Shown: piece by piece, positions 1-64,000 of the stretch
Position numbering within the stretch: the stretch's first letter is position 1
How the letters are laid out: the number at the start of each line of letters is the position of its first letter
Source of the DNA: Amphiscolops sp. MND2022
Lineage: Eukaryota
Direction of reading: 5' to 3'
DNA length: 64,000 nt
Assembly (NCBI GenBank): GCA_964187785.1
Contig: OZ076421.1
Location: 21,080,001 to 21,144,000 of the forward strand
Translations under genes and position numbers: made by a program
The notes under the pieces: generated by a model
The model's input: only the letters and a program-made list of their open reading frames with translations
Told to the model about the DNA's origin: nothing
The model's database searches: none

Positions 1-3000
1 ATTTTGATGGCCAAGGAAGAGCGAAAAAATTCAACAAAAAAGCGACGAATGTATACCCTGCAAAGTGACAGGTAAGAACATTAAGCCTCAATTACCAATG
101 ACAGAGGTTAATTACTCACCACCAATCGAAAAACCAAACCAAGAAATTCAATTGGATTTCATTGGACCAATAGGATTTGAACAAAGACGATTCTTCGTAT
201 TAGTATCAATATATTGATACAGTAGGTGGCCTGCAGCGTGCATCTGCGAAACACCTACATGCAAAACGGCAACAAGTTTTTTGGAACAAGACATAATCCG
301 TAATGGATGACACCGAAAGAAAAACAGCCCAACTAAAACACAAATTCAAGGATCTATTCTACAATAACAAAGAGATTAAAGATCTATCAGTGAAAATCAA
401 TCCAAAGGAAGGGGCACAAATTATACAACAAAAAAGACGACCTATACCAACACACTTACAAAAACAACTGGCAAAAGAATTTTAAAACGATTGATAGAAA
501 TTGGATATCTGGAAAGAGCAACCGAAATAACTGAAGACTGTTTCGTGAGTCCCGCAGTATTAACAGTAAAGAAAGACAAAAGAGTCAAAATAGCACCAGA
601 TTCACGAATAATGAACGAAGTAGCAATAAAAGGAAAAGCACAAATGCCATACATGGAAGAACTAATTTGAAGATTTGCAACAAAATTATCAGAAGGAGAA
701 GACAGTGAAACTCTGGCAACAAAACAAGATTTCGAGTATGGTCTGGCAGGTATCCCAACAATTTTCCAAGAACGGATCGATAGAACACTGGAATACAATC
801 ATCCGGAAGGGCTTCACTACATAACAGTAGTAACGAAAGAAGATGTAAAGAAACACGAAGCAGAAGTAAGAGAAACGACGAAACAACTCGAAAACGCTGG
901 TTACAGACTAAACCCAAAGCGGTGCGAATTCTGTAAACGAGAAATTGAATGGGTGGGTCATAAATTTGACCAAATTAAAAAAGATCGAACAATTGGAAAA
1001 AGAAGACCCAACAGCAGAAACACTTGTCTTAACAAATAGATGGAAAGAACTGGTCAAACCGAACGGTTATAAAATAACGAATGGAGTCTGGAAGAAATAT
1101 AACACCGCGAGATTTCACCGAATGGAAATTAAACGAGATTGAGAAGGAACTAGACCAAAAGATGATCAGACAAAGAAACCTGGCAAAGAAGGGAACAGCA
1201 TAGTAAAGAAACACTGGAAGAACGAGAACTTTTCAGACAGACAAAACAAACGAGAAGAACTGTTCAGAGTAATTGAGAAAATCAGAAACACACCAATCCA
1301 AAACAATACGAACGAATAAGGGACCAGTAAAGACACGACAACAGAAGAAACGGATGATTTCAGCCAAGAAACAACATCAAACAATTCAAACGACTCAATG
1401 GACGTACCGGCGACAACTTTCGAACAGTACCTGGGAGCGACGGGAGCCAGGTACATTCAAATGGGCCAAGCAAGTCACGTCCATGAAAATAAGGAATGTA
1501 ACCTATAAGAAACAAAAAGGCAGGATCAACAAACAATATAGGAACCTTAAAAAGAAACAATAAGGCACGCTGAGCAAAAGTTTTCAACAGATATAAAGAT
1601 GATCGCAATAGAAAGAACAAACGATGACAAACTGTTAAAAACATAAGTCTGCCGGGAATGAAAAACAACAGCACAAATCCACGACGACTACAAACAGTAC
1701 ACCAAAAATCTATCAACACGATTCGGGGCTATTATCTACGACGACAAGATACTAGTGCCAAAAAGCCTTAGAAACACTCTAATCACCCTACTCCATGAAG
1801 AACATCCCTTGACTGACAAGATGCCGCACGCAGCAAAACCATTTTGGTGGCCAAGGAAAAACGCAAAAAAATTCAACAAAAATGAGACGAATGTATACCC
1901 TGCAAAGTGACAGGTAAGAACTTTAAGCCTCATTTACCAATGACAGAGGTTAATTACTTACCACCAACGAAAAAACCAAATCAAGTAATTCAATTGGATT
2001 TCATTGGACCAATAGGATTTAAACGAAGACGATTCTTCGTATTAGTATCAATATTTTGATACAGTAGGTGGCCTGCAGCGTGCATCTGCGAAACACCTAC
2101 CGGCAAAACGGCAAAAAGATTTTTGGAACAAGACATAATCCTTAATGGTATACCACAAACCATTAGAACGGATGAAGGCGCGGCCTTTACAGAAAAAGAA
2201 TTCAGATATTTTTGTAAAAATATAAATATTAAACTGATATACGGAACACTGTATCACTGTATATACACACACCAACCGGTCTGGTGGAAAGAGGAATACA
2301 AACGATAATAGGTAACATGCGCGCAAACTTATGGGACGGTTGCACAATTAACGAAGCATTAAGCCGTTCATTGAATGTAATGAGATTAACTGTCCGCTCC
2401 AGTATTTAAGAAACTCCTCTCGAACGTTACTACGGAAGAAAACCTAGAACGGAACTATTGAATTTCCTAAACTTTTCACCAAATAATAAAACCAATGTCA
2501 TTTCAGCAAAGCCGGAAACCCTGCAAGTGTATACATTCTCAAACAACGAAGGACATCACGATCAGCTAGTGATGAAAGCACCACGAAAGCTCTAAGAAGA
2601 TGTTAGTAAAAAAATTTCCATACCTCTTTCTAGAAAAGAAAGTAATAAAAAACACATTTGAAAGTGCATACGACACTAAACAACAAATAGCTGTAGCCGG
2701 AACAAAACACACAATTACAACAGACGAAAAAAAGTAATACACCGAAAAAGAGTAAGCAAACCGTTAAAATCTAAAATTCAGAAGCCACTCTCAAGACGAC
2801 AAGAAAACCCGCGAGGATCGGACGGTCGATTCACAGCACCAACGTTCATCCAACAAGAAACAACAGTGGACTCCGAGCAGCCAATTAGAAAGAGCACCCC
2901 AACGCTGTACTCTGGGATAGAATGCTCGAGACAACAATGCTAAGTCCCACCGAAATATGCCCAGTATACGGACGGGGGAGGCGAAAGTTGAAAAGAGACA

Positions 3001-3670
3001 GAAACGCACAAAAATCACCAGGACAAATCAACTTGCATATGTACTTAGAGATGCTGAACGAGTCAGAGGAAACAGAACACAATACAACTCCCACTACGGA
3101 AGAAGTCAAAACGTCATAACAGTAACCGACAAAAATGGTATTACTGATTTAATAAAAATTGAACAAATAGAAAACACAAATAAAAACACAAATAACGAAC
3201 CAACTACACGAAAATCATCAAGGATCAAAACCGTAATTCCTATAATACGTTATGGTAATTCATTAACACATTAATTTTTATAGGAAACACAGTAAACAAG
3301 TGGGACCAACAGAACGACCAGTCAAACAACTAGAAAGGAAGGAACGGGAGTGGAAACAGAGATTGGAGGAGACCCACAGCCAATAAGAACGAAGCAGAAG
3401 AAAACCGGCGAGAGCAAAAGGCGAGAGAAACTGATCAGTCTCAACAAAACAAATTGTCTTGAACTAACTACCCATTTAAATTGTCATGAAATCAAAAAAT
3501 TTTTATACGCTTACAGCACCTTCGCAAGGGGGGAATATGACATTATTATGTATTACGTCAAAATTAAGTTCAGACCATAGAGGTCATCATTGCAATTAGA
3601 CAGTCAAGTACTCGTCAGCATTTGAGTTTGATACCGCTTGTACCTGTATATTGTTATTATAGCATAACGT
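1..3670 (+). mobile_element. Decayed, rearranged Mag-like Ty3/Gypsy LTR retrotransposon (element A)
   Basis: Broken frames give an integrase fragment (1-306), RT (QQKRRPIPTHL, CFVSPAVLTVKKDK, GIPTIFQERIDRTL; 306-965), integrase zinc finger (LLHEEHP..FWWPR..C..C) and core (IQLDFIGP, IRTDEGAAF, LVER). All are colinear with the better-preserved element at 12579-18560. RNase H is missing and there are many stops and frameshifts. Confidence 0.85.
3526..3670 (+). repeat. Putative polypurine tract and 3' LTR of element A
   Basis: AAGGGGGGAA (3526-3535) is followed by TG at 3538, matching the position and style of the PPT/LTR of element C. The 5' LTR is outside the window, so the LTR end is only approximate. 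Confidence 0.45.
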
Positions 3671-4515
3671 TCTTATGGAAGTTAGTTGAGACAATAACGA
3701 GATACGAATACATTGTTATAAGCTGATTCTCCTTCACCTTACCATTACGAAGACATAGATCATTGTCTGTTGGATTTTCAGGGATGCTATTGAACGTTCG
3801 ATACTTCTGAACGATGGATAGTTTCAGGAATTGTTCGGGAAACAATTTGGTTCCAAGTTTTCTGCTTTATTCACGATTCTTGTGATCAAATCATAAATTA
3901 ATCTCTAAGATTTCTTTAGCATTTTGAATTATTTTTAGTTTGTTTTCTGTTGTTCTTAATCGGTCAATGAATTCTAAAGTTGTTTGCAATGTTTAATGTA
4001 TAGTTATTTTTAAATGATCATAATACAATACTAACTTGCTATCATTTCTCGAGATTTGTATATAAGTCGTATTTGATTTGATTGCGGCAATTAGAAGAAT
4101 GCGAAGTTACAAAAAGAATGTCACTTTTCTCATGAAAAGAAGACTTTTTATGGAGTTGGTCATCTTCATTTGAGGCATTTGTAACACTTCGATTCCCAGG
4201 AGGCCGTTATGGTGTGAAAGATTTATGGCTCTTTTGACCAACTAAGTTTTCTCTTAGTCGATATTTTTACCTAAATAAAAAAATCATTTATAACGGCTTA
4301 ATTTCATTCAAAATTTAATGCGACAATTTCATTTTAGATGTTAATTATTTGAGAAAAGAGTCATTTTAAATTTTCAGAGTCTGTTTATCCTTGCATCAAC
4401 CCAAAAAAAAAGTTTGATGATACAGGGTACCCGGGTTTCCCGACCAGGCCGATCATAATCTGACCATATTATGGCACCATAGAAATCATACAAATTTCTT
4501 TACTATGATCTTGCC

Positions 4516-4666
4516 ATGATCGGCCTGGAATCATATATGGTCCAGGGTATGATCGGCCTGGAATCATATATGGTCCAGAGTATGATCGGCCTGGAATCAT
4601 ATATGGTCCAGAGTGTCATCGGCCTGGAATCATACATGGTCCAGAGTATGGTCAGCCTGGAAGCAT
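4516..4666. repeat. 33-bp minisatellite (about 4.5 copies)
   Basis: Tandem GATCGGCCTGGAATCATATATGGTCCAGAGTAT units with few substitutions. Confidence 0.95.
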
Positions 4667-4988
4667 AAATTTTTGTTCCAAACGTGTGTTGACGTGACAT
4701 GCAACCCAAACAAAAATTTTCAAAGATTGAGAACAGCCAGCTTTATAGGCTGAGGACAATGGAGCCACATTCGACCTTTTGTATCTGCGAACGATACATT
4801 GCAGGTCAGAACTCCGTTAATCTCTAAGCGGAGTTAAAACCAAACTATAGTAACTCAATTTGTTCTCAGCCACCCCTCAGTTAATAACTGACTCTTTTAT
4901 TATAACAGTATCCACTTTGCAGTATGATTTTCGATTTTTCATTTTCTTTTTATGGCTCCAGGCTGACAATACTCTGGGCCATAAAGGT

Positions 4989-6343
4989 TTATGGTTCCAG
5001 TCTGATCATAGACTGGACCATATATGTCCAGAGTATGGTCAACCTGGAACCATAAACCTTTATGGTCCAGAGTATGATCAGCCTGGAATCATACTGTGAG
5101 TATGATGGCAGAGTATGATTGACCTGTTTTTGTATGGGATTGAAACCCGGGTACGTATTCAGCAAATTGTAGACACAAAGGTTATGCTCGTTGTGAGTTG
5201 TTGTGGTTTGTTCAGTAACAGATTCGTTTGTTTCGGTAGCAGATTCGTTGTGTGTGTCGTGATGAGCGACTGAATTGTCATGAGTTTGCTCACAGATTTC
5301 AGTCGGACTTTCAGGAATTGGTTGTGGAAGCGTTTGATCACGTGATTTCCGCACGTGCTCATAATAGATGATGCAATGTTTTTTGTCAATTTCTTCGTTG
5401 TCGACTATTTCTGGTGCCGGTTCGATGTGAAAATGTTGAGGTATGTGGTCATTGAAGAGCGCTCGATCATCGGCCGCGTCAGGGTCAGCGAACAAGCGGT
5501 TTGAGTCTTCTTCAATGTCCGGTATTGGTGCGTTCGGTGTGAAAGGACGTAATCGCATCCTATGCACCCACTGCGTTCGGAAAGTGCCGACTTTCCTGCT
5601 TATGTAGTTAAAGTTTGTTAGGACCTTAATTACTTTGAAACGGCCTTCCCATTTGAAGTCATTGAAGTTAATCTTGTCGGAATGCGTTGTGATTTTGGGA
5701 TTAAGCAGGAATGTGAAGTCTTTGACTTTTAATGGTAACGCTTGAGCTTTATGGTCGTAGTACTTTTTGTACTTGTGGTAAGCTTGCAGTATGTTGTCGT
5801 TCACTTGTTGGTACTTCTCATTCACCTGGTCAACTAGTCTCGTAATGTCAGTTTCCGTGGTTTCACACTTCAGGGGGTTGCCGAATTTGAAGTCTAGTGC
5901 GTTATGAGTGCTTTCACCACTGATTTCGTGTCTGGTTTTCGGATCGGTACAGCAAACAGATAACGCGAGAAGTAGTCGCACGCCGTCAGGATGTGCGTAT
6001 ATCCATTTGAACTAGGCAGCTCGCCTACCAAATCGATTTCCAGTACGTCTTCCGGACCGTTGCAGGGGTCGTAGATTTTTTCCAGAGGAGGGGTGAATCG
6101 TTTCGGGTTAACATGTTTTGCTTTCATGCACTCAATACAGTTACTTACATAATTCGACACGTGTTCGCTCGCGCTTGGTATGTAATAACGCTTGCGGAGT
6201 TCTACCAACATTTTTGATGCCCCAGGGTGTCCCTGCATTGGGTCGCAAAGCAATGTCCTGATTATGGGCATAGTAGTTTCTTGAGGTACTACGATTTGTT
6301 TAAGTAGAATTCTGCCAGTCATATTTAAAAAATTCCTATACAA
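4989..6343 (-). pseudogene. Element B integrase with the catalytic core deleted
   Basis: The frame 5894-6343 ends at KSVVKALITH and jumps at about 5905 to NALDFKF...KWEGRFKV in another frame. The second Asp and the Glu of the DDE motif are absent. Confidence 0.75.
4990..5115. repeat. Degenerate second array of the same 33-bp unit
   Basis: TATGGTCCAGAGTATGATCAGCCTGGAATCATA and more diverged copies, located at the 3' end of the element B pol frame. Confidence 0.8.
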
Positions 6344-6637
6344 AACCTTGTTAACTACTTCAAGTCGTTTTCTGTTTTTTACATGTTTTTAGAAAAAGGA
6401 ACTGGTAAAGTTAACGTGGCTTGGTAGTGGTTCGTTATTCGTTAAAATGCGAACCATTTTTTGGACGTCCTGATTACTTAACTGGTCCTGGATAATTTGT
6501 GAATCCCCGTGCGGACATGCCTGAATTACCGAGTTGGGGTGATGACGTCTGGTAAACCTCGTCATAATGATGGATGGGGCGTCGCCTGCCAGAACTGGTT
6601 CAAGGTGTCTGCTGATGAGTTGACTCATTTTGAGGCG

Positions 6638-8493
6638 TTAATCGTCATGTTGGTAGTGGTTGCTCGCCAGGGAGTTTAGCAAGGACTGCATTTTCGCAAA
6701 GTCGTCAGTGGGAGCAGTGGTCTCGGGCCGGTTTGGTGTAGTGGTTGTTGTTATGTCGGGTTGCTGTTGGTCAGGGTCGTAGTCTTCCTCGTCATCGTCC
6801 TGTTTTGTGGTTTTGGCCGCACGATCTATCTCGATGTGGTGGACTGGGATCTGGTCGTTCAATTTCAAGTGTATCCTGTCCTCAGGGTTTATATCGAGTC
6901 TGGACAAGGAATCTGCTGCAGGATTCTCGACTCCAGGGACGTGAGCGAGAACAAAGTCAAAGTGTAGTGCTTGGTCGCAATGGTTCCACAGCTTGGGTGG
7001 GATTCGCTTCGACTAGAAAAAGCGAGTCAGTGCTTTTTTGTCCGTCATCACAATTGTGGGTTTTTTGACTTCCCACAGTATGTGAGCAAATTCGTCGAAG
7101 GCGAAGTGCATTGCGAGGAATTCTTTAGCATACATGGTCAATGACATTTGACCTTCAGTGAATCGTTGCGAGCCGAATGCTACTGGGGCGTACGGCTTCT
7201 TCTGTCCATCATTGGCTTCGGTGTAGTCTTCAATGAGAAGCACGTACCCTGCTGCGTGTTCGCTCGCATCGCACATGATGACTAGCTGTTTGTCTGGCAG
7301 CGGTAGTCGAAGACTGTTTGTCTGGCAGCCCGCGCCAGGTTCTGATTGATGTCGAAGATTGCGTCTTTGTGAAACTGTGTCAGGGCGAACTTTACGTCTT
7401 TCTGTAGTAACTTGTACAGAGGTACGAGCTTTTCTGCCAACATCGGTATGTATTGTCTGTAGAACTGTACAAATCCGATGTAGCGTTGCAGTGATTTGAC
7501 TGACGTTGGTAGTTTCAAGTTGTTGAGGAATTTGTCGATCCTGTCTTCAAGCGGTGCGATCCCTTTGCTAGTGATGCTTGTACCCACGAATTCAATCTTC
7601 GGGTGGCCAAAGGCGCATTTGGACATCGACAGCATCAGTCCTGCCTTCTGTAATTGTTGAAATACTGCTTTTATGTTGAGTACCAGTTCATCCACATTGT
7701 TGGCAGCGATCCCAATGTCATCGACATACTGGGCACATTTGTCCGCTTTTACTAGTGTATCCAGGTACTCACGGATTGTGCTGTTGAACGCAAACGAAGA
7801 CCTGTTCAGCCCTTGCGCAAGTCGGAGGTAGGCAAAGGTTCTGCTGCCAAAATTAAATTGTATTGATTGTTCGTCAGCCATTTGGAGGCAGTGGTAAGCT
7901 TGTGAACAGTCAAGCTTGCAAAAATACTTCTTGCCGGCCATGTGCTGGGCTGCATCGGCAATTGTTGTAACTGGGTGGTTGTGTTTGTTATAGTCGTTCT
8001 TGAGGAGGTGGTTGATTCGCCTCAAGTCGACTAATATCCGAAGTTTCCCGTTTGGTTTTCGTTGTGCAAATATTGGTGAGGAATATTTGCTGTACGGTAA
8101 CGTTGTGATAATCCCGTACTCTTGCATCAGCGCCAGTTCAAACAGCAGGTCATCTTTCAGATTAGTGGGGGTAGGCAGGCTCTGAGCGTACACAGGATCA
8201 TCGTGTTTGGGCGTCAGTTTGATCTTAAAATTGGTGTTGATGCCGATATAAAGACGATGCCTCGCAAATATCGTGTGATATTTGACAAGCAGTGCTTCAA
8301 TCCTCTGTTGTTCGTGTTCGGTGAGGATCGAGTGGTCCCAGCAGAAATTTTTGAGGAACGCCTGACGTTGTTCGTCGTCGCATGTTGGGTTGAGTTTTTC
8401 AGCTTCTCGAAGTTGGATGATTTCGTCGTAAATGCGTCTTTCTATTTTATTTAATTTTTCAGGATCATCACATGTTCCGGGGTATGGTACCAC
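6638..8493 (-). pseudogene. Element B reverse transcriptase / RNase H
   Basis: ORFs 7282-8493 (SSPIFAQRKPNGKLRILVDLR, YVDD) and 7013-7276 (RNase H), interrupted by frameshifts and stops. Confidence 0.9.
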
Positions 8494-8606
8494 CGTTTGT
8501 CATTTGTGGCACTTGGATCCTAGAACAACTGATTGATTACAATGGGGGCTTCGTCAGGGAATTTAGTGAGTAGCGCCAGTTGTTCGTTAGTCATTGGCTG
8601 GATGTT

Positions 8607-9674
8607 TTAAGCTTGGTTAGGCGTAAGTATTCGGAATACTGCGACTGTGCTGTGCTGGGGTATCGTAATTTTGTGGTCCATGTGATTGGTGATTTGGATG
8701 TAGGTCTGTTGGTCCTTGATTTCGGACATTGATGAGGACACTAGCAATTCTGTTTTTCGTTCAAAAGCTGGGAACGTCTCTATTGTTCCTGTCACTGTCC
8801 CAATGTTCTTGTCCGTTGTAGCATGCACAAAAATTTGTTGGCCGGGTGAGATGGTTGTTTTCTGGGTCATCCTGAGCTCCAACATCTGCAGTCTGAATTT
8901 CCCATTTGGCGGTTTTAGTTGGAGGGTTATTTCTGGGAATCGCACAATGTTATTTGCAAGGTCCAGCGAAACAGAGTATTTTTTAAAGAAAGACATTCCG
9001 ATGAGAATGTTTCCCATTGTTGGTAAGATCATGAATGTCTCCTCGAATATTTTCCCTCCTATGAAAAAGCGGAGAAGCACCTGTTTTCTCACAGGAACGA
9101 TGTTTCCGTTGGCAATCTGGACTTTGAAGTCCGGTGCTGGGTATATTTCTATTTGGGTTGCTGGGTGGGCTTGTAGGATGCGACGTAGCTCATTCTCAGA
9201 CATCGCACTCTGGATTGCTCCGGTGTCCAGTAGTGCTTGATTTTCGTACTCTCGGAATTGAAGAGGAACGTAGAGCATCTTGTTTCTTCTGTCGAGCTGG
9301 AGTGTAGCGCTCAATGGTCTAATGTTTGTTGGTTTCGGTGAGTTCCCCCGTTTGGTGTTGTCATTCAGTTCATCCGGCTTGCGTTGTGGGTTTTTGGTTC
9401 TAGCCGGATCGACATCTTCGCTTCGTTGTGGATTAGGCGGGTTTGCTTTCGGAATGCAGTCCTTCGTTGTACAATTGGGGTCGTCGTCAATGAGAGGAAG
9501 TATATGGTAGTTATTGTGAGAGACTTTTTGTAAATAGTATTTCGTCGACGGTTTAGTCTGTTTGTCAGGACGCTGCCAACATCCTGTCGTTGTAGTTTTC
9601 GAGTTGTAGTGAGTTAGCGTTTGTTGTTTGTTGCGCGCACTTTCTGTTTGGTTGGACGGAGGATGACGTGGCAA
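8607..9674 (-). pseudogene. Element B pol N-terminus with aspartic protease
   Basis: ALLDTGAIQSAMSE and ILIGMSFF motifs, in the -1 frame relative to gag. Confidence 0.88.
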
Positions 9675-11263
9675 TACAAGTTTTTTGAATTCGGGTCGAA
9701 TTCATCATTGTAATCCATGTCGTAGCAGTCGTTGGCTTCTTCTGATTGGGTAGGCTGGTTTATCTCCTGCGTGACCTGGTAGATTGGCTGGTAGTTGTTT
9801 TGCGATTGTTTGAACTCACGGCGGAATTCGCGATTCTCATTGGTGGACTGCTTGTCATACGGTATATTTCGGTAAGCCGATGCATTTGGGACTCTGTCTC
9901 TGCAGTCCCGTGCGGAATGTCCAACCTTTCCGCAAACTTGGCATACTAGTTTGGAGTTGTATCGTGGTTTTTCAGCTTGTTGTTGTTGGGCATTGGTGTT
10001 TTCAGTTTGGGGACGTTGTTGTGTTTTCTTGGTTATCCCGTTGGCTTCGTCCCTGAGACGTTTGCAGCATTCAATCCACTTGTGGCCCAGTATGTTGCAG
10101 TATCTGTAATTTCCTTCGAACCTTCGTTTGACTTCTCTTGTGGCATTCTTTTCAGTGTTGTTGTGGTTGGGGGCCGGCTGAGCGTTCTGTTGTATTGGTT
10201 GGTAGTTGTAGACCTGGTTAAGTGGTTGCATGTCCGAGGTGCCAGGGAGCAGTTGTGCGTATTGGCAACGACGTTGCACGAACGTCTTGATCTCTTCAAC
10301 CTTAGCATCGTGTTTGCTTGCCATGGCAAGTTCATTTTGAATCTGGATCGGTAGTTTAGCAAACAAAAATGTCTCAGCTATGCCGTTGGCTTTATCTCCG
10401 TATGCCTGTTTAGCGAGTTTCTTGTATTTAGTGAGAAAGTCGGCAAACGACTCCTTCGTGGGGTCGTACCTCATCTGGTCGAATTTATACTTCTATACCT
10501 CTCTGAGGTCTTCCTTTGCATACTCCTTGTTGAATGCTTGCAGGACGTCTTGAAGTGTCGTTTCTGTTATGATTTTTAGGGTCTGCCAGAATTCTATGGC
10601 TTCATCTCTGAGCAAGCTCTGACAATAGTTTAGTTTCTGGTCTTCTGTCAGTCTATTCATGTGTGGGCGGAGGTGGTTCTTCAGTAGATGTTCGAATTCG
10701 TTTTGTTTTTCTCGGTTTCCGCGGAAGGGAGATACTTGAGTTTGGAGGAGTTTGGGCTGTATCACTCCGTCAGTCATTGTTGTTCGTAGATTATGTATTT
10801 CGTTCATTACGTCGTCCATTTGAGGTTCATTGGTGGGTGGTGCACAATCTCTGGTCTGGTGAGTTCCAGGTGTTGGGAGGGTCCTGAGTGGCTGTTGGAG
10901 ACTTGGAGTCGGGCTTGAGTTCGTGGAGACTCCTGTCACCATGTCGGAACGGGTCACGTTCGTATTAGTAACGGTGTTAAGTCCATTACATTGAGTTGTC
11001 GACGATGAAATTTTCTCAGTCAAGGCTAACACAATGCTTGTTAGATCACTGATTTGTCTGTTCATTTCCATGAAGCGTTGGTCGACTGAGCTTAAGTTGG
11101 AATTGTGTCTACTGTTGATTATATCTCCATTCTCAAATTCATTCATCTGGTTCCGTGGCAGTGTGTTAGGAAAACTATACTCGCTCTCGTTGTCACTATT
11201 CTGTTCCATTCCACTGGAAAATGCTACGTAACTATCTACGTTCTGTGATCTGGGGTTAACCAT
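9614..11263 (-). pseudogene. Element B gag (one in-frame stop at 10493-10495)
   Basis: ORFs 10493-11263 and 9614-10474 are in the same frame, separated by TAG. Capsid-like FRGNREK..FEHLLKNHL and zinc knuckles are present. Confidence 0.85.
9680..9686 (-). other. -1 ribosomal frameshift slippery heptamer A_AAA_AAC at the gag/pol junction
   Basis: The minus strand reads TCA AAA AAC TTG in the gag frame. A -1 shift gives CTT GTA TTG CCA CGT CAT (LVLPRH), which is the protease-containing frame. Confidence 0.75.
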
Positions 11264-11830
11264 GTTGAAACCTTTGAAAAAAATTCTCGTTTAAAAGTTT
11301 TTTGATTTAGTTGAAATATGAGTATCAAATTTTATGTAAGTTGGTGAGGTAGGTAACACTACGTTAGCTGATGGCAAGTTGTACTGAACGTATTTCAACA
11401 CTTGTCACAACTTGCCAATGCTGGTCACGTGACCACGTCACGTGATTGTATTAACCAATGGTATTGCACTATTGATTAGGTGTTAATTGGTGCGTTCTGC
11501 TGTTAGCAACGTAAATGGCGTTTGGTACAAAATATAGCGCTGATATGTTACCATGGTTACATGAATCATCTATCAACTTAGTACTGCGTTGGTTGAGACA
11601 AATTGAATCTATGATGATGGTGTCATACCATCGTTGCATATAATACCTCAGATTACTGGTAAAGCTGAAAATGATGAAAGCACTTGCACGCAGTGTATAA
11701 TGAGTAAATGATGCTAACTTTTACAAATCGATTTCATTTTGGAAAATAGCATTGATGATGGGATAGGCCCGTCATTGTTCAGTGGTAACTCATGATTATT
11801 GAAATATCAAGAGTATTGCATTTAACTGAG

Positions 11831-12361
11831 TTTTTAGTCGGCGCTTTTTGAAGAAAAACGCAGACTATAGTAGTGACTTCTTTTTTTAAGACCAACGAAC
11901 TGACAGATTTTATAAATTTTATAAGTTGACCGACTAACACTAAACTGCCACTACTTCCACACTAATTCACTGCCACACTACTTCACTGCCACTTGGTATA
12001 GAGGTTACTGCTTTTTTGAGGTCTGCCAAGCAGAAGGACATGGGTTCAAGTCCCGCCCTTGACGAAAATGTTTTGTGCAAATTTTTTTCGGCTTTGTGAG
12101 ACTTTTTTCGCAAATATCTCCAAAGGGTCCACCCTTCATTTTGTTGTCTATGTTGCAAAAAAATGGTTGTTCAAAGACTTCCAAAGGGCCCCCTTTTACA
12201 TGTTTTGGCACTATGCGACTTACCAGAAACTTCAACAAAATTCAAGAAAATTTTGGAAGTTTTTTTCGGGTACTGTAGAGGAGAGTACTTGACACTTTGA
12301 AGTCCTTTTGCTATTTTTGAACCTTAGATATGGCGCCGACTTGGGCCGTTCCCGGCTTGTT
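11831..12361 (+). mobile_element. Non-autonomous Helentron-like (HINE/DINE-type) element, copy 1
   Basis: 5' TTTTTAGTCGGCGC plus a partial inverted copy forming a hairpin; 3' subterminal inverted repeat GCGCCGACT, GCCG-TTCC-CGGC stem-loop and TTGTT end; internal B-box-like GGTTCAAGTCC. Confidence 0.65.
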
Positions 12362-12578
12362 AATGATTAGAATGTTTTTAATCAGCCTCATTGTTGTATC
12401 CACTCTGTATCAACCACTGGCTAATCTTGATGTGGTGGTGTTGACGGCGTTGTCACTTGATTCAGTTCATGCTTCCGGCATGACAGTTATTCTAGACGAA
12501 AATTGAATTGTGACAAGTTATTGCATTACGGACTAAAAGAACAGAGCAAAAGTAATCAACATTACAGAATTATGCAGT

Positions 12579-12760
12579 TGAAGAATGAGAAGAATTTAGA
12601 GAACAAACTATGAGACGCTATTTAATCTATTTAATTAGTCTCAAGTACCTGTAAATCTATCTCATTCTTATGATGATTTATTTTACGAAGCAGTACGCTT
12701 GAAATAGATAGAAAATACAGTTTTGTTGAAACTAAATTCTTGTAGCTATACATTACAACA
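12579..12760 (+). repeat. 5' LTR of element C (182 bp)
   Basis: TGAAGAATG...CATTACAACA, repeated at 18392-18560. Confidence 0.95.
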
Positions 12761-12774
12761 TGGCGCAGTCAGTA
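12761..12774 (+). other. Primer binding site, tRNA-Ser-like
   Basis: TGGCGCAGTCAGTA directly follows the LTR. It is close to the complement of the 3' end of invertebrate tRNA-Ser(AGA) (TGGCGCAGTCGGTA, recalled rather than searched). Confidence 0.7.
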
Positions 12775-12810
12775 TCAGTTTAACTGATAAAAGAACACAA
12801 TAGCTTACAT

Positions 12811-13695
12811 ATGGACGACTCCAACAATACCTCCCCATTAGCGGGAAGCCAGCAAAATCGGACAACCGATCAGTCAACAAGCAGCCGATCACTACCCAAT
12901 GACCAGACATTGAGGACGGGCGACCGGACGTGCACCCAGAAGTTATCCATACCAAGCCTGGAGAAACATGATAGCTCCGAGGCAAATCTCTGGTGGCGGA
13001 AGTTTGTACAATATATCAAAATGACCAAAGATATTGATTTGTCAATTATGACAAACTCCAAAGAAATACTGCCACAATACCGAGAACAACTGGAGATGGA
13101 CATAAAAGACACTTTCCTATGGGCAATCGGACAAAGTGCACTAACAGAGATGACTAAAACGGTAAGAGAACGCGAACCCAGCATCTTACCATTACACAAA
13201 CTATACACACTATTCCGTTTACATTTCACTCCAGAGAGGAACGTTCAACACAGTCGAGCCGACTTCTTTGATCTAAAAAGAGAAATAAACGAAACGGCGG
13301 CAGACGTATGGAAGAGAATATTGGATGTCGAAAAGAACTGTGAATTTGAGACAAAAACAGCAGTCGAACTTATCGCCTCAAAATTCCTTTCACTAATTGG
13401 GAAATCCACGGGGGACTATGAATTAAAAAAGAAAATCAGAAAAAGCGACATGTCCATAGAAGCTATTACAGACGCAATACATGAGTACATGTACGAAAAA
13501 CTGATTGAATCCCCACAAACAGAAGAAGAAAAGTAAATTCGACACGTAGACAAAAGAAAACTAGCGAAAAATAAAGAACAAACCGAACGCTACCCGAAGG
13601 CGAGACGACTGGACTGCAATAAATGCGGTGCACCTAACTGGTCCAAACAACATGAATGTCCCGCTAGAGGGAAGAAATGTGCAAAATGCGGTAAA
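12811..13695 (+). pseudogene. Element C gag (premature TAA at 13534-13536)
   Basis: The 241-aa ORF continues in frame after the stop into CNKCGAPNWSKQHEC and CAKCGKLGHYAKCC knuckles. Confidence 0.85.
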
Positions 13696-15761
13696 TTGGG
13701 CCATTATGCAAAATGTTGCAGATCAATGAGGAAGATAAACCACTTCGCGTACGAAGAAGCAGAAAGTGCAGATGAAGACGATTGGATACCCGACAAGATC
13801 CATTTAATACAACAAAAAATAAATTCAATCGGAACAGCGAATAAAAACGGAAATCCGTTCTACACAAAAACATTATTGGTCAACAACCGACCAATAAAAT
13901 TCATCGTCGATACAGGCTCACCGGTAACACTAATACCGAAGCTAAAATTTAACAGAATAACCGAGATCAATCCGGTAATAGAAGACTACCGGGATGTAAA
14001 CGATAACAAAATAAAATTTGAAGGTAAAACTTTAGCAAACGTAGAATTTGACGGCAAATCAAAACAACTGGAACTACTGATAACCACAAAGCAAACACAC
14101 CCGCTGCTTGGTCTCAACTGGATGAAGGAACAGGGACTAACGCTAAAAACGGAAACCGCACACCATTCCATAGATAACATCAGCAGACCGGACCAAAAGA
14201 ACAACAAAACCGACACTGACATCGCAACACTCAAAGGTAAGTTCCATAAACTTTTTACAGAAAACCATACGGATAAAAATGTAAAAGTTGACATCCAGCT
14301 AAAAGAAGGATCGAAACTGATTCAACAAAAAGGGAGACCTATCCCTATTCACTTGCAACCCGAGGTAGAAAAAGAAATCGAAAAACTGAAGAAACAAGGC
14401 CACATCGAAAAAGCAAAAAATATCGACGAAAACTGTTTTGTAAGCCCCGCCGTGATCACAATCAAAAAAGATAAATCGGTAAAAATAGCCTTGGACTCAA
14501 GAAAGCTAAACGAAATTACGATAAAAAGAAAGGCACAAATGCCTAACATGGAGGAATTAATCTCCCGAATTTCCAGAAAAATAGCGGACGGACCAGCCGA
14601 CGAAACGTGGATCTCAAAATTCGATCTTGACTACGCGTATGGTCAACTAAAACTCTCAAGGAGAGCAATGGACCTATGCATATTCGCGGTAACCGGTGGC
14701 AACTTCACCGGATACTACCGGTTCCTAAAAGGCTTTTACGGACTAGCAGACATCCCCACAATTTTTCAAGAAAAAATTGACCAAACACTGGAAAATAAAC
14801 ACCCAGCGTGGCTAGACGATATAATCGTAGTAACAAAAGGCTCAAAGCAACGACACATGGAAGAACTAATCGATGTGCTAACAAAATTGGAAAACGCAGG
14901 ATACCGCCTCAGCGAAAGTAAATCCGAATTTTTTAAAACAGAAATAGAGTGGATCGGCCACAAAATCGACCAAAATGGTATCAGACCGCTGCAAGATAAA
15001 CTGCTGGCGATAAAAGAATTAAAAGAACCAAAAAACGAAAAGGAATTAAAATCTTTTTTAGGGGCAATTCAGTATTTGTCCAAATATATCGAAAATCTCT
15101 CGGCCCAAACAGACATCTTGAGACAACTACTAAAAAAGGACAATAACTGGAACTGGACCACGGAACACACAAAAGCCTTTGAAAACTTAAAACAAAAAAT
15201 CACGGAAATACCGTGTCTGGCACATTACAATTTTGACTATCCAAACATAATTACCACAGACGCAAGCACAAAGGGCCTTGGAGCCACGCTTTGGCAAGAA
15301 CAACCGGACGGAAAATTAAAACCGATCGGATTCGCCAGACGTTTCCTTTCGGATACGGAAAAGAAGTATGCAATCAATGAACTGGAACTATTGGCGGTGG
15401 TTTGGGGGTTAGAACACTTCCGCTTATACATATACGGAAAACTCACAGACGGATAAAATTACTCACAGACCACCAAGCACTCGAACCTTTAATTAAACGC
15501 AACCGTTCAAATAAAACGTACAGCGCCAGGCTAACAAGGTGGCTGGACCGATTAGCTCACTTCTCAATTAACGTAAGCCATATAGCCGGCAAACACTTAG
15601 CACTCACGGATTATCTCAGTAGAAATCCGACCGCTCCACCACAAGCGGATGACGCATACGACGAAGAATACGTAATCAATAACATCGCGCCGCATCTCAA
15701 ATTTATGAACAAATTCGGTTGCCTTAGCAACCAAATCGACCAATCAGAAAACGAGAAATGA
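13696..15761 (+). pseudogene. Element C protease-RT-RNase H
   Basis: FIVDTGSPVTLIP, KFDLDYAYGQ, AWLDDII, TTDASTKGLGA and ELELLAVVWGLEHF motifs. A frameshift at about 15440 is associated with a local ACTCACAGAC duplication. Confidence 0.93.
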
Positions 15762-16222
15762 CGTAACAAACCGGAACAACCCAAAACGCGTGAGCAAACT
15801 GCCACTGCTTGCCTTAATCAACCGACAAATAGCTGCGCATACTCTGCACTCGACAACTCAAAATCAATTATGGACGCACATACCATTGATAACCTCGAAC
15901 GAACCGATCCTTCCGCGGAAACTAGAAATCTCATCGCACGATGGAGAGATATAGTAAAGCTGGGAGTGTATAGAATGTCCGGTGGTCGTTGGATCCGAGA
16001 TTCTTACGAAACGAGAGAAAAATTATCGAAGAACAACTCCAAATTGCAATTAGAAGTCTGCTAAATAAAAATCCAAATCAACCCGAAGGCTTCCAACCAC
16101 AAGAAAGGAGAAACGAACAATGGACGGTAGACCCGTTCTGGGAGACGGACCGCCCACAACGCCAGCAAACCTCGACATAAACGGATAACACTCCGCCCCC
16201 AGGACAACAACAATGGACACCG

Positions 16223-18426
16223 ATGGAAGAAGGCGAGATCGGATCGGGATCAGAACAAGACCCGTCAGTAATAGAGGTCCCGGCAATCAACTGGGCCAAA
16301 CACGTGGGCGTGAAGAGTGTCCAATATATAAAAATGGGACACGCACCAAGAGTGGACGCTGTCGAACAGAACAACTGGGACTTGGGGAACGCCGTCAGGG
16401 AAACGGAAAAACAATTTGCAACCGATCTGCAATTATTGATGACGGAAACTACCAATGACCCGAGCCTGCTTAAAACACTGGTGTGTCTCGAACGGCAACA
16501 GCACGACAACATTCCCGAGAAATATTCCATATATAAGAAGAAATTGTCTTCAAGATATGGACTGGTCTTTTTCGAAGACAAAATTATCGTGCCGAAAAAT
16601 CTGAGGACAACAATTATTAGCCTCTTACACAAAGGGCATCCAGCAATAAATAAAATGTCAATGGCGGCAAGACACTTCTGGTGGCCACGGATTACCGAAG
16701 CGATCCAGAAGAAATGTGACAACTGCGTCCCCTGCAAAACGGCCGGTAAGAGCATTAAACCTAACATACCCAGTACCGAAAAAAAAACCAGCAACCACCG
16801 CTAAGTAAACCAAACGATGAAATACATTTGGATTTCATGGGTCCAATTACCAAAAAAAACCGTAGACTTTACATTTTACTTCAATGGACCGGTTCAGTAA
16901 ATGGCCTGCGGCCAGCTTTTGCAAATCAACGGAAAGCCAAACGGCGGTAAAATTTTTGGAACAATATATAAACCTAAACGGCATGCCGAAAATTATTAGA
17001 ACGGATAAAGCAACCACTTTCACAAGCCGGTCGTTTAGAGAATTCTGTAAACACCACCAGATAAAATTGATATACGGAACGCCGTACATACATACCCCAA
17101 CCGGACTGGTGGAACGGGGCGTAGCAACACTGAAAGAAATTTTACTGACCAACATAAAAGCAGGCGAAAAGTTCGGAAGAGCACTGGACATGGCTCTAGA
17201 CGTAATGCGCAAAACACCCCATACAAGACTAAACAAGTCCGCATTTGAACTGCATTACGGTCGGGAACCAAACACGGAAATCAGCAATTTATTAAACACC
17301 GACACCTTGAAAAAATTAACAAAAACGTGTATTTCAGCCAAACCAGACACCTTGCAGGTGTACTCATTCAACGGAGCTGGCGGTGTCTCTGACCAGCTGC
17401 CGATGAAACAGAAGAAAGGAGCTAAAGGAGTGGAGTGAGTAAATACACCTTCCTCTTTCACGAAAAAAAATAACAAAACCAAAGATCGGTAGTGCTTATT
17501 CGGAAAAAATTCAGCTTGCTATATCGGGTACAAACCATACCGTAACAACGGCCGATAACAAAATTATACATAGAAAAAACATAAGTAAACCAGTTTCTGA
17601 ATTTACACAGGAGGCGAACAGCAGAGGAACTGTGCCACGTGGACCGGACGGCCGATTCACAAAATCACCCCGAACCTTCAACATACACGATTCGGACAGC
17701 GAATCGGAAGACACGGAACCGGAATCACCGGCAGTGGTTACCCCCAAGAAGAGCGGTGCATTTGGAAGAGGACGCCCCACGAAACTGGTAAGAAACCGGT
17801 TAAGCTCGGCTTCACCCGGGGGACCATCACCGTCAACCCAGTCACAAAACATGTTCGGACCGATGACCATAATCACGGAAAACATGACATCCGAAGCTGT
17901 CGACCGCGCTATTGAAGACGCTAGGGAAACAGAGACGGAAATTCACCTCAAAGATCCTAACGGTAAGGCCTCTCATAATGAAATAAAATCCCCAAAAAAA
18001 GGGGAGGAAGAGGAAGACGAACTAGAGAATTCTGAACTAGAACTGCTGAGCAACCTTAGCTCAAGTACTGAAATAGAAAAAGAAACAAAAGAACATAACT
18101 TACGCAGATCAAAACGCTTAACCAAAACTAACCCAATAATTAGACTGAATAATCCAGTACCTTCTGATTACAGGAAATACCGTCAAAAGACTCAACCAAG
18201 AAGCGAGCCCAACTACAGAGTGAGGGCATCCAAACAACAGGCTTGTCCGGAAGAACTTTACAACGACCGGACCATACCAAATGACGCGACCGGAGAAACC
18301 GTGGCAATACCAAGCTTGGGCCGGCCTACCGCTCACAAACTAAATCCTCACCCCCAATTGGACAGCAACCATCCAATCATGGAGGGGGAAATGAAGAATG
18401 AGAAGAATTTAGAGGACAAACTATGA
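16223..18426 (+). pseudogene. Element C integrase with long C-terminal tail
   Basis: LHKGHPAINKM..FWWP..CDNCVPC, IHLDFMGP, IRTDKATTF and LVERGV motifs. Frameshifts at about 16790 and 17440. The tail frame is open from about 17490 to 18426. Confidence 0.9.
18381..18391 (+). other. Polypurine tract of element C
   Basis: GGAGGGGGAAA immediately precedes the 3' LTR TG. Confidence 0.9.
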
Positions 18427-18560
18427 GACGCTATTTAATCTATATAAATAGTCTCAAGTAAATGTTTTTTTTATTACGAATTTTACGAAGCAGTACGCTT
18501 GAAATAGATAGAAAATACAGTTTTGTTGAAACTAAATTCTTGTAGCTATACATTACAACA
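18392..18560 (+). repeat. 3' LTR of element C (169 bp)
   Basis: Matches 12579-12760 except for a central block, and is followed by the TSD GCAGT. Confidence 0.95.
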
Positions 18561-21500
18561 GCAGTTAATGATCTCCGTATTCAGAGAACTATTAAAGAGG
18601 TCAACAAAAAAGGCTTATTTTGTTCCAATGACAAGAAACATTGAAGAGATTTAACAAAGCTTCTTTCAACCTTATATTTCATTTTAAACACTATATCTTC
18701 GCTGCTGTGGAGGTGGGTTTTAACCATTACTTTTCACTTTTTGACAATTTTCCTGAATTTTCGGGCCCATCAGAGCACTCCAGACGTTGCAGTTATTTTG
18801 TTCCACCTGGTTTTTTGAGTTGAAATTTCCACCCTTTCCACACCATTTTTATTGTCCTGGCATTCCCTTTCTGTTGAATACATTCCAAATTCCGACCAGA
18901 GTTTCTTGGACCCATTCGGTTTCCACATATTGGAAACAATCTCCGACTTTCGAAAGTAAAAAAAAACGCGTCTGTCAAAATCTGACAACGAAGTTTGAAA
19001 TAGCTGAATCACAGAACTGGGTGGTAAAAATAGAAGTGCAAACGTTTTTCGGACAGTCCTTTGAAATGTTTGAGTATTTTATACAGCGTTTTCAAGCAGC
19101 AGCAGTTTTGAAATTCACGGATTACAACACATTGAGTGAATTGAAAATAGCATCCACATTTGGTAAAGGAATCGTGACGGAAGACAAAATTCCGGATTCA
19201 AAAATGACAATTTTTGCCGCCTCAGAACCTTGAGTGAATTTCTCAAACAATTTTGCTCAGAGCAGCGAAACAAAATTGCAATCTACTCCTTGATCCGCAA
19301 TAATTTTGGGGTTATTTCTTTGTAATCGAAGATCTCTGAATGCTTCTTTGAAACTACTAAGATCGACATTGACTCGGTATAAATAAACTGATTTGTGAAT
19401 TTATGAAGAAATGAATTCACCAAAAGGATTAGAATGAAGATCTCGTTTCACTTGGATTCATTTCGTTATGCAATGAGAATTGAATTTTCGTTATTTTCTA
19501 TGTTCATTCGTCTTCCAATTTTTTCGTGGAATCATATTGCATCCTTTATGAAAAATACATTTTGTAATCCAATAAGATTTCAGTTCTAATTTTCATTTTG
19601 TCTTTACATACTTTCTGTTATTTCGTTGGTCGATTTTAATCACAACCAACTGTAACGACTTCGGTTAGGGTCGTTGTTTTGTACATTTTTGATTATGTCG
19701 TTGCTTTCTTGGGAAACATTTCTTCTCTTTTCACTTCTCGATGAAACGATTTTCGAGTTTGTTGATTTCGAATTCAGGTTCGTAGAGTTATTGTTTTAAC
19801 AAAACAAAGTTGAGCCTAATGAAAGATCGCAGATTGAAACACAAATTTAATGAATAATTTTACAAGTACAAGCTATATTTACCCTCCTAGCAGTGGCAAA
19901 TCAAATCACCCAGTGGCAAATCCTTTCATTCCGGTGTCCTTTTATTTCCTCCCAAGCAAGAAGTAGACATTACTTCAGTCTGTCAAACCAGAAATGTTTC
20001 CCTGTTTTACTGCTCGCTCTGTTTTGGTTCGCGGGATATTTGACGCGGAGCTAACGCTGGCGTGAACAACTAATACCTGATTTTGAGTTTCAACCAGGGA
20101 AATTATGACTAATTATCTTGATTTGGACAATTTGGTAAGGCTAAGAGAGGGACCCTGTATTGATTCACATGAAGCTAAACAATTGAATAATTCAACAATT
20201 ACCAATTATTTATCTGAATAAAAATAAGAGCAACACCTTTGAGCAACATTAAAGAACGATGTGACATCGTCAAACAGCCAATGAACCTATGAAATTAGGT
20301 AATCAAAGCGTACTTTTAATATCCTGCTGAGACTGTACGTTATTAACTCAATTTGAATATAAACTGTGACTCTTTTTTCTAAATCGTGGTAAAACACTGT
20401 TATTTTTATTTAGTCCCAAAACATGGAAAATCCTGGCTTAAATGTCATAGTCCGTTTGAATTCAATTTTAGTCGACGCAATACTGACGTAGAAATATGTT
20501 TTCTCAACATCGAGTATTTTATTTGACGGAGCGTTGACGTATCTTCAAAATTTGGCTTGGTTATTAATATTTCTGCTTTAGCAGGAATGTTATTGTAACC
20601 TCAAAGTTGGTCCTTTTTTTTTTCAGTCGTCAAATTTCGTCCTACTGAATAATTCAGATATTTTGTTCGGCAGTGAGTGTAAGCGTGGGAAAGCTGCCGA
20701 CAACAATTCAATTCTAGTGCGATAGAACGAGCGAGTGGTAAATATCCATTCGTATGCTGACGTCATTGAGATGAAGCGAATGAGTGTTAATTATTCGTTC
20801 GTTGAGAGCTTCGCCTGCATTCAAATGCGAATGCGAAACTTCGTCTACGCTTAGTTATATTTTCTTTAGTCCGAGAAGAATTAAAGGCGGTGTAAACTTG
20901 TACAGTGATTAATTGTGCTCTAAGTAATGATTAAACAGGAGTGTATTGGTATTCCAGATATGATTCTTTTATTGATGATTTTTTGTTTTAAAAAAATAAA
21001 GATTAAAGCAGAAATAGTACTGAGCCCCGGAGGGGCCTATTTTTAAAATTGCGACGTAGTGTTGACGTTGATTCACATTCTAGCTTCGATTAGTTTAACT
21101 GTTGTAAATTATTGCTTTTTTAAAATTTAATACAGACTAAAACGCCTAATTTCATACGTTTGGGACGTAGTGTGGACGTAAAGTTGATGTTAGACCAAGT
21201 CCGCTAATATAGTGGAGGCAACGTAGACGTAAATTTGGTTTCTTGTTAGCTGCCTTAGCTGGGACGTGGCTGTAGGGCAAATTTATTCTTATTGCCAAAG
21301 CTGTGACGTAGTCACGACGTGAATTTGGAATGATTTCTAGCTAGCTGCCATGACTGTGACGTAGCGGCGGCGCAAATTCAATAGTATTGGCGAAGCGGTG
21401 ACGTAGATTAGTTTTAGTTTGTTTTTAATTCAATCCAGTCCGGGAGCGGACTGTGACACCAACTACCTTGATTTTCATTATTCATCACCGGTTGCAAACA

Positions 21501-22232
21501 TGCATAATTGTTTCATCATTCGAAGGTCACTGTCGAACGGAGCGACCAATCAAAAGTGAGAATTCGAGTTGGCTTAGCTTCAAATTTATTCTGCATTTTT
21601 ACCGGTCGGATATACATTCTACAACCTTGAGTTCAATTGAAATAATTGTTTGAAAATTAAGATGATGGAAAGAACTTCGTTTTGAAAGGACGAGAGAAAA
21701 GTTGGTTTTTGTACCATTCCGCTTTTCGCAGAATTGATTTTAGGTTTTGAGGGATCACTGCTTCGTTACAACTGTAAATTGAATCTTTTTCTCAAAAAAC
21801 ATCTATGTCGGGATGAAAATTTAAACCTTTGTCTTTACTTATACCTTTGCCCCAGTTGAAATAATTGAACGTTCCACGTGTCTGTATGGGTTAAAAAGCA
21901 TTTTTGTCGTGATTTTGTTTAACTATAATGCGTTGAAATATTGGTTTTGAATCTTCCAAAATATTTCCAGTGTATTCTCTCTGAATTTTCTGTTTTTCTA
22001 ATAATTAGCCTGCAAGCAGGTCTGTAGCATGTGAAAAGTACTTGAATTTAATTAAACTAGTGTGCTCATTTTAACCCTAAGGAAGAGAATTATTCTTGCA
22101 GTTTGAATTGCAGCGCTTTCCAGGCTTTGTTAATTTCACTCATCAATCATGAACCCTTACCCAATGATATTTTGTTTGTCAGGAGTTTTGGTAGTATCAC
22201 TGATCAAACATTGTAATTTTTTTCGAGTTAAT

Positions 22233-22238
22233 TTTATT
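22233..22238 (-). terminator. Putative polyadenylation signal AATAAA of the mucin gene
   Basis: AATAAA on the minus strand about 120 nt after the TGA at 22358-22360. Confidence 0.5.
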
Positions 22239-22357
22239 TTGATCCTGGAAATTTATGCGCAATATTTTTTGTTGTTTCAATCCATAGTCGTCCATTGCGT
22301 CGTCGTCAGTAAGTTCCCGAATTTGTTCACATCATGTCAGGCATTTCGTGGATTTTT

Positions 22358-22503
22358 TCAGGCGGGACAAACGTTCAATCCAAAAGCGAGAACATTGTCC
22401 TCGTCGATACAGCGATTGCATTGACAGTCAGTCACCTTTCCGATCTGTACCGTGTGAACGCCATCTTCACAGATTAGATCAACGTCTTGGGATACAACAA
22501 TAC
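22358..22503 (-). CDS. Mucin-like gene, last exon (end of cystine knot)
   Basis: Acceptor TTTCGCAG. Phase 1 gives GIVVSQDVDLICEDGVHTVQIGKVTDCQCNRCIDEDNVLAFGLNVCPA* with the CxCxxC of a CTCK domain. Confidence 0.88.
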
Positions 22504-23066
22504 CTGCGAAACATGGGAGGGAAAAATTACCATCTTTGAATTTTATGCTTCCAAAATCTACTGTATTTCACAACTTTTCGCTAGAAGAAGTATAAAAAAG
22601 TTTATTTCCCGGTTCAAATCCAAGGTATTCGAGTTCTGCTTATCAAAATAGGATTCGGTTAAAATACGAGCATAATGTGATGATTTTTACTTTTAAAAAA
22701 GTGAAAAGCGATACATACAGACACTATCAAAACTAATTATAATTAGTGCCAATATTGATTCATATCAGAGCAGTTAATTTTCTAAAATGCGTCGGATTTT
22801 TTTAAAACGGGTTTTCGCCTCGTCTTGTGTTGACCATGTAACAACACATCGCTTTTATTTCGTTCTATAGTTGTATATCAAAAGTTTGCACACACCTAGT
22901 ATTCTATAGGTTTCTCGAATTTTTAAGTTGAAATTATTCATAAATTTATAACACTGTAGGAACAGCGGACTACGCTGGTAATTTAATCTTGAGTATTTCC
23001 ATCAAACTCCCATTTAGCATCTAGAAAAGTTTGACCTTATTCTTTTAGGTCAACTGTACGACGTAC

Positions 23067-23210
23067 CTGTACAACACTCGCACTTGCGGTGCAGTTTCAT
23101 AGTCAGTCCGTCGAACTCAGCCAGAGTATGAGGCAGCTCGTCGGTGGCCTGGATAGAATCCGGACACGCTCCGGTACATTTGCCAATGTCCACCGTCTGA
23201 TTGAGACATT
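23067..23210 (-). CDS. Mucin-like gene exon (CTCK core)
   Basis: TTGCAG acceptor and GTACGT donor, phase 1-1: KCLNQTVDIGKCTGACPDSIQ...KCECCT (CxGxC and CxCC motifs). Confidence 0.88.
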
Positions 23211-24256
23211 CTGCAACAATCAAAATTTACTAATATCAACGTCAACTTGAAAAAATAATAGAATTGTTCATAGAATAAACAAGTGAACTTTTTGTGGGAT
23301 AACAACTTCGGAAGTTTTCTTCACTGTAGTGCGTCAAAATGTTTTTGTCGGATTCGAAATTCCATTTTAGGATTTCCAGAGGTTGATGGTTGTTCACACA
23401 TTCTTAGCATAAAGCATTTATTATTATTCCATTTGCACTTGTATCATTTTCAAATCGATCTTTATTGAGAAATGTTCTTCATCGAACAACTACTACCATG
23501 GACTTGTAAAAAAAGCAAAAAAGTATCAACCGCTCATACTTGGTTACAACCTGCTTCTAGTCATGGCTTTCCATACATGATTCAATCATGATTGTTGGAT
23601 TCGTCGTGCCTAAAATTATTCCAAGGACATGGAAAGGTATCCATAACTCATGGATGATAACGGCTAAAGGACCATGATGAAATATATGATCGAACATGAT
23701 CTCATGAATTCAATTTGACGTTATGAAATAATTAGCATCTGAAGACACGATTAAAAGAGCCCTTTCATTTGTGGCATTTGGGATCCTCCTAAACACCAGT
23801 AGAAAAACTTCCGTGAAATTGAGGAACTGCATTTATTGGTCCAAAGTTTAACAGTAAAAAGAACTGGGGACGCATTTATGAATGAATGGAATTCACAACC
23901 TTTTGAGTCAAATTATCTCATGCCATTGAAACAAAAAACAAAGACGATTTAATCCGTAAACAACAACAACAACTGTTTTCTCCATTGACGAACCCTTAGG
24001 TACTGAGCGGTCAATATAAATTATGAGAACTATGACTATATGTCTCTGACGACAACATCAAATTTTATTGTGCATCAAAATGGTTCAACTTTGAAAAAGC
24101 TTTTGTTTTTAAATATTCGTACCACCTCAGGACCTTGGGAATCACGTTTTGAAACTGCTTTTTTCTTGTTTCTGTATTGTATGGATTCTAATTGCTTTAT
24201 CTATGATCTATTTAGTGCAAATTGAAAAGAAGCATTTTGCTGCTGTTACAAGTTTC

Positions 24257-24613
24257 AACAAGAATGGACCGGCTCAAGTCGGAGCCATATCTAAGGCTCA
24301 AAAAAGACTTCAAAATGTCAAAGTTTGGTGAATTGGGGACCCTTTTATGAAAAAAAATTGAAAAAAGTCTCACAGTGCCGAAAAACTCAAAGATAGGACC
24401 CTTTAGTCTCGCCCGGTTTTGTATGTTACGCGGAAAAAAAGGAAAAACCTTTTTGATTCTGTTCACTAGGCCAAATGGTTCAATTTGACATCATAAAATT
24501 TTGTAGAACTTGTAGAAATATTTTGGTCATTTCAGGTGTATCGAAAAAAAAGTAGAAAACACTGACGAAAAGCCATGGCTATAGTCGACTTAAGAAAAGC
24601 GCCCACTAAAAAA
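24257..24613 (-). mobile_element. HINE-like element copy (in mucin intron)
   Basis: Reverse-oriented AACAAG...AAGTCGGAGCCATATCTAAGGCTC at one end and AAAAGCGCCCACTAAAAA at the other, with the same internal blocks as 11831-12361. Confidence 0.6.
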
Positions 24614-25623
24614 TGACTTATCTATTTCAGCAAAAAAAAACGAAAACGAAGAAATAATTTTTTGAAAATCACAGAGCAAGAAACAGTCAGATAAAACAAT
24701 AATTTTTTAGAAAAGTGTTTTCTTCAGCAAGAAGTTTCACAGTGTCGAAAAGGAGCTCAAAGGTCGCCAAACGTTTTGCAAGGCGAAAACATTCATGAAC
24801 TAAAAGGAAGTTTTGACCCTTTGACCAAGTGAAAATATTTTTGTAGAAAAGTCACACAGTGCCAAAAAACAGTAGGTATTTCCTACTAAAATTGATAAAC
24901 AAACTCTCATCAATTCAACAGAATCAAAAACAATTGAACAGGCCACCCTTAAGACTCGGAAAAGGGTTGTCCTTTACAGAAAACGTGAAAAAACCAAACA
25001 ATGTGAAGAAAATTTTTCTCGAAAGTTTATCAAAAGTCTTTTTTTTTCAATTCTTATGTTGGTCGCTTTGTGCCGGAAAATTTGAGGTGGCTCTCTATGT
25101 CCGCAAAATGCTTTGTTTCTGCTAAACATCAAAGTGTTATTTCGGTTTGAACAGAAATCTCATAGTGCCGGAAAACCCAAAGGAGGGACGCTTTTGTCTC
25201 TTCCTCTGCTTCTGCAAGCACGAAAAATATTCAAATCAAAATCTAAGTACAATAAAATATCGAAAAAACAGCTGTTCTGTTTAGATGAAAAAAAGAGAAA
25301 AAGTTTTTTAAGCAAGCTCTTACAATACCGAAAAAAACCCAAAATTGAGAACCTTTGGCTTCAAAATGAGTAATTCGAAGTACTATAAAAAAGCAAAAGA
25401 TACCCTTTTGTAAACTTGAAGTTTTCTCCAAGAAACTTTATATCCGGTATACGTTATATCCGGGATACATTATATCTTGTATGCGTTAAATCCGGTATGG
25501 GTTGCGTTATCGTAAAAGAAGAACTATTTAGCACTTTTAACAGTTCAAATGTAGATGGCCAGAAGGGACTTTGCCAAAATTAAAGAACTTTTGTAAAACT
25601 ATTTTGGTTGATTCAAGTGTATA

Positions 25624-26210
25624 AACAAGACGGGAACGTCCCAAGTTGGCGCCATATCTTAGGCTCAAAAATATTCAAGGAACAACTATTGGAAAAATTT
25701 GGAAAAATTTTTTTTAAAAAAAAAATTTTGATTTTTTTTCGAAAAAAAGTATTTTTTAGGTCGCACAATGCCGAAAAACTCAAAAAGAGGCCATTCAGGC
25801 TCATTCAACGTTTTCTACAAACCGAAAACTTCAAAAAAATTCAAGGGGGTACCCTTTGATAAATTTCGAAAATTTTCGAAAAAAGTCGCATAGTGCCGAA
25901 AAAAACCCAAAGGGGGGACCCTTTGGTCTCACCTGTACTTTTGGAAGCATTAAAAAATTTATGGTTTAGTGCGAGAATCGAACCCACGCTCTCCGGCTGG
26001 GTCGAAGATGGAAGATGAACAAATATGAAAGATGGACAAAAATTGTAAGAAAAGTGGACCACTCAGAGTGAGATTGTCAACTGAAAAAAACAAAAAAAAA
26101 CTACTCACTGTAAGAGTCGGGCTTTTTTCCTTAAGGGAAAATACGCCGACTAAAAATTGACTTAACACCATGACTATAGTCGATTCATGTCTAAAGAAAA
26201 GCGCCGACTA
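25624..26210 (-). mobile_element. HINE-like element copy (in mucin intron)
   Basis: AACAAGACGGGAACGTCCCAAGTTGGCGCC ... GAAAAGCGCCGACTA, with an internal B-box-like segment. Confidence 0.65.
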
Positions 26211-26296
26211 CAAACAATGATACCATGGCTTCAATGATCATTATCAAACAAGACGACTAAAAACAATGATATCATGGCTTCGATGATCATGAATAA

Positions 26297-26430
26297 AAAA
26301 CGCCCGCTAAGCACCGGGATATTTTCCGCCTTCTCAAAAAGTCAGGAAAAGGCCAGCTTCCAACTAACTTTCTTCTGCCGGATAGGCGGATGCACTACCA
26401 ACTGAGCCATAGTAACTAAAATAGCGACTA
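26297..26430 (-). mobile_element. tRNA-derived SINE-like fragment
   Basis: The reverse complement has A-box-like TATGGCTCAGTTGGTAGTGC and shares the GCGGAAAATATCC..TGCTTAGCGGGCGT tail with 27280-27401. Confidence 0.45.
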
Positions 26431-27279
26431 ACTGAAGTGGATGGAACTAGTGGACATTTGTCAGAATTTAGAAAAGAAACGCAACACAGATGATGATATT
26501 CTTTCCCCACATACAAATAAAAGTGTGGGGCGGAAAGTAAACATGCCTTGCAAGTTCTCGGTCGGAAATTCACAATGCCATAAATTTAGTAGTGATATAC
26601 TGCGATTGTGTAGTTTTCAAGATTGAACTTTTGAATTATTTTTTATATTCCAAAAAACCTCACAACATGCCCAAAAAAGTCAAAAGTAAATAATTAGGTG
26701 CTCTGCATATATGGCAGAGTATTCAAATGTTTCGTGGGTATGAATAGCTAAAGAGCTCTGCGACAAAATTATCTGCTTAGCATTCTTTTTGTGAGAGAAT
26801 TTTGAACTTTTCTTATATCCCAAAATGCACAAAAAAGCAAAAAATTTCAAACAGTTTTCGCAATTTTGTGAATATTTTGAATAATTTTGTTGGTATGAAT
26901 GTCCAGAGTCTAACGACAAAATTGTCTACCCAATATACGATTAACATAAAAGTTTGATTTCGAAAGTTGTTTGCATTAAAATGATTTTTTGGATACTTTA
27001 CAGAGACAGCTGGCTTTTAAAAGAAAAGTGCCTAGAAACCCAAAAAGTGTCGAAATTTTTAAATTTTGTGAATTGTCTGTGCAAGATGTGTACGCTCGAG
27101 TCCTAAAAGCATCGCCCGGCCCTCAAATTATCATATCGGAAAAAAATGTTCCGGTACTAAGCAGGCGTCTTGTTATTTTCCGCGCACATATAATGGTGGG
27201 GGGAGGAAATTCATAATCTGTGTTGCGATTTTTCCAAATTCTGCAAATCTCCACTTTATCACTCCATTTAGTAAATTCT

Positions 27280-27401
27280 AGTCACCATGGCGAGGGTTGG
27301 TAGTGCGTCTCCCTGACAGACACGAGGTCGTGGGTTCGAACCCCTGCTAATGCGTTACATTTTTAGCGGAAAATATCCCTATGCTTAGCGGGCGTCTTGT
27401 T
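27280..27401 (+). mobile_element. tRNA-derived SINE-like element
   Basis: A-box-like TGGCGAGGGTTGG and B-box GGTTCGAACCC, no complete cloverleaf, tail GCTTAGCGGGCGTCTTGTT. Confidence 0.55.
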
Positions 27402-28198
27402 ACCATTAACTTATGTTTTCGGAATTGTAACCATTAACTTATGTTTTTGGAATTGTCAGAAAGCGCAGTAACAAAATTGGGAACTGCAAAAAATAGGCGA
27501 TAAGAAGATAGGTGACAGGTACTATAGCCGTAACTTCGCAACTGACCAAGAATAAATGAAAGTCAATGCATGCAACTTCTTCTATTCTACCATTTGGTTA
27601 TATTATCGAGCGTCTAAAGTCACGGCTTCCTATATGTTTTACATATTTCACAAAACGAAAACAGTTTTTCACATAAAAAACCATAATTTTTACGGTACTT
27701 TTAAACATAGTATGGCTTCTTCAGTCGAAGTCATCGTTCAATCTTGCCAAATATGATATGGCAGTTTTGTGAGAATCATGTTGAGTCACTACAGGATCGA
27801 AGCAGTAATTAAAATATTCCCTGATATAGTCACGATTGACTACATTTGTCGTTTATTAACGTTGCTCGGAATATTATTTAAATAACACGTTTTTTCATTT
27901 ACCCAACAGTTTGGACCAAAAAATTCATTTAGCAAGCGACAATGTCTCAAATCGCGGCCCCGCTATTGGTTCAAAAAGGCCTAGTTGTAATTGCAATTCC
28001 GTGATTACGTTCATATACAGGAAAACAAAACTAATTTGTATGCTCGAGTAAAAAATTATTTGGGTTCGGATATAGTCAATTGTTCGTTGCGAGTTGTCCA
28101 TACATGTTTCGGAACGGAAAGGAAGAAACAAAAAAGTAGCAGTACCACTGCGCCTCTTGATGAGCTCTAAAAATGGGCTCTTTAGTAGTAGTACTAAC

Positions 28199-28364
28199 TG
28201 TCCACGCTGACTGTGACCAAGTTCTCTTGCGTGGAGCAAGGACTCGGCAGACATTTGCCACAGCAGTTGTTGTCCATGGCGTCTGTCAGGTTGGAGGGTG
28301 GGTAATATGTCATTCCCACTGAACAGTCCTCCTGGCTCGATGGCCCGTCAACACACTTCATTTC
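28199..28364 (-). CDS. Mucin-like gene exon (VWC-like end / CTCK start)
   Basis: CTGTAG acceptor and GTTAGT donor, phase 0-1: EMKCVDGPSSQEDCSVG...NNCCGKCLPSPCSTQENLVTVSVD. Confidence 0.88.
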
Positions 28365-29020
28365 CTACAGGTCAAAAGTTCAAAAAGGGGTCAGCCGTAG
28401 ATGATAAAGTATTGTTCTAAATATTCTATGGCTTATCTTCTTGAGCTTTTTACGCATATTTTTATGATATTGGCTTTCCTTCTACTAAACTGATAGCTGT
28501 TGAAGCTCTCGAAGGTCAGTGATTTCTTTTGAAAACAATATTTGTTGTCGGAAAAAAAAGGAATTTTTAGGTCTTGCTTTTGAAGTAGACATAAAAATCA
28601 AAAATGATCTTCATTATATCATTGTATTTCACACGAAGTTTCTATCAAGAAGTTACTAGAGATTATTATTTTAATCGCCCATTCGGAGTTGCATATGGCT
28701 TATCTCATTTTTTTATTTTGAAACACATTTTGGAGAACGCATTTTGAAAACTACAATTTTAAGCATTACACCTGCAAGAATGTTGTACAATTTTTATAAA
28801 ATAGAATTTTTTCCAAATACATAGAAAAATGTTTCGATAGAATATTTCAAACTTCGAGAATGGGAGCAGCGTTCAAAATTTGCAGAACAAATAACAGATA
28901 CTTGTCTGGGGTCTATATCAACCCCCATTAGCTTTAATAGTAAGTGAGACTTTATTTGTTATTTTCCGTCGCCACAAATTTATTTGTGTATGGGTGAAGA
29001 AAATCATGATCTGTGTTGGG

Positions 29021-29332
29021 TTTTTAGTCGGCGCTTTTCGCAGAAAAACGCAGACTATAAAAGTGACTTTTCTTTTTTTTCTATTTTTTCAAGACCAACG
29101 TAGTGACAGATTTTATATGCTTTATAAGCTGGCTTCCACTAACTGCCACACTAATGTAACTTCTTCTGCTTCTAATTTTTTGCGGATTTTTTGAGGTCTG
29201 CCAAGCAGAATGGATGTTCAAAAAAATTCCAAAGGGTCCCCTTTTACATTTTTCGGCACTATGCGACTTACCAGAGACTTGCTATTTTTGAGCTTTGGAT
29301 ATGGCGTCGACTTGGGCCGTTCCCGGCTTGTT
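29021..29332 (+). mobile_element. HINE-like element copy (in mucin intron)
   Basis: TTTTTAGTCGGCGCTTTTCGCAGAAAAACGCAGACTATA ... GGCGTCGACTTGGGCCGTTCCCGGCTTGTT. Confidence 0.68.
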
Positions 29333-29815
29333 TTTTTTCAACTTTTGCCATATTTCCACTTTTTACTCCACTTTATATTTAATATTGCGTTTTACTAAGG
29401 AGGAGGCGGAGGTTTGAAAACAAGAGCTCTCATTTGTCCCAGCACGCTATATCCGAACTTTTGACGTTATATCCGAAGTAAATTGGGTATTACTAAAGAA
29501 GAAGCGGAGGTCCGAAAATATTGCGCTTTATCCTAATTTTGACGATACATCCGAAGTCAATAACGTTTTACCGATGAGGAGGTAAGTTTTCGATTAAACG
29601 TGTATTGTTAGCCAATTGAAGGCGGAAAATATCTCAATGCATATCAGGCGTCTTGATGATGGTTAATTTAGATTTTCCAAGATGCAGGGAAGTTTTACAA
29701 CATTTTCCATGCAGTGCCCTTGATTTTTCTAGGTTTTATCAAAAATTTGCCTGCATTTCATTCATGTGCATACAAAATTTCACGGCATTCTCAACTATTT
29801 TTCAACAATTAATAC

Positions 29816-30020
29816 CTTGTGGATATTATCATTGGCACAGATGTAGTTGTAGCACTCGTCCTCGTACACGATGTCGTTCTCCTTGTAGGTGAACACGTGA
29901 CCAGTGGAGTTGGTGTACAGACACGCCTTACAACTGGTGGTGTTGTGGAAACACTCCTCTTGTTCCTTCTCCCCTCCGTCGCAGGGGGCTCCTCCGTAGG
30001 TCGCATGACGCACGATACAC
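29816..30020 (-). CDS. Mucin-like gene exon (second TSP1 C-half plus VWC-like start)
   Basis: CTGCAG acceptor and GTATTA donor, phase 2-0: RCIVRHATYGGAPCDGGEKEQEEC...CLYTNSTG...ECYNYICAND. Confidence 0.88.
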
Positions 30021-30519
30021 CTGCAGGTACAAAAAACTACTTGCTGAAAACACCAGCCCTGAGAAGAACGCTTATATTCCCAAAGTCCGATTAGTTCTGC
30101 TTTTCTAAGCAAGTTCCCTTGACGAAACTGCCGGGATTTTTTACATGTTGCAGGAATGCGCGCAGGGTAATTTTTTATGTAACATCGAAAATTCAGACTG
30201 CGCGCAGGAAAAAACCTATTTTGCGCAGCTTAAAAAATCCTGGCAGCATTTCACTGCGCGTTGAGAAAAGTCGTTACAACTTACAAAATTTTTGAAAAAA
30301 GTCTCTGAAGCGCAAGCGTAAAAAAACGTTAAAAACTCAATGGCAACATTGTTCTTGGGTAGAAATACTGATTAATTGTGTTACCATTTTTGCAGCCAAG
30401 TGGTGGTCAAGCAGTGGTCGGATTGAAGCCGTGGTTGCAAACTGGCTTGAATTGCTAAAGGCCACAAAGGTCTGACTTCATCGTGTTATTTTTATTAGAA
30501 CGAGGGACCCTTGCTCGGG

Positions 30520-30600
30520 GCCCAACAATGGCGACTTGAGAGAGATTCGAACCTGATACCGCCAAGGCCGAACGCTCAAACAACTACACCAAGCTCCCCA
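30520..30600 (-). mobile_element. tRNA-derived SINE-like head
   Basis: The minus strand has TGGTGTAGTTG (A-box-like) and GGTTCGAATC (B-box) but no full cloverleaf. Confidence 0.4.
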
Positions 30601-31016
30601 CAGACTATGCCCCTCACGGAAAATGCTTCAATTTTGTTATACCCTACTTCAAATGACTTTCGAATTGTGGAGAACAGTACTTCTTTATTGGTGACTTGAT
30701 ATGGGATTGATATTAGAATTGAATGCCTTGAAAGATCTAACCTACTTAGAACATGTATGCGGCAGTAGCACAAAACGTCAAGCAGAGTTTCAGAGTTCTG
30801 ACAAACAAAAATTTGCCCTGTGATCATGGCAGTCATTCTGAACGAATTTTTGTCTCTATTTCTCTCGAAGTTCTATTCACTGCCAAGTTGGAACGTCCAT
30901 AAATTGATGGAGGAAGTCAAAATGACTGTCAAAAAGACAGTCAAAGTGACGATGATGTAGTCAGCATCCGGCAGTCAGTACAAAAATGACGAGACGTCCC
31001 AATGCGGAAAACGAAC

Positions 31017-31130
31017 CTTTCTCGTTCTCGAATGCAGTCGGAGTTGCAGTTCGTCCAATCAGACCACTCGGTCGCCACGCAATCTTCAGGACAACCTCCT
31101 CGGCAGTTGAGTTTTCCGTTAACACACGAA
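31017..31130 (-). CDS. Mucin-like gene exon (TILa/VWC-like end plus second TSP1 N-half)
   Basis: TTTTAG acceptor and GTTCGT donor, phase 2-2: CSCVNGKLNCRGGCPEDCVATEWSDWTNCNSDCIRERE (WSxW motif). Confidence 0.88.
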
Positions 31131-31533
31131 CTAAAAATCATCATCATAAAATTTAAAAAGTTACATAAACTGCTCATTAACATTGCAACGTTTGCTACTT
31201 TTTTCAACAAGTCCATGTGATTTTTACCACTTTTTTGGCTCTCCGTTCATTTATTCTAAAATTTTTCAAAAAATGAAATTTCAATTACATATTTCGAAAA
31301 AAATCTCTAATAAAATCCCGACTTTTTCTATCATGAAAACAGTTTATTGGCATGTGTTTTATGAATAAAATTGAAACATTTTTACATGAAAACTACTCAT
31401 TCGTTACACATTCATTCACTGTAGTTCTTTGAATAAGTTCTTTAAATAATTGTATAATCTTTGAACTGAAAATAAAATTTGGAAAAAATTTCAAAAATTG
31501 GGATTTCATTTTTAGGTATAATGAAAAACACAC

Positions 31534-31668
31534 CAGGTCCTTCCAGGGCAGCAAGTTTCCTGGTCCTTCCCGGACACGTAAGAATCGCACTCCGGATCAT
31601 AACACTGGCATTCTTCCGGATCCACACATTGGCGCGTGATCTCATCGAACACCATGGGAGACTCACAT
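31534..31668 (-). CDS. Mucin-like gene exon (TIL C-half)
   Basis: TTCCAG acceptor and GTGTGT donor, phase 2-2: RCESPMVFDEITRQCVDPEECQCYDPEC...TCCPGRT. Confidence 0.87.
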
Positions 31669-32171
31669 CTGGAACGAATTGAAACATTGAACTCCAAAAT
31701 TCGAAACTGAATTTGATTAGAAATGAAAAATTCGATTATAAACAACTCGGAAGAAAGCAACAAAAATCCGGTCTCGTCGGTTTTCTAAATCTATTTCAAT
31801 CCCGTCGAAGTGACCCAAAAAAAGTTGAAGACCAAACAATAAACTTTAAATTCAAGGTGGTGAAAATGTTTAACAGGTCGCTCTTGAATTGAAAGCTTTA
31901 TGACACCCAATGGTCTCTCGCAATTTTTGAGCAGTTTTTTGTGATTTTTTTGGAGACTTTTCCAATTTCACCAAAGAGTGCCCTTTTGTTTTTGAATAAC
32001 TTCAGTTAAAAAACAGGCTTTTATGCTCAGAGTGTCCTCCCTTTGAAAATTTTTGACGTCTTGAGATTTTTGAGTTTTTTTAAAGAAAGAGTTTTTAAAT
32101 GTTTTGAGGTGTTTTGCGCCTTTTCAGTTTTAATCGCGGCTTGTTGAATGAAAAACTCAATTCAGTTTTAC

Positions 32172-32322
32172 CTGCACGAGTGGCCGTAGATCTCGTCGTT
32201 GTCCAAGTCGTCTCCTTTGCCAGATAGTTTGTCGTCGGGGTTGCATCTGAAGTCGCGGCCCAATGAAGAACAAGTTTGCTTGCAGTACTTCGTCGTGTTT
32301 TGTCTCGTCATGTCGCCAATAC
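32172..32322 (-). CDS. Mucin-like gene exon (TIL N-half)
   Basis: TTGAAG acceptor and GTAAAA donor, phase 1-2: CIGDMTRQNTTKYCKQTCSSLGRDFRC...GHSC. Confidence 0.82.
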
Positions 32323-32866
32323 CTTCAACCAATCAAAGGGTAATGCCGAAGAAAGAATTATTTGTTTTCAATTTACCACATACATGGAACTTACTGAAAT
32401 TACTTTTAATCAAAACTCGTTTTTTGAAAAAAAAATTAAAAAAAACTTTTCTGTTGAAATGACCAGAAATAGCACAACGTGGCACAAAAATGGACATAAT
32501 TTCCGCTGATTACTGAAGAAGAACAAAACCAAAGGTCACAGTTGTTCTGGCTCCTACTTTGGAGTCAAGACCGAGTTTGAATATCCTCTTGTATGAAATT
32601 TTCGAACAAAATGGTTTCCTGAAATGCAGTTTTTCAAAGACTTCGATTCTTCCACGACAGTTTGTTTGCATGCATCCTTCAAAACTAGTCAGCATTAATT
32701 GAAAGAAATAAAGAAATGTCGTAATTAGGAAAATTATGACATCAAAATAGTGAAAAGTGTGAAATCTAAAAATCGACACGCCTTGAATTATTGCTTGCAT
32801 GTCTGAAGTTCACAAAAGTATCGCAACTGAGGTAAAAGCTTCTGGGTGACGTCATTGTTTACTAAC

Positions 32867-33052
32867 AAGGATCGGTTGTGGCGTTGGTGCACAGTTGTTC
32901 ATCTTGGTTGCACACCCTGCTCTGGGATCCGGCGCCTCTACACAGCTCTACTTTCTGTACAATAAGGAAACACTCTCGTTCGCGGGTCTGCGTACCGATG
33001 GCACCGCATCCTGCCACGTCACACGAAGACCATTCGCCCCAGGAACCCCATT
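32867..33052 (-). CDS. Mucin-like gene exon (first TSP1 repeat)
   Basis: TTCCTCAG acceptor and GTTAGT donor, phase 1-1: EWGSWGEWSSCDVAGCGAIGTQTRERECF...CRGAGSQSRVC. Confidence 0.92.
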
Positions 33053-33344
33053 CTGAGGAACACAAAGAAAATATACTTTATACGTATACATCCGAGATGA
33101 CGTCATATTTTCAAGTTATGGATGTTCAAGGTATCTGAGTCTATATCTCCATGTTTATGAACTTCGAAAACATCAAATTTCTTGACGAGCAAAATACGAA
33201 GTAAGCTGTTCGCATTTTCATTGAAATGATACCTGGACTTCAAAAAAAGTTAAATTTAACTTTCTAGGACTCTCAGGATATTATTTTTTAAAACGATTCA
33301 GGTCAAATGTGAGGCTGTAAGAAGTGGTTTTCATTGGTACGAAC

Positions 33345-36300
33345 CCTCGCGATTGTAGGTATCATTCCAAGATTGACAGTACTTCTTGGTTGTTGTACGG
33401 GTGGTGCGTGAGGTTGTTGTCGTACTGCGCGTGAAAGATGTAGTAGCTGAAGTGACTGGTGAAGTAGTTGAGGAAGTTGTGGAAGATGTCGTGCTGCTAG
33501 TTGTTGAGGAAGTGGTTGGTGAAGACGTACTGCTTGTAGTAGATGACGTGGTGCTGCTAGTCGTGGGTGAGCTGGTGCTGCTCGTTGTCGATGATGTTGT
33601 GCTGCTTGTTGTTGAGCTTGTCGTTGAAGAAGTTGTGCTGCTTGTTGTCGGCGATGAAGTGCTGCTAGTTGTCGAAGAAGTTGTGGGTGATGATGTACTG
33701 CTTGTTGTGGATGAAGTTGTGCTGCTCGTAGTCGGGTGGGATGTAGTGGAAGACGTCGGGTGACTAGTTGTTGAGCTAGTTGTGGAAGATGTTGTTGGTG
33801 AAGAAGTACTGCTGGTTGTTGATGATGTGGTACTGCTTGTTGTTGATGATGTGGTACTGCTTGTGGTGGGTGAGGATGTGCTACTTGTTGTCGAACTAGT
33901 AGTAGAGGAAGTTGTAGGTGAAGAGGTACTGCTGGTCGTAGATGAAGTTGTACTGCTCGTTGTGGGTGAGCTAGTGCTGCTTGTTGTTGATGAGGTGGTG
34001 CTGCTTGTCGTTGAAGAAGATGTGCTGCTAGTTGTTGACGAGGTTGTGGATGAAGTTGTGCTACTTGTTGTGGGAGATGAAGTGCTACTAGTAGTAGATG
34101 ACGTGGTGCTGCTAGTCGTGGGTGAGGATGTGGATGATGTTGTGCTACTCGTTGTCGGCGACGAAGTGCTGCTTGTGGTTGAACTTGTTGTTGAAGAAGT
34201 AGTTGAAGAAGTTGTGCTGCTTGTTGTCGGTGACGAAGTGCTGCTAGTTGTCGAAGAAGTTGTGGGTGATGATGTACTGCTGGTTGTAGACGAAGTTGTG
34301 CTGCTTGTCGTTGGAGATGAAGTGCTGCTTGTAGTAGATGACGTGGTGCTGCTAGTCGTGGGTGAGGATGTAGATGATGTCGTGCTACTCGTTGTTGGCG
34401 ACGACGTGCTGCTTGTGGTTGAGCTTGTCGTTGAAGAAGTAGTTGAAGAAGTTGTTGAAGAAGTTGTCGGTGATGATGTGCTGCTTGTTGTAGACGAAGT
34501 TGTGCTGCTTGTTGTGGGCGATGAAGTGCTGCTAGTGGTCGAAGAAGTTGTCGGTGACGATGTACTGCTTGTTGTGGATGAAGTTGTGCTGCTCGTAGTC
34601 GGGTGAGATGTGGTGGAAGACGTCGGGTGACTAGTTGTTGAGCTAGTTGTGGAGGACGTTGTTGGCGAAGACGTACTGCTTGTTGTCGATGATGTGGTAC
34701 TGCTTGTTGTTGATGATGTGGTACTACTTGATGTCGATGACGTGGTACTGCTTGTGGTGGGTGAGGAAGTGCTACTTGTTGTCGAACTAGTAGTAGAGGA
34801 CGTTGTAGGTGAAGAGGTACTGCTGGTCGTAGATGATGTTGTACTGCTCGTTGTGGGTGAGCTAGTGCTGCTTGTTGTTGATGACGTGGTGCTACTTGTC
34901 GTTGGGGAAGATGTGCTGCTTGTTGTTGAGCTAGTTGTTGACGAGCTTGTGGATGAAGATGTGCTACTTGTTGTGGGAGATGAAGTGCTACTTGTAGTAG
35001 ATGAAGTGGTGCTGCTTGTCGTTGGAGAGGATGTGGATGAAGTTGTACTACTTGTTGTGGGAGATGAAGTGCTGCTTGTAGTAGATGATGTAGTGCTGCT
35101 AGTCGTGGGTGACGATGTGGATGAAGTTGTGCTACTCGTTGTCGGTGAAGAGGTGCTGCTTGTTGTTGAGCTTGTCGTTGAAGAAGTAGTGCTGCTTGTT
35201 GTGGGCGATGAAGTGCTGCTAGTGGTTGAAGATGTTGTAGGTGATGATGTGCTGCTTGTTGTAGACGACGTTGTGCTGCTTGTTGTGGGAGATGAAGTGC
35301 TGCTTGTAGTAGATGACGTGGTGCTGCTAGTCGTAGGTGAGGATGTGGATGATGTTGTGCTGCTCGTTGTCGGCGATGAAGTGCTGCTGGTGGTCGAAGA
35401 AGTAGTCGGTGATGATGTACTGCTTGTTGTGGATGACGTTGTGCTGCTCGTAGTTGGGTGAGATGTGGTGGAAGACGTCGGGTGACTAGTTGTTGAGCTA
35501 GTTGTGGAGGACGTTGTTGGCGAAGACGTACTGCTTGTTGTCGATGATGTGGTACTGCTTGTTGTCGATGATGTGGTACTACTTGTTGTCGATGATGTGG
35601 TGCTGCTTGTTGTCGAGGATGTGGTAGTGCTTGTGGTGGGTGAGGATGTGCTACTTGTTGTCGAACTAGTAGTCGAGGAGGTTGTAGGTGAAGAGGTACT
35701 GCTTGTCGTAGATGATGTTGTACTGCTCGTTGTGGGTGAGCTAGTGCTGCTTGTTGTGGATGACGTGGTGCTGCTGGTCGTTGGAGAAGATGTGCTGCTA
35801 GTAGTGGAAGATGTTGTGGGCGAAGATGTACTGCTAGTTGTTGAGCTTGTTGTTGAAGATGTTGTGAATGAAGTTGTGCTACTCGTTGTGGGAGATGAAG
35901 TGCTGCTTGTAGTAGATGATGTAGTGCTGCTAGTCGTGGGTGACGATGTGGATGACGTTGTGCTACTCGTTGTTGGCGACGAGGTGCTGCTTGTTGTTGA
36001 GCTTGTCGTTGAAGAAGTAATTGAAGAAGTTGTGCTGCTTGTTGTGGGCGATGAAGTGCTGCTAGTGGTTGAAGAAGTTGTGGGTGATGATGTGCTGCTT
36101 GTTGTAGAAGAGGATGTGCTACTTGTTGTTGGTGATGAAGTGCTGCTTGTAGTTGATGACGTGGTGCTGCTAGTCGTGGGTGAGGATGTGGAAGATGTTG
36201 TGCTACTCGTTGTTGGAGACGAAGTGCTGCTGGTGGTCGAAGAAGTTGTCGGTGATGATGTACTGCTGGTTGTAGACGAAGTTGTGCTACTTGTTGTTGG

Positions 36301-39300
36301 AGATGAAGTGCTGCTTGTAGTTGATGAGGTGGTGCTGCTAGTTGTAGGTGAGGATGTGGATGATGTTGTGCTGCTAGTTGTCGGCGATGAAGTGCTGCTG
36401 GTGGTCGAAGAAGTTGTCGGTGAAGATGTACTGCTTGTTGTCGATGAAGTTGTACTGCTCGTAGTTGGGTGAGATGTGGTGGAAGAAGTCGGGTGACTAG
36501 TTGTTGAGCTAGTTGTGGAAGATGTTGTTGGTGAAGAAGTACTGCTTGTTGTCGATGATGTGGTACTGCTGGTTGTTGACGACGTGGTACTGCTTGTTGT
36601 CGATGATGTGGTACTGCTTGTGGTTGGTGAAGACGTACTACTTGTTGTCGAACTAGTGGTAGAGGAAGTTGTAGGTGAAGAAGTACTACTGGTCGTAGAT
36701 GATGTTGTACTGCTCGTTGTGGGTGAACTAGTGCTGCTTGTGGTTGATGACGTGGTGCTGCTTGTCGTGGGTGACGATGTTGATGAAGTTGTGCTGCTGG
36801 TTGTTGGAGAAGATGTGCTGCTAGTTGTTGAGCTAGTTGTTAACGAGGTTGTGGACGAAGTTGTGCTGCTTGTTGTGGGAGATGAAGTGCTACTTGTAGT
36901 AGATGACGTGGTGCTGCTTGTCGTTGGTGAGGATGTTGATGAAGTTGTACTACTCGTTGTCGGCGACGAAGTGCTGCTTGTTGTTGAGCTTGTCGTTGAA
37001 GAAGTTGTTGAAGAAGTTGTGCTACTTGTTGTAGGCGATGAAGTGCTGCTAGTGGTCGAAGAAGTTGTTGGTGATGATGTACTGCTTGTTGTCGATGAAG
37101 TTGTGCTGCTGGTAGTAGGGTGAGATGTGGTGGAAGAAGTCGGATGACTAGTTGTTGAGCTAGTTGTGGAAGATGTTGTTGGTGAAAAAGTACTGCTTGT
37201 TGTCGATGAGGTGGTACTGCTCGTTGTCGACGATGTGGTACTGCTCGTTGTCGAGGACGTGGTACTGCTGGTGGTTGGTGAAGACGTGCTACTTGTTGTC
37301 GAACTAGTGGTAGAGGAAGTTGTAGGTGAAGAAGTACTACTTGTGGTAGATGATGTTGTACTGCTCGTTGTGGGTGAACTAGTGCTGCTTGTCGTAGGTG
37401 ACGATGTTGATGAAGTTGTGCTGCTGGTTGTTGGAGAAGATGTGCTGCTAGTTGTTGAGCTAGTTGTTGACGAGGTTGTGGATGAAGTTGTGCTACTTGT
37501 TGTCGGCGATGAAGTACTGCTTGTTGTTGAGCTTGTCGTTGAAGAAGTTGTGCTGCTCGTAGTGGGCGATGAAGTGCTGCTAGTGGTTGAAGAAGTTGTG
37601 GGTGAAGATGTACTACTTGTTGTAGACGAAGTTGTGCTGCTTGTCGTTGGTGATGACGTGCTGCTTGTAGTAGATGACGTGGTGCTGCTAGTTGTGGGTG
37701 AGGATGTGGATGAAGTTGTGCTACTCGTTGTCGGCGACGAAGTGCTGCTTGTTGTTGAGCTTGTCGTTGAAGAAGTCGTGCTGCTTGTTGTGGGCGATGA
37801 AGTGCTGCTAGTGGTTGAAGACGTTGTAGGTGATGACGTACTGCTTGTTGTAGACGACGTTGTGCTGCTCGTAGTAGGGTGAGATGTGGTGGAAGACGTC
37901 GGGTGACTAGTTGTTGAGCTAGTTGTGGAAGATGTTGTTGGCGAAGAAGTACTGCTTGTTGTCGATGAGGTGGTACTGCTCGTTGTCGACGATGTGGTAC
38001 TGCTCGTTGTCGAGGACGTGGTACTGCTTGTGGTGGGTGAGGAAGTGCTACTTGTTGTCGAACTAGTAGTAGAGGACGTTGTAGGTGAAGAGGTACTGCT
38101 CGTCGTAGATGATGTTGTACTGCTCGTTGTGGGTGAGCTAGTGCTGCTTGTTGTTGATGAGGTGGTGCTGCTTGTCGTTGGAGAAGATGTGCTGCTAGTT
38201 GTTGACGAGGTTGTGGATGAAGTTGTGCTACTTGTTGTGGGAGATGAAGTGCTACTTGTAGTGGATGACGTGGTGCTGCTTGTCGTTGGTGATGATGTGG
38301 ATGAAGTTGTGCTACTTGTTGTTGGCGACGAAGTGCTGCTTGTTGTTGAGCTGGTAGTTGAAGAAGTAGTTGAAGAAGTTGTGCTGCTCGTAGTGGGCGA
38401 TGAAGTGCTGCTAGTGGTTGAAGAAGTTGTGGGTGAAGATGTACTACTTGTTGTAGACGAAGTTGTGCTGCTTGTCGTTGGTGATGACGTGCTGCTTGTA
38501 GTAGATGACGTGGTGCTGCTAGTTGTGGGTGAGGATGTGGATGAAGTTGTGCTACTCGTTGTCGGCGACGAAGTGCTGCTTGTTGTTGAGCTTGTCGTTG
38601 AAGAAGTTGTGCTGCTTGTTGTTGGTGATGAAGTGCTACTAGTGGTCGAAGAAGTAGTCGGTGATGAAGTACTGCTTGTCGTGGATGATGTTGTGCTGCT
38701 CGTAGTCGGGTGAGATGTGGTGGAAGACGTCGGGTGACTAGTTGTTGAGCTAGTTGTGGGGGACGTTGTTGGCGAAGACGTACTGCTTGTTGTCGATGAT
38801 GTGGTACTGCTTGTTGTTGATGATGTGGTACTGCTTGATGTCGATGACGTGGTACTGCTTGTGGTGGGTGAGGAAGTGCTACTTGTTGTCGAACTAGTAG
38901 TAGAGGACGTTGTAGGTGAAGAGGTACTGCTGGTCGTAGATGATGTTGTACTGCTCGTTGTGGGTGAGCTAGTGCTGCTTGTTGTTGATGACGTGGTGCT
39001 GCTTGTCGTTGGAGAAGATGTGCTGCTAGTTGTTGACGAAGTTGTTGATGATGTTGTGCTACTAGTTGTGGGAGATGAAGTGCTACTTGTAGAAGAGGAC
39101 GTGGTGCTGCTGGTCGTTGGCGAGGATGTGGATGAAGTTGTGCTACTCGTTGTCGGCGACGAAGTGCTGCTTGTGGTTGAAGAAGTTGTGCTGCTTGTTG
39201 TTGGTGATGAAGTGCTACTAGTGGTCGAAGAAGTAGTCGGTGATGATGTACTGCTTGTTGTGGATGAGGTTGTGCTGCTCGTTGTCGGATGAGATGTTGT

Positions 39301-40639
39301 GGAAGACGTCGGGTGACTAGTTGTTGAGCTAGTTGTGGAGGACGTTGTTGGCGAAGAAGTACTGCTCGTTGTCGATGATGTGGTACTGCTTGTTGTCGAT
39401 GACGTGGTACTGCTTGTTGTCGACGATGTGGTACTGCTTGTGGTTGGTGAAGACGTAATACTCGTTGTGGAACTAGTAGTAGAGGATGTTGTAGGTGAAG
39501 ATGTACTGCTGGTAGTAGATGATGTCGTACTGCTTGTTGTGGGTGAGCTAGTGCTACTTGTTGTGGATGAAGTTGTGCTACTCGTTGTTGGGGATGAGGT
39601 GCTGCTAGTAGTGGAGGATGTCGTGGGTGAAGATGTACTGCTAGTTGTAGACGAAGTTGTGCTGCTTGTAGTTGGGTGAGATGTGGTGGAAGAAGTCGGG
39701 TGACTAGTTGTTGAGCTAGTTGTGGAAGATGTTGTTGGTGAAGAAGTACTGCTGGTTGTTGATGATGTGGTACTGCTTGTTGTTGATGATGTGGTACTGC
39801 TTGTTGTTGATGAAGTTGTGCTGCTGGTAGTTGAAGAAGTTGTACTGCTCGTGGTAGATGATGTGGTACTGCTTGTCGTTGGGGAGGAAGTGCTGCTTGT
39901 TGTTGATGACGTCGTGCTACTTGTAGTCGGCGAAGATGTACTGCTGGTTGTTGATGAAGTAGTGCTACTGGTGGTGGGTGATGAAGTACTGCTCGTAGTG
40001 GGCGATGAAGTACTGCTGGTAGTTGATGAAGTAGTGCTACTGGTGGTGTGTGATGAAGTACTGCTCGTAGTGGGCGATGAAGTGCTGCTTGTGGTTGATG
40101 AAGTGGTAGGGCTTGTGGGGTGCGATGTTGTTGATGAAGTTGGGTGACTGGTTGTCGAACTTGTGGTAGAAGATGTTGTTGGGGAACTTGTGCTACTGGT
40201 TGTGCTACTTGTAGTGGGAGAAGAGGTGCTGCTAGTTGTGGACGAAGTAGTGCTGCTTGTTGTTGACGATGTGGTACTGCTTGTTGTGGGTGATGAAGTC
40301 GAAGAAGTTGTACTACTTGTCGTTGGAGAAGATGTACTGCTCGTTGTCGAGCTTGTTGTTGAAGATGTTGTGGATGAAGTCGTGCTACTTGTTGTCGGAG
40401 ATGAAGTGCTGCTAGTAGTTGAGGATGTGGTTGGTGATGATGTACTGCTAGTTGTTGATGAAGTAGTACTACTCGTAGTGGATGAAGTTGTGCTGCTTGT
40501 AGTCGGTGAGCTGGTGCTACTTGTCGTGGAGGATGTTGTGCTACTTGTTGTGGGTGACGACGTCGATGAAGTTGTACTACTTGTTGTCGGACTCGAGGTG
40601 GATGATGTTGTTGGCGACGAGGTGCTGCTAGTTGTTGAA
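33345..40639 (-). CDS. Giant Thr/Ser/Pro (PTS) mucin exon, about 2431 codons (not in ORF track)
   Basis: Acceptor TTTTTTTCAG at 40640. The frame STTSSTSSPTTSS... is stop-free to ...TTRTTTKKYCQSWNDTYNRE with a phase-1 GTTCGT donor at 33344, which matches the phase-1 TSP1 exon. The 7295 bp keep frame. The exact donor is inferred. Confidence 0.9.
33400..40639. repeat. Coding hierarchical tandem repeat (12/21/27-bp motifs in about 10 higher-order units)
   Basis: TTSS, TTSSTSS and PTTSSTTSS motifs. Units are delimited by a paired SHPT marker at spacings of 867, 855, 1011, 651, 759, 831, 579, 387 and 441 bp. Confidence 0.92.
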
Positions 40640-41012
40640 CTGAAAAAAATGGTAGTAATACGTGATCATACCTCCCGTCTATTAATTGTGGTTTTTTGAG
40701 AGTTTTTCTCCCGTATAATAAATGATCCACTTTTTTAACATTTTCATATTTGCTTCTTAGCTCTTCGACCGAAGTTAACAAAAAGTCAAAGTAAGGCTTT
40801 TGTGGGTAGATTATGGAGCGATGTCTTTCGTTGCAAGAAATGGGCGTTGAATGGATTAAATTTTCAGTGGACATAGCATCATTGCCTATCAATGCCAAAA
40901 ACAGTTTCACTGCTGCCATTAATGTCCGGGAACAAGATGAAAACGTGTGGTCTGTCCTCAAAAAGTTTACGTTCAAAAAAAACTCATTTTTCTTCCTTCG
41001 TGGACGTCTTCC

Positions 41013-41021
41013 AGAGAGACG

Positions 41022-41078
<57 letters not shown>

Positions 41079-41086
41079 AGAGAGAT
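41013..41086. repeat. (GA)n microsatellite
   Basis: About 35 AG dinucleotides with a few interruptions. Confidence 0.98.
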
Positions 41087-41228
41087 AGGGTCTCAGTGTT
41101 AACTTCCTTCTCTGCTCAAAATTACAAGGTATGTAATATTATCGTGCCTTACTGTGGGACTTTCTGAATTGGTCAGCAATGAATCATGACACCAGACAAA
41201 ACTCCATGATAACTCAGACAAAAATTTA

Positions 41229-41929
41229 AAAAAGCCGGGGCCGACCCAAATCGGCGCCCCGCTCAAGTTTCTTGAATATGCAAACGACATTGTAATTGAA
41301 CTTTTAACACAGTGCCGAAAAATACCCCAAAGAATACGCATAAGACTCGAAAAGAACATTTTCCCAACTGGAACAGAAAATCCATTTTCGGAAAAAGAAT
41401 CAGAAAAATTTTAAAGTGCCGAAAAAGGAACTTTCAGCTCAAAAAACTACCTTTTCTCAAGCCGAAATCCGTTTTGAAAGCGGAAGGATACGCTTTGACC
41501 AAATGAAAGTTTCGAAAAAAAAACGTACAGAGCCAAAAAAGCTATAACAAAGTATGATAAAGTATTGAGAATAAAACAGCTGTTCGGTTAAGTTGAAAAA
41601 AAGGTCTGACAATACCGAAAAAAAAATACAAAGGGGGCAAAAAAGTTTGTATCATTTCTAAATGTCCTAAAAATCAAAAGGGGACCCTTTTGTATCATCA
41701 AAAAATCCTCCAAGAAGCGTTATATCTGGTATTCCGTTATATCCGGTTTGCGTTGAATCCGGTATGGGTTGTGTTATTGTCGAAGGGGGCTTCTTTTCAG
41801 CTCAAATGTAGTATGTAGATGACCAAAAAGTACTTAGCCAAAGTTGAAGTAGAACATTTTGAAGAACTATTTTGGACAGTTCAGGTGTATCGAAAAAAAA
41901 CTGACTTCAAGAAAAGTGCCGACTAAAAA
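41229..41929 (-). mobile_element. HINE-like element copy (composite)
   Basis: AAAAGCCGGGGCCGACCCAAATCGGCGCC at one end and AAAAGTGCCGACTAAAAA at the other, with an internal CGTTATATCCGG mini-array. Confidence 0.55.
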
Positions 41930-42584
41930 TGGAAAGATATGCACGAAATACCCGCTTCCTTTAACTGCGTCTTGATCAGCGTGATTTTCATGATGCAGCC
42001 CTTCACGCCAACAACAACGCTATCACATCCAGTACCGCAATATTTCATGTTGTCTCTTCATCGAAATTTCAAAAAACGAAAAATATTTTTAGTAGTACAA
42101 ACAGTAACAAAATAAATTTCCACGTTTTTACACGTTCTACGAAACTACAAGAGAACAAAGTGTTCCTTTGGTTTTTTTCGGCACCAAGAGAAATTAAAAT
42201 AGTTTTTGACAATTAAAAAAAAAACCTTCTGAGCCCAAAAGATATTTTAGCGTTGTGAGATTTTGAGGAATTTTCTTTAAAAACAGCCTTCTAGCATATT
42301 TGAGAGTTGGCAAATTTTGAGCCTTGAGCGGGGTGCTTCGTCAACTTCGTGTACAACACGCCTCCTTTAAAAACGAAAGCTTTATTTCATCATCTTTTGA
42401 CGTAAATATTTTACTTTTTATCAAAACCATTTCAAAAATGACAAACTCTGGCTGCATGCAATTTCTATGCAGACTGGAAGCAATTGCTTTTAAAATAAAT
42501 TGTCTACCATTATCTGTTTGTGAAACATCATCCGTTTTCGATGCTCCTGCATTCGTTCTTGCGTAATTACGCATCATGGTGTCC

Positions 42585-44111
42585 GGTCAAAATACCACTA
42601 GTTAAAATACCAGAGGTCGAAAGACCATAGGTTATAAAACCATAGAGTAAAATAACCAGACGGTCAAATTACTAGACCGTCCAAATACCAGAGGATTAGG
42701 AAACCAAATAATGTATCACGTGAAGTATGATTAATATTTTTAGTCGGCGCATTTTAATAGAAAATGTGCCCGACTCTTACAGTGGGTAGTTTTTTTACTT
42801 GCGTAAGGCCCACTTTTTTGTTCATTTGTTCAACTTGACAAAAACATACCACAAACCTTAGAACCTCATCCAAAATTATAAAACCGACGTCCAGAACCTT
42901 GAAAACACTTAAGGATCCCCACTTTGGCTATCTGGGAGTTTTTAACTTGGATTTTTTTCGGCACTAAGAGACTTTTTTCGAATATTTTTTGATTGTACAA
43001 AAGGGTCCCCTCTTCAATTTTTTTTGATATTTTGGAACATAATAGATGTTTGAAAATCCCAAAGCGTCCCCCCCTTTCCAATTTTTCGGCATGATGAGAC
43101 TGTTCCAAATTGTCATTTTTCATCTGATATTAGGTTTTCTCAATACATATCCACCAATATTTTTTTCAATACTATCCGAAATTTGAACGTAATATCCGGA
43201 GTAAAGCGCTATGTCCGAATTTTTGACGTTGTTTCCGAAGTATATTCCGTTTCACTGAGGAGGAGGCGGAGGTTCAAAAACAAGTGCTCGCATTTATCCC
43301 AGCCGCTATATCCGAACGCGTTTTCCCAGCACGGAAGGCTTCCTTTGGGTGAAACTTTTTTGTGAATTTTTTGTTTAAAAAACGTCATGAGCATATTTTG
43401 AAAATTTTGTACTTTTTGAGCCTTAGATATAGCGCCGACTTTGGCCGTTTTCGGCTTGTTTTCTAATACCGTAAATAAAAGACTCATTTAGAGCTAGATT
43501 GTTCACTTCTAACTATTTAATTAGTGCAACTATTGTCTACGACTCGATAAACACAACCTATTAAATGGTCCATATCTTCACATGTCATTAACTAGTTTAT
43601 TGCAATACTTTCGACTCTGAAAGCACAGAAATCATTTTAGAGCTAAAATCAGTGCTCTCGATTAATATTTGGAATCAGCACAAAGCCGCTATTGACGGAC
43701 TGGATCGGACAAACAACGCAGTTTGTAATCTTCTGGAAGGTCATTGTTCAAACTTGTTTTTTAAGTTCTATTTTAGGTCATTGTTTACACTTGTTTTTTG
43801 TTGATTAGTGCGTAAAAGGGCGCTTTCGAACAACAGTCTAATTGACATAACTAATGCAACTGGTACTTTTGTTTCAAAAGCGGCAACCTTCAAAAAAAGT
43901 TTTCAAGCAAAGCTAATTGAAGTCAAAACGCGTATTCGAACATCGCCCTCAAATAATTTTCAAATCTGAATAATATCACGCAATTGTTCGATTCTAACTG
44001 GTATTTTGACCGTCTGGTAATTTGACCGTCTGGTAATTTCACTATGTGGTTTTATGACCTCTGGTCTTTCGACCTCTGGTACTTTGTCCTCTGGTATTAA
44101 GACTTGTAACC
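42585..44111. repeat. Inverted pair of internally repetitive ~100-bp arms (foldback/MITE-like)
   Basis: 42607-42691 (TACCAGAGGTCGAAAGACCA..ACCAGACGGTCAAATTAC) is the reverse complement of 43998-44082. No exact TSD seen. Confidence 0.7.
42737..43460 (+). mobile_element. HINE-like element copy
   Basis: TTTTTAGTCGGCGCATTTT..GTGCCCGACT at the 5' end and GCGCCGACTTTGGCCGTTTTCGGCTTGTT at the 3' end. Confidence 0.65.
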
Positions 44112-44232
44112 TTCATCACGACCTATAATTTATCTCTAATCAATCTTGGAAATTTTTAGTGACATTTTTTTAGTTTTCAACAGACACCATTTTATTCATT
44201 CCTTTAAGTGACCTTTCTGCATGTTTGAAAAC

Positions 44233-44378
44233 AACTTTTTTGTACAGGAGCTATCTGTATACTGTTTGGACAAACACTATTTTTTGTCAAAACAGTATGC
44301 AGATATATCTGCATACTGTTTTGACAAAAAATAGTGTTTGTCCAAACAGTATGCAGATAGATCCTGTACAAAAAAGTT
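44233..44378. repeat. Spacerless palindrome, 73-bp arms, 2 mismatches
   Basis: Centre CAGATA|TATCTG at 44305/44306. Confidence 0.97.
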
Positions 44379-44533
44379 TTAGTTTGAAACTATCTATAGG
44401 TTTAATTTAAACCAAAATTTCTATTGTTGTACGAAAACAACTTTTACAGGGGCTATAGCCCCTGTAAAAGTTGTTTTCGTACAACAATAGAAATTTTGGT
44501 TTAAATTAAACCTATAGATAGTTTCAAACTAAA
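44378..44533. repeat. Perfect spacerless palindrome, 78-bp arms
   Basis: Centre GGGCTA|TAGCCC at 44455/44456. The arms were checked base by base. Confidence 0.98.
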
Positions 44534-45167
44534 TTCTAGGGAATTTTAACACGTCGTTGAAATCCCCTATAAATTTGTTTCGAACTATTTTTAGAATTAA
44601 TATGAACCAAAATTTCCATTGATTGTTCCCAAGACGTAATTCATCTTTGGACAGTTGTTCACATGAATTCAACCAACTTATTTTTCCATTTTTTTTACGT
44701 TTAGCGAGAAGGTTTACAATTTTCCTCGTTTACACTTTGCGTTGACCGAGATCAAAATAGTGGGATACCAAAAAATTGAAAATACTCATCTTGAAGTTAT
44801 ACCAAAATGATATAAAATAATTTAATTCCAAAACTAACCTGGTTGTATGACTTGTTGTGCTCGATGCTAAAACAGTTCAAAATGTGAGGAGGAGTAATTT
44901 GTATCTCTTATTCATATATGAATACGAAGAAACCTCTTCCAACAAAAATGAAAAGGACAATTTTGGTGAAACGTAGCAGAAACTGAGAAACCCAAAATCA
45001 GTGGAAATTCTGCATCTACTCACTGGTTGCTGCAACGAAACAGGTTTTAGAGATGTTGAAATATTTCCATTAAAATTGGAAAATATTTTTTGTTAACTCT
45101 CTTGACATATAAAGTCTATAATACTGTATGTAATATGTAGTATTAGATGATTTATTAAATAATAAAG

Positions 45168-45220
45168 CTAAGCGCTAAGGCATCCATCGTTGTCTTCAAA
45201 TTTGCTGTCGCTGCAAGGTT
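45168..45220 (-). CDS. Candidate terminal coding exon of an unidentified gene
   Basis: TTTTAATTTCAG acceptor, phase-1 frame PCSDSKFEDNDGCLSA*, and AATAAA 12 nt after the stop (45151-45156). No upstream exon confirmed. Confidence 0.35.
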
Positions 45221-47972
45221 CTGAAATTAAAAATGAAACTAAGTTACGAGAATTGTTTCAAAAATGAAGTAACTTATAACCATGTTCTAAAACTAACAAG
45301 TAAAGAGTTGATTGTATTTCTTTGTCTTCAGAATTCTATGATCGGTAGTATACACTGTTAGGTCCGAAACTTTCACCTGAAACAGAAAAAATTATGTGAA
45401 AATTTTCCCCATATGAGTTAGGGGGTTAACAAATCATCAGTGAAAGTCATCAGTTGAGGTCATCATTAATAGTCGAAAGAATAATGAAGAGAGTTTAACA
45501 GATGAAACTTTCGATAGAAGAAACAAACTTTGAGTCTATTCAATTTCACTCTGCTACAAAAACTCCGCAGCATCTCTATGAAACTACCTTTAAAAAATGC
45601 ATAAATATTATTTCTCATCACATAACGAAACAGTTTCACTGGATTTTTCGGCACTGTGGGATTTCTATTTCTCTCAAAAACAGGTGTAAGCAAAGTTGTA
45701 GGGCTCGAGGCATTTCTCTTTCTCAGCATCTTGTTTTCGAACCTCGTTTTTTCTGCTTTGAAGGGTTTGTTATGAGGTAGATTATTGATTATTTGTTGTG
45801 AAATTGTTACTTAAAAAAATGTTCTTTGTATAACGTTCAAAACATGTTTGATACATGCTCAAAACATGTTTTGCAACAATTTTGGTAAGGCCTGCTTTTG
45901 AAAAAAAATCGAAATCCCATAATGTAAAAACACAAAAGGTTTTTGGTTTTTCTATGTGCATACAAAAGATTCTAACCACAACTTTTGTCTCAGAGAAATG
46001 TACACCCGAAAAAAGCTCAAAAGGGGCCGTTTTGTTTTTTTTCTAATTGAAACGTATGAAAAAACTGTTACCAAAAAGGGACTCTCAGAATTTTTGTAGG
46101 ACTCTGACATTAGTTACTCTGAACAAAATCTGAACAAAAAAAGCTCAAAAACTATTTCATTCACTTTAGGAGCTGTTTTTAGTCGCGACATTTGATAAGA
46201 GGATGTGTTTGACTAATACGGTTACTATTCTTTTCTTTTTCCAGACCACAGAGATCACTGCTTGCTTAGCCAGCCACCTGGTATTAGGAGGGGTGCCGAC
46301 TTTGGACCCTCCCGTCTTGTTTCTATTGAAGACGCATTGAAGACGATACAAAAAGATTTGACTTTAATTGAGAAAATATTTCAACCGAGTGCTCTGTTTT
46401 CGGAAGAACTGAAACTCACCTCATGGTGCCAAATGAACAATTTGCTCTCAACAAAAGCTTTGACCTAACTAAAACATCAAAAATGTCTTGGTTGCAACCG
46501 GTAGCAGCGTGGTTGGTAGTTGAGACAGGTATTATCGGACTGAATCTGTCTCTTTAGCTGAAGGAATTGTCAAAAAACCGTTTCCTTAACAGTTAGAAGG
46601 TGTGACATACTACAGATGAGAACAAACAAAAGCCTACCAGTCTTGTTTTTTTTCGAAATTTTGTCATGTACAACGTTTATACTCCAAACGTTTATACCTC
46701 GGGTAACTCGAACTTGAGAGAACACAAACTGAGGCAAAAAAATCGTGAATTTTTTTGCTCTCTGAAATTATTTCAAAGCTAACTTTGCAGGCTATGCAGA
46801 AACATTTCTGCTGATATTTTAATCTTAAAGAGAAGTCAAAGCAGCAAGCAACGTACAATTTTAGTTGCGCAATATTTACATCGACAGTTTTTTCCAACGA
46901 ATCGTCTCAAACCAAGTTTCGGTGAAAGAAGCCGCCTTTAGAAATCTTCAGTCATGAAATATTGATTTGATTCTTGGGAAGAAACTTAATCGTTTGAGAA
47001 AAAACCTGGGCTAAGACAAATCTTGAACACGAGCCGCAGTGACAAAGCGATATTTTTTGTATACAGTTACAACTGAACATGTCCAAGTGGGAGCCTAAAG
47101 GCTAAAAAAATTTAAAAACGGATATCAAACAAACCCGAATTTATGACTTTTCACGATGAATGTTTTTCAAAAGTTGCAACGTAAGTGCACGTCGAGCAAA
47201 ATCACCCAAAAGTGTGAGCGAATTGACATTTCTAAACTGAAAACGTTATAAAAATGATGCCGCGAACATCCACAGACAAAAAACTATCGTAAAAAATCTT
47301 AGAGACCCAGAAAATTCAATGGGTCGTTTCCACAACTATCGAGAAAATTCTCATCAGTCCCAATGGACTAAAACAACCAAAGAGGTCTTTCATAAGACTT
47401 AACAGAAAACATCAGAAAACTAAAACCCGGGTGGAAAATGTTTTCCGACACAATTTTTTTTCGTAAATTGGTGGCAAACCCTGAGAGCCCTCTATGCTCG
47501 CAAAACGCTCTGTTCTTGCTAAAAATCACAAGTAGGCCTTTGATTAAAAATTTGAGGAAAGAAGTTGCATAGTGGGAAAGAACACCAAGGGGGCCCTTCA
47601 GTCGCCCCTCTATCTCCTAGCTCAAAGCAAATGGTCCAGCACGAGACTCGAACCCACGTACACGGAGAGAAACTCAATCATCACGGTAGAAATTCCGCGT
47701 TAACAGCAAGGCCAAGTGAGTAGTAGGTTCCACAAGCCCTATCTATTGACCGAAACTGTCAGGGAAAAGAAAAAACAATTCCGCGGCTGAAACTAAGATT
47801 TTTCGTTTCTTGAGCAAACGAAAAAAAAACACTGACTGAAACCAAAACGTTTTCATATCGCAAGAAATAGAATAGGTGGATAACAAAAATCCACGAGACT
47901 CTCTTCTTACAAGTTTTCTGATTTGGCTGTTTCATTTTTTTTCTCTGATTTCTTAAACGTCGCAACCCCGCA

Positions 47973-50455
47973 TGTTCATCTTCGTGTCATACGCGGTTCA
48001 TTCCGGTTTGACCTCTACCGAGTTTCGGTTTGAAGAACTTTGTATGTCTAGCCTACCATGTTTATTGAAAAACAAAACTCTCGCTACATACATAATTAGA
48101 TACATCATTACGATAAATTTGGTATCTAAAGTATAGTCGTAGAACTATATTGAAAATATCTTAACTCTCCTTTTTAACCTAGAAGATTAGTTGTTGAGAA
48201 TAGAACATGGAGCAGTCAGCCGATTTTCGAAACAAATTGGAAAGCTCCTAACAAAACAAAGCTATGACAGAAAAAAAACACAGTACCGAACCCAGAAGCA
48301 AGGGCTTCTGACGGAAACGCAATACTCATGCCAAGACAATGGTTAGAACAATTCCGGCAGCTTACTAAACGGGAATGGACCGGAGAAGCACAGCTTATCC
48401 AATAGGATTTTATTTGGGGAGTGGGACCCGAAGCACTGTACCAGATAACCCTTGCCGAGTATAAAACGGAACCGGATAGCATCAAAATAAAAGATTTGAT
48501 TCGGCTATTTACCGAGTACAATCTACCGAAACGAAACACGTACCATAATTGCGGAGATTTTTCTGGGCAAAACAAAAGGAGGAAGAAACACCCGAAGAAA
48601 TCTGGAGAAGACTTATCGCGATCGAAAAAGAATGTAATTTCAACACGATATCAACCGAAGAACTACTAATATCCAAGTACATGTCGGCAATCACCGATAA
48701 AAAACTACGGGACAAAATGATGAAAGAAAAAACGTTGGAACTGAAAAAACAATTGAACTAATAAAAAAACAGATACCAAAAGAAAAACAAGAAAAATACG
48801 ATAACGGAGGCATTGATTTCGGCAAAAGAAAGACATTCAATTAAAGAAGAACTGATACAAAGGATGGAAATGTTCGGCGCAAGACCGAAAATCAGAACCA
48901 CTGGTAAAAGACCAGACAGATTTTGCGGAGCAACGAACTGGACACCATTACACAAATGCCCAGAATTAGAAACAAATTGCTACAAATGCGGAAGAAAAGG
49001 ACACTACGCAAAGGTATGTAGACAAAAATACACTATCAGCCGAACAGTGAAAAAACTAACCGAAGAAAAAACTGATGACCGAGACGAAACATCAAGCGAA
49101 TCGGAAGAAAGTAGACACCACATCAGAGAAATAAAAAAATCGAAGAAAAGAACAAACACTACACAGCAACAGTGAAAATAATTGGAAGAAAGAAAGAATT
49201 CATAAATGATACCGGATCACCAAAACCGATAATGCCAACGGACGAAAAGATATTAGTACTAACCGGGATACAGAAAATCACAAACAGATATCGAGACGTA
49301 AATAAGAACGAAGTGAAATTCCGGGGAAAAATTCCGGTAAATGTAGATTACAAAAACAGCAAACAGAAATCGGTCATTTTGATAACCGAAAAAACAGACA
49401 TAACACCACTGCTTAAAATAAATTGGATGAAGAAATTCAAATTGACAGTCGGAAAAATACAATTGGCCGAAAACAACCAATCAGAACGCGAGAAAGTGTT
49501 TGACAAATTTGCGGACTTGTTCGAAAACAATGAAACAAAAAAAGACACAGAGATAAATATCCAATTAAAACCGGGACTCTACCCGGTTAAACAAAAAGCC
49601 AGACCGGTAACGCTCGACCTACAAGAAGACGTAGGACGACAATTGGAGGAGCTAATAAAAACCGGACAATTAGAACAGATTATTGACGTCGATGAAGATT
49701 GTTTTGTATCACCGGTACTAATAACAGTGAAAAGTGATAAATCGGTAAAGATAGCACTAGACTCACGGGAACTAAACGACAGCTGTATCAAAATGACACC
49801 ACACTAGCCGAACATGGAGGAGTTACTGAATCAGATTCCGGTAGAAAATTCCCGGGACCGGACACTACAATACAACTGTTCATATCAAAAATAGACCTAG
49901 ATTACGCATACGGACAGATGAAGCTATCAGAAGAAACAAGCCGACAATGCGCATTAGCAAAAACCGGGGAAAATTTAGCGGATATTACCGGATTAAAAAA
50001 AGGTTCTGCGGTCTTGCCGATATACCCACGCTATTTCAAGAAAAAATTGACCGAACACTCGGATACAGCTCACCAGCTTGGCTGGATGATATAATTATAG
50101 TAACCCGGGGGAGTACACGAGAACACGAGAAGAAATTATTTGATATCTTGAATAAACTGGAAAAAGCCGGATACCGAGCAAGGAAAAGAAAATCCGAATT
50201 CTTCATGAATCGGATAAAGTGGTTGGGCCACGAAATCGATGAAAACGGAGTAAAACCGAACGAAGAAAAAGTGGAAGCCATTCTAAAGCTAAATCCACCG
50301 AAAAACACAAAAGAACTAAAATAATTTCTTGGAGCAATTCAATACATGCCGAAATTCCTACCGAAACTCTCGGAAAGGACGGATAGACTCCGGAAGCTAT
50401 TGAAAAAATCGAGACGTGGGAATGGGGAACCGAACAAGAAGAAGATTTTGGATAA
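47973..50455 (+). mobile_element. Decayed, 3'-truncated Mag-like Ty3/Gypsy element (element D)
   Basis: LTR-like end ..AGAACA at 48207 followed by degenerate PBS TGGAGCAGTCAG; gag knuckles (FCGATNW..HKC, CYKCGRKGHYAKVC); protease relic INDTGSP; RT GLADIPTLFQEKIDRTL..AWLDDII. It breaks off before RNase H. The LTR start is uncertain. Confidence 0.88.
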
Positions 50456-53400
50456 TAGAACACTTCGAACTAGTCACAAAAGTGATTGCACACAATGGAT
50501 GGATTTCTTTAACCAAAAACATTGGCAGCTTACCAAAAATTTTGTAAGCTTGGAAAGAAGCGCATTTTTGTTCGAAAAATTCTTTTCATGAAAACACGTC
50601 CTTATATTTGACCAGAAATGCGCGAAACTGCTTCAACTTAAAAATTTTCAAGTGAATGGGTTTTGGTTGAGTTTCGTTCAGAAGTTAACTTGGCCATTAT
50701 GGAATTATGGAATCTAGATATTTAAAATTTTCAATGTCAACGGAATGAAATGAAACAATTTTCAGGAAACAATTTTCATACACTTGGCCACTAATATCTC
50801 TGAAATAAAAGCAAATAGCGAAAACCTGCTCCTCTCAGATGATTCTAGGACTAAATATTTTTGTAACAACTTTGGGTAAAAACAAAAATTGGACAATTTA
50901 GAAAAATCGGAATTTCGTTATATGGGGAGCGTGTTTCAAACGTTTGTGGAACTGAACTGAACTGATAGATAATGCTTTTTGTACGAGAACATTTTTTGAA
51001 AACACGGTGCAGATTCGTGATTTCTTTTATTCATGGAAATCTGAGTTGGGAAGTCTCGGCGCCGATTTGAATTCTTTGGTTCGATTGAATGTACAAAGAG
51101 AAACAGAATTAACACAAATCTATGTGAAATAATCGAATATTGTTTTTGAGTTTGAGTCCGAGGTGATGTTTTGACTTCATTTGCTGCTCTTTTATGTTCT
51201 CTTCGTTAGTGCGTGTGTCTGGGTGAGGTGACGCGCGCTGTGAAGCAGGGGTACGCGGGTTCGAATCACGCACTTCTCGAAAAACATTCGACATTGGGAG
51301 CTTCTTTTTTAAAAAAAACCAAAGCGGAACTCTTGATGTCATAGTTTTTATTAAGTAAAGAAGGTGAGAAGCTTTGAACGCTTTGAATGCTTTTTATTTC
51401 CCATTCCAAAATTGTAAAAAAATTTTTAGAACGTTTTTGGTCTCTTCGAGTGGATTGCAAAAAATGAACAACTATAATAATCTGTATATATTTCATACAG
51501 CGCCAACTTGAAATACTTGACTACCAATTAGCTCAAAATAACCCGTCAGAAAAGTGTTTCATATGAACTGTTAAAACGAAGTGCTAATTATGGATTAGTT
51601 TTCATAAATTGGTGCGTAAATTTAATTTGTTATTTTCGACGAGTTTTCCTAGATTTCAATTCCAGCAAGTGATCTCTGGAAAGTCTCAAGTTCAATTACT
51701 GCTCCATGGAAAGTCAGTACTTTTTGGTGATGAATCCCAAACCTGTTTATAATTGAATCCATTTTTAACAAAAAAGGCTATTTCAACTTGAAAAAATACT
51801 TAATCGTCTTAGAATTGACTCAAAGCTGCTGACTTCAAAAACTCAAATGGAAGGGCTTTTGCGAAACGAAAAAGTGTTTTCTGGAATTGAAAAAATTGCT
51901 TGTTCCTCTCGATTGTTTTGGCTGCTTCTTACGGCTACATAAAACCAGCAAAGTTTGGAAAAATAACTTAAAATTTGACTAACATTTTAAGGAGTGCTGA
52001 TGAACACTAGTTTTACTTCAAAATGAAAATTTTGAGTGGGAAACATTTAAATACTGGTGACTGCGTGAAATATAATATGGCACATGGTATCATTTGCTGA
52101 TTCCTCTGATTTTCGTGGCAGAAAACGGTGAAAAACTCTGGTTATCAAATCTTTCCAAGTAAAAAAATTGAGAGCTGATCTTCTGAACAGTTTGAAATCA
52201 AACTGTGAACAAAATGTACAACGGTGTGAACGAGTTGAACCTGTCAATCATTTTTGTGACAACTTGAACCTTTTCATGCTTTGATTTGTTCACGAATTTT
52301 GTGAACAAATGTTGACTAGCACTGTGTTCACAGCATATGCAAGCGCAGCAGATGGAAATTGGCAGTTTAATTTACACCGACTTCCGATGGTAATAGATGT
52401 ATTTGATGGTTAGGAATAACTACTTCCGTTAACAACGGAAAATACGGAAAAGACAGTTTATGACCAATTAACGCTGTTTCCTTTCACTATGCCGGAAATG
52501 CTTACTTCCAAAAAACTCAGATATGCTTATCAAATTCTCGTGTTTTTTTCTTGATTGTAAATTAAATAGTCAGTTGGACGGGACTCATTAATGTCACGCG
52601 ACTGTACTGAGAAATATCTGCAAACTTACAACAAAATCAGCGATTAAACCCAGTAAAAGGCGCTTATACAATCATAATCTCCATGATTTTTAGGAAATAG
52701 TAAAAATATATTTTTTGCTCTATTGGGACATTCTTCAACAATGCCAAAAATCCTAAAATGCAAAATGATAATTTAGCTAAATAATGCCGGGAAAATTATT
52801 CTCATATTTTTGTGGATGAAAAAATCTGTAAAAAAATTTGGTGTTTTCGGCACTGTGATATTGAAAATTTTTTCCAAATGATTCTTTGACGCTTTGAAGA
52901 ATTTTTACGGATTTTTAATGGGGAGCTGACACGTATGCCGTTCCCGGCTTCTTTATTTCATATCACAAAAACGTGGATCAAAAGTAACGTTTGGATCGGA
53001 TAACCTCGCAAATATAGTTTCACAAAATGGGTTGAATTAGAAGTGTTCATTTTTAGAACATAAACGTACAGAAAATCCGAACAATTTATCCAAAATCATA
53101 AACCTCATCGGAAGACAGTTTAAACGACATTATTTTCTCATCCATGCACAAAAAAACTTTCCCCATTGCCAAACATTTTAGTAGTCAAATAAGGTGATTT
53201 TTGCGTGATTTTTGTCTCCTTCCCATCCTAATGATCTGGCCTAGTAGTACGCGCTATAGCAGCTATTCAAAGCGAATTTGATGGATTTTTTAAATTTCAA
53301 ATTACAACTACCAGTTTCATTTACCTAAGTTCCGTCATAATGGCTCATACACTCGCCCTTTAACTCACTGTCAAAATTCAACTAAAGGTAAAAGAGACGT

Positions 53401-53592
53401 ATGCTGCACAGCAAAAAAAGCAATTTGCTCTTGATTTCTTGCAGTCGAGGCAAATTGTTTCCTTCCTTTTCAATTCTTTTTTAATCATGATCGCTTTTCT
53501 TTGTCGTTTTTATCTCGATTTGCTGGAAACGCAATAGCGCCTAAATAATCGTGTGAGACGTGTATTACATTGCTGCGAGAAACATATAGGAT

Positions 53593-54748
53593 AATTTTAC
53601 GTCTGCAAGGTATGATAACAAAATCACTTACCAAGCTTTACGACGGCCTGGTTGACAACTTGCGGGCACGTCTAAGAATTGTTTCTGCGAGAAAGGCACT
53701 TGCAAAATCCACTACTTTCAATAACTTCAAAATGTCCCTTCTTTTCAAGTTCTGGACAATACCTATTGTTTAAACAAGTTTCCGAGGTCGGTGAAGCAAT
53801 TACTGCATCTTTGACCACTTTTCGACTTGTTTAGAAAACATAGAATTTACTGACTTGAAGAGTTTTCTCATAAAACTCACTAAACCGTTGACTCGTCGAT
53901 GAATTTGGGGAGTAACAAATCGTAGTCGAATAACTTTGCCAAAAGATTGAAAGTCTTCTGTCTCAAAACCTTTCCAAGCGAAAAATTGCCAGAAATGCAA
54001 TAATAATATATTGTTGGAATCTCGAATCCAGTATCAAAACAAAAACAACTTCGAAATAGCTCTATAATAGCCCAAGTTAACTTGAATACTCAAACGATAA
54101 AGTTCCGAACAATTACTTTCTTGGTTGCTTGAACAAGGAATATCGACCGTTTTCAATCTCACCTTTTGGGTCTCTCTTTCAAGAAGGAGTTAACTTGGGT
54201 TGGTAACAATACAGGAAATTACATAAACTGCCATGTTTACAATCAAATATGAGGGCACCATAAAGGTTCTATAATGATACATAAAGTTAACAAACTACCC
54301 ACTTTCGAGGCGATAAAGCATATAAAGATATTGGTATATCAACATCTGAAGCATACATTTACACGATTTTGTGGTCCTTTAATATATTTGTTATTTGCCC
54401 ACCAAAGCTTCTATCAGGTTACAAATGCTCTACCGGCTTCCGCTTGGACTAGATATAACCAAATATGGCTACTTGACAGGTTAAATACACAAGCAGGACG
54501 ATAAATTACCATATTTGTACTATATTAGAAGAAAAGTCTGATTTTGCCCCAGAAAAAAATATTTTTCAAATTTTTGCCTTCGATTTCCGGTTTTTTGCCC
54601 TAGGTGGTTTAGTTGGCCAAAAATATGTCGGTTGCCGACCATCCTAGAGTGTGATTCCCAAAACTCAATCTTTTACAGTCACCAATTAGGGGCTATTTTA
54701 GGGTATTTTTCGAATAGCTGATTTCAAGTTATTTTCGAGGCGCCAACA
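53593..54748 (-). repeat. 3' LTR of element E
   Basis: 53593-54650 matches 61198-62269 with about 10 substitutions and one ~14-bp indel. The start is inferred at TGTTGGCGCC (54748), after the purine-rich AAAACGGGGCCGGCA. Confidence 0.85.
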
Positions 54749-56594
54749 ATGCCGGCCCCGTTTTCAGACTGAAAACGCTCATTGAAGACTGGCGCCAACT
54801 TTACTACAGGTCGTTTGAAGGTACCGTCATGAGTTTTGATAAGCACTGATCTCACTACACCATCTTTTGCTGGATAAATTTCTTGAATACGTGCCATCTT
54901 GTAATGAGACCTTTTCACATTGTTATCCACCAACCAAACTAAGTCGCCAACTTCAACATTGGCTTCTTGTTTACTCCATTGGTTTCTGACATGGGTTTGG
55001 GGTAGGTATTCTGCAACCCATCGTTTCCAAATCATATCGGCATAAGCCTGACACGATCGAAACATCTTGCGACGATTGGAATAAACTTCAGCATTGGGGA
55101 TAAAGGGTATACAAATATTCGCACGACCCAGAATAAAATGATTAGGCGTAAGGGCCTCCAAATCAGCAGGATCATCACTTGCTGGTGTAATAGGACGTGC
55201 ATTCAATGTTTGTTCAACCAAGCACATCGTTGTAGTCAAAGATTCATCAGTCAGAGATCGATTTCCCAGAATTGCCATCATAGCTTTCTTGCAACTTCTG
55301 ACCAACCGTTCCCAAACACCGTTTCCAAAATGAGGTGCCCCAGGAGGGTTAAATTTCCATGCAATATGCTTTTGAGCCAATTCTGATGTAATTTGATCGT
55401 GATTCCACGAGTTGATGTACTCTTTCAACTCTCTCGCGGATCCAACAAAGTTAGTACCATTGTCACTTACGATGGTTGTTGGCTTGCCACGTCTGGCGAT
55501 AAATCTGTTGATAGCTACCAAGCAGGAATCTGTGTCGAGGCTTCGAACCACTTCGATATGCACTGCTCTGGTAGTCAAACATGTAAACAAACAGCACCAT
55601 CGTTTCATGGATCTTCGTAACATTTTAACTTCGAATGGACCGAAATAATCCATTCAAACGTGGGTAAAGGGATATGACTGATAATCGAGCCTCTCGGCAG
55701 GTAAATCGGCCATGAGAGGAGATTTTATCTGCGCACGTAATTTGCGACAGTAAACACAATTGCTTTTAATGCTCCTCAAAGCATTTCGAATCCCAAAATC
55801 CAAAACTTCTGTTGTATTACGCTTCTAACATACTCCACTCCCTCATGGTTGTGTTCCAGATGTAAATCACGTAACATTACACTAACCATAGCGTGTTTTG
55901 TGGATAAAAGAATTGGATGTCGCTGTTGGAAGCTCAAATTTGCATGTTTGATGCGACCTCTTATTCGAATCATACCGCATTCATCAAAAAATGGAGAAAA
56001 TTTTGCCAAATCTCCACCTTTTCTTGTCTTACCAAACATTTGCTTCCCATCATACACTTCAGGGAAGGTTTCTCGTTGAATTAATTTCAGAATCTTATCT
56101 TCCGCTCGTTGCAGTTCACATGGAAGTAATACCTTAGATTGACTCTTGAACTTCAAACGTAAGCAAAATGCAATAACTCGCACACATTTGGAAAAACTGC
56201 TAAACCTGCTCCAATCAACTATTGGCTCCTGAGTCATGCTTGTGTTCGCAATTACTGCAACTGCAGCATGGTCATCACGGTCATCATTCACCTTTAACGT
56301 GCTTCCACTCGTCAATTGTGGAGTTTTCCAATATCTCAGCTGCTCTGTTAGCTACAAAGCATTTTGTTTTTTGTCAGCTGAGTGTAACCATTGAAGCACA
56401 GTAACTGAATCAGTCCAATGAGTAACACTGTCAATCCGTAAGTCATGTTCTTGAACAATCAAGGTTCTCAATCTGACTGAATACACTGCTGCTTGCAGCT
56501 CTAGACGAGGTATAGACAGTTGTTTGGTGGGAGCTATTCTACATTTGCCCAAAACAAAAGAGACTTCGACTCCATCATTGACTTCTGCTCGAAA
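54724..56594 (-). pseudogene. Element E RNase H C-half and integrase (disrupted)
   Basis: Stop at 56595; frameshift at about 56360; deletion after KHVKGE removing the NPAD region; frameshift at about 55790; TGA just before MDYFGPF. The integrase core 54724-55653 is open. Confidence 0.9.
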
Positions 56595-59500
56595 TTAAGC
56601 GACGATGCACATGGCTTCTAGAGACGCATCACTGAAGATGTGCAGTTGAACGTTTTTGGGGTTATCAGAGAAATAATTTCTAGGAAGTGAGGTGTCTTTA
56701 ATTGTTTGCATTTCTGTCACCCAATCTAGGAATACCTGTTTATCATCATCCGCAATTTTTTCATCCCATGATTGGCCAAAGCGAATCCAGATACTTTTCA
56801 AAAGCATTCTCATCCGCATAGTGAAAGGTGCAAAAATTCCCATGGGATCAAAAACTGAGGAAACAAAAGATAACACTACTCGTTGAGTAATGTCTTGCGG
56901 ACATTCTTTGTTAGGTCCTCTACATACTTGCAGACAATCTTTATCGATTATCCACTCCAAACCTAGAATGGCAGATGATTCTGCATTAAGCGTGAATTCG
57001 TTCGCTTCTAATCGATCTTCTACTGGGATTATTTCCAAAACTTCCGGACAGTTGCTAGCCCACTTCTTCAATGTGAATCCACTACGTTTAAGAGTCTCTA
57101 CCAACTCTTGGTAACAGGTAATAGCTGCCTGAGGACTATCAACACTTTTCACTAAATCGTCCATGTAGAAGTTTCTATCTATGGTCGATGCTGCTGAAGG
57201 AAAATCGACTTTGTTGTCTCTTCCTCCCTGTTGGAATCCGTAGTTCGCACAAGTTGGAGAACTTTTTGCCCCAAAAACGTGTCTGTTGTACTCGAAGATT
57301 CCGATGCTGTCCTCAGGACTATCACGCCATAGGAAACGAAGTACTTTACATTCCTCTTTCGGAACTGCTACTTGCAAAAACATGGACTCGATATCGGCGG
57401 TAATAGCTATTTGGTGTTCCCTAAACCTAAAAACAATTCCAACCAAATTTCGCAACAAATCAGGTCCGCTGAGAAGTTTGTCATTCAAAGAAACGCCTTT
57501 AAACTTTGAAGCTGCGTTACAAACTCTTCTGACCTTGCCTGGTTTGTGTGGGTGCTTGACCGGATGGTGAGGTAAATACCATTGCATGTCATTCTCTGTA
57601 CTCACAATTTCTTCCTGTTCCAGTTTCCGTACAAATTGGTTTTCTGAGTCCTTCTCAATGGTAGCTTTGTAAGCTTCTTTCAACTCTGGATCCTTGCTTA
57701 ATCTTCTCTCCATTGACAGAAACTGTTGGTAAGCAGAATAATAGTTGTTCGGCAAGTTAGGGTTGTCATCGGCCCAGAGGAGTCCTACTTCATAACGTTC
57801 GCCGTTATGCTTGGTAGTTTTTTCCAAGAATGCCTGGGCTCTCTTTTTTTCCTTAGAACGTCCTGAGACATCACAAACAGACGCGTATGTCTCCATGTCC
57901 CACCATTTCTTCATTTGATCCGCTAAAGGATCCAAAGACACGGAGAGGTTACACGTTGCTGCCAAACAGTTTGTTTCTGCTTTGGGTAATGCTCCACTCA
58001 CTGTCCATCCCAAAGAAGTTTTGACCGCCCAAGGCTCATTCCTATCACCTGACTTATATTCAAGAGGTCTGATCAAGTGATACGCGTCTTGACCAAGAAT
58101 GACCTTGACATCAGCCATCGAGACCTTTATATCCGGCAAATTTTTCAAATAGGAATAAATTTCTTTCAATTTTGTAAAATCGTAGACTTTGTCACCGACA
58201 TTCAAGTTTGGGTAACTGCAGAAGGCCAGTTCTTCTCCCGCAGTATCTGTTTCACTTGGACCAATTCTGGCGGTAACAATTTCAGTCTTCATGTCAGATA
58301 GCCCATGAATTCCAGCTACCGACATCACGGATTCTTTACCTTTCAGCTTCAAAAGGTTGACCAAAGTTTTGTCCATAAATGATACCGTGGATCCAGTATC
58401 ACAAAGACCTATCGTTTCAACGCTTCGTTTCTCATTTCCAATTGAAATTGGTATCAACTGTAAGAAACCACTGCTACCTGTTGAGAGCATTGAAGAACCG
58501 CCGGCCCTGTTTTGAGACAAGGGTTCCTCCGATTTCTTATCTTTTCCGGTTCTAGGAGAATCCGAATGCAACAGCTTGTTGTGTTTCTTGGTGCATCCAT
58601 TTACTCCACAAACTCTGTCCGACTTGCAGTCCTTCATCAAATGTGAATTTAGACAACAGAAACAAAGTTTATATTTCTTCAGTGTTTCGTATCTCTCATT
58701 AACACCTTGTTGTTTGAACTTCGTACACATCCAGATTTTATGGTCGCCATCCTTCAATGGACATTGCTTTGTTGATGCAGGTGTTGATTTGCTCTGCTCA
58801 TTAGCAGCAAATGTTGAGGTTTTCACTTTCTCCGTATTAGCGTAGCCTTTTTTCTTTGATTGAGACTTGAATTGCACTGTCATTTCATCGTGAACATAAG
58901 CAACTTCGTTCAGCCATTCGTTCTTCGCAAGAAAAAACCACTTGGTTTTCAATTCAGGTGGTAATTTCCTCAACGCTGAATTCAAGACGGACTCGGAATA
59001 CAAATCTCCTGTGAATCCGAATTGTTTCAACACATTAACGCATGTAGTAATCAACTGTGCGTACTTTATAATAGCCGCTGAGTCATGCGACTTGATGAAC
59101 GGACTGAAATGGATTTGCTTCATCTGGGCATTCACAATCGTTTGTGGACGTCCGAAATTAGTAACCAAAGCATTCCACGCTGCACTATACATGACTCCTG
59201 AGTATCCGAGACCCGCAATAGCCGCCTTGGCCTTGCCTTTAACAAGTGTTTTCAAATGACTCATTTTTGCATTGTCATCTATTGGCGCATTATGGACGGT
59301 AGCTGTGAACAAACTGGACCATTCTGGCCATTCCAGTGGGTCTCCATGAAATTCAGATAATTTCAATTTAGGTAAGCTTGATTGAACAAAATGTACCGGT
59401 TGTTGTACAGGTACTGCTGGTGTGAAGGAAGAAAAATCACTTTCTATTTTGAATGAGGGTTTCGCAAAGTCACATTTAGGCTTCGGTTCCTCATTGCCTT

Positions 59501-60095
59501 GCTGAAGCAGGGCGTTTGTTTTCGGAAACGTAATTCCAGTGGTTTTTCTCTGTGGTGACTTACTGGTACCTCGGCCTTGAGTTCGCGATAATAGGTTTTT
59601 GTGGTCAAACGTTTGAAGCGGTTTACTTGACTCACCTTTATTTTCTACTTCTCTGCTAGATTCCTTCGGTTCCGAAAAGCACTTATCTAAGTCTTCAACA
59701 CCTTGGTGTAACCAACTTTTGATGTCACTGTTTTTGTCCTCCTCCAGAGTAAGAGACATCAAGCTAGGACATATTGAAGAAGCTCGAATTGATCCTTCAG
59801 CCTCTTCTATTTGAAATTGCATTTGCTGCCTTTCAAAAGCCTTCTTACGCTTCAAATCAGCAATTTCCGATTCTGCGTGCAACTCTTGGAGCCTTTCCTC
59901 GATCTGTTGTCGTTCCAAATTTCTCTCCATTTCCCTACGCGTTTTCTCTAGTTCCAACTCACGTTCTCTTTTTTCTATTTCCATTTGTAATTTTTGATCC
60001 ATCAGATCAGCTTGTATCTCCAATCGTCTTCGCTCGCTCATTTTCGAAGCATTGGAGCCTATCTTTGAACCGGCCTTTTTTGCTGGCTCACTCAT
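56595..60095 (-). pseudogene. Element E gag-PR-RT-RH polyprotein (1166 aa open, then nonsense stop)
   Basis: DUF1759-like gag, CPLKDGDHKIWMC / CFCCLNSHLMKDC / CGVNGCTKKHNKLLH knuckles, YLPHHPV, ADIESMFLQV, FYMDD and HIFSDAS motifs. Confidence 0.93.
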
Positions 60096-60142
60096 AGCTA
60101 ATGTTCTTGTAGGGGAGTAGTCTACTAAAGAAAATCTTTTCT

Positions 60143-61129
60143 TTATCCAAGAGTAGCTGATTGAGGTTGAAAAGATGGGTTATCAAACCGGTCGTTAATT
60201 TTGAGGAATAGTGTTGATTGATTTGCCTCTTTAAGCAATTTCAATCCTTTGTCAAGTGTTTCATTCGCCTTGGATTTTTCCAAGGCATGAGAACGGTTCT
60301 CATCGTCTTTTGATATCTTCGAACTTTCAAACCCAGACACTTCAGGTGTTTCTATGTTTCCCAATGGATCATTTGCTGCTATATTGCAGCTATCAATATA
60401 GTTCAGAGCGTCAGTCATTGCCTGTTGAACGATAGAGTTCATTTCTGTGACAATTTTTTCGGCGTGTGATAGAGTTGTCAAAGCATCAGGCTTGAGACAA
60501 TTGCGTCTACTTTCGAGACTTTTATCTAAAATCGCTTTGATATCTTGAAGTTTCTGGATAGCCAGTTTCACATGACTCGACCTCGCTCCTTGCTCGATTA
60601 GTTTACTGATTGTCATTTTTTCTGCTTCAATTATTCGTTTGGAGTCATAAAACTGATCGCAGAGTTTCATATACTTCATTAGGTCATTTTCATTTTTCAG
60701 GCGCGATGGAAGCCACCTCACGCTCACAAGAAATGAGGACTTTTTGCTCCAATTCTCAAAATATTTTTGAAGTTCGTACTCCAATTTGTACAAGATCTCC
60801 TTACGGCTGCCTTGAAACTTATCTTTCAGCATGGGGAGATACATTTCGAACTCTTTGCGCAACTTATCATTTGAAGTTGAGTAAGTTAAAAAGAACTTAC
60901 CAACGTCAACCCAAACAGTTGGATCCTGAGCATGGAGATCCTGGAAATCCGCGTCTAGGTTTCTGAGAATTAAAATCATATCTGAGACGCGTTTTTCGTG
61001 TTCTATCCACTCTTTCATTGTGGAAGAATTTTTCAAGCAGTCAGTAAAAAAGACCTTTCTTTCATGTCCGTTTTTTGTTGAAGTCATATATGTGGGGTCC
61101 CACAAATTGCGTACAATCGGCTCTGCCAT
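60143..61129 (-). CDS. 328-aa ORF between PBS and gag of element E (ORF0, or a frameshifted Gag N-terminus)
   Basis: Intact ATG-to-TAA ORF starting 50 nt after the PBS. It is helical and charged with no transmembrane stretch. Gag is in the -1 frame relative to it. Confidence 0.6.
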   Translation of the reverse strand: MAEPIVRNLWDPTYMTSTKNGHERKVFFTDCLKNSSTMKEWIEHEKRVSDMILILRNLDADFQDLHAQDPTVWVDVGKFFLTYSTSNDKLRKEFEMYLPMLKDKFQGSRKEILYKLEYELQKYFENWSKKSSFLVSVRWLPSRLKNENDLMKYMKLCDQFYDSKRIIEAEKMTISKLIEQGARSSHVKLAIQKLQDIKAILDKSLESRRNCLKPDALTTLSHAEKIVTEMNSIVQQAMTDALNYIDSCNIAANDPLGNIETPEVSGFESSKISKDDENRSHALEKSKANETLDKGLKLLKEANQSTLFLKINDRFDNPSFQPQSATLG

Positions 61130-61178
61130 TCTATTTTCTTTTGCAAATCAAATTATGACCGAATCCCGCACAGTGCCT

Positions 61179-61196
61179 TCCCGGGTCGCGGCACCA
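61179..61196 (-). other. Primer binding site of element E (tRNA-Phe-like)
   Basis: Minus strand TGGTGCCGCGACCCGGGA, 1 nt after the LTR copy. It resembles the complement of a tRNA-Phe 3' end (TGGTGCCGAAACCCGGGA, recalled). The tRNA identity is not verified. Confidence 0.7.
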
Positions 61197-61197
61197 A

Positions 61198-62269
61198 AAT
61201 TTTACGTCTGCAAGGTATGATAACAAAATCACTTACCAAGCTTTACGACGGCCTGGTTGACAACTTGCGGGCACGTCTAAGAATTGTTTCTGTGAGAAAG
61301 GCACTTGCAAAATCCACTACTTTCAATAACTTCAAAATGTCCCTTCTTTTCACGTTCTGGACAATACCTATTGTTTAAACAAGTTTCCGAGGTCGGTGAA
61401 GCAATTACTGCATCTTTGACCACTTTTCGACTTGTTTAGAAAACATAGAATTTACTGACTTGAAAAGTTTTCTCATAAAACTCACTAAACCGTTGATTCG
61501 TCGATGAATTTGGGGAGTAACAAATCGTAGTCGAATAACTTTGCCAAAAGATTGAAAGTCTTCTGTCTCAAAACCTTTCCAAGCGAAAAATTGCCAGAAA
61601 TGCAATAATAATATATTGTTGGAATCTCGAATCCAGTATCAAAACAAAAACAACTTCGAAATAGCTCTATAATAGCCCAAGTTAACTTGAATACTCAAAC
61701 GATAAAGTTCCGAACAATTTCTTTCAACGAGCAACTTTCTTGGTTGCTTGAACAAGGAATATTGACCGTTTTCAATCTCACCTTTTGGGTCTCTCTTCCA
61801 AGAAGGAGTTAACTTGGGTTGGTAACAATACAGGAAATTACATAAACTGCCATGTTTATAATCAAATATGAGGGCACCATAAAGGTTCTATAATGATACA
61901 TAAAGTTAACAAACTACCCACTTTCGAGGCGATAAAGCATATAAAGATATTGGTAAATCAACATCTGAAGCATACATTTACACGATTTTGTGGTCCTTTA
62001 ATATATTTGTTATTTGCCCACCAAAGCTTCTATCAGGTTACAAATGCTCTACCGGCTTCCGCCTGGACTAGATATAACCAAATATGGCTACTTGACAGGT
62101 TAAATACACAAGCAGGACGATAAATTACCAAATTTGTACTATATTAGAAGAAAAGTCTGATTTTGCCCCAGAAAAAAATATTTTTCAAATTTTTGCCTTC
62201 GATTTCCGGTTTTTTGCCCTAGGTGGTTTAGTTGGCCAAAAATATGTCGGTTGCCGACCATCCTAGAGT
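61198..62269 (-). repeat. 5' LTR of element E (5'-truncated)
   Basis: Matches 53593-54650. The about 98 bp expected from 54651-54748 are replaced by a dispersed repeat. Confidence 0.88.
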
Positions 62270-62324
62270 TCTTTACTTTCTTTTTTTCCCGATCACGTGT
62301 CTGTAAACAGTCAAATGATCTGTC

Positions 62325-62690
62325 TTTTGAAAAAAAGTGCCCGACGTTTACAGTTCTTTTATACGCGTAAGGTCCACTTTTTTGTTCATTTGTTCAACAA
62401 CTTGAAATACTGAGGTTTAAAACACTCGAATCGTCAGAACCTCGTCCCAAACTAAAAAGACAAAACCGACGTCCAGAACCTCGAAAACAAACTCAGGATG
62501 CCCCCTTTGGCTATTTTAGTGTTTTTCACTTAGTTTTTTCGGTACTATGCAACTTTTTCCGAAAATTTTTGGATTGCACCAAAGGGTCCTCTTTCAATGT
62601 TTCGATAATTTGCAACAGAAAGGATGTTAAAAAATCCCAAAGGCTCCCCCTTTTTACATTTTTCGGCATTGTGGCACTGTTAAAAAAATC
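62325..62690 (+). mobile_element. Partial HINE-like repeat next to the truncated LTR
   Basis: AAAAGTGCCCGAC..GCGTAAGGTCCACTTTTTTGTTCATTTGTTCAAC..CCGACGTCCAGAACC..TTTTCGGCATTGTG is colinear with the interior of 42737-43460. Confidence 0.6.
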
Positions 62691-64000
62691 ATTTTGTTCG
62701 CTGTTGCAATTGTTTCCACGTCGACAGGAATACGCGTAATCTTTCCATCATTACTCTTTAGAGTTAGCTGATGCTCGATTTGACACGCAATTTTCGGAAA
62801 AATTTGTTGCTATCACTGTTTCATAAATTCTCCTGTGTTTAATCTCCATAAATCTTTAATAATTTTTGTTTTCTAGAGCTTAAACAAAAAATCGTAGTTT
62901 TAGCACAGCCCTGGTTGGAACTGCTTGAACTTTTTACAAGTTTTTGTAGGGTACCAAGCTAATTTTTCATGATTTTAAAAAATTCTCAAGGAAACCTCCA
63001 TGCATTAAAATTTCACTGATGCAATTTAAATTTATCAAGCTGCCTATAAGATGCATCCTAAATTTTGCGGCAATTCTGAGCCGCGAAGTTTTACAGTTTT
63101 CATAAAGACGCCGTTCTAATTCTGAAAGCAGCTGAGACCTTCGTCAATTTTACCGGTTTCAATGCAAATAAATTTTAGTCGTATTATAAGTTTCAAAGTA
63201 GCGTCATATTCAGCGTGCTATTTGACTAACGGTGATTACACAAGGTACTTACTTGAGAAACTTACGCGTGAAAACAAAAAGATCGCGGTGGCGAAGAAGT
63301 GGAAATGTTTTCAATTTTAACTCAAATAGTGAAAGCTGCATAGTAATCGTACAAAATGTTTCCATGCATGATCCCAGAATTTTCCATGTTTTATAAAAAA
63401 TTAGCCGGCATTTTTTGAGCGTGCCTGTACAACTTCGATGCAACTTCGACCAGGAAGTAGTTTGTTTCTACCAGTGTCTACCAATAGCTACTAGATGATG
63501 GTGCAACGTAATTTGGCATTGAAATTAACGTAGATTTCTCTGCCTTGTGATGGAGTCTGGGAAGCAAAAGAACCCGACCGATTTTTTTATACTCGTAACG
63601 ATAAAGGTAGACCAAAGGCTCCCCTTTGGGTTTTTTCGGCACTCTGCTTCTTTCCCGAAAAACTGTCCACTCAAAAGTGCTCTTTCATGTTTTTGATTTT
63701 AGCAAATACAAAACCTTTTGAGAGCTTAGAGGGTGCTTTTTTCGACAAAAACTTTTTTTTCAAAAACATTTCTTAAAAAATTGTTTTCAAAACTGGGATT
63801 TTCTGATCTCTCAAGTGAAGAAAAACTGTCTCCTTACAATTATTCCTGAGAATATTCACAAGGTTCGAGCCATAATGATCCGCTTGGCAACCTTGCGAAT
63901 AAGGAAAACAAAAAATTGGGGAAAAAGGCGGACCATCAGCGCATTACTCCGTGAATTCATGTAATTCGAAATTTGATTCCTCGCCCAGTTACATGGAATA

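What the first reader, a model, noticed from the sequence alone, without database searches (positions are those of the whole stretch)
22358..40639. Giant mucin with an SCO-spondin-type C-terminus (TSP1-TIL-TILa/VWC-TSP1-VWC-CTCK)
Nine exons join with consistent phases into at least ~2850 aa: about 2430 aa of PTS followed by about 415 Cys-rich residues. Classical gel-forming mucins end in VWD/VWC/CTCK and lack TSP1, whereas TSP1-TIL-TSP1-VWC-CTCK is the SCO-spondin tail. A huge O-glycosylatable rod fused to this tail, with no VWD exon found nearby, suggests a distinct polymer-forming mucus, adhesive or fibre protein that dimerises through the cystine knot. Glycosylated repeats with TSP1/TIL modules also occur in invertebrate adhesive proteins. 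Domain calls are from Cys/Trp patterns by eye.
Basis: partly seen in the sequence, partly recalled or inferred. Interest (0 to 1): 0.8.

Follow-up and report, generated by a model that had tools for sequence, protein, structure and literature searches.

The report
Giant mucin with SCO-spondin-like tail
This animal gene encodes a very long sugar-coatable serine/threonine rod that ends in the same string of small cysteine-rich modules as SCO-spondin, and it appears to be a copy, without the usual polymerising head, of a mucin family that links ordinary mucus proteins to SCO-spondin.

Summary
On the minus strand, nine exons (40639 to 22358) all have GT-AG borders and matching phases. They give 2846 codons: 2417 residues that are 93% Ser/Thr, then a 429-residue tail with 50 Cys. 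Three intron-less contigs from other samples and one compact genomic contig from a relative carry the same tail in the same order. 48 of the 49 tail Cys that were compared are conserved.

Domain support is uneven:
- TSP1 x2: shown by Pfam.
- TIL: Pfam-significant in the paralogue, 87% by profile comparison for this lineage.
- VWC: below the Pfam threshold.
- CTCK: profile match to Norrin at E 1e-4, plus fold matches.

Whole-tail fold matches favour SCO-spondin C-termini (E 1e-12) over mucin tails (1e-8).

New here: a paralogue on contig C1 has the same tail and more than 6400 residues of the same repeat. Three VWD hits with C8, TIL and LDLRA exons lie upstream of it on the same strand, which would make it a SCO-spondin-like gel-forming mucin. 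The window copy has no VWD anywhere on its chromosome and no Cys-rich exon within 100 kb upstream. Its first exon is still missing, and no RNA data exist for this organism.

Lang et al. 2016 already reported that invertebrate mucins resemble SCO-spondin. I call this a new variant of a known kind, of moderate interest.

The parts
33345..40639 (-). Single 7295-nt PTS exon: 2417 residues of (SSTT/SSPT)n, 93% Ser+Thr and 6% Pro, with about ten higher-order units marked by a TSHPTSSTTSHPT motif. It begins in phase 2 after a polypyrimidine tract and AG. It ends in ...KKYCQSWNDTYNRE, in phase 1.
32867..33052 (-). Exon 2: complete first TSP1 repeat (WxxWxxW...C...R.R.C).
   Evidence: Pfam TSP_1 at E 2.1e-6, 28.3 bits, above the 21.6 cut-off; splice borders
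32172..32322 (-). Exon 3: first half of an 8-Cys TIL-like module, with an acidic insert.
   Evidence: hhalign of the family's region against Pfam-verified TILs gives 86.7%; the homologous paralogue exon is Pfam TIL at 3.7e-8
31534..31668 (-). Exon 4: second half of the TIL-like module and the start of a TILa/E-like Cys module.
31017..31130 (-). Exon 5: end of the TILa-like module and first half of the second TSP1 repeat (EWSDWTNC...).
   Evidence: Pfam TSP1_spondin at 0.004 on the exon; the full domain in the orthologue matches TSP_1 in two stretches; 71% identity to the paralogue
29816..30020 (-). Exon 6: second half of TSP1-2 and first half of VWC.
   Evidence: same exon borders in the relative's genomic contig L013
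28199..28364 (-). Exon 7: second half of VWC (..CCGKC..).
   Evidence: Pfam VWC over the whole profile in the orthologues at E 4.6e-5 and 2.1e-4, below the cut-off
23067..23210 (-). Exon 8: first half of the C-terminal cystine knot (CxGxC ... CxCC).
22358..22503 (-). Exon 9: second half of the cystine knot (C..G...CxCxxC), an extra lineage-specific Cys, and the stop TGA at 22358-22360.
22233..22238 (-). AATAAA polyadenylation signal, 119 nt after the stop.
40876..40919 (-). Weak candidate for the missing first exon (ATG, MAAVKLFLALIGNDA, phase-2 end). The donor GTCCAC is poor. Listed as unresolved, not as a finding.

Best explanation
This is an intact gene for a secreted mucin-type glycoprotein. 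It belongs to a small, conserved animal family built as a huge Ser/Thr rod followed by TSP1 - TIL - TILa-like - TSP1 - VWC - C-terminal cystine knot. That tail is the last part of SCO-spondin.

Shown:
- the nine-exon structure
- conservation of the tail and of 48 of the 49 Cys compared (from the first TSP1 repeat onward) across five sequences
- the two TSP1 repeats
- the kinship of the tail with SCO-spondin and mucin C-termini
- a paralogue with the same tail and repeat that has three VWD hits plus C8, TIL and LDLRA exons upstream on the same strand

Inferred from what is known of VWF, mucins and Norrin:
- The rod is densely O-glycosylated and extended, roughly 0.6 micrometre.
- Two chains are joined tail to tail by disulfides through the cystine knot. 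The Cys positions aligned with Norrin's CxCC and terminal CxCxxC are all present.
- The TSP1, VWC and TIL modules offer binding sites for matrix or glycans.

No VWD, C8 or other Cys-rich exon lies upstream, so the window copy most likely makes dimers rather than long polymers. It is a head-less derivative of a SCO-spondin-like gel-forming mucin, used in mucus or in an adhesive or lubricating secretion.
For: - Gene model with GT-AG borders and consistent phases; AATAAA after the stop.
- Intron-less contigs L012, L014 and L015 carry S/T-rich sequence running straight into the same tail. They are 47-50% identical to the window tail and have no indels at any junction.
- Genomic contig L013 of a closer relative holds all tail exons in order within 2 kb.
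- 48 of 49 Cys are conserved, the paralogue included.
- Pfam TSP_1 is above the cut-off. TIL: 3.7e-8 in the paralogue exon and hhalign 86.7% for the window lineage. VWC: 4.6e-5 and 2.1e-4. The CTCK profile matches Norrin at E 1.2e-4 with all ten Cys aligned.
- Foldseek matches Norrin, the VWF CTCK (4nt5) and PRDC.
- Foldseek against Swiss-Prot models finds the C-termini of MUC19, pig apomucin, FIM-B.1, otogelin-like, MUC5B, VWF and CCN.
- Foldseek against AFDB clusters: the entries named SCO-spondin or SCO-spondin-like (best E 3.4e-12), together with unnamed and TSP1- or CTCK-named entries (E 1e-14 to 1e-11), rank ahead of mucin tails at 1e-8.
- Paralogue anatomy.
- No VWD hit on contig C13. 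No Cys-rich or S/T-rich exon in 100 kb upstream.
- Codon-diverse repeats: units 72-77% identical as DNA, with all Ser and Thr codons used. This argues for selection on the protein.
Against: - The start codon and signal peptide were not found, so secretion is assumed, not shown.
- No RNA run exists for this organism, and no annotated protein of this gene is in the protein collection. Expression of this copy is therefore untested.
- The structure model is poor (mean pLDDT 57.7), so the fold matches carry limited weight.
- VWC and CTCK stay below Pfam's curated cut-offs. TILa has no tool support.
- That the paralogue's VWD and LDLRA exons and its PTS and tail are one transcript is inferred only from strand, order and spacing.
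- Small N-terminal exons, or a head encoded more than 100 kb away, would have been missed.
Confidence: 0.62

Rival explanations
1. The window gene is a full gel-forming, SCO-spondin-like mucin like its paralogue. Its VWD-C8-TIL and LDLRA head is encoded further upstream than I could look, or on an unplaced or misjoined piece of the assembly.
For: The paralogue on C1 has such exons upstream. The intron before the window's PTS exon is full of retroelements and could be very long. A second VWD-C8-TIL cluster on C12, at 31.45-31.47 Mb, has no matching tail of this family. An N run lies about 3 kb beyond the window end.
Against: The six-frame Pfam VWD scan of the whole genome gives no hit on contig C13. 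There is no Cys-rich exon in 100 kb upstream on either strand. The C12 cluster is on another chromosome.
Confidence: 0.15
2. It is a 5'-truncated partial duplicate that is not expressed, or expressed only as a non-functional transcript: a well-preserved pseudogene.
For: No start codon or signal-peptide exon was found. There is no RNA evidence. The upstream region is a retroelement graveyard.
Against: The 2846-codon frame is intact across eight introns. 48 of 49 Cys are kept, although the tail is only 38% identical to the paralogue, so the copy is old. Contigs from other samples, three intron-less (L012, L014, L015) and one genomic (L013), are closer to this copy than to the paralogue. The lineage is therefore conserved, and the intron-less ones suggest it is transcribed elsewhere. 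The repeats are kept as Ser/Thr despite 23-28% DNA divergence.
Confidence: 0.12
3. It is the organism's SCO-spondin orthologue proper, a Reissner-fibre-type protein of the nervous system, and not a mucin.
For: The tail is collinear with SCO-spondin C-terminal fragments. The paralogue has VWD plus LDLRA, the combination that Lang et al. 2016 use to define SCO-spondin.
Against: SCO-spondin has 27 TSR, 13 LDLrA, 12 TIL and 7 VWC domains and no mucin domain (PMC8487547). Here there are two TSR, one TIL and one VWC behind 2417 residues of Ser/Thr, with no LDLRA or VWD in the window gene.
Confidence: 0.04
4. Same protein, different use: it is a component of a temporary bio-adhesive or a fibre, as in limpet pedal mucus and flatworm adhesive organs, rather than of barrier mucus.
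For: Limpet pedal mucus contains a SCO-spondin-like VWD/C8/TIL/LDLRA protein and a separate TSP1 x4 + cystine-knot protein (PMC7333891). An AFDB entry named only 'TSP1_spondin domain-containing protein' (A0A1I8HB97; organism hidden by the tool, and from memory of the accession a flatworm protein) is among the best tail matches.
Against: There is no tissue or proteomic data for this organism. The rod is almost pure Ser/Thr and lacks the charged or aromatic repeats typical of adhesive proteins.
Confidence: 0.25

Closest known systems
SCO-spondin (SSPO), C-terminal region
   Same: The TSR, TIL, VWC and CTCK modules are in the same order. Entries named SCO-spondin or SCO-spondin-like are among the best whole-tail matches in the AlphaFold cluster library (E 3.4e-12, query residues 12-399). 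The paralogue also carries VWD x3 plus LDLRA, the SCO-spondin signature.
   Different: SCO-spondin has about 27 TSR, 13 LDLrA, 12 TIL, 7 VWC, EMI and FA5/8C domains and no mucin domain. The window protein has two TSR, one TIL-like module and one VWC behind a 2417-residue Ser/Thr rod. No VWD, LDLRA or EMI exon was found.
Invertebrate gel-forming mucins that group with SCO-spondin (Lang, Klasson et al. 2016, PMC4948705)
   Same: These are PTS-bearing proteins of invertebrates whose VWD-based tree places them next to SCO-spondin. The C1 paralogue fits this description (VWD x3, C8, TIL, PTS, cystine knot).
   Different: That paper defines the group by three or more VWD domains and does not mention TSP1. 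The window copy has no detectable VWD, and its defining feature is the TSP1-containing tail.
Vertebrate gel-forming mucin and VWF C-termini (MUC19, PSM, FIM-B.1, MUC5B, MUC2, VWF, otogelin)
   Same: PTS followed by VWC and CTCK. Foldseek matches at E 1e-8 to 1e-5 over the VWC-CTCK part. The cystine-knot dimerisation logic is shared.
   Different: These have no TSP1 repeats and carry N-terminal VWD-C8-TIL assemblies that drive polymerisation.
Limpet pedal-mucus proteins P-vulgata_3 and P-vulgata_6 (Kang et al. 2020, PMC7333891)
   Same: One protein has VWD x3, C8, TIL and LDLRA x5. A second has TSP1 x4 plus a C-terminal cystine knot. Both are SCO-spondin-like, both are in mucus, and in situ hybridisation places P-vulgata_3 in the pedal sole. 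Together they mirror the head and tail of the C1 paralogue.
   Different: No giant PTS domain was reported between them. The domain counts differ.
CCN family (IGFBP-VWC-TSP1-CTCK) and Norrin
   Same: They share the VWC, TSP1 and CTCK modules. The CTCK profile matches Norrin at E 1.2e-4 with all ten Cys aligned.
   Different: These are small signalling proteins with a different module order and no mucin domain.

Membership tests
Mucin (PTS domain protein) | A long Pro/Thr/Ser-rich tandem-repeat domain in one or a few large exons | tested here: met
   2417 residues, S 49%, T 44%, P 6%, in a single 7295-nt exon. Pro is lower than in classical mucins.
Gel-forming mucin | N-terminal VWD-C8-TIL assemblies (three or more VWD) | tested here: not met
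   No Pfam VWD hit on contig C13 in a whole-genome six-frame scan. No Cys-rich exon in 100 kb upstream. The C1 paralogue does have three VWD hits plus C8 and TIL.
Gel-forming mucin | C-terminal cystine knot (CTCK) | tested here: met
   Family profile against Norrin at E 1.2e-4 over the whole domain, with 10 Cys aligned. Foldseek matches to Norrin, VWF CTCK 4nt5 and PRDC at probability 0.96-1.0. Pfam Cys_knot reaches only 0.0068, below the cut-off.
SCO-spondin | LDL-receptor class A repeats together with VWD x3 | tested here: not met
   None in the window gene or in 100 kb upstream. Present upstream of the paralogue (Ldl_recept_a 3.8e-9, VWD 3.2e-9).
SCO-spondin | Long arrays of TSR alternating with TIL (SCOR) and VWC | tested here: not met
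   Only two TSR, one TIL-like module and one VWC. A PTS rod stands in place of the array.
SCO-spondin | C-terminal TSR-TIL-TSR-VWC-CTCK segment | tested here: met
   The whole tail aligns to entries named SCO-spondin or SCO-spondin-like (best E 3.4e-12), ahead of mucin tails. The caveat is that the model's mean pLDDT is 57.7.
TSP1 repeat (PF00090) | Match to the Pfam model above the gathering score | tested here: met
   Exon 2: 28.3 bits against a cut-off of 21.6. The orthologue has two stretches, 36.6 bits. PDB matches to BAI1, UNC5 and properdin TSRs for the second repeat.
TIL (PF01826) | Ten-Cys trypsin-inhibitor-like module | tested here: inconclusive
   The window lineage has eight Cys and no Pfam hit. 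The homologous paralogue exon has ten Cys and matches TIL at 3.7e-8, 33.8 bits. hhalign of the window lineage against verified TILs gives 86.7%, E 4.4e-6.
VWC (PF00093) | Match to the Pfam model above the gathering score (27.6 bits) | tested here: inconclusive
   Full-length profile matches in two orthologues at 24.1 and 22.0 bits. This is the best-modelled part of the structure (pLDDT 70-84). Fold matches to mucin, kielin/chordin and CCN VWC regions.
TILa / VWF E module (PF12714) | Match to the Pfam model | tested here: not met
   No hit at E up to 10. The call rests on the Cys spacing seen by eye.
CCN family | IGFBP - VWC - TSP1 - CTCK in that order, about 350-380 aa | tested here: not met
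   The order here is TSP1-TIL-TSP1-VWC-CTCK behind a PTS rod, with no IGFBP module.

The most novel reading that the evidence does not exclude
The family is a living intermediate between gel-forming mucins and SCO-spondin. One paralogue would be VWD x3 / LDLRA head + more than 6400 residues of PTS + SCO-spondin tail. The window gene is a head-less copy that can only dimerise through its cystine knot. It could therefore act as a dimer-only lubricant, or as a chain terminator that caps polymers of the full-length paralogue and sets the mesh size of the secretion.
Probability: 0.2. Interest if true: 0.6.

Novelty: new variant of a known kind. Interest (0 to 1): 0.42.

Why it matters
Giant mucin genes are usually broken or missing in assemblies and annotations. 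Here a complete 7.3-kb repeat exon and its tail can be read, and relatives from other samples confirm the splicing.

The pair of paralogues bears on how SCO-spondin, the protein of Reissner's fibre, relates to mucus mucins. One copy would combine the SCO-spondin head (VWD plus LDLRA) and tail (TSR-TIL-TSR-VWC-CTCK) with a mucin rod where vertebrate SCO-spondin has its TSR array. The other copy keeps only the rod and the tail.

If the head-less copy is expressed, it offers a natural test of what a cystine-knot-only mucin does in a secretion. It would also supply a marker gene for mucous or adhesive gland cells in this animal group.

Tried and rejected
- **RNA evidence.** The look-up of sequencing runs found only four DNA-type runs of one study and no RNA run.
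- **First exon.** Scans of 40640-54000 for Cys-rich or S/T-rich frames and for ATG + hydrophobic stretch + phase-2 donor gave nothing convincing. The ATG at 40919 is a weak candidate only.
- **Upstream homology with the paralogue.** An 84%-identical 546-bp match at 62909-63454 turned out to be a repeat with more than 5000 candidate copies, not intron homology.
- **Annotated protein of this gene.** A region search with the end of the PTS exon found none.
- **Pfam on single window exons.** It sees only TSP1, because introns split the other modules. Orthologue contigs and paralogue exons served as proxies.
- **PDB searches.** phmmer and profile searches of the whole tail found only TSRs.
- **Representative-protein search with exon 6.** Only two real relatives turned up at E below 1e-10, plus one weaker exon-sized relative (P0004). 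The HYR protein P0003 and the repeat protein P0005 are chance or Cys-pattern hits.
- **Complex prediction on two copies of the orthologue's cystine knot.** No verdict (score 0.01, fold pLDDT 43-44). This is neither support nor evidence against dimerisation.
- **C3 locus at 66.46-66.56 Mb.** This is possibly another VWD mucin. Only L006 and L007 were read.
- **Sample identifiers.** The sample and run identifiers of the relatives were not found in the paper library. The organism stays unidentified.
- **Trans-splicing.** I rejected a trans-spliced leader as the way to start the protein, because the PTS exon contains no Met.

Full report
**What is there**

The window is eukaryotic DNA rich in retroelements. 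Between 33334 and 40665 the minus strand holds a 2444-codon open frame made almost entirely of Ser and Thr. Strand-asymmetric composition marks the same stretch, and it contains many imperfect 12- to 387-nt tandem periods. Downstream on the same strand lie eight short Cys-rich frames.

Reading the borders base by base, I assembled nine exons by script: 40639-33345, 33052-32867, 32322-32172, 31668-31534, 31130-31017, 30020-29816, 28364-28199, 23210-23067 and 22503-22358.

- All eight introns are GT...AG and 292 to 4988 nt long.
- The phases join into one frame of 2846 codons ending in TGA.
- An AATAAA follows 119 nt after the stop.

The rod is 2417 residues (S 1176, T 1060, P 149). The tail is 429 residues with 50 Cys and seven N-x-S/T sites.

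**Is it a real coding unit?**

Four lines of evidence say yes.

1. The repeat uses all six Ser and all four Thr codons. Its higher-order units are only 72-77% identical as DNA, although they are nearly identical as protein. That is the pattern of an old array held by selection on the protein.
2. A search of 1.84 billion representative proteins with exon 6, followed by a word-index search with the first hit, led to three contigs from other samples: L012 and L015 (one JGI sample) and L014 (a Logan assembly). Each has a single open frame in which S/T-rich sequence runs straight into the same tail, with no intron. They align to the spliced window tail at 47-50% identity, with no indel at any of the eight junctions. 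The simplest reading is that they are transcripts of orthologues.
3. A 2056-bp metagenome contig, L013, carries all the tail exons in the same order on one strand with short introns. It shares the window lineage's acidic insert in the TIL-like module, so it is genomic DNA of a closer relative.
4. 48 of the 49 tail Cys counted from the first TSP1 repeat onward are conserved in all five sequences compared.

No RNA run exists for this organism, so expression of this very copy remains untested.

**What the tail modules are**

Pfam on single window exons sees only TSP1 (exon 2: 28.3 bits against a cut-off of 21.6), because introns cut the other modules. I used orthologue contigs and paralogue exons as proxies.

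| Module | Evidence | Standing |
|---|---|---|
| TSP1 x2 | TSP_1 matches two stretches; the second repeat matches the TSRs of BAI1, UNC5B and C8-beta in the PDB | Shown |
| TIL | The paralogue's homologous exon is a ten-Cys TIL at 3.7e-8, above the cut-off. The window lineage has lost one disulfide (eight Cys) and gets no Pfam hit, but a profile comparison with Pfam-verified TILs gives 86.7% | Shown in the paralogue, likely here |
| VWC | Matches over the whole Pfam profile in two orthologues at 24.1 and 22.0 bits, just under the cut-off; best-modelled part of the structure | Below threshold |
| CTCK | A profile of the last module matches Norrin at E 1.2e-4 with all ten Cys aligned, including CxGxC, CxCC and CxCxxC. 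Foldseek finds Norrin, the VWF CTCK domain (4nt5) and PRDC | Supported by profile and fold, not by Pfam |
| TILa | No tool support; Cys pattern seen by eye only | Unsupported |

From my own knowledge of Norrin and VWF, the first two Cys of CxCC and the last Cys of CxCxxC make the inter-chain disulfides. All of them are present here.

**SCO-spondin or mucin tail?**

An AlphaFold model of the orthologue tail is poor overall (pLDDT 57.7) but still gives significant, collinear Foldseek matches.

- In Swiss-Prot models the best matches are the C-termini of MUC19, pig apomucin, Xenopus FIM-B.1, otogelin-like, MUC5B, VWF, kielin/chordin and CCN proteins. Full SCO-spondin entries exceed 5000 residues, which as far as I recall is too long for AlphaFold DB. 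I did not check this, but it would explain their absence from that library.
- In the cluster library the best whole-tail matches include a fragment named SCO-spondin (E 3.4e-12, query residues 12-399), further SCO-spondin-like entries, and entries named by TSP1_spondin or CTCK domains or left unnamed (E 1e-14 to 1e-11). The tool hides their organisms; from memory of the accessions, several are invertebrate proteins. All of these rank ahead of the mucin tails (E 1e-8 and weaker).

**The paralogue changes the picture**

Searching the organism's own genome with tail exons finds one other locus, on contig C1. Features of that locus:

- All tail modules are there in order (28-71% identity per exon, 38% overall).
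- Three intron positions are conserved and three differ, so the duplication is old.
- Upstream of the tail lie three PTS exons of the same SSTT/SSPT type, totalling more than 6400 residues.
- Further upstream on the same strand lie exons that Pfam calls Ldl_recept_a, TIL, C8 and VWD, with three separate VWD hits.

If this is one gene, it is VWD x3-C8-TIL + LDLRA + PTS + TSR-TIL-TSR-VWC-CTCK. That would be a SCO-spondin head and tail around a mucin rod. The published descriptions agree:

- Lang et al. 2016 define SCO-spondin among VWD proteins by its LDLRA repeats. They report that invertebrate gel-forming mucins group with SCO-spondin (PMC4948705).
- The SCO-spondin review lists 3 VWD, 13 LDLrA, 12 TIL, 27 TSR, 7 VWC and one CTCK (PMC8487547).
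- Limpet pedal mucus contains a VWD/C8/TIL/LDLRA protein and a TSP1 x4 + cystine-knot protein, both SCO-spondin-like (PMC7333891).

The kind of protein is therefore known. What has not been described is the explicit TSR-bearing tail behind a giant PTS rod.

**The window copy lacks a head, as far as can be seen**

- The PTS exon starts in phase 2 and contains no Met, so an upstream exon must exist.
- No VWD hit lies anywhere on contig C13.
- The paralogue's TIL and C8 exons find homologues only on C12.
- The 100 kb upstream of the gene contain retroelement frames and a few unrelated frames, but no Cys-rich or S/T-rich exon.
- A scan for ATG + hydrophobic stretch + phase-2 donor gave only a weak candidate at 40919.

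The most likely reading is a short signal-peptide exon lost among the transposons of a long first intron, and a protein made of rod plus tail only. In that case the chains can be joined tail to tail but cannot be polymerised head to head. The attempt to test homodimerisation in silico gave no verdict.

**Verdict**

It is too strong on 'distinct' and 'polymer-forming'.

I rate this a new variant of a known kind: a SCO-spondin-related invertebrate mucin, here apparently without the VWD head. Interest is moderate. It would rise if cDNA shows that the head-less copy is expressed and that the C1 locus is a single SCO-spondin/mucin hybrid gene.

Noticed in passing
G000:C1:25448000-25541200 (loci L008-L010, L016-L018, L020-L023), minus strand: Paralogue with the same tail. 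It has three PTS exons (about 2200, 4049 and 162 codons) of the same SSTT/SSPT repeat. Upstream on the same strand are LDLRA, TIL, C8 and three VWD hits. This is possibly one giant SCO-spondin/mucin hybrid gene of more than 8000 residues.
   Followed up: partly
window 62909-63454: A 546-bp element with more than 5000 candidate copies in the genome, most of them 92-94% identical (one 99%). This is a young, abundant short repeat family. Two copies also lie in the paralogue's introns.
   Followed up: partly
window 4990-11290 (-), 12784-18423 (+), 48765-50321 (+), 54727-61147 (-): Large retroelement reading frames (gag/pol-like, integrase-like) flank the mucin gene and fill the region upstream of it. 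The copy at 48.8-50.3 kb is fragmented.
   Followed up: no
L006 and L007 (G000:C3:66465443-66478401); VWD hits at C3:66532362-66555154: Another mucin-like locus. TIL-like Cys modules alternate with Pro/Thr-rich repeats, and VWD exons lie upstream on the same strand. Further VWD clusters are at C12:31.447-31.467 Mb and C1:88.39-88.42 Mb.
   Followed up: no
window 41013-41085: A (CT)n/(AG)n microsatellite of about 36 units lies about 100 nt upstream of the weak candidate start codon at 40919.
   Followed up: no
window 22361-22375 (last codons of exon 9): The window protein has an extra, 11th Cys in the cystine-knot module (..NVCPA). It is absent from the three orthologue contigs and from the paralogue. 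An odd Cys could add an inter-chain bond.
   Followed up: partly
L011, about 3.0-3.3 kb beyond the window end (window-equivalent 67006-67255): An N run (200 N) in the upstream flank. It limits what can be said about that stretch.
   Followed up: no
window 32172-32322 and L013:265-552: The window lineage's TIL-like module has eight Cys and an acidic insert (..NPDD..GDDLDNDE..), which the closest relative (L013) shares. The paralogue keeps the canonical ten-Cys TIL in a single exon.
   Followed up: partly
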